Source of the DNA: a virus
Taxonomy: Duplodnaviria > Caudoviricetes
IMG/VR virus record: IMGVR_UViG_3300014638_000008
Location: 1-28,498 of that record
DNA length: 28,498 bases
Reading direction: 5' to 3' (one strand)
The translations under genes and the position numbers were made by a program. Position 1 is the stretch's first letter. Every line of letters starts with the position of its first letter. The notes below the pieces were generated by a model. The model saw nothing but the letters and a program-made list of their open reading frames with translations. It was not told the origin of the DNA and did not search any database. Shown one piece after another: positions 1-28,498 of this stretch.

Positions 1-1
1 A

Positions 2-301
2 CAACTCCAAAGTGACGGAATCAAGATGGTGGAATTTCGCCAGGGATTTAAGAGTATGAGCGAGCCCACCAAGCACCTGACAGGCCTGGTCCTTGATAGA
101 AAAATCGAACACGGCGGAAATCCCGTGGCAAGCTGGATGGCCAGCAATCTCGCGGTCACCCAAGACCCAGCGGGAAATCTCAAACCTGATAAATCCAAGG
201 CGACGGACAAGATCGATTACATCGTGGCGCTAATCATGGCGCTCGGGCGAGCCATGGTCTACCTTGGCGATGAGAATGACTGCCCGGTAACGATCTTTTG
301 A
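2..301 (+). CDS. terL: Terminase large subunit, C-terminal part (5' truncated by window)
   Basis: Frame is open from base 2. Motifs EFRQG..SMSEP, HGGNPV..WMASN, DPAGNLKPDK and KIDYIVALIMA match the Terminase_1 nuclease end. Lies directly upstream of the portal. Confidence 0.93.
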   Translation, partial: QLQSDGIKMVEFRQGFKSMSEPTKHLTGLVLDRKIEHGGNPVASWMASNLAVTQDPAGNLKPDKSKATDKIDYIVALIMALGRAMVYLGDENDCPVTIF

Positions 302-340
302 TTGAGTCGTTGCGCCATCGGGCCATCGGAATATTAAAAA

Positions 341-2614
341 ATGCCACTGCAAACCGGAATATTTTCGGGATTGATCGCAGAAGAGCGCCAGCGCGTAAAC
401 ACAGAAGCTTTAGCCGTCCGGGGATCAAGTGTTGCATTTCAAGAATTGGCAGAACGAAACCGCAGCCGGGCCCTCCGCGTAGCGTTTGAGGAACTGAGAA
501 CCTCGCTGGAAAACCCGTCCACGCCGCTTAGTTACCCCGCTGAGTGGCTCTTAGATATCTTTAACGGCGGGCGAACAGACTCCGGGATACGGGTTTCGGA
601 ACTTACTGCGCTGCAAGTTAGCGACGTTTATGCTTGCGTAGACCTCATTTCGAGTGCGATCGCCTCGCAGCCCATGAAGGTTTACGAGCGCCTCATAGTG
701 GGCGATCAGTACAGCCGGCACATGAAGCGTCTGGCCACAGAGCATCCACTGTTCGATTTGCTCCAGATTTCGCCAAACGACGAGATGTCGGCTTTCGTCT
801 TCACCAAAACCATCATGGCGCATGTGCTCCTGTGGGGAAACGGATATGCCGAGATCGAACGCAATGGAAAGGGTGAATGCGTCGGCTTGTGGCCGCGCAG
901 CCCTCAACGCACACATCCAGTACGCCTGAGCACGACTGCCCGCCTGGTATACAAATCTAGTGATGGTATGTGGGAGCCCTGGTGGCGAGATCAAGCGGTA
1001 GTTCCCGAGCGTGTAATTCAGCCCGAGGACATGATTTTCATCCCCGGACTTTCGCTCGATGGCCGCATTGGCCAGGACGTGATTGAGCTCGCCCGGCAGC
1101 TTGTGGGCATATCGCTCGCGAGCGAAAAGTATGCTGCCAAGTTTTTTGGAAATGGAGCGGTGCCGGAAGGCGTCTTGACTGTGCCCCAAAAGCTCCAGAC
1201 CAAGGCGCGAGAAGAAGCGAAGCGGTCCTGGCAGGAAGCTTACGGCGGTGAGAATGTGCACCGCACAGCGCTGCTTGAGGGCGGCGTTACGTACCAGAAA
1301 ATTGGCACCACACCCTCCGAAGCGCAGATGGTCGAGGCGCGGAAATACGATAAAGGGCAAGTGGCGACCGTGTTTCACGTGCCGCTGACCATGCTCGGCG
1401 TGATGGGATCGAATCGCTCCAGCGCCGAGCAAGTAGCACTCGAGTTCGTCAATTACACGCTCCGTCCATGGGTAGTAGCTTGGCAACAAGAACTAAAGCG
1501 AAAGCTTTTCCCGCCTGCCAAGCTGGGACGCTCTGCAGGCCGACAATTTATGGCGGTGATTGATACCCGGTCGCTGACATTGCCGGACGCCATGGCGAAG
1601 AAGAATTTCTACAGCGCGGGCCGCCAGTGGGGATTCCTGGACGCTAACGACATTCGGGAATTTGAGGATTTGAATCCGCTGGGCGATTGGGGAGAGAGCT
1701 ATCTGAGTCCAGTTAATATGCAAGTAGTGGACAACAGCGGCAAGATATTACTGCCTTCGCCGGTGGGCGCGCCGGCGGTAGGGCAGGGGCAGGAACAAAA
1801 CAGGACCCAGGATTCAAAGTTCAGGATTCAGGATTCAGGATTCAGGATTCAGGAATTCGAAAAAGCGCTCTGGCCGGCGTTCCGCGACGCTTTTGGACGC
1901 TGTGCGGCGCGAAAAGAGCGCAACGCGCAGACCGTTGCCCGAATTTTCATGCCCATACTCACGCTTATAAGCGCACTAGAACATCGCAACGGAGACGAAA
2001 TTCAGGCGCAGGTACGATCTCTTCAGGAGTTGTCAGCCTCCGCTTGGCTGCCCGAAAGGCTCGATGAGAGCGCCCGTGGAGAGATGCGCAAGTTGATTGC
2101 CTGGCGCATGGCTGGACGCGCGCAATTCTATCTGGCCCGGCACGGCGCCACAGACGAAGATGAAGCGGGGATCGAGAGTGGAGACACCGCCGCGCCACTT
2201 AATGTTCACGGCAAAGAGCAAGCCGAGAGCCTGGCGGAATTTGTGGCCGGGCACATCGCACTGCCGGTAAGCCTCTATTCGGGCAGAAGCGAACGGCACG
2301 TTGAGACCGCGCGCGCTATCGCGCAGCGCGTGGGATGCGCGCTAGAGAGCGACGATGCTCTTGATGCGCAAGGCGACACCGAAACGGATGCGGCATACGC
2401 CGAGCGCATTATTTCCAGGCTGAGCGAGATCGCCGCAGCAGACGGCGGCAATCGCTTGGCAGTAACCTCACACAACGCCATTCGGCTTTACGCGAAGCAT
2501 CTTTGCGGAGACGAGAGCGCTTCGAAATCCATACCGCGCATGGGCTATGGCGCGTTGCTCGCCGTGGATGACGATGGCAAAGGCGTTCATTTACTTTTCG
2601 ATCCCTTGGGGTAA
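341..2614 (+). CDS. HK97-family portal protein with C-terminal histidine phosphatase domain
   Basis: Portal motifs VYACVDLIS, HPLFDLL..SPN, LLWGNGYA, FFGNGAVPEG, LLEGG and NDIREFEDLNP. The C-terminal ~170 aa has FYLARHG, PLN..G.EQA, R..ETA and VTSH. Confidence 0.93.
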   Translation: MPLQTGIFSGLIAEERQRVNTEALAVRGSSVAFQELAERNRSRALRVAFEELRTSLENPSTPLSYPAEWLLDIFNGGRTDSGIRVSELTALQVSDVYACVDLISSAIASQPMKVYERLIVGDQYSRHMKRLATEHPLFDLLQISPNDEMSAFVFTKTIMAHVLLWGNGYAEIERNGKGECVGLWPRSPQRTHPVRLSTTARLVYKSSDGMWEPWWRDQAVVPERVIQPEDMIFIPGLSLDGRIGQDVIELARQLVGISLASEKYAAKFFGNGAVPEGVLTVPQKLQTKAREEAKRSWQEAYGGENVHRTALLEGGVTYQKIGTTPSEAQMVEARKYDKGQVATVFHVPLTMLGVMGSNRSSAEQVALEFVNYTLRPWVVAWQQELKRKLFPPAKLGRSAGRQFMAVIDTRSLTLPDAMAKKNFYSAGRQWGFLDANDIREFEDLNPLGDWGESYLSPVNMQVVDNSGKILLPSPVGAPAVGQGQEQNRTQDSKFRIQDSGFRIQEFEKALWPAFRDAFGRCAARKERNAQTVARIFMPILTLISALEHRNGDEIQAQVRSLQELSASAWLPERLDESARGEMRKLIAWRMAGRAQFYLARHGATDEDEAGIESGDTAAPLNVHGKEQAESLAEFVAGHIALPVSLYSGRSERHVETARAIAQRVGCALESDDALDAQGDTETDAAYAERIISRLSEIAAADGGNRLAVTSHNAIRLYAKHLCGDESASKSIPRMGYGALLAVDDDGKGVHLLFDPLG
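1801..1856 (+). repeat. Heptamer tandem repeat (CAGGATT) x8, degenerate, inside portal linker
   Basis: caggacc caggatt caaagtt caggatt caggatt caggatt caggatt caggaat, read as ...TQDSKFRIQDSGFRIQEF. Confidence 0.95.
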
Positions 2615-2616
2615 TT

Positions 2617-3444
2617 ATGCCATACAGCAAACCTTCCGAGGCGCCGAGCTACATTCCAGACGATAAGAAAAAGCAGTGGATCGAGGTTTGGAACTCGGTC
2701 TATGACAAGGCCAAAAAGGACGGGAAAAGTGACAATGACGCCGAAGCTGAGGCATTCAAGCAGGCGAACGGCGTGATCAAGAAGGAGAAAAGTGGCATGA
2801 GCGGCAAGCGCGAGTTTAGGTTCACAAAGACCGGCGAATTCCGCATGAGCGAGGACGATAAATCGCTCATCGGCTACGCGGCGGTATGGGACCAATGGGC
2901 GGATATCAACAACATCATTGGCAGCTTCCGGGAATGCTTACGTCGAGGTTGCTTCCGGCGAGCCATCCAGGAAAAACAGGATGTGCGTGCCCTTTTTAAC
3001 CACGAGCCGAGCGCGCTGCTCGGGCGTTGCGAAGCGGGAACGCTGCGTCTGGCGGAGGACGGCCAGGGCCTGGCCTTCGAGGTTGACTTACCAGACACGC
3101 AGCTTGGCCGCGACATCCGCACCCTGGTGCAGCGGCGGGACCTCACGGGCTGCTCTTTCGGCTTCACCGCGAACGATCAAACGTGGTCCGAAACAGTTAT
3201 GGACGATGGCTCCGTGCAGTATAGCCGAGAACTGATGGACGTGGATCTCTACGACGTGGGACCAGTCACCTACCCGGCGTACACAGGCACAAGCGTGGAT
3301 GCGCGATCGCTCTGGCCGGATGGCGTACCGGAAGAAATCGCCACTCGGGGCAAAAAGATTATTGACCCAAACGAAGAGATCTCGGGAGCCGAAGAAAAAG
3401 AACTTCGCCGCGAGGCTGTACGGTTGAGATTTGGCATTCGGTAA
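2617..3444 (+). CDS. HK97-family prohead maturation protease with N-terminal ChaB-like domain
   Basis: Protease motifs GYAAVW, ALFNHE...LLGR, TLRLAED..GL, SFGF and DVGPVTYPAY. The N-terminus MPYS...WIEVWNS.Y...EAEAFKQANGVIK resembles ChaB. Confidence 0.92.
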   Translation: MPYSKPSEAPSYIPDDKKKQWIEVWNSVYDKAKKDGKSDNDAEAEAFKQANGVIKKEKSGMSGKREFRFTKTGEFRMSEDDKSLIGYAAVWDQWADINNIIGSFRECLRRGCFRRAIQEKQDVRALFNHEPSALLGRCEAGTLRLAEDGQGLAFEVDLPDTQLGRDIRTLVQRRDLTGCSFGFTANDQTWSETVMDDGSVQYSRELMDVDLYDVGPVTYPAYTGTSVDARSLWPDGVPEEIATRGKKIIDPNEEISGAEEKELRREAVRLRFGIR

Positions 3445-3451
3445 ACAGGTT

Positions 3452-3512
3452 TGCCCGGGCGCGGAGCGCTTAGGCATCGTGGCACTGCCAGCCGGAGGCG
3501 GGCGGGGGCCGC
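3452..3512 (+). promoter_or_regulatory. Twin hairpins with CGGAG apical loops in the capsid gene leader
   Basis: tgcc-c-gggcg[cggag]cgctt-a-ggca (3452-3476) and gtggc-a-ctgcc-a-gc[cggag]gc-g-ggcgg-gg-gccgc (3479-3512). Confidence 0.5.
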
Positions 3513-3517
3513 AGACT

Positions 3518-3548
3518 AATTTCAGATTTGAAATTTCAAATTTCAAAT
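3518..3548. repeat. AT-rich heptamer tract (AATTTCA) upstream of capsid gene
   Basis: aatttca gatttga aatttca aatttca aat, containing a 16-bp palindrome at 3526-3541. Confidence 0.92.
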
Positions 3549-3562
3549 CGGGAGAAAAACCA

Positions 3563-4999
3563 GTGAAGAAGAAAATTCTGGAGCTGCGCACGGCAAATGC
3601 AGCCCTGTTCGAGGAAACGCAAGCCCTGTTTCCCGAAAAGGGCGGGCAAAGCCCCGAGCAGCGCACCAAGTACGACAAAATCATTGCCGAGATGAAGGAC
3701 AATGACGAGACGATCAAGCGGCTCGAACAGCAACTGGAAATCGAGACACGCCTTGAGTCCTCGACTCGGCCTCCGAATAACCCCATCAACGCCGGCGAAG
3801 AGCCCATCGAGAAACAGGAATTCAAGAAGAAGGAAGAGCAGTATCGTTCTGCTTTCAGGGAACTCCTGCGTACCGGCCGCGATCTGGTGCTGACTGCGGG
3901 CGGGGACGGTCGGTTTGGCTATACCGGCACTCCACTCTCGGCCGTGCCGGAAGCGATACGCTCCGTGCTGGCAAGCAAAGAGCACCGCATCGCCTCGCGT
4001 TTCACCAAATACGGAGAATATCGCGACATGGGAATCACCGCTCCTTACGCAGCGATCCCGACGTCCGTCCTGGTCCCGCAGGGCTTCATGCAAGAACTGG
4101 AAATCGCCCTCAAGTGGTACGGGGACATGCTCAACGTGGGCACGATCCTCGAAACTTCCACTGGCCAACCGCTGCCTTACCCGACGATGAACGACACGAC
4201 CATCGTGGGTGAGTGGGTTGGAGAATCGCAGGCCGTCACCGGCGCTGCGGTGGGAACCTCGGTGGACATTCCGGTAAGCAACATCCTGCTGGGCGCGTGG
4301 AAGGCGTCAACCAAGATGGTCCACGTCTCACTCGAATTGCTCCAGGACTCGGCGTTTAACCCCGAGTCGTTCGTGAAGGATGCTTTCGCTATCCGCCTGG
4401 GCCGTTTGCTCAACACCGCATTTACCAAGGGCAACGGAAGCGGGCAACCCTACGGAATCATCCCGCAGGCGTTTTGTTCCTCAACTTACGATCCCACGCA
4501 TCCGGAGCAAGCCGTGCAAGTGGTGATTGGCGATGACAACGCTACGGCACCGGACCCCACGACCCAGGTTGGCTACATCGACCTCATCACGCTCGAACAC
4601 AGCGTCGATAAGGCCTACCGGCGCGGCGCGAAATTTATGATGCACGACACCACGGTTGCCTTCCTCAAATCGCTCAAAGACAAGTACGGTCGGCCGTTAT
4701 GGGGCAATGGCGGAGGCTTCGCTTCGCCCGTGCCGGAAACCATTCTGGGCTATCCATATGCGATCAACAACGACATGGACCAGCTCGGTCATACCAGCCC
4801 GGCCACCGCGCGCAATACCGTGGCTTTCGGACGCCTGGACAAATATCTCATCCGGCGAGTTAAGGACCTGGCTGTGCTGAAACTTGTGGAGCGCTTTGCC
4901 GAGTACGGGCAAGTGGCCTTCATCGGCTTCGCGCGTTACGACGGCAACCTGCTCGACGCAGGAACCCACCCGGTGAAGTATCTGCAAAATCCGGCCTAA
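3563..4999 (+). CDS. HK97-fold major capsid protein with N-terminal coiled-coil (delta) domain
   Basis: GTG at 3563 follows GGAG. Motifs LVPQGF, VSLELLQDSAFN, FTKGNGSGQP.GI, LKDKYGRPLW, ILGYP and GQVAFIGFARYDG. Confidence 0.95.
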   Translation: MKKKILELRTANAALFEETQALFPEKGGQSPEQRTKYDKIIAEMKDNDETIKRLEQQLEIETRLESSTRPPNNPINAGEEPIEKQEFKKKEEQYRSAFRELLRTGRDLVLTAGGDGRFGYTGTPLSAVPEAIRSVLASKEHRIASRFTKYGEYRDMGITAPYAAIPTSVLVPQGFMQELEIALKWYGDMLNVGTILETSTGQPLPYPTMNDTTIVGEWVGESQAVTGAAVGTSVDIPVSNILLGAWKASTKMVHVSLELLQDSAFNPESFVKDAFAIRLGRLLNTAFTKGNGSGQPYGIIPQAFCSSTYDPTHPEQAVQVVIGDDNATAPDPTTQVGYIDLITLEHSVDKAYRRGAKFMMHDTTVAFLKSLKDKYGRPLWGNGGGFASPVPETILGYPYAINNDMDQLGHTSPATARNTVAFGRLDKYLIRRVKDLAVLKLVERFAEYGQVAFIGFARYDGNLLDAGTHPVKYLQNPA

Positions 5000-5001
5000 A
5001 T

Positions 5002-5036
5002 AAATTTCAAATTTGAAATTTGAAATTTGAAATTTT
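5002..5036. repeat. AT-rich heptamer tract (AAATTTG) downstream of capsid gene
   Basis: aaatttc aaatttg aaatttg aaatttg aaatttt, containing a 20-bp palindrome at 5002-5021. Confidence 0.93.
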
Positions 5037-5037
5037 A

Positions 5038-5082
5038 GGTGAGGGAGGACGGTTCCTCTCCTCCGTCTTCCCTCGCCGTTTT
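5038..5082 (+). terminator. Probable intrinsic terminator or stabilising hairpin after capsid gene
   Basis: 15-bp stem ggtgagggaggacgg / ccgtcttccctcgcc (with G-U pairs) followed by gtttt. Confidence 0.7.
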
Positions 5083-5087
5083 AGAAT

Positions 5088-5249
5088 ATGTCAGAAGAAA
5101 AGCGTAAAACCCGCAAGGCGAAGGCTCGCAAGCCGGATCCGCGCTTATGGTGCGGCCGCGCGTTGCATCGAGCGCGCCTCCTGAAAGAGCGCGCGGGGCG
5201 CGAGATCGAGACAGCGGCGATTGACACGAGCAAGACGGAGCGAAGGTAA
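5088..5249 (+). CDS. Small basic hypothetical protein (53 aa)
   Basis: Manually translated as MSEEKRKTRKAKARKPDP...REIETAAIDTSKTERR. Its TAA overlaps the next ATG (TAATG). Confidence 0.65.
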   Translation: MSEEKRKTRKAKARKPDPRLWCGRALHRARLLKERAGREIETAAIDTSKTERR

Positions 5250-6055
5250 TGGCTGGTCTGCAAATTGAATTTCAGCCGGTATGCGAGCCGGTAGCGCTGG
5301 CGGACGTGAAGCACTTCCTGCGCGTCACCATCGATGAGGACGATGGACTGATTGGCGCGCTCATTTCGGCTGCGCGGGAGTACTGTGAGGAGTTTACTAA
5401 TCGCAAATTCATAAATACCGGGCTGATCCAAAGCCTAGATTCTTTCCCGTACTTTACGGACACCATTATGTCTCAAATGGCGTATCCGCCCAGCTATTAC
5501 TCCTTGCCGCGCTACTCGACCACGCTCTGGAACTACTCACAGATGATTAAGCTGTATTATTCGCGATTGGCGCGGGGATCGACAAGCAAGATCAGTTACG
5601 TAGCGAGCTCGGACCTGGATTGGCATACGCTGGTAGGAACAGACGACATTCAGAATCGCGCCGCAGATTTCCTGGCAGACGTACTCTGCGAGCCTCCGCG
5701 CTTATTTCCCCAAGCGGGAATGTATTGGCCCAGCGTACTTTATGTGCCCAATGCCGTCCAAATCCATTACGCGGCAGGTTACAACTGGGACAGCGCGATT
5801 GCTGCCGCCCTGGCCGAACTGAGCCCGCCCATTGACGAGTTGGCCACGGACGCGGCGAATTGCACTCCCGAAGAGGCGCAACTCCGTCAAGCGGACGTGC
5901 CAGCGCGCATCAAGATCGCGATCAATCAACTGGTGGCGTTTTGGTACGAAGCGCGCGAGCCGCTGGCGGCTGCCGCGGCTAAGTCCGCACCCAATTTTAT
6001 CGATGCGCTACTTTGGTCTTTCCGCGTCGAGGATTACGCGCCCACTAGGGGCTAA
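5249..6055 (+). CDS. Head-tail connector protein (HK97 gp6 / phiE125 gp8-like)
   Basis: Motifs EPVALADVKHFLRV...DDGLIGALISAARE.CE, AVQIHYAAGY and VP..IK.AI..LVAFWYEARE. Confidence 0.9.
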   Translation: MAGLQIEFQPVCEPVALADVKHFLRVTIDEDDGLIGALISAAREYCEEFTNRKFINTGLIQSLDSFPYFTDTIMSQMAYPPSYYSLPRYSTTLWNYSQMIKLYYSRLARGSTSKISYVASSDLDWHTLVGTDDIQNRAADFLADVLCEPPRLFPQAGMYWPSVLYVPNAVQIHYAAGYNWDSAIAAALAELSPPIDELATDAANCTPEEAQLRQADVPARIKIAINQLVAFWYEAREPLAAAAAKSAPNFIDALLWSFRVEDYAPTRG

Positions 6056-6072
6056 TCAATCGGATTTAATCT

Positions 6073-6327
6073 ATGACTCGCTTCCACGGGCCTGGGGCTT
6101 TTCGGGATTTGCGCGATGCGGAAATTGCCGCAGTAGTGAAAAATATCCATGCGCAGCGCGACGCGCATGAATCGGCGGTGATGCGCACGCAAGCGAATCG
6201 CGAAGAGTGGATGATTCACCAAGTGGCGCCGGGGCTCATTGATGATCGGGCGATAGCCATGCGCCACCCTGACGTGCGCGCGCGCGCCGAGTTTGCAAAG
6301 CTCTTTCAGCCGAGATCCGGCCATTGA
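6073..6327 (+). CDS. Hypothetical protein (84 aa)
   Basis: ATG ORF exactly filling the gap in the operon; no recognised motif. Confidence 0.55.
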   Translation: MTRFHGPGAFRDLRDAEIAAVVKNIHAQRDAHESAVMRTQANREEWMIHQVAPGLIDDRAIAMRHPDVRARAEFAKLFQPRSGH

Positions 6328-6334
6328 GGACATT

Positions 6335-8089
6335 ATGAAACTTCGCTTTTTGTGGTCAATTTTTCTTCTAGCAAGCATGGCGTTGGCCCAGACCACTCCG
6401 TACCGTGGCCAGGGGACGCTCGCCAATCGCCCTTCGCCACCGCCTGTGAATGCCGGCGTCGCTGCATACTACTGTGCCACGGACACCGGGGATTTTTTCT
6501 ACTGGACGGGCGTACAATGGCTGCGCTCATACGGCAATTGCTACGCGGCGGCTGGTAATGGCATAAGCTCGCTAAATGGGCTTACGGGTAGCTCGCAAAC
6601 ATTCGCGACAAACACATCGGGAACAGATTTCACAATTAACTCCAGCGGCACGATACATACATTTCAGTTACCCACAGCGAGCGCTAGCAACCGTGGATTG
6701 CTGTCGTCTGCCAATTGGTCAACTTTCAACGGCAAACAGTCCGCACTGTCCTCGAACGCAGGGGCGACGCACGAATGGATATCGAGTTTCTCGGCTCCAA
6801 ACACTTTCAGTTTTACCCAACCGGCCTCGACCGACCTTTCTGATTATGGGGGTTTGCTGGGAGTCCCGGCATTTCTGGCTTCGGGAAGCGGACACGCGGC
6901 GGGCCTCGTACCCGATCCCGGGGCGAGCGCAGGATCAACCCGCTATCTGCGCGAAGACGCGAGTTGGGATGTTCCTGCGGGAGGTAGTAGTGGATCGCAA
7001 GTAAACAATACAGCACAAATGGGGCCTGCGGCGGTGGGCTCCACGGGATTTAAGATCATCGAGGCGGTGAGTTGCGAGAACGCTGGAGCGCAGACTACCA
7101 TAAGCTGTCCAGCCTTTGCCACCGCGATGCAAAGCGGCGATCAGATCATCGCTGTGGCTATGATCGGTAGCGGAGGAGCCACAGCACCCAATTGCTCGGA
7201 CAACCTCAATGGAGCTTACACGAGCCGCGTTGCTGACGAAAACGGTGGAAATCTATATAGGCTCTCCGATATCCTAAACTCTGCCGCAGGGACGGCAACC
7301 CTTACGTGCACCGTCGCAAGTGGAAATAGCAATGGTTTTCAGGTCTCCGCCATTCATGTGACGGGAATTACGTCATACGACACGGCGACTGACAATTATT
7401 CCAGCTACAGCGGAGTGCCCGTCGTGGCGATTGCCACTCGAACTACGGCGCAAGATAACGAAGTGCTGATCGCCGCTGGAATGTACGAGGGCACAAGCGC
7501 CTCCGGCTTTGGATTTGTGACGCCAGGATTCATTAATCCTCCCAACTCATCGGCGTATCAATTAAGCTGCTCAGCTTATAATTGCTGGGCGGAGTTGGCA
7601 TATGCGCCCGCAGGCGCAGCGGGGAGTTATTCAGCGGGCGTGCTTGGATCCTACATCATTTTGGCGGCATACAGAACGGGATCTGCGTCCACCTCGGGCA
7701 CACCCACGTTTCGCGCCATCACAACGGCGGATCTTCCATCTCATACGCCCGCCACGATTTTCTCTGCGACTTGGGCGTCTATTTCCGGCGCGATAAGCGA
7801 TACTTTGACGGTCGTGCCCATGACCAATCAGGCATTCCTTTTTCGTGGGAATGCCGCCTGCACCGCCTCGGGGACTGGGATTGCAAGTCTCGACCTAAAA
7901 TATAAAGACGTTTCCAACACGGCCATAACCGTGAGCTCGATCGCTAACTGCGCGATCCTGGGCGCCGCCAGCAATGCCAGCACGGTGGAATCATTCACGG
8001 CGCTGGGCGGATCGCAGATCACCTATGGCGTCTCGGCAACCAACACGCCCATCCATTCGGGCGGTGCGTTCTTGCAACAGGAGAATTAA
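6335..8089 (+). CDS. Ser/Thr/Gly/Ala-rich fibre-like protein with N-terminal signal peptide
   Basis: ATG at 6335 follows GAGGA. MKLRFLWSIFLLASMALA/Q is signal-like. Fibre-type motifs ISSLNGLTG, PTASASNRGLLSSANWSTFNGKQ, GLVPDP...RYLREDASW and PTFRAITTADLP. Confidence 0.75.
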   Translation: MKLRFLWSIFLLASMALAQTTPYRGQGTLANRPSPPPVNAGVAAYYCATDTGDFFYWTGVQWLRSYGNCYAAAGNGISSLNGLTGSSQTFATNTSGTDFTINSSGTIHTFQLPTASASNRGLLSSANWSTFNGKQSALSSNAGATHEWISSFSAPNTFSFTQPASTDLSDYGGLLGVPAFLASGSGHAAGLVPDPGASAGSTRYLREDASWDVPAGGSSGSQVNNTAQMGPAAVGSTGFKIIEAVSCENAGAQTTISCPAFATAMQSGDQIIAVAMIGSGGATAPNCSDNLNGAYTSRVADENGGNLYRLSDILNSAAGTATLTCTVASGNSNGFQVSAIHVTGITSYDTATDNYSSYSGVPVVAIATRTTAQDNEVLIAAGMYEGTSASGFGFVTPGFINPPNSSAYQLSCSAYNCWAELAYAPAGAAGSYSAGVLGSYIILAAYRTGSASTSGTPTFRAITTADLPSHTPATIFSATWASISGAISDTLTVVPMTNQAFLFRGNAACTASGTGIASLDLKYKDVSNTAITVSSIANCAILGAASNASTVESFTALGGSQITYGVSATNTPIHSGGAFLQQEN

Positions 8090-8092
8090 GGC

Positions 8093-8473
8093 ATGCCTCC
8101 CCCTCGCCTGGATGCCGGCAAGCTTCGCCACGTGATCCAGATCGTGTCTCCATCGAAAGTGCAGGGCGCGGCGGGCGGGCTTGTAACTGCTGACGACACG
8201 ATCTTCGCAACGGTTTGGGCGAGCGTGGAGGCGCTGACGGCGCGCGAGATTTTTGCTGCGCAGCAGATGGTTTCCCAGGTTACGCATAAGATCACTATCC
8301 GCTACCTCGAGGGCGTGAAATCTAAAATGAGAGTGTGGTTTCAGATGGCGCCATGGTCCACCAAGCGCGAATTCGAGATCATGGGCGTAAGCAATCCCGA
8401 CGAACGCCCCCACATGCTCGTACTCCTGTGCAAAGAGCGAGACGATTCAGCTTACGAGGTTCCCGGAAGCTGA
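8093..8473 (+). CDS. Head closure / head-tail adaptor (SPP1 gp16-like)
   Basis: Motifs AGKLRHVIQI, ATVWASVE...RE, THKITIRY..GV...MRV and LLCKE. Confidence 0.92.
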   Translation: MPPPRLDAGKLRHVIQIVSPSKVQGAAGGLVTADDTIFATVWASVEALTAREIFAAQQMVSQVTHKITIRYLEGVKSKMRVWFQMAPWSTKREFEIMGVSNPDERPHMLVLLCKERDDSAYEVPGS

Positions 8474-8497
8474 GAAGATCAGGGAACCAATATTCCA

Positions 8498-8968
8498 ATG
8501 CCTGACGTCATGACCGTCAAAATCTCGGGGCTCGACCAGATAGACAGAAAACTTAGATCGATGCCACTGGGGGTTGCCCGGCGACTTCTACGCCAAGCGA
8601 TGCGCTCTGCGGCTACGATTTGGCGCGACGAGATGCAAATACGCGCGCCACGGGGCGCGACAGAGGTAAGAACTAAATCCGGTATCATCAAGAAATATCC
8701 GGGTTTTCTCGCGGAGCATATTCGTATCCAGGTGGGAGCAAATTCGGACCTGGAAGGCTACGCCAAAGTCGGACCGGCCAGGGCGGCTTTTTGGGGAATG
8801 TTCCTCGAATTTGGCACAGGGCCTCGTCACAAAAAATCCGGTGCATACTCAGGTGTGATGCCAGCTCATCCTTTCATCCGAGCTAGTTATGAATCCAAAG
8901 CCAGCGCGGTGCTGGATAAGTTTGTCGAAGAAGGGCGCAAGATTGTGGCAGAGGAAGCGATACATTAA
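8498..8968 (+). CDS. HK97 gp10-family tail completion protein
   Basis: Motifs ISGLDQ, RAP, FWGMFLEFGT and MPAHPFIR. Confidence 0.9.
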   Translation: MPDVMTVKISGLDQIDRKLRSMPLGVARRLLRQAMRSAATIWRDEMQIRAPRGATEVRTKSGIIKKYPGFLAEHIRIQVGANSDLEGYAKVGPARAAFWGMFLEFGTGPRHKKSGAYSGVMPAHPFIRASYESKASAVLDKFVEEGRKIVAEEAIH

Positions 8969-9399
8969 TGTTCGAATCGGATTTCTACGCCTTACTCACG
9001 AGCGATGCCACGCTACAATCCCTGCTGGGAAACAGCGCTTCGCCTGTGGCCACTCGCGGAGATGGCAAAAGCGGGATATTCCCGGTCACTCTTCCCTCAG
9101 CCTCCACGCTACCGGCAATAGTTTGGCTGATCATTTCCGGGAGCAGTATCGACACGCTCCAAGGCTGCAATCTGACCGGGCGCAAACGGGTACAGCTTGA
9201 CGTTTACGCCGCGGAATACGAGACGGCGAAGGCTGTTTTCGCAGAGCTCAAAAATCTGCTTTGCGGCTATCGCGGCGCGACGCAAAGCGGCGGGTACATC
9301 ACGTCCGTGATCAAGAATTTAGAACAGGACGTTTTCGAGGAAGTTCCGCTGCTTTTTCGCGCCATCCTGGATTTTAGCATGCTCTACACAGAACCTTAA
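8968..9399 (+). CDS. Tail terminator (DUF3168-like)
   Basis: Motifs IFPVTLP....PAIV, RVQLDVYA..Y..AK and FRAILDF; lies just before the tail tube gene. Confidence 0.85.
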   Translation: MFESDFYALLTSDATLQSLLGNSASPVATRGDGKSGIFPVTLPSASTLPAIVWLIISGSSIDTLQGCNLTGRKRVQLDVYAAEYETAKAVFAELKNLLCGYRGATQSGGYITSVIKNLEQDVFEEVPLLFRAILDFSMLYTEP

Positions 9400-9426
9400 A
9401 TCAATCCTGAGAAGAGGTGAAACAAA

Positions 9427-9900
9427 ATGGGCAATTACACCGGAAGCAAGGCGTTTGGCGGACCGGGGACATTCTTGGCGGTCGGCAACGGCGCGAGTCC
9501 CGAAGTTTACACAGAAGTTGCAGAAATCAAGACCATCAAGCGCAGCGGCTCCAAGATGGACACGCCCGACGTTACCAACATGGAGACGGTCAACCGATAT
9601 CGCGAGTACATCGCGACGCTGCTGGATGCCGGGGAAATCAGCATCGAGGGTAACTACATTCCCCACGATACCACGCAGCAGAATCTCCAAGCGCTTTTCG
9701 ATAACGCCACGCTGGCGCCTTGGACGATCACAAACCCGGCCCAGTCCATTGAAGTGTCCGGTGATCTACTCCCCGGATTTTGGGCGTTCAATGCTTACTT
9801 GACCAGCCTGGACATCGATTGGGACGTGGCCAAGGAAGCAACGTTCAGCGCCAAGCTAAAAGTCACTGGCCGGCCGGTCTACACCGACGAAGCGGTCTAA
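9427..9900 (+). CDS. Major tail tube protein
   Basis: Motifs VAEIKTI, DVTNME...YREYIATLLDAGEISIEGNYIP and AKLKVTGRP; strong GAGGT SD. Confidence 0.9.
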   Translation: MGNYTGSKAFGGPGTFLAVGNGASPEVYTEVAEIKTIKRSGSKMDTPDVTNMETVNRYREYIATLLDAGEISIEGNYIPHDTTQQNLQALFDNATLAPWTITNPAQSIEVSGDLLPGFWAFNAYLTSLDIDWDVAKEATFSAKLKVTGRPVYTDEAV

Positions 9901-9906
9901 GGTTTA

Positions 9907-9980
9907 AGCGGGTTAGAATAGCGGCCATTCGGAGGTCTCATAAGCCTCACAGCCGGGTTCGACTCCCGGACCCGCAACCA
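9907..9980 (+). tRNA. tRNA with CAT anticodon (Met, initiator-like)
   Basis: Acceptor a-gcgggt/acccgc-a, discriminator A and encoded CCA. D stem gaat/attc, anticodon arm gaggt-ctCATaa-gcctc, T arm ccggg-TTCGACT-cccgg. Confidence 0.92.
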
Positions 9981-9994
9981 ACTTCGGGGGAAAT

Positions 9995-10495
9995 ATGCCA
10001 AATCCAGTGAAGGGCGCGCTTCGGCGGCGCATCGTGCCCTCTGTGCCTCTCGCACTCAAGCTCGAGGACGATAGCGGCGCGAGCTTCACGCGCGATTTCC
10101 GCCTTTCGTTTGACTTCAACGCCTTCGCCTTGATCAACGAGCGGACCGGGTACTCCGTGGTGGATGGCAGCGTCTGGAAGCACCTGGATGAGCGGGTCGT
10201 CGGCGTGATGCTTTGGGCGGCCGTGCTCGCCCACAGCCCGGAGTACGGTGACGAGGAAGGATTGGCGGTGATCCGGTCCTACATCGACGCGGGCAACGCC
10301 GAGCTCGTTACGGAAAGCCTCTTTGATGCTTACGCTGCAGGCCTTCCCGCCGAGAAGAAGGCCGCGCTACTCGAAGCGAAAAACAAGCTTGTGCATGGCC
10401 AGGACCCTACACAGGCGCCGGGGAACGTGATGCCGGCGCCGCTCCCACCACCTGGATCGAATACTGGGCTATTGCAAGATTCGATCTCGGGCTAA
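9995..10495 (+). CDS. Tail assembly chaperone (gpG-like)
   Basis: Lies between tail tube and tape measure genes. LSFDFNA...I.E.TG motif; overlapped by an open -1 frame. Confidence 0.8.
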   Translation: MPNPVKGALRRRIVPSVPLALKLEDDSGASFTRDFRLSFDFNAFALINERTGYSVVDGSVWKHLDERVVGVMLWAAVLAHSPEYGDEEGLAVIRSYIDAGNAELVTESLFDAYAAGLPAEKKAALLEAKNKLVHGQDPTQAPGNVMPAPLPPPGSNTGLLQDSISG

Positions 10496-10818
10496 CCTGG
10501 CGCGAATTCGGCCGACTAAGCATTGCGGAATTCGATGCTCTGCTGGACCGCAAACAGGAGGCTGACCGCAAAGACTTCCTGCGCGCGGGCATCATCGCCG
10601 CGACGATCATCAATAGCAATCCCTGGCGAGAAAAGGGTGCGAAGGCTGCGGATCCATTTGACTTTGTGCCGGGGGGAAGAATCGGCGGTCAGAGACCGCC
10701 GCTACAGGCGCAGACGCTCAAAGAACAGGTGGCGACGCTCACCCAAATCATGGGATGCGGCCCGCGAAAAAAGCAGAAAGCAGAAAGTAGAAAGCAGAAG
10801 GCGCAGAGCAGGAGTTGA
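10378..10818 (+). CDS. gpT-like extension of the tail chaperone reached by -1 frameshift
   Basis: The -1 frame is open from 10327 to TGA at 10816-10818: ...TWIEYWAIARFDLGLTWREFGRLSIAEFDALL...RAGIIAATIINSN...DPFDFVP. Candidate slip site G AAA AAC at 10378-10384; start coordinate is approximate. Confidence 0.8.
   Translation, partial: EKQACAWPGPYTGAGERDAGAAPTTWIEYWAIARFDLGLTWREFGRLSIAEFDALLDRKQEADRKDFLRAGIIAATIINSNPWREKGAKAADPFDFVPGGRIGGQRPPLQAQTLKEQVATLTQIMGCGPRKKQKAESRKQKAQSRS
10770..10797 (+). repeat. Heptamer tandem repeat (AAAGCAG) x4
   Basis: aaagcag aaagcag aaagtag aaagcag, encoding KQKAESRKQK at the end of the gpT frame. Confidence 0.9.
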
Positions 10819-11177
10819 GCGTGACAATCGAAGCCATGGTCGTCTGTCTGGTGCTCGCGCTTTTATATCTGGATTCCCATTTCGATCGACCCAGCAGGAA
10901 AGAATTCGAAAAACTAAAGGAGACAATCATGTCAGGACTTACCGATTTACAAGCTGTTGTAGCAAAGTTGCAGGCGGACCTCACAGGGCTGCAAACCTCT
11001 GTCCAAAACGCGCTAATCGCCATCGAAAACGAAGACCAAGATACAGCAGTGGAGACCGCGGCACAAGCGCTGCAGGCCGTTGATGCCGGACTCGAAGCGG
11101 CAACCGCCAGTTTGAGTGCGATTGCGCCGGCTCCCGCGCCAGCAGCTCCCGCAGCTCCCACACCCGCTGCCAGCTAA
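10815..11177 (+). CDS. Ala-rich coiled-coil hypothetical protein, probably with two in-frame starts (10815/10821 and 10929)
   Basis: GGAG precedes the TTG/GTG upstream starts and AAGGAG precedes ATG 10929. The long form has an N-terminal hydrophobic segment; both have an APAP-rich tail. Confidence 0.75.
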   Translation: MSVTIEAMVVCLVLALLYLDSHFDRPSRKEFEKLKETIMSGLTDLQAVVAKLQADLTGLQTSVQNALIAIENEDQDTAVETAAQALQAVDAGLEAATASLSAIAPAPAPAAPAAPTPAAS

Positions 11178-11179
11178 AT

Positions 11180-11268
11180 TTATCGAGCTATTTTATCATC
11201 GGGTCATTGAATCATCACTTTGCAATGTCGAGATGACTCGATGGACTGATAACCCAATCTCCCGATAG
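11180..11268. repeat. Degenerate 8-nt-period repeat array in two inverted halves
   Basis: Left half ttatcgag ctatttta tcatcggg tcattgaa tcatcact; right half tgcaatgt cgagatga ctcgatgg actgataa cccaatct cccgatag. AT recurs every 8 nt in each half. Confidence 0.75.
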
Positions 11269-11276
11269 GAAATTGC

Positions 11277-13721
11277 ATGGCCATTTCTCTCGGCTCGCTC
11301 TTTGTCGATCTGAAGGTCAACCTCGGGGAATTTGTGTCTGGCATGACCAAAGGCCAGGCCTCGATGAAGTCCTTTGGCAAGGAAATACAAACCGGCCTGA
11401 CGCAAGCGGGAGCCCTGTTCGCGCCGCTAGGCGAGATGGGCCAGAAGCTCGCAGGCACATTGGATGTTTTGGGGAAATCCGCAGGCACTGCATTCACGCA
11501 ACTCAGCCGGGGTCAAATGTTGGCGGCGGGGATCGGGACGTTGGGAGTGGCGGCGACAGCGGCGGCTGGCGGGATATTCGCGCTGGCCATGAAGTCTGCC
11601 GATTTAGGAGCGAAGGTTTACGATGCGTCAACAACCACTGGGATCGCTGCTGGCCAACTTTCTGGATTGATGGCAATAGCCAAGGAAACGGGCGGTGACT
11701 TCGATCAGATGACGGTATCTTTGGCGCGCGCCGGCGTCAGCCTGCACAACGCGATTTCCAATCCTGCCAGCGCGGCAGCTAGGGCATTGACGGCCGATCT
11801 CGGCCCAGCGTTCTCTCTCGCTGCCGAGAAAAGCAAGTCGATGGGCGATGCGCTGCGTGATACCCTGAAGCACATCTACGATTTGCACGATGCAGGGACT
11901 CGGGAAGCAGCTCTACAAATTTTGCTACAGCGAGGATGGACGCAGAATGGTGCAGCATTAGAGGCCTGGGCGCGAAGTGCCGATGCCGGGGCGGCAGCCG
12001 CAAAGGGTATGGGAAGATACTTTAGTGACGACCAGGCAAAACAGGCAAAGACACTAAAGGTCGAAATTGCGTCGCTTTCGGCGAAGGCGGAGGGCTTGGG
12101 ACTTGCCCTCGGCCGCAGGGCCATACCATATGTACTAGCATTCGCCAATGCTATAGTAGAATCAATACCGTATGTAAAGGCACTAATAGAGGGAATGATA
12201 GCCGTAGGAGCTGCCGCGACTGGGCAACTTTACAAGGCGGAAATATGGGCAGAAAAGGCCGGAGAAACCTGGAAAGGAGCCCCAAAATGGATCGCCGATT
12301 TCCGCGCTCAAGTTGCTGCTTTGACCGCAGCGGCAGGGTCGGGGGGCACAGGCGACACACCTCCGGGAGGTACATTCAAGGCGCATGCGGATGCCTTAGC
12401 GGAACTTATCGCACGACAAAGGGACGAGCTGGACGCGCTCGACTCAAACAACAACGCGCGGCGGGAGATGGAGCTCGAGTACAATCACACCATTACGGCC
12501 ATCGAAAAAGCGCTGGCCGCGCATGGGTCGGAAAGGGAAGCAATCGAGGCGGAAGGCCTGGCGCTCGATGTTTACAACCGAAAGCTCGATCTTTACAACG
12601 AGAAGATTCTGGCGAGCGGCAAGAATGTGATTCCCCCGTTGCCCTGGCTCCAGGGGCCGCTAGCCGCGCCGGAATTGTCCTTGCCGAGCCTGCCCGCCGG
12701 TCTTTTGAGCGGAGCCACCCCCCCCACACAAACACTTGCTCAGCTTGCCAAGCTTGGTTCGCAGGGCGAAAACACTACAGCCGTCATGCGCACGTTAGCG
12801 AAAGTGGCAGAGTTAGACGATGACAATTTTAGCAAGCTTGCCCAAGCATTTCCCAATCTCACCGAAAACATGCTGGCTGCCGATCCCGCCGCCATGAAGC
12901 TCTTGAACACGCTGCTAAAAATGCAGAAGGCGGGGATCTCTGGCGTAGTGGACAGCTTTAAGGAACTCGGAGATCAGATCATCCTTACTGGAGACGAGCT
13001 CGGTAAGCACCTCGCAGATGCCTTTGGACATGCGCTGGACAGCGTAGAAGATCAGCTCGCAAAGCTGGCCATAACAGGGAAAGCGAATTTCAAGAAAATT
13101 GGCGAGGGATTGGAAGAGAGCATTGCCAAAGCTGGCATACAGAGGGGTATCAGCTCGCTCATGGGAATGACCGGACTCGGGCATATATTTGGCGGTGGCA
13201 AACGCGACGGGTCCACACCCCAGGCGTCACTGTATGTGACGCCGACAAGTGCGGGAAGTTTTGGCGCGCTAACCGCAGGCGGAGGGCAGGGAGCTGGAAA
13301 ACTGGCAGAGCTTCCGATTGGGGATTTGGCAAAATCTAATCAAGATACCTCCCAGCAGCAGACCGCTGAGCTCAGCAATGCGTTTGGCACGATGTTTCAA
13401 AGTCTAAGCGGCGAGTTGGGAGGCCTCTTTAAGGGGCTCGGCTCGATTTTTGGCAAGATCTTCGGGGGATTTCTACAAGGCGGAGGAAATGTTTCGCCTG
13501 GCCATGCCTACGTTGTGGGCGAGCGGCATCCCGAGTGGTTTGTGCCCAAAATGGCGGGCCAAGTACAGCCCTCGATGGCTATGCATGCCATGCGGCCCTT
13601 GACGTATTCCCCAACCTTCCACATCAACACGCCCGACGCGGACAGTTTTCGCCGCGCACACTCGGCCATCGTCGCGGACGGCTACCGCCAAATGGCGTTG
13701 GTACACGCCAGGAACGGGTAG
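11277..13721 (+). CDS. Tail tape measure protein (814 aa)
   Basis: LGSLFVDLKVN N-terminus, Ala/Gly-rich helical body and C-terminal GG.V.PG..YVVGE.HPE.FVP motif. Confidence 0.92.
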   Translation: MAISLGSLFVDLKVNLGEFVSGMTKGQASMKSFGKEIQTGLTQAGALFAPLGEMGQKLAGTLDVLGKSAGTAFTQLSRGQMLAAGIGTLGVAATAAAGGIFALAMKSADLGAKVYDASTTTGIAAGQLSGLMAIAKETGGDFDQMTVSLARAGVSLHNAISNPASAAARALTADLGPAFSLAAEKSKSMGDALRDTLKHIYDLHDAGTREAALQILLQRGWTQNGAALEAWARSADAGAAAAKGMGRYFSDDQAKQAKTLKVEIASLSAKAEGLGLALGRRAIPYVLAFANAIVESIPYVKALIEGMIAVGAAATGQLYKAEIWAEKAGETWKGAPKWIADFRAQVAALTAAAGSGGTGDTPPGGTFKAHADALAELIARQRDELDALDSNNNARREMELEYNHTITAIEKALAAHGSEREAIEAEGLALDVYNRKLDLYNEKILASGKNVIPPLPWLQGPLAAPELSLPSLPAGLLSGATPPTQTLAQLAKLGSQGENTTAVMRTLAKVAELDDDNFSKLAQAFPNLTENMLAADPAAMKLLNTLLKMQKAGISGVVDSFKELGDQIILTGDELGKHLADAFGHALDSVEDQLAKLAITGKANFKKIGEGLEESIAKAGIQRGISSLMGMTGLGHIFGGGKRDGSTPQASLYVTPTSAGSFGALTAGGGQGAGKLAELPIGDLAKSNQDTSQQQTAELSNAFGTMFQSLSGELGGLFKGLGSIFGKIFGGFLQGGGNVSPGHAYVVGERHPEWFVPKMAGQVQPSMAMHAMRPLTYSPTFHINTPDADSFRRAHSAIVADGYRQMALVHARNG

Positions 13722-13727
13722 GAGAGT

Positions 13728-13762
13728 AGGGAACAGGGAATAGGGAACAGGGAATAGGAAAC
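13728..13762 (+). repeat. Heptamer tandem repeat (AGGGAAY) x5
   Basis: agggaac agggaat agggaac agggaat aggaaac, filling most of the spacer between tape measure and DUF2460 genes. Confidence 0.95.
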
Positions 13763-13766
13763 AGAA

Positions 13767-14411
13767 ATGCCATTTTTTGAATGCGAATTTCCGCGTGCCA
13801 TTGCTTACTCCGCCCAGGGCGGACCTACATGGTCCACGATCGTGAATAGGGGTTTCTCGGGCTATGAGCAACGCAACCGGAATTGGCTGCTGGCGCTCTC
13901 GAAGTGGAAGATTGCGCTCGATTACAAGCCGATTTCCTATTTTCAGAACGTCTACGACTTCTGGCTAAATGTGGGCGGCATGGCGGACGCTTTCCGATTC
14001 CTAGATCGTAAGGACTTCGAGGCTTTCGGTCAGCCCATGCTCGCCACGTCCGAGGCGGCCGTCTGGCAATTAGCCCGAACATACGTCACAGGGACCCGAA
14101 GCTACGTCAAGCCCATTCAAAAACCCATCACTTCCTCCGTAGCGCAATACAAGGGCGGCTACTGCGAAGACACGGTGGTGGTATATCTCTCTGGGGTGGA
14201 GCAAAGCTCTGGCTGGACGCTCGACTACACGACAGGTCTGGTGACATTCACTAGCGCGCCCAGCGGCACTCCTACAGCGGATTTTCAATTCCATCATCCT
14301 GCGCGATTCGACATGGACGATTGCCAGGCGGTCATAGAAGAATCTGACGTACCGGGCGGCAACGCCGTGATCACGTGGGCGGACGTGACACTGATAGAGG
14401 TGAGACTCTAA
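13767..14411 (+). CDS. DUF2460 family distal tail protein (RcGTA g12-like)
   Basis: Motifs F.E..FP...GGP.WST.V....SGYEQRN..W, FRFLD..DF, DYTTGLVTF..AP and ADFQF..P.RFD. Confidence 0.93.
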   Translation: MPFFECEFPRAIAYSAQGGPTWSTIVNRGFSGYEQRNRNWLLALSKWKIALDYKPISYFQNVYDFWLNVGGMADAFRFLDRKDFEAFGQPMLATSEAAVWQLARTYVTGTRSYVKPIQKPITSSVAQYKGGYCEDTVVVYLSGVEQSSGWTLDYTTGLVTFTSAPSGTPTADFQFHHPARFDMDDCQAVIEESDVPGGNAVITWADVTLIEVRL

Positions 14412-14572
14412 TGCTCTTATTCCTGCGCCGAATTATCGAATGGACACGCATCGTAGGAAGGGAGATGTCCTGGGCGGAGCGGATCGGACCCTTTCACGCC
14501 TGGGAAATAGCATGTACGATACATAATAAACGCGACGACAGAATCCGGCAAAATCTCGAGAGGAACATTTAA
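14411..14572 (+). CDS. Small hypothetical protein (53 aa)
   Basis: TAATG coupling at both ends. Confidence 0.6.
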   Translation: MLLFLRRIIEWTRIVGREMSWAERIGPFHAWEIACTIHNKRDDRIRQNLERNI

Positions 14573-15276
14573 TGCTCGTTTCCGCCATCATGCCGACTGC
14601 TGACAGACATCAGCTTATACCGTCCGCGATTAAATGCTATCTCTCGCAGACGTATCAAAATCGAGAATTAGTCATTTTGGACGATGGAAAAGCGGCATTG
14701 GGCGACGCCCACCGCTGGGTGAAGCTTTATCCAGAGATTCGCTATTTTCGCGTGGACTGCAAGTTTATTAGCCTCGGGGAAAAGCGCAACGAGCTGTGTC
14801 GCTTGGCGCAGGGCGAGATCATCATCCACTGGGATGACGACGATTGGTCGGCTCCAGAGCGCATGCAGGACCAAGTAGATCGGTTGCTCGCCTCCGGCAA
14901 AGCGGTGACCGGATATCATCGTATTTTGTATTGGAATTCCCGGTTGCGAGGTAATGACTGCAATCTGGATGAGCGCAATGGCGCCGCGTACCAATATCGC
15001 CACCAAGGGCGCGGTCCCTACGCGGTAGGAACCTCGCAGTGTTATCTGCGCGAATGGGCGCTCAAACATCCCTTCCCGGAAAAATCTTACGGCGAAGATA
15101 CGGCATTCAGCCACCGGGCGCGGGAACTTGACCAGCTTACCTCGGTGGATGCGGGTAAAATGATGGTGGTGAGAGTACATGGCGCGAACACCGGCCACCC
15201 ATCGCTGGGCAGTAGCGCATTTCCAGCTATCTCGAAAACAGAGATCCCGGAGGCATTTTTTGAAGACCGCATCTGA
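14572..15276 (+). CDS. Glycosyltransferase family 2 (GT-A fold)
   Basis: Motifs LVSAIMPT, QTY.N.ELVILDDG, LGEKRN, HWDDDDW..PER...QV and GED. Confidence 0.93.
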   Translation: MLVSAIMPTADRHQLIPSAIKCYLSQTYQNRELVILDDGKAALGDAHRWVKLYPEIRYFRVDCKFISLGEKRNELCRLAQGEIIIHWDDDDWSAPERMQDQVDRLLASGKAVTGYHRILYWNSRLRGNDCNLDERNGAAYQYRHQGRGPYAVGTSQCYLREWALKHPFPEKSYGEDTAFSHRARELDQLTSVDAGKMMVVRVHGANTGHPSLGSSAFPAISKTEIPEAFFEDRI

Positions 15277-15439
15277 CGCATTAATCGCGCACATGACAGG
15301 CGAGTGCACCACGCTGGCTTACATCTGGGAACTGAAGCAGAACGCTCTCTGCTGCAAGCCCAATCCACCCGTTCCCGCCCTCCAGCAAGTCCAGGTTCCG
15401 GTCCCCATACCTACCGACCTTGACCAAGGCGGATCATGA
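15260..15439 (+). CDS. Detached N-terminal fragment of DUF2163 baseplate hub protein (59 aa)
   Basis: TTG start 6 nt after GGAGG. MKTASDALIAHMTGECTTLAYIWELKQ matches the family start MK..S.AL.AHL....TTLA..W, followed by a Pro-rich tail. Confidence 0.8.
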   Translation: MKTASDALIAHMTGECTTLAYIWELKQNALCCKPNPPVPALQQVQVPVPIPTDLDQGGS

Positions 15440-15657
15440 GCGACAATCCAACGCCCGCACGCGGCCTGGGCGACACGATTGCCAAAGCTACCACAGCGCT
15501 TGGCGTGAAGCCATGTCCCGGGTGCAAGCGCCGGCAAGCGGCGCTAAATAGGCTCATTCCCTATCGCCAGACCCCAGGACAGAGGCCGCCGCTTTCCGCT
15601 GCGCAGCTCGAGGCATGGAATCAATTTAAGCGCTGGGTTAATTCACGCAAGAAATAG
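15436..15657 (+). CDS. Small Cys-containing phage protein (73 aa)
   Basis: ATGA overlap with the upstream ORF; RGLGDTIAK.T..LGVKPCPGCKRRQ..LN motif. Confidence 0.8.
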   Translation: MSDNPTPARGLGDTIAKATTALGVKPCPGCKRRQAALNRLIPYRQTPGQRPPLSAAQLEAWNQFKRWVNSRKK

Positions 15658-15658
15658 T

Positions 15659-18600
15659 ATGCCGGACACCACAAAAAGAGAGTTGTTACCGCCGGGCGGT
15701 ACGCGCACCGAAAGGGACTCCATCGGTCCCGGTCCGCCCTTTGATTATCCCGCTACACTCGTGGGATCGATCGGCAATATCAGCGTCTATTACGATCCCT
15801 CGCTAGGCAGCTCGGGCCTTGCGCTGGCGAATCAACTCCTGACTGGGGTTTCCGCCCCTTACGGGACGTTCGAGACCTGGTTCGCGATTAGCGGCGGCAG
15901 CCTTTCGGTAGTCGTTTCCCCTCTGAGTGGGGCACATGATGGCTCGGGCGGTGGATACCACTACGGCTGCTCATTTGCCGTGGGAGGCAACTCCGGCGTC
16001 ATTTACGTGGACGCGACGTTTGCAAACACAGAAGTCAATCCACTCAACCTCGCCGTGGGTCTTTACGCCGCAGAATTATCTGAAATGTTCGAGGGCGCCC
16101 AGGCCCTCGGCTGGGGATGCGGATACAGCAACGGCGAAGGCCTTTCGCGCTTCGCGGCCGAGCAGGTCACACCGGCCGGCACGATGTACCAATTCCTCAC
16201 CGGGCCCTCCTGGGCAACGGCCGGCAAGCCAGATTGGGTGGACACGACCGAGCTGACCGATGAGGATGCTGTCTCCACCGGGTGTGCCATCGTTTACCTC
16301 TATTGGATGGTACACCTCGGCTATACCATTCCCCAAATTGTCCAGGCGGCCGGGGCGACACTCGCCGACAACTATCAGACACTCACCGGCAAGACCACGG
16401 CCTACGCGGATTTACTGGCTGCGGTCTCCAGCCTCTCGATTACCTCAGACAATCCCTGGGGAAGCGGCGGGGGCGGATCGCCCACAGGCACGCTTTCGGC
16501 TACAGGCTTTACAGCGTCCGCCATCATCTCTGAGTGGCAAGCGAATCATGCCTATCAAGATGGTTCGCAAAGCGCTGACCCTTACGTCGATTACGTGATC
16601 GACAGCAATGGCAACCTACAAGTCTGCTACGAGTACGGAGTTTCAGGAGCAAGCCCGCCGGCATGGAACACGACACCAGGCGGCCTGACAACCGACAACT
16701 CCGCTCAGTGGATTTTAGAGCCACTTCTGCTGAATCAAGTTCAAATCGGAAATGAGATCACGTTGAGCTGGACATCGACCAATGGGATCTCCGCGTCCAT
16801 CGACCATGGCGTCAATACGGTAGCCTTGAATGGCTCTCTGGTGGTTGCGCCTAACGTAAGCAACCTCACAGGGACAAAGGAAAACTATGGCAAAGCCTGG
16901 CGCTGCGCTTATACACTCACCGTCACCGGGTCGGACGGCTCCGCCACTTCTATTTTGACGTTTTATCTATACGTTGTTCCCCAGAGGTTCACCGCCCAAT
17001 GCTTTGCTCCGGTCAACAATTCGAGTCTCGTCAACATGCCACGGGCGGGCTCCTGGCCGATCCCGCCCGGATCATGGCCGCAAGCTGTCTGGGCACCTGA
17101 TACCCCATACACGGAAGGCACGGTGGTGCGGGACTCGAACAACATGGCGGAGATCGCACTTAATTCCGGCAGCTCAGGGGCGACCGACCCGCACTGGGTT
17201 GGCATGGGCGATATCACCACGGAAACTACCGGCTTGAAGTGGCAAAATCTCGGGAATACGTATTCGGCACAAGTAATGGTTGCGCAGTTCGGACCGGATG
17301 GATGGATGGCGCCTCGAATCGGTTTTGGTTTCGAAGGTGCCGTGCTTCCTGTGAACGCCACCGTCCCATCCTGGCAGGCGAACACGGCGTATAAAATTGG
17401 CGACGTGGTTGGCTTTGTTTCCACCACGGGCGCTCCGGGCTTGATGATCGCCAGATGCGTCTCGCCCGGTACATCCGGCGCCGCATTTGCGTACATCGAC
17501 GTTGCCTTTGGGCGCTTGGGCGCGCTTGTGCCTGAAACTACAAGTTACGAGTCAGGTATTATCATTCCCAATAGTCCAACTTGGGCTTCCATCGGACAGC
17601 TCGAACTCTCGCTATATTGGGCGGGCGGGATTGACATGCAGCCCTCTCACTACCCGCCGTTCACGCAACTCACCGAAGAGGAAGGAGGTTTTGCGAATGT
17701 GATCGCGGGCATAGGCGATCCGATCGTGCCGCAGAAGTGGGGCCCTCTCAGCGGATCCCAGATAAATGGATTCTACGTTGAGCCAGTCGCTTTTGACCCG
17801 CTCTGGTACGTGGGGAATTCGCAAGACGTCGATGAGTGCATCGGGGGTACGGGAACATGCTTTACGTGTATCGGCCTGGCTACCGGTTATCTCCCCTGGC
17901 CGCCCGCGGGGGAGTGCACTCCGTTTCTCGCCACGATTTACGCGGTGTGGGCGGAATATACCATGCCGTATCTGCCCATCTACCCATCAATCACCCCGCC
18001 CACACCGGCGCGAGGCTGCGCCGTCATGGGTTTCACTACGCACGATCAAGACATCACGTATGATGCCGGCAACGGCGATGGCCCGATTACGTACCGGGCG
18101 GCTACCGGCATGGCGAATACCGCCAAAGAAGGGAAGTCCGACGTCAGTGTGGATGGCATGGAAGTGACTGCCTTCTTGGAGTCTGATTCGATTACCGAAG
18201 AGGATATCCGCGCCGGGCTCTACGATAACGCCGAAGTGATTGTGCGCGTCGTGAATTGGGCGGACCTCACGATGGGTCACATGATCGTGATGCGCGGCCA
18301 CACTGGCACCGTCAAAATGAAAAATGGGCTCTTCACAGCCGAGTTGCGGGGGCTCTCGCAAAAGCTGACTACCGCGCTCTCGCAGACCTACGGTGAGCTC
18401 TGCCGTGCGGACCTGGGGAGTAATCCATCAAACGATCCCGGTCCCTGGTTCTGCAATATCAACATCGCATCCTACCAGCAAAACGGGGCAGTGGAACAGG
18501 TAATCGATGATCGCACCCTAGTACCGGGATCTGGTTTGCTTCAGGTGGGCTCGGCCACACCCACGGCTGCGGCAGCCGCGGGTTGGTTTAATGATGGCAT

Positions 18601-18841
18601 AATCACCTTCACTTCCGGCGTGCTCGAATGCGCGAGCTTCGAGATCAAGTCATGGGATGGAACAACGCTGACGCTTTTTCTCTCCATGCCCGAGCTGCCT
18701 GCCACGGGTGACACATTTGTAATTGAGCCGGGATGCGACAAGTCTTCGGCTACTTGCCAGGCGAAATTTCAGAATATCGCCAATTTCCGGGGCGAGCCTT
18801 TCATCCCGGGAATGGACCAGCTCCTAGACTATGCAGGGTGA
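15659..18841 (+). CDS. Multidomain tail protein: zincin-like domain, CBM-like repeats and N-truncated DUF2163/BR0599 hub
   Basis: From 18011: VMGFTTHDQD, ITEEDIRAGLYDNAEV, VNWAD, FTAELRGL, CRADLG, GWFNDG and PGCDK...TC..KF.N..NFRGEPFIPG.D. Confidence 0.88.
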   Translation: MPDTTKRELLPPGGTRTERDSIGPGPPFDYPATLVGSIGNISVYYDPSLGSSGLALANQLLTGVSAPYGTFETWFAISGGSLSVVVSPLSGAHDGSGGGYHYGCSFAVGGNSGVIYVDATFANTEVNPLNLAVGLYAAELSEMFEGAQALGWGCGYSNGEGLSRFAAEQVTPAGTMYQFLTGPSWATAGKPDWVDTTELTDEDAVSTGCAIVYLYWMVHLGYTIPQIVQAAGATLADNYQTLTGKTTAYADLLAAVSSLSITSDNPWGSGGGGSPTGTLSATGFTASAIISEWQANHAYQDGSQSADPYVDYVIDSNGNLQVCYEYGVSGASPPAWNTTPGGLTTDNSAQWILEPLLLNQVQIGNEITLSWTSTNGISASIDHGVNTVALNGSLVVAPNVSNLTGTKENYGKAWRCAYTLTVTGSDGSATSILTFYLYVVPQRFTAQCFAPVNNSSLVNMPRAGSWPIPPGSWPQAVWAPDTPYTEGTVVRDSNNMAEIALNSGSSGATDPHWVGMGDITTETTGLKWQNLGNTYSAQVMVAQFGPDGWMAPRIGFGFEGAVLPVNATVPSWQANTAYKIGDVVGFVSTTGAPGLMIARCVSPGTSGAAFAYIDVAFGRLGALVPETTSYESGIIIPNSPTWASIGQLELSLYWAGGIDMQPSHYPPFTQLTEEEGGFANVIAGIGDPIVPQKWGPLSGSQINGFYVEPVAFDPLWYVGNSQDVDECIGGTGTCFTCIGLATGYLPWPPAGECTPFLATIYAVWAEYTMPYLPIYPSITPPTPARGCAVMGFTTHDQDITYDAGNGDGPITYRAATGMANTAKEGKSDVSVDGMEVTAFLESDSITEEDIRAGLYDNAEVIVRVVNWADLTMGHMIVMRGHTGTVKMKNGLFTAELRGLSQKLTTALSQTYGELCRADLGSNPSNDPGPWFCNINIASYQQNGAVEQVIDDRTLVPGSGLLQVGSATPTAAAAAGWFNDGIITFTSGVLECASFEIKSWDGTTLTLFLSMPELPATGDTFVIEPGCDKSSATCQAKFQNIANFRGEPFIPGMDQLLDYAG

Positions 18842-19306
18842 ATGCTGGCCATGGTAACCCGACAACAAATCGTTACCGAAGCGCGCAAGTGGATTGGCAC
18901 GCAGTTCCGCCATCAAGGTCGGAGGCGCGGTCAGGGCGTGGATTGCGTAGGCCTCGCGCTGTGCATTGGGGAAGACTTGGGCTTGCATGACGTGGCAGGG
19001 AGTCCCTTATTGCGCACCGACTATCAGCGGTATGGATCCCAGCCGACCACTTCTATCGTTCACGACGAATGCTGCGCGCGCTTGGTGCGCAAAGAGCTTA
19101 AAAACGCAACCATTCAGCCGGGCGATGTGCTCACGCTGCGCGTGCCCATACTGGCTTGTCACGTGGCCATTGTCACCAATCTCGCCAAAGGCGAACTGGG
19201 CATCGTCCATGCTTACGCAGGATCAAAGAAAGTCGTGGAGCATACACTCTCTGAAAAGTGGCTACATCGGATCGAAGGCTTTTTCACGTTCCCTGGCATT
19301 GACTGA
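18842..19306 (+). CDS. Phage tail NlpC/P60 peptidase (RcGTA g14-like)
   Basis: Motifs IV.EARKWIGT.FRHQGR...GVDCVG, PGDVL, HVAI and IVHAY. Confidence 0.93.
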   Translation: MLAMVTRQQIVTEARKWIGTQFRHQGRRRGQGVDCVGLALCIGEDLGLHDVAGSPLLRTDYQRYGSQPTTSIVHDECCARLVRKELKNATIQPGDVLTLRVPILACHVAIVTNLAKGELGIVHAYAGSKKVVEHTLSEKWLHRIEGFFTFPGID

Positions 19307-19335
19307 TAACTGACAACTGATAACTGATAACTTTT
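19301..19335 (+). repeat. Heptamer tandem repeat (AACTGAT) x5
   Basis: gactgat aactgac aactgat aactgat aactttt; contains the NlpC stop and ends 2 nt before the next ATG. Confidence 0.95.
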
Positions 19336-19337
19336 CA

Positions 19338-21107
19338 ATGGCTAAAATTGCATTAGCGGTCGGGGCGGGAGTTGCCACCGGCCTAACCATGGGCATTGCC
19401 GGATATCCTATCGCGATTGCGATGGAAGGCGCACTTTCGGCTGGCAGCATTGGCCTAGCTGTGGGAGGACTTCTATTTCCTCCCAAGATTCCCGGCCTCG
19501 TGCCACTCCAGGACCGCCAAGTATCATCCTCTGCCGATGGCGCTCCCATCCCATTTGGCTATGGCACTGGGCGAGTGGCGGGCCAGGTGATTTGGTGCCC
19601 CGGGATTGAGTACTACACCGTCGGCAACGCAGGCAAAGGCGGTGGCACGGCAGCGGGCTTGGAATACTACTACCTCGCCTCGATCGCGGCGGCGTTTGGG
19701 GAAGGCCCCGCCACGATCGAGAAGATTTGGGCGGATAGCAATATCATCTACGATGGGGGTGCGGACTTCGGAGCTTTCTGCCCCTGGAATGCCGACACCA
19801 CGTATCAGCCCGAGCAATTGGTTTCATATCAGTGGAATCCCGGCACAGGCCAGGTGACGGACATTTTCCGCTGCGTGATCGCTAACACTGACATCCCGCC
19901 GGCAGGCAACAGTCTTTATTGGGTCTTGTCGGGATTTCCGTATTACAACGATCTTGAAGAGAGCATCCAGTACTACCCTGGCAACCAGGTGGCATTTCCC
20001 GGCCAAAGCAACACAGCCCCCACGTGTGGAGAGATATATACCTGCGTCAATCCCTGTCTCGACGTGATGCCTCAGCCAGCTAGCGATTGGCAGACGATGA
20101 GCGAATACTACGTCGTTCCCACATTCTATTCGGGATCACAAGATCAGGATGCCGATCCGACCATCCAGGGCAACAATGGCGTAGACGCGACGCCCGCTTT
20201 TCGTGGCATCTGCTATTGCGTGTGGGAAAACCTGCCCCTGGCGACATTTGGCAACCGCATCCCCAACCTGCGCGCGCAGATCAATTACACGTCAGGCGAG
20301 GCTTCGCCGGATGTTTCCCAGCCGACCATCGATCAAATCCTAATGGATCTTTGTACGCGCTCTGGACTCGCCGAAACCGATGTGGATATTTCGTTGATGA
20401 CGGCAGAAAACGTCTACCCCGAAAATCAGATTTTCGGCTTTGTCTGCGAGCATCCCTCGACGGCGGCGGACCATATCAAACAGCTTGTGCCAGCTTATTT
20501 CTTTGGAGCCTGCGAATCCGACGGAGTGTTGCGCTTCGTTCCTCGCACGATTCTGACCGACGCTTCGGGCTCGCCGGTCACGCCCTTTACGATCGCCGAG
20601 AATGACCTAGGTCTCTTCGAAGACAAAGGGAAGCTCGAGGAAACCTTTGGCCAAGAACAAGACCTTCCCCTGATCGAAACGGTGCTCTATAACGATGTGG
20701 CGCTCAATTGGCAGCAGGGGAAGCAAGTCAAGCAGCGCTGCGCACGCACCGTGAACACCAAACAGCAGCATATGCTGTCCATGCCGCTGTCGCTATCAGA
20801 CACCGACGCGCGGCAAATCGCCGAGGCCACACTCTACAGCGCCTGGACCAATCGCCGTTCTTTCAAGCTTAATCTTCTCCGCGCGCTCTACATGCTCCTC
20901 GATCCCACGGACATCATTGACATGATTTACGAGGGAACGCCCATCGAGATTCGCCTGGTTTCCAAAACGGAAGGCCAGGGCTACGCAGTGAGCGTGCAGG
21001 CGGTGCAAGAAGACGTGCGCAACTACGGCTCGGTGGTAGCTGGCGTGTCGAACGAAGCTTTCCAGCCAGGCCAAGTCGCGGCGGCATCTCCGACCATTCT
21101 CCTGTGA
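19338..21107 (+). CDS. Central tail-tip / host-specificity protein (RcGTA g15/J-like), N-terminal part
   Basis: Motifs GAPIPFGYG..RVAGQVIW, FGEGP....KIWAD, PAFRGICY.V.E.L.L..FGNRIP and ESDGVLRFVPR. Confidence 0.9.
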   Translation: MAKIALAVGAGVATGLTMGIAGYPIAIAMEGALSAGSIGLAVGGLLFPPKIPGLVPLQDRQVSSSADGAPIPFGYGTGRVAGQVIWCPGIEYYTVGNAGKGGGTAAGLEYYYLASIAAAFGEGPATIEKIWADSNIIYDGGADFGAFCPWNADTTYQPEQLVSYQWNPGTGQVTDIFRCVIANTDIPPAGNSLYWVLSGFPYYNDLEESIQYYPGNQVAFPGQSNTAPTCGEIYTCVNPCLDVMPQPASDWQTMSEYYVVPTFYSGSQDQDADPTIQGNNGVDATPAFRGICYCVWENLPLATFGNRIPNLRAQINYTSGEASPDVSQPTIDQILMDLCTRSGLAETDVDISLMTAENVYPENQIFGFVCEHPSTAADHIKQLVPAYFFGACESDGVLRFVPRTILTDASGSPVTPFTIAENDLGLFEDKGKLEETFGQEQDLPLIETVLYNDVALNWQQGKQVKQRCARTVNTKQQHMLSMPLSLSDTDARQIAEATLYSAWTNRRSFKLNLLRALYMLLDPTDIIDMIYEGTPIEIRLVSKTEGQGYAVSVQAVQEDVRNYGSVVAGVSNEAFQPGQVAAASPTILL

Positions 21108-21141
21108 AACCGATAACTGAAAACTAACGACTGAAGACTCC
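21103..21141 (+). repeat. 39-nt in-frame heptamer-repeat segment interrupting the tail-tip gene
   Basis: aaccgat aactgaa aactaac gactgaa gactccg; CTCC at 21099-21102 and 21138-21141; three in-frame stops. Confidence 0.85.
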
Positions 21142-21143
21142 GA

Positions 21144-22121
21144 ATGCTTGACATCCCCTTACTTCGCGACACTGACGCCAACCCATCCGGGTCGGGGTTT
21201 TACGTGGCGCTATCATCCATCGACCCGAACTGGCCGGGGGCTGTGCTCTATCGCGGCAGCGATGGGATAAACTTCAACCGGTACGATTCGAGCAATGTGC
21301 GAGCATCGTTCGGATATGCACTCAACGCCCTGGGCGCGATTGGTCCGGGCTCGCCCGAATCGCCATTTTCACCTTGGGAGTGGGACACCGAAAACACACT
21401 TACCGTTCGGTTGATGGTGGGCGAGCTAGCCAGCGACACGGAAGAGAACGTGATCAACGGATCAAATCCAATGATTCTAGGCCAGGAGCTGATTCAATTT
21501 TGCGATGCGGTGCAAAATGAGGATGGATCGTGGACCGTCTCGCAGCTCCTGCGGGGGCGCCGGGGCACAGATGGGGCCTGCGGGACCCACGCCGTCGGGG
21601 ACCTCGTGATTCTTCCTTTGGCGGGAGGGCTGATTCGAAAATCTTCGCCACTGTCCGAGATCGGTTCTTTGCGCTACTACCGCGCCGTCACGCTGGGCAA
21701 GACCGTCGATGCTGTGCAAAGCGTTCCGTTCACGCTCGCGGCGAATGATCTGAAACCGTGGAGCCCGGTTGATATCAACGCGGCCATCAATGGAAGTGGC
21801 GATCTCGTAATCACATGGCAGCGGCGCACGCGCTTGGGTGGTTATTATCAAAATTTCGGATCACCGGCTGGGCAGTTTGCGGATGGACTCGGCGGCCCAC
21901 TCAGCGAAGCCTCTGAACTTTACGAAATTGACATCCTGGGCGGCAGCCCCGAGGAAGTTTTGCGCACGCTAAGCGCAACATCCGAAAGTGTGACATACAC
22001 AGCTGCGCAAGCGGCGGCAGACTTTGGATCAACCCCTGCCACGATCGCGGTGAACGTCTATCAGATCAGCGCCGTGGTGGGTCGGGGCTCGCCCGGCAGC
22101 GCGGTGATAGGCGCATGGTAA
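21144..22121 (+). CDS. Central tail-tip protein, C-terminal part
   Basis: Motifs LDIPLLRD, WPGAVLYR, ELIQF..A, LLRGRRGT, ITWQRRTR, PLSEASE.YEIDI and VYQISAVVGRG; same frame as the upstream part. Confidence 0.9.
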   Translation: MLDIPLLRDTDANPSGSGFYVALSSIDPNWPGAVLYRGSDGINFNRYDSSNVRASFGYALNALGAIGPGSPESPFSPWEWDTENTLTVRLMVGELASDTEENVINGSNPMILGQELIQFCDAVQNEDGSWTVSQLLRGRRGTDGACGTHAVGDLVILPLAGGLIRKSSPLSEIGSLRYYRAVTLGKTVDAVQSVPFTLAANDLKPWSPVDINAAINGSGDLVITWQRRTRLGGYYQNFGSPAGQFADGLGGPLSEASELYEIDILGGSPEEVLRTLSATSESVTYTAAQAAADFGSTPATIAVNVYQISAVVGRGSPGSAVIGAW

Positions 22122-22129
22122 GCCTGTAG

Positions 22130-22148
22130 CGGCGGTCCATGACCGCCG
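22130..22148 (+). promoter_or_regulatory. GC hairpin at the tail/lysis boundary
   Basis: Perfect 8-bp stem cggcggtc-cat-gaccgccg with no U tract. Confidence 0.45.
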
Positions 22149-22163
22149 AGAGAGGTTTCAGTT

Positions 22164-22451
22164 ATGGCCGAGGATCGCATGATTTTAGCTGGAAGTGAAT
22201 GGAGCGAGCAATTGATCGAGCGCTTGGTGCGCATGGAAGCAAACATCGAGCAGATCAAGCGCTGCCTGTGGGGAAACGGCCAGCCCGGCCGCTGCGCGCG
22301 CGAGGATGAACGCATTCATGCGCTTAACAGCCGAGTCCAACAACTCGAAAACCAAGTCACCTATCACCGCGCCATCGTGGTCGTCGTCTCGGCCGTGGTG
22401 GGCTCGCTAACCTCGGTGGCGTGGCTTTTTCTCACCTGGCTGCGCAAATAG
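22164..22451 (+). CDS. Membrane protein, holin/XhlA-like
   Basis: Coiled coil, GNGQPG motif and a C-terminal TM helix; directly before the endolysin. Confidence 0.65.
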   Translation: MAEDRMILAGSEWSEQLIERLVRMEANIEQIKRCLWGNGQPGRCAREDERIHALNSRVQQLENQVTYHRAIVVVVSAVVGSLTSVAWLFLTWLRK

Positions 22452-22468
22452 AAAGGATTAAGAACGCC

Positions 22469-22888
22469 ATGACCTATTCGAAAACCGGCTTGGAATTGAC
22501 GAAGCATTTTGAAGGCTGTAGGTTGCACGCTTATGAAGACGAAGGCGCATACTCCATCGGCTACGGACACAGAGGAGTGGCCCCAGATGCGATTTGCACG
22601 CAGGCCCAAGCCGATGCATGGCTCGCCGAAGACATCCAGTTCGCAGCGGATTTCATCGACAAACACGTCACCATTACCTTGTCGCAGCCTCAATTTGACG
22701 CGCTTGTCGATTTCGTCTTCAACGTCGGCGTGGGCAATTTCGAACATTCTACCCTGTTAAAACTCCTCAATGCCGGCAAGTTGAAAGAAGCCGCAGACGA
22801 ATTTCCACGATGGAATAAGGCGAGTGGAAAGATTCTAGACGCACTCTCCGAGCGCCGCAAGGACGAGCAGACGGAGTTTAATTCGTAG
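22469..22888 (+). CDS. Endolysin, GH24 phage lysozyme
   Basis: Motifs FEG.RL.AY.D....SIGYGH, QFDALVDFVFNVG, STLLKLLNAG, EF.RW and RR..E; ATG follows AAAGGA. Confidence 0.95.
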   Translation: MTYSKTGLELTKHFEGCRLHAYEDEGAYSIGYGHRGVAPDAICTQAQADAWLAEDIQFAADFIDKHVTITLSQPQFDALVDFVFNVGVGNFEHSTLLKLLNAGKLKEAADEFPRWNKASGKILDALSERRKDEQTEFNS

Positions 22889-22900
22889 ATCTGAGTGAGT

Positions 22901-22999
22901 ATGGAATGGGTTAGGCGGTGCCCCTTATGCGGCCGGGAGCTGCGCAAGAAAAACGCCTGGGACATCGTGATCTGTATCTGTGGTTGGATTTGGAGATAA
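22901..22999 (+). CDS. Tiny zinc-ribbon-like protein (32 aa)
   Basis: Manually translated as MEWVRRCPLCGRELRKKNAWDIVICICGWIWR. Confidence 0.6.
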   Translation: MEWVRRCPLCGRELRKKNAWDIVICICGWIWR

Positions 23000-23000
23000 A

Positions 23001-23717
23001 GTGAAGCCAAGGGCAAAAATAAGGACTGCGCTGAATCAAGCCAAATCCATAGCAGGCATCGTCCTGTACTTAGCCCTGGCGGGGAGCGCCAGCGCTGTAG
23101 CGTGGAAGCTCTGCGTGCTCTTTGATGAAGCCCGAGTCGCATTCGCCCATACCGACGCGGAAATCAACAAACATACCCTCCCCAATTTCAATTTTCAACT
23201 CGGAACGGTGGCTGATTCAACAGCGCGAACGGCCGATGCGATAGCGAGCATCCAAGGCGACATTCACAAGCGCGTCGTTCCCAGGCTGGATAAAAACCTC
23301 GATGCGGCGGCTACGTCAATAACCTCAGCTTCGGCGGATATCAAGGCCATCCGCCAGCAGGCGGTGCGCTTAATCGTAATCAGCGGTGGAGTTGCAAGAA
23401 ATATCGAGCTTGCTACGCGCGATTTGGACGATCAAGAGAAGGCACAGGCGGCTTCATTGAATGCTACCACGGTGGGCATGGTGAAGCTGACCCAGGATGC
23501 GGACAATCTCGTAGATGATCCCTCGCTGACCGCTACGCTGCAAAGCCTGTCGGTGACAACAAAAAATCTCGGCGAGGTAACCGGAAACGCGGCCAAGCTT
23601 TCGGATTTCTACTATAAAAAGCTTACCTCGCCCGTCAGCCTAGCGAAAGAGGTTGCCTTGGGAGTGGCGCATTACAGCGCTCTGTTCGCAGGAGCGCTGG
23701 TAGGAAGTTGGCACTAA
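23001..23717 (+). CDS. Membrane-anchored coiled-coil protein (lysis accessory candidate)
   Basis: GTG follows GGAG. N-terminal TM segment, long Ala/Thr/Asp helical region and a hydrophobic C-terminus. Confidence 0.7.
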   Translation: MKPRAKIRTALNQAKSIAGIVLYLALAGSASAVAWKLCVLFDEARVAFAHTDAEINKHTLPNFNFQLGTVADSTARTADAIASIQGDIHKRVVPRLDKNLDAAATSITSASADIKAIRQQAVRLIVISGGVARNIELATRDLDDQEKAQAASLNATTVGMVKLTQDADNLVDDPSLTATLQSLSVTTKNLGEVTGNAAKLSDFYYKKLTSPVSLAKEVALGVAHYSALFAGALVGSWH

Positions 23718-23766
23718 CCTGGCCCATGGGCATCACAGGAAGCCCAGGCCGTTGAAAAGAGAAACC

Positions 23767-24117
23767 ATGTCTAATTTGATTCAGAAAGTCGAAAACTTCA
23801 TCAAGGATCTCCAAGGCGACGCAAAGAAGATCGAGGCCGACGGCCCAGCCGTGATCGCTGCAATCCAAAAAGACCTTACCAGCTACGTTGCTCCGCTGGA
23901 AACCATGCTCGAAGAGGAATTCCCCGGAGCGACGGTGCCGGTGGCACTAGGCAACGCTCTCTTGCAGGGCGGCTTGACCCTCGTGAGCGATGCCATCACA
24001 GCCGCAAAGGCGAACGGACTCAATCCCACCAGCGACCAAGCCTTCGTCCTGGCGATTAAGGCGCTCGCAGCCCTTTTCAAGGGCAAGGCGGCTACGACAA
24101 CGAAAGCGGCGACGTAA
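23767..24117 (+). CDS. Hypothetical helical protein
   Basis: ATG ORF in the operon, Ala/Lys-rich. Confidence 0.75.
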   Translation: MSNLIQKVENFIKDLQGDAKKIEADGPAVIAAIQKDLTSYVAPLETMLEEEFPGATVPVALGNALLQGGLTLVSDAITAAKANGLNPTSDQAFVLAIKALAALFKGKAATTTKAAT

Positions 24118-24158
24118 AGACGAAGCGCGCTCGGCCAAGCTCGCACAACTCGGAGCCC

Positions 24159-24338
24159 ATGGTGTACAAATTCATCGAAGACAATAAGCGAGACGTTGTG
24201 GGTTTAATCTTCGTCGTACTCGGCGTGCTGGTTGCGTTCTTGATGCCCAGCTGCCGGACCATGGGCGAAGGCATGTTCACTGCTGGAATGCTAGCACTTA
24301 ATCTGCAATCCTCAACGAAGGATAACGGATCGCAATGA
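24159..24338 (+). CDS. Small membrane protein (59 aa), holin candidate
   Basis: Manually translated as MVYKFIEDNKRDVVGLIFVVLGVLVAFLMPSCRTMGEGMFTAGMLALNLQSSTKDNGSQ. GGAG precedes the ATG; ATGA overlap with the next gene. Confidence 0.7.
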   Translation: MVYKFIEDNKRDVVGLIFVVLGVLVAFLMPSCRTMGEGMFTAGMLALNLQSSTKDNGSQ

Positions 24339-24694
24339 AAGTCATTTACGTTGCCGGACCTTTTCGAGCGGCCAATGCCTGGGAGATTGAGCAAAACGTA
24401 AGACGCGCCGAGGCTGCGGCACTTGAGGTTTGGCGTGCTGGCGCAGTGGCGATATGTCCTCACGCCAACACAAGATTCTACCAAGGCGCGCTGCCAGATG
24501 CGGTATGGATGGAAGGCGAGCTAGAAATCCTACGGCGCTGCGATGCAGTGCTGGTGCTGGAAAACTGGAAGGTCTCAACTGGCACGTTGATGGAGCTCGT
24601 AGAGGCCCAAGGAAGATCCATGCCGATTTTCTATTCTATAATGGAGCTCAATGCCTGGCTCTCCAGAGAGCATAAATTCGATGCGGCAGTTTGA
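24335..24694 (+). CDS. DUF4406/DUF1937-like protein (nucleoside deoxyribosyltransferase-like fold)
   Basis: Motifs VIYVAGPF, CPH.N and LRRCDAV..L..W..S.G...E. Confidence 0.85.
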   Translation: MKVIYVAGPFRAANAWEIEQNVRRAEAAALEVWRAGAVAICPHANTRFYQGALPDAVWMEGELEILRRCDAVLVLENWKVSTGTLMELVEAQGRSMPIFYSIMELNAWLSREHKFDAAV

Positions 24695-25055
24695 AACCGG
24701 GGCCACGCGCGACGCCGACACAGACAAGCTCGACTACGAAGGCTTTCTTTCACCGCTTGTCCTGGAGCGATTTGCGCGCTACATGCACAAACATCGCATT
24801 CAAGCGGACGGCTCGCCCCGCGATTCGGACAACTGGCAGAAGGGCATCCCGCGTGAGGCTTACATGAAATCCGCTTGGCGGCATTTCATGGTTTTTTGGA
24901 CGGCGCACCGCGGCTGGAATCCTGCGACTGCCGACGAACTAGAAGAGTCAATCTGTGCGCTCATTTTCAACGCCCAGGGCTACCTCCACGAGCATCTGGC
25001 GATTCGCGGGCTGAGTGCGGAGGTAAGTTTACATGGCCAAGTCAAAACCGATTGA
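24681..25055 (+). CDS. dATP/dGTP diphosphohydrolase-domain protein (DUF5664-like)
   Basis: Motifs RQFETGATRD....K.DY, DNWQKGIP...Y..SAWRH and CALIFN. Confidence 0.82.
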   Translation: MRQFETGATRDADTDKLDYEGFLSPLVLERFARYMHKHRIQADGSPRDSDNWQKGIPREAYMKSAWRHFMVFWTAHRGWNPATADELEESICALIFNAQGYLHEHLAIRGLSAEVSLHGQVKTD

Positions 25056-25317
25056 GCATATCGGATTAAAGCTGGACGGAAAGCCATTCGAGCCTAACAG
25101 TCGGCCCAGCTGCGCCACAATCGCAAACTTCTTGCGGGGCAGTCCCGCAGATGAAGTGTACACCACGCGCGAGTTGGCGCGACGGTTTAAGGTTAGCGAA
25201 ACAGCCGTTTTGAGAGTCGCGCGCGAATTTTCAGGCCTCAGCGTAAGATACAAAGGAGGTCTGATATATGGTTCCCGTCGAGCGATAGAAGAGCTAAGGA
25301 GGCAACTTGAAACTTAG
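25033..25317 (+). CDS. Small HTH-like protein
   Basis: YTTRELARRFKVSETAV is an HTH-like segment; overlaps both neighbours. Confidence 0.6.
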   Translation: MAKSKPIEHIGLKLDGKPFEPNSRPSCATIANFLRGSPADEVYTTRELARRFKVSETAVLRVAREFSGLSVRYKGGLIYGSRRAIEELRRQLET

Positions 25318-26212
25318 CGAGATTTTAGCCCCAGCGAACGAACTCCAGGAGCTGGCCAGTGAGAATCTAAAAGACAAAATCGAGCGCATCAAAGGGCGCC
25401 GCAAGCACGTCGCCAAGATCTCCAGGCCGGCACAGCCATCTGCCTTCCCGGAGCTTTTCGTGGACATCCCCGCTTCCTGGCCTTATGTGGACGTCTGCCC
25501 ACTCTATGATGTCCACCGTGGGCATAGCAGGCATCTGGATTCGCTGTTTAGACAGCACTTGACCTGGATGCTGCGCAACCCTTACTTGCTAACTTTTGAT
25601 GGCGGGGATTTTAGCGAGTTTGCCTCTAAGCTTTCCGTGGGATCCGGCGTTTATGAACAGCGCCTCAAGCCAGATCAGCAATTCGAAGATGCGCTACTTA
25701 TCCAAGCGCGATTGTGGCGCAAAATGCTTTTCAAGCTTCCCGGAAATCATGAGCTGCGGGCAACAGTCCTGGGCATCGACTTAGCGCGCTGGATTGCTAC
25801 CTGGTTGGGCATTCCCTACTTCCCAGATTTCTGTTTTTGCACCATCCGATTTGCCGGCAATAATTTCCGCATCCTCGCCCACCACGGCACGGGCGCGTCA
25901 ACCACCGCCGGCGCCCAGCGCATGGCGGCGCGCAAAATGTTGCCCTGGGCGCGGTGCTTTGATGTCTTCTGGACGGGACATCTTCACAACTCGCTCGTGG
26001 ACGTGGTTTATCAAGTCGATCACGACCAAAAGACTGGCCGAGCCATGGAGCGTAATGCCCTCGTAATCATCGCACCTTCCTATCTGGGTTATTTCGGGAC
26101 ATACGCCGCGCAAAAGATGTATCCCCCCGGCATGCCGGGTTTGCTGCCCATTCGACTGCAAAGAGACGGCCGCATCGACGCCAGTATTCATGCCCGTGGG
26201 CGCCGGTTATAA
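25307..26212 (+). CDS. Calcineurin-like metallophosphoesterase
   Basis: DxH (YDVHRG), GD (GGDFSE), GNHE, HHG and GHLH motifs. Confidence 0.9.
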   Translation: MKLSEILAPANELQELASENLKDKIERIKGRRKHVAKISRPAQPSAFPELFVDIPASWPYVDVCPLYDVHRGHSRHLDSLFRQHLTWMLRNPYLLTFDGGDFSEFASKLSVGSGVYEQRLKPDQQFEDALLIQARLWRKMLFKLPGNHELRATVLGIDLARWIATWLGIPYFPDFCFCTIRFAGNNFRILAHHGTGASTTAGAQRMAARKMLPWARCFDVFWTGHLHNSLVDVVYQVDHDQKTGRAMERNALVIIAPSYLGYFGTYAAQKMYPPGMPGLLPIRLQRDGRIDASIHARGRRL

Positions 26213-26222
26213 TCAAAAATAA

Positions 26223-26648
26223 ATGCCTTGCGAGAATGCCATGATGCTATTTGATCCGTCACCAGGACAAATTGTCGATCGCATGACAATCCTGACTCTT
26301 AAACGCACCAAAGCGCTGGCAAACAACATCCCCGTGGCTGCAATCGATGCTGAGATAGCGAGGTGTAATGCAGTTCTCGATAAATTTAAGGAAGCCCATC
26401 CCGAAAAGGTTCCACGATTCAATTGCCTGGCCAGCCTACTCCTATGGCGAAATAATCGACAGTGGTGGCTGGAGGACGCGGTACGCTCGCACCTTAAAGC
26501 CCTTAACGACCCACCGACGTATGACCAACTAGCCGAAGTGGTTCAGATCGAAAAGCAGAATGCCATGGGAAACGAAGCTCGCGCGCTGCTGGTCCGGGAG
26601 ATCGACAAGCTCTTCGGTGTTGAGCCCGAACTAAAGGCTTATTCATGA
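26223..26648 (+). CDS. Hypothetical helical protein (DUF6165/DUF4254-like)
   Basis: Pattern SPGQIVDRMTILTLK ... N...W.LED.VR ... N..RA.L..EID. Confidence 0.65.
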   Translation: MPCENAMMLFDPSPGQIVDRMTILTLKRTKALANNIPVAAIDAEIARCNAVLDKFKEAHPEKVPRFNCLASLLLWRNNRQWWLEDAVRSHLKALNDPPTYDQLAEVVQIEKQNAMGNEARALLVREIDKLFGVEPELKAYS

Positions 26649-27571
26649 ATTACATCGTCTCGACTACCATTCATCCACTGTCCGAGGCGCTTCGAAAATT
26701 CGATGCGTTGCCCGATTGGCGGCTAATCGTGGTCGGTGACCTCAAAACTCCGCCCGATTTTAAACTCGATCGTGGAATCTACGTCAGCCCCAAAGATCAG
26801 GAAAGTTACGATCGCAAGCTCTCAAACGCCATAGGTTGGAACTGTGTACAGCGCAGAAATCTCGGGATATTGATAGCGTATGAGGCAGGGGCCGAGGTGA
26901 TTGCGCTGGTTGATGACGACAACATTCCCTACGAAAGTTGGGGGCAAAATCTACTTCTCGGTCGCTTAATTGAAACCCACTTCTACGTTGCACCCTCCTG
27001 CGCGCCGGCGTTTGATCCAGTGGGTGCATTAGTGAGTCACCTGTGGCATCGTGGATTCCCCCTGCAACTCCTGGACTCCCGCGATTATGGCCATTGCATG
27101 ATCCAGCGCGTCTGCCCCGAAATTCAGGCAGATTTTTGGGATGGAGATCCCGACGTCGATGCCATCTGCCGGATGGAACACAACCCTGTTTGCCGCTTTG
27201 GCCCAGCCTATTTTCCCATGGCAAGTAATAAGCCGAGTCCTTTCAACAGTCAGAATACTTTCTTACTCAGACGTGTCTTGCCGGATTATTTTCTTGCTCC
27301 GGGCATCAACCGATTGGAAGATATTTGGGCCTCCTATTATGTGCAGGCTCGTGGTTTTAGGGTAGTTTACGGCGCTCCAAGCGTCTATCAAAAGCGAAAC
27401 TCACACTGCCTAACCCGCGACATGGTGCAGGAATTCCTTGGCTATGAAAAAACCATAAACCTCATTCACGATCTCGCACAAGATCCTCGTCGCATCTACG
27501 ACTATCTCCCAGCGGCGGCAAAGCGCGCCTGGCAACTCTATCGGAGGCACTTCGATGGCACCGAAACTTAG
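26645..27571 (+). CDS. STELLO/RGP-like (GT75-related) glycosyltransferase
   Basis: Motifs TTI, VVGDLKTP, RRNLG, VDDDN, W.RGFP, DGDPDVDAI.R, PFNSQNT and R..DIW.SY. Confidence 0.82.
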   Translation: MNYIVSTTIHPLSEALRKFDALPDWRLIVVGDLKTPPDFKLDRGIYVSPKDQESYDRKLSNAIGWNCVQRRNLGILIAYEAGAEVIALVDDDNIPYESWGQNLLLGRLIETHFYVAPSCAPAFDPVGALVSHLWHRGFPLQLLDSRDYGHCMIQRVCPEIQADFWDGDPDVDAICRMEHNPVCRFGPAYFPMASNKPSPFNSQNTFLLRRVLPDYFLAPGINRLEDIWASYYVQARGFRVVYGAPSVYQKRNSHCLTRDMVQEFLGYEKTINLIHDLAQDPRRIYDYLPAAAKRAWQLYRRHFDGTET

Positions 27572-28208
27572 CCTGCTTCATGCGACTGCGCGGCCCGCAC
27601 GCTGGGAGGCCGTTCACCGCGCTTGGGGACAACTCTCGGCGTGTGCACGAGAGATAGAATATGTTCTGGTGCCAGAGTGGGAATTCGGAAAAGCACCAAC
27701 CACGAAGTTTGGAGCGTTTCTTGTACAACGCAACACGGGGCGCCCGTGCTTGGTTGATGCATTCAACCAAGCGGCCGCGCTTTCGACCGGAAAAGTCCTG
27801 GTCGTAATCGCAGATGACTTTTTCCCATTTCCGAATTGGGATACAGCGTTGTTGGATGTGTTAGGATATAAAAGCGATCAACCGGCTGTCGTGTGGGCGT
27901 CTACGCAGGGATCAAACGACGCGCACTTTATCGTCCACCCAATCCTGACCCGTGCTTACTATGAGCGCTACGGTTACATATTCTGGCATGAATATGAGGC
28001 CTGGTACGCGGATAATGAATTTAGCGACGTCGCTCATCGAGATGGCGTGGTAATCGATGCTCGCCAGCGCCTAAGATTCGATCATCGACATCCGTCCCGA
28101 GGGTTGGTCGCGAGTGACGAGATCAATCTGCGGCAAGACAAACGCGGAGCCACCATCTTTAAGGCCATCTATTATCGGCGTAAGCGAGAGGGATTTCCGC
28201 GTGCGTAA
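27555..28208 (+). CDS. GT-A fold glycosyltransferase (GT2-like)
   Basis: Motifs LSLLHAT.RP, V.AFN.AA..STG.VLV.IADD..P..NWD, YADNEF and H.HP. Confidence 0.82.
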   Translation: MAPKLSLLHATARPARWEAVHRAWGQLSACAREIEYVLVPEWEFGKAPTTKFGAFLVQRNTGRPCLVDAFNQAAALSTGKVLVVIADDFFPFPNWDTALLDVLGYKSDQPAVVWASTQGSNDAHFIVHPILTRAYYERYGYIFWHEYEAWYADNEFSDVAHRDGVVIDARQRLRFDHRHPSRGLVASDEINLRQDKRGATIFKAIYYRRKREGFPRA

Positions 28209-28498
28209 AGACAGCCCTTTAGGTGTTACGCGCATCACGCAGGATTTTTTGACGCCACCCTTGCTGAGTGTGCTGATTTGCGGATTAGAGTCTCGTTGGA
28301 CGCAAACCAAATCACTGTTCAGAGCCCTCAAGATACAAGCGGACGCTCTGGAGCACGCCAATGGGGTTGAAATCCTCTACAACCTCGATGGCGGACAGAA
28401 AACCGTGGGTACCAAACGCAACGAGTTGTTGGCTGCTGCACAAGGTGAGTACTCCTGTTTTATAGACGATGATGATCGGATTTTCGGCGACTATCTAG
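28201..28498 (+). CDS. GT2 glycosyltransferase, 3' truncated by window
   Basis: Manually translated as ...PLLSVLICG...VEILY..D....TVGTKRNELLAAAQGEYSCFIDDDD; start codon uncertain. Confidence 0.85.
   Translation, partial: MRKDSPLGVTRITQDFLTPPLLSVLICGLESRWTQTKSLFRALKIQADALEHANGVEILYNLDGGQKTVGTKRNELLAAAQGEYSCFIDDDDRIFGDYL

Follow-up and report, generated by a model that had tools for sequence, protein, structure and literature searches.

A stop-laden heptamer array splits a phage tail-tip gene, the product of which is likely made as two chains predicted to re-associate

How does a phage make its tail-tip protein when a short repeat array carrying stop codons lies within the gene? The stretch of DNA that we analysed (the window, 28,498 nucleotides) is a virus record of 28.5 kb in which head, tail and lysis genes mark a long-tailed phage, as judged from Pfam and PHROG profile matches. 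The sequencing runs that contain its sequence were mostly wetland metagenomes, with no RNA run among those listed, which says nothing on expression. Acidobacterial names on three homologues at 42–45% identity give a weak, sequence-based hint of the host. Its tail genes run in the order Dit, hub, small minor-tail gene and tip, and the tip gene is spread over two ORFs. The initial annotation described the DNA between them as an in-frame heptamer segment that is either skipped, by a ribosome hop, RNA excision or reversible DNA deletion, or supplies a stop and a re-initiation site and so converts one gene into two. The parts concerned are as follows.

Positions 19338 to 21107, + strand: upstream half of a tail-tip protein resembling the RcGTA megatron, 589 aa (PF13550, PHROG 4271, homologue structures).
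Positions 21105 to 21143, + strand: 39-nt insert, TGAA followed by five ACTGAYA-type heptamer units at 21109–21143 (alignment, repeat analysis, folding).
Positions 21144 to 22121, + strand: downstream half, 325 aa, the fibre-binding domain (PF23666, PHROG 4271).

The two ORFs share one reading frame and match consecutive parts of PHROG 4271: the match of the upstream ORF ends at profile position 994 (residue 587), and that of the downstream ORF begins at 997. An intact homologue of 57% identity matched the megatron chains of RcGTA (6TBA) and R4C (8GTC), and structure comparison with the model of a second intact homologue retrieved the same structures together with other tail-tip proteins. The upstream half comprises the N-terminal region, the central (hub) domain, the linker and the three first residues of strand 1 of the fibre-binding domain. 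The succession of hub domain and fibre-binding domain that marks a megatron-like tail-tip protein was thus found here, distributed over two ORFs.

The frame from 19338 to 22121 is open except for TGA 21105, TAA 21114 and TGA 21132, in agreement with the sequence and the three in-frame stops quoted in the initial annotation. When the window was aligned with the best 120 of 301 homologues, no intact homologue (0/120) had residues in the 13 columns that run from TGA 21105 to CGA 21143. The insert is therefore exactly 39 nt, or 13 codons, long; it abuts ATG 21144 and splits the tail-tip gene as had been proposed. Two copies of CTCC, likewise as reported, lie 39 nt apart.

Positions 21099 to 21102, + strand: CTCC copy 1, on the gene side, possibly a chance match or the remnant of a target duplication (425 of 20,000 shuffles).
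Positions 21138 to 21141, + strand: CTCC copy 2, within the last heptamer unit (sequence).

A repeat run of equal length arose in 425 of 20,000 shuffled inserts (p about 0.02), so that the pair is mildly unusual. Removal of 39 nt does give a homologue-like frame, and to this extent the suggestion that a deletion restores a seamless gene stood. The particular cut defined by the CTCC copies did not fare as well: it places Arg in a column that holds Arg in 2 of 120 homologues and F, I, W, V, L or M in 90 of them, and it is disfavoured by the alignment relative to the boundaries TGA 21105 and CGA 21143, which leave Leu589 followed by Met at the junction. The R4C megatron does have Arg in this column. 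A 4-nt stop/start junction followed by five units describes the 39 nt just as well, and the array either made the stop or settled into a junction that had already formed.

Contigs from three sequencing runs (X1, X2 and X5) bridged the site with no differences, which makes an assembly artefact, a concern raised at the outset, unlikely. These runs are possibly not independent of one another: the source sample is perhaps X1, and a single campaign may have produced the wetland runs. Runs X8, X9 and X10 gave short identical pieces outside the junction, X3 had too few bases on the left side, and the pieces listed for X4 did not bridge. An artefact, or readthrough or recoding of the stop codons, might be suggested by an insert length that is a multiple of three. 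Readthrough would need two TGA and one TAA to be read and would put 13 residues inside a strand at which 0/120 homologues have an insertion; the other genes of the window end normally, with TGA, TAA or TAG. We consider this pair of explanations to have a negligible chance of being right.

The same contigs bear on a reversible DNA deletion between the CTCC copies that would switch the gene on in part of the population. The 4-nt direct repeat is in register, with the p of about 0.02 given above. Across eight DNA runs, three of them bridging the site, no 39-nt deletion was seen in contigs, from which rare variants drop out, and the deletion option of the initial annotation found no support at that level. 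A repeat of four bases offers too little length for efficient recombination, and without a donor the loss of the segment would be irreversible. Such a switch appears barely plausible.

Could the ribosome pass over the insert instead and make one chain? In the sections of PMC7026636 that describe bypassing in T4 gene 60, a take-off codon is followed by a stop, a matched landing codon lies beyond the gap, and a stem-loop forms at take-off. A hop of this type over 39 nt would be in keeping with an insert that is exact and in frame, with a matched CTC/CTC pair 39 nt apart, with an unstructured gap as in gene 60 (PMC7026636, same sections), with the Arg of R4C at the junction column, and with the lack of a Shine–Dalgarno (SD) sequence at ATG 21144. 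The Leu codons around the stop, however, do not support the take-off and landing geometry that had been read into them. The CTG preceding the stop is matched at 21117, in frame but running into TGA 21132, and at 21131, out of frame, and neither match is productive. After the CTC/CTC pair, the sole productive one, comes the sense codon CTG and not a stop. There was no take-off stem-loop: the region 21085–21165 folded at −3.4 kcal/mol (z +0.64), no better than its shuffles. Moreover, bypassing needs no rare Met after the gap, and the sister arrays described below lie between separate genes. Together these points render a hop highly improbable. Excision of the insert from RNA as a micro-intron is scarcely likely. 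Its exact removal would again yield the homologue-like frame, but the window had no Rfam match, the insert had neither a fold nor paired ends, and like arrays lie between genes, where removal is needless; 39 nt is also far below the size of a self-splicing intron. There is no evidence here for a new kind of recoding.

Repeats of the same kind occur elsewhere in the window, which has seven heptamer arrays and two GTAG hairpins in total. The insert shares one repeat family with the array at 19302–19332.

Just before the array at 19302, + strand: stop of the NlpC/P60-like gene (PHROG 329, minor tail; synteny label).
Positions 19302 to 19337, + strand: sister ACTGAYA array, between that stop and the ATG of the tail-tip gene, with no SD pairing (repeat and junction comparison).
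Positions 13728 to 13766, + strand: heptamer array of AGGGAAC units, lying between the stop of the tape-measure gene and the ATG that follows, of like placement and with a different unit (repeat comparison).

The NlpC/P60-like label is one that we take over from synteny with RcGTA. For four of the six other arrays, a start codon lies no more than 20 nt from the array end (P 6e-6, with a hand-picked list of starts); the distance is 0 nt from the insert to ATG 21144 and 5 nt from the sister array to ATG 19338. At the two tail junctions that were compared, relatives mostly have tight stop/start contacts and the window has an array. One relative (L010) bears arrays of its own at several gene boundaries, and variant units like those of the insert also occur in bacterial arrays. 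SD pairing was −1.4 kcal/mol at ATG 21144 and 0 kcal/mol at ATG 19338, calculated against a generic anti-SD motif; this bears out the earlier remark that ATG 21144 lacks a clear SD. The insert itself is unstructured (MFE 0), and a promoter and terminator scan gave nothing above shuffles.

These features recall the TAACTGA repeats. In the parts of MacGregor 2015 (PMC4679880) that characterise them, forward arrays lie just 5′ of start codons, have stops in all frames, and show little SD character and no RNA structure; a role in translation initiation was proposed there and left untested. The insert has the tandem 7-nt units, the forward orientation and the adjacent start codon of this class, with units that are variants and form no perfect doublets. 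We looked for other genes split by such arrays. Of 57 distinct viral arrays away from contig ends, 11 had long ORFs on both sides, and none of these had one protein family on both sides, although most flanks were unmatched. Among 17 arrays from four bacterial genomes none had ORFs on both sides by the rule used, a comparison of little power.

The position of the break was mapped onto known and modelled structures. By our own count from the alignment, it falls between RcGTA residues 1000 and 1001, about 15 residues into the fibre-binding domain. This domain spans residues 985–1304 in RcGTA, where a 20-residue linker tethers it, according to the structural description in PMC7296036, and residues 1131–1447 in R4C, according to that in PMC10276861. 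The model of an intact homologue (mean pLDDT 91.9) places the break midway along the first strand to follow the linker (strand 261–265), so that three of its five residues are upstream in the window; in the large clade of split genes described below, the whole strand is upstream.

Positions 21084 to 21104, + strand: last 7 codons of the upstream half, a stub for which docking between two strands of the downstream chain is predicted (complex model).

The complex model of the 325-aa chain with the last 40 upstream residues scored 0.76, against 0.00 for the best control; this value was reached by 116 of 157 solved complexes and by 2 of 215 mismatched pairs, and halves of a split gene tend to pass such a test by their likeness to the intact protein. 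At least 74% of contacts recurred between runs, with a partner pLDDT of at least 37. The confident contacts joined the last seven residues of the stub (255–261 of chain 2) to downstream residues 21–27 and 179–183. The prediction shows that the upstream stub fits the downstream chain, which is a statement about fit and not about binding.

The sequences of the two halves also appear maintained. Conserved columns were kept in 10 of 10 cases in the upstream half and in 50 of 51 in the downstream half, and both halves have a gene-like GC3. At the restart column, 95 of 120 intact homologues have Leu and four have Met; the rare Met is what would be expected if a start was needed. Halves that are open and conserved, and a usable start, as a functional fission would require, were thus found.

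We then considered whether the gene is divided in other phages. The shorter homologues, 118 in number, include 12 that begin one residue beyond the Met of the window and seven that begin 27 residues beyond it. Scoring of 214 loci gave, besides the window, 34 split, 151 intact, 15 unaligned, 10 of other form (three of them split by eye) and three at an edge; the scan was deliberately enriched for the split clade and some contigs recur in it, so these shares are not frequencies. Two loci that end before the junction, the domain being naturally missing (L018 and L019), one that looks rearranged (L297) and one with a single stop further upstream (L320) were left out of the split count. The 34 split loci showed five geometries: a GTGA overlap (14), TGATG or TAATG (10), a stop followed by ATG (7), ATGA (2), and a stop, one nucleotide and ATG (1). 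The changing frames argue against a conserved recoding signal. In the split clade the breakpoint is one to two codons from that of the window, with plain stop/start overlaps; the upstream gene ends in a conserved tail of the type T-x-L-E-L-M/F, and GGAG typically stands just before the restart.

A quick tree was built from 87 rows, made up of 33 distinct split sequences, the window and 53 subsampled intact rows. In it the window nested among intact genes, the nearest at 62% identity, and the split sequences formed a separate clade within which one apparently re-fused intact member was nested. A single origin of the window split and the split clade was rejected (p-AU 2e-62, 39-row subset). Two additional breakpoints fall within about 30 codons. 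The third is about 27 codons downstream, at five loci with ATGA overlaps and one (L357) with a short spacer; the fourth is in the linker of L399, which is broken once more further upstream. The second and third split groups were not distinguished by the AU test (p 0.23), and their different breakpoints alone set them apart. These sequence comparisons put the number of cuts in the chain at three or more, probably four, within about 45 codons, and the repeats are absent from the other cases. The initial annotation had named splits in homologues that lack the repeat as an observation against its proposal. They exist in spirit, in unrelated phages that divide the gene near the same codon through plain overlaps; they support the part of the proposal in which a stop and re-initiation make two genes of one.

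Copies with the split of the window were identical ones only; the other relatives were intact and at most 62% identical. Searches of viral contigs, metagenomes, genomes and proteins found no close relative with this split: in viral contigs, single-protein scans turned up nothing beyond an identical partial copy (L001), relatives from the metagenome and genome scans reached 48% identity at most, and a protein search with the upstream half gave three proteins and no matching truncated form. Two proteins, P0123 and P0129, are candidates for additional splits in close relatives. No cultured member of the split clade was identified among 120 cultured-phage records that match its protein, all below 60% identity by protein (best rows 31–36%).

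The main rival to two functional genes is that the split is real but unimportant. Selection on the fibre-binding half, or on the whole tail, would be relaxed in a prophage that is resident or decaying and accumulates repeats of its host; the array would be a tolerated hit. This view gains from the region downstream. By eye, 34 of 43 close loci have a tail-fibre-like gene next after the tip gene; it is absent from the window and from 749 nt beyond it, so the downstream domain may have lost its partner or be idle. The window passes straight from the tip gene to a holin-like gene, with a GTAG hairpin at that spot. In L003, the homologue of the holin-like gene comes after an 830-aa gene. The window protein also lacks the C-terminal extension seen in its nearest relatives. 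An Atlas search with the 598-aa gene gave weak matches only. About 11 kb of the genome lies outside what was seen, judged from a 40-kb contig with the same protein. The seven arrays and two hairpins, and the lack of a split close relative, point the same way. Against relaxed selection, some relatives with intact genes (for example L014, L015 and L016) also lack a fibre-like next gene, and the ORF list and profile matches showed no other broken structural gene in the window. Conserved residues and a gene-like GC3 persist in both halves, a rare Met (4/120) exactly at the junction would not be expected of a random knockout, and the hit is within two codons of the site of a stable fission elsewhere. 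We regard relaxed selection as unlikely, but as a possibility of real weight.

Several observations bear directly on a two-gene reading. On its side are the exactness of the insert, its membership of the heptamer class, its placement like that of the other arrays of the window, the rare restart Met, the conserved residues in both halves and the independent fissions near this codon elsewhere. The ATG behind the sister array also lacks an SD, as do starts in the description of these arrays by MacGregor 2015 (PMC4679880). On the other side are the lack of a close relative with the split, a break that falls inside a strand, the absence of GGAG before the restart, unlike in the large split clade, the missing fibre-like neighbour, and the 11 other viral arrays that do not split a family, which is a weak test. 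A 36-nt gap is also long for tight translational coupling.

Taking these together, we favour two coupled genes, with likely strand complementation between their products, at a probability of roughly 60%. Translation of the upstream half would end at TGA 21105, and ribosomes would likely begin again at ATG 21144, on the far side of the unstructured array. The last residues of the upstream chain would then slot into the first β-sheet of the downstream chain and so join the two. Translation of the second half, a role of the array in restart, re-association of the chains and a working virion are what we infer. The product of the split gene is thus likely made as two chains that are predicted to re-associate, rather than by a ribosome that skips the insert.

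Heptamer arrays before start codons are widespread and unexplained, and almost all stand at old gene boundaries, where they are possibly harmless filler. The boundary in the window is coding sequence in relatives, and the downstream protein therefore has no ancestral ribosome-binding site; this junction lends itself to a simple reporter test of whether restart is driven by the array as such. Tentatively, arrays of the TAACTGA type might be portable stop-plus-restart cassettes which, when placed before a Met codon, end the upstream frame and recruit ribosomes to the next AUG without an SD, giving a two-gene operon in one step. The phage would then be a natural gain-of-boundary experiment, and the first strand of the fibre domain a natural split-protein tag on which three or more independent fissions have drawn. 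That this megatron/Tal-like tail-tip protein has been cut repeatedly where its fibre-binding domain begins suggests a natural strand-complementation joint, and recurrent fission accounts for many short "hypothetical" proteins in phage annotations. The array class and gene fission are already known; what is new is an array at a formerly intragenic boundary and the recurrent fission of a tail-tip protein. We found neither array-made gene fission nor split megatron genes in the main texts of the open-access literature, and the supplementary tables of repeats inside ORFs in MacGregor 2015 may bear on this novelty.

The locus can be set beside four known systems. Gene fission with translational coupling proceeds through overlapping stop and start codons. 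The coupled fissions found here (loci L055–L104, L347–L353 and L399) have a stop and a new start within a few codons of the window position; they overlap and carry GGAG, whereas the window junction is a 36-nt repeat spacer with no SD. T4 gene 60 and the byps of Magnusiomyces, as portrayed in the relevant sections of PMC7026636, resemble the insert in having a short, largely unfolded non-coding gap that opens with a stop; unlike them, the insert has no frame-restoring matched pair beside the stop and no take-off stem-loop. The megatrons of RcGTA (Rcc01698/g15) and R4C have central and fibre-binding domains homologous to the window protein. As presented in the structural sections of PMC7296036 and PMC10276861, they are single chains of 1304 and 1447 aa that are followed by or paired with known fibres, whereas the window has chains of 589 and 325 aa and no adjoining fibre gene. 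The TAACTGA repeats of Beggiatoaceae, Cyanobacteria and Bacteroidetes have units of the same family, which occur in 2–6 copies in the account given by MacGregor 2015 (PMC4679880). Like the insert, they run forward, have stops in all frames, end at a start codon, lack an SD and a predicted RNA structure, and may overlap the upstream stop. In the window the units are a mixture of variants, among which perfect TAACTGA copies nowhere follow one another directly, and, in contrast to the arrays in that account, its array lies in a phage, between the halves of what was ancestrally a single gene.

The megatron-like tail-tip protein is encoded as two genes in one clade of related phages (L055-L104, L294 and L321, with ~50–100% identity among them), the split lying at the start of the fibre-binding domain. 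Five stop/start geometries occur at this junction within the clade, and the C-terminal strand of the upstream gene product is conserved. In the related phage L076 the tail-tip gene is intact, yet this phage is nested within the split clade, and its gene appears to be a re-fusion of the split one.

The gene is also split in L347-L350, L353 and L357, ~27 codons downstream of the position at which the heptamer array interrupts the frame in the window. The tail-tip gene of L399 (L399:1536-4361) is in three pieces of 313, 302 and 329 aa, the stops and starts of which overlap. Shorter homologous proteins from long contigs (P0123, P0129, P0125, P0136, P0157 and P0168) start in or near the linker and may represent additional tail-tip splits.

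Behind its own tip gene (22121-22164), the window is without the tail-fibre-like gene that directly follows in most relatives, and its tip protein is without the short C-terminal extension found in its nearest relatives. Other genes noted in the window are as follows.

341-2614: gene for a fusion of the portal protein with a stretch resembling histidine phosphatases (residues 596-675, PF00300)
6293-8089: 598-aa gene between the head-tail adaptor and head-closure genes
15659-18841: baseplate hub gene with ~780 additional N-terminal residues ahead of the PF09931/PF09356 domains

The 598-aa product, for which no family match was found, has a start resembling a signal peptide and contains a 30-40 residue segment common to the post-tip proteins of the related phages L064, L082 and L083.

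The window carries other heptamer arrays.

1808-1854: CAGGATT array, in frame in the portal gene, between the portal and phosphatase-like parts
10770-10799: AAAGCAG array, in frame at the end of the neighbour frame of ORF 10523-11083

We take this neighbour frame to be a likely frameshift-extended tail chaperone; the AAAGCAG array lies immediately 5' of the SD and start of the next gene. Nine heptamer arrays of other units are found at gene boundaries in the related phage L010 (sites within 325-9434), including inverted pairs and one array that lengthens the upstream ORF.

A short hairpin preceded by GTAG is present in three copies, two in the window and one in its identical partial copy, L001.

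22126-22149, + strand: GTAG-preceded hairpin
10682-10705, - strand: GTAG-preceded hairpin
L001:7099-7126: GTAG-preceded hairpin

These hairpins may be a sign of prolonged residence in a host chromosome; they are, we presume, similar to the REP elements of RAYT transposases.
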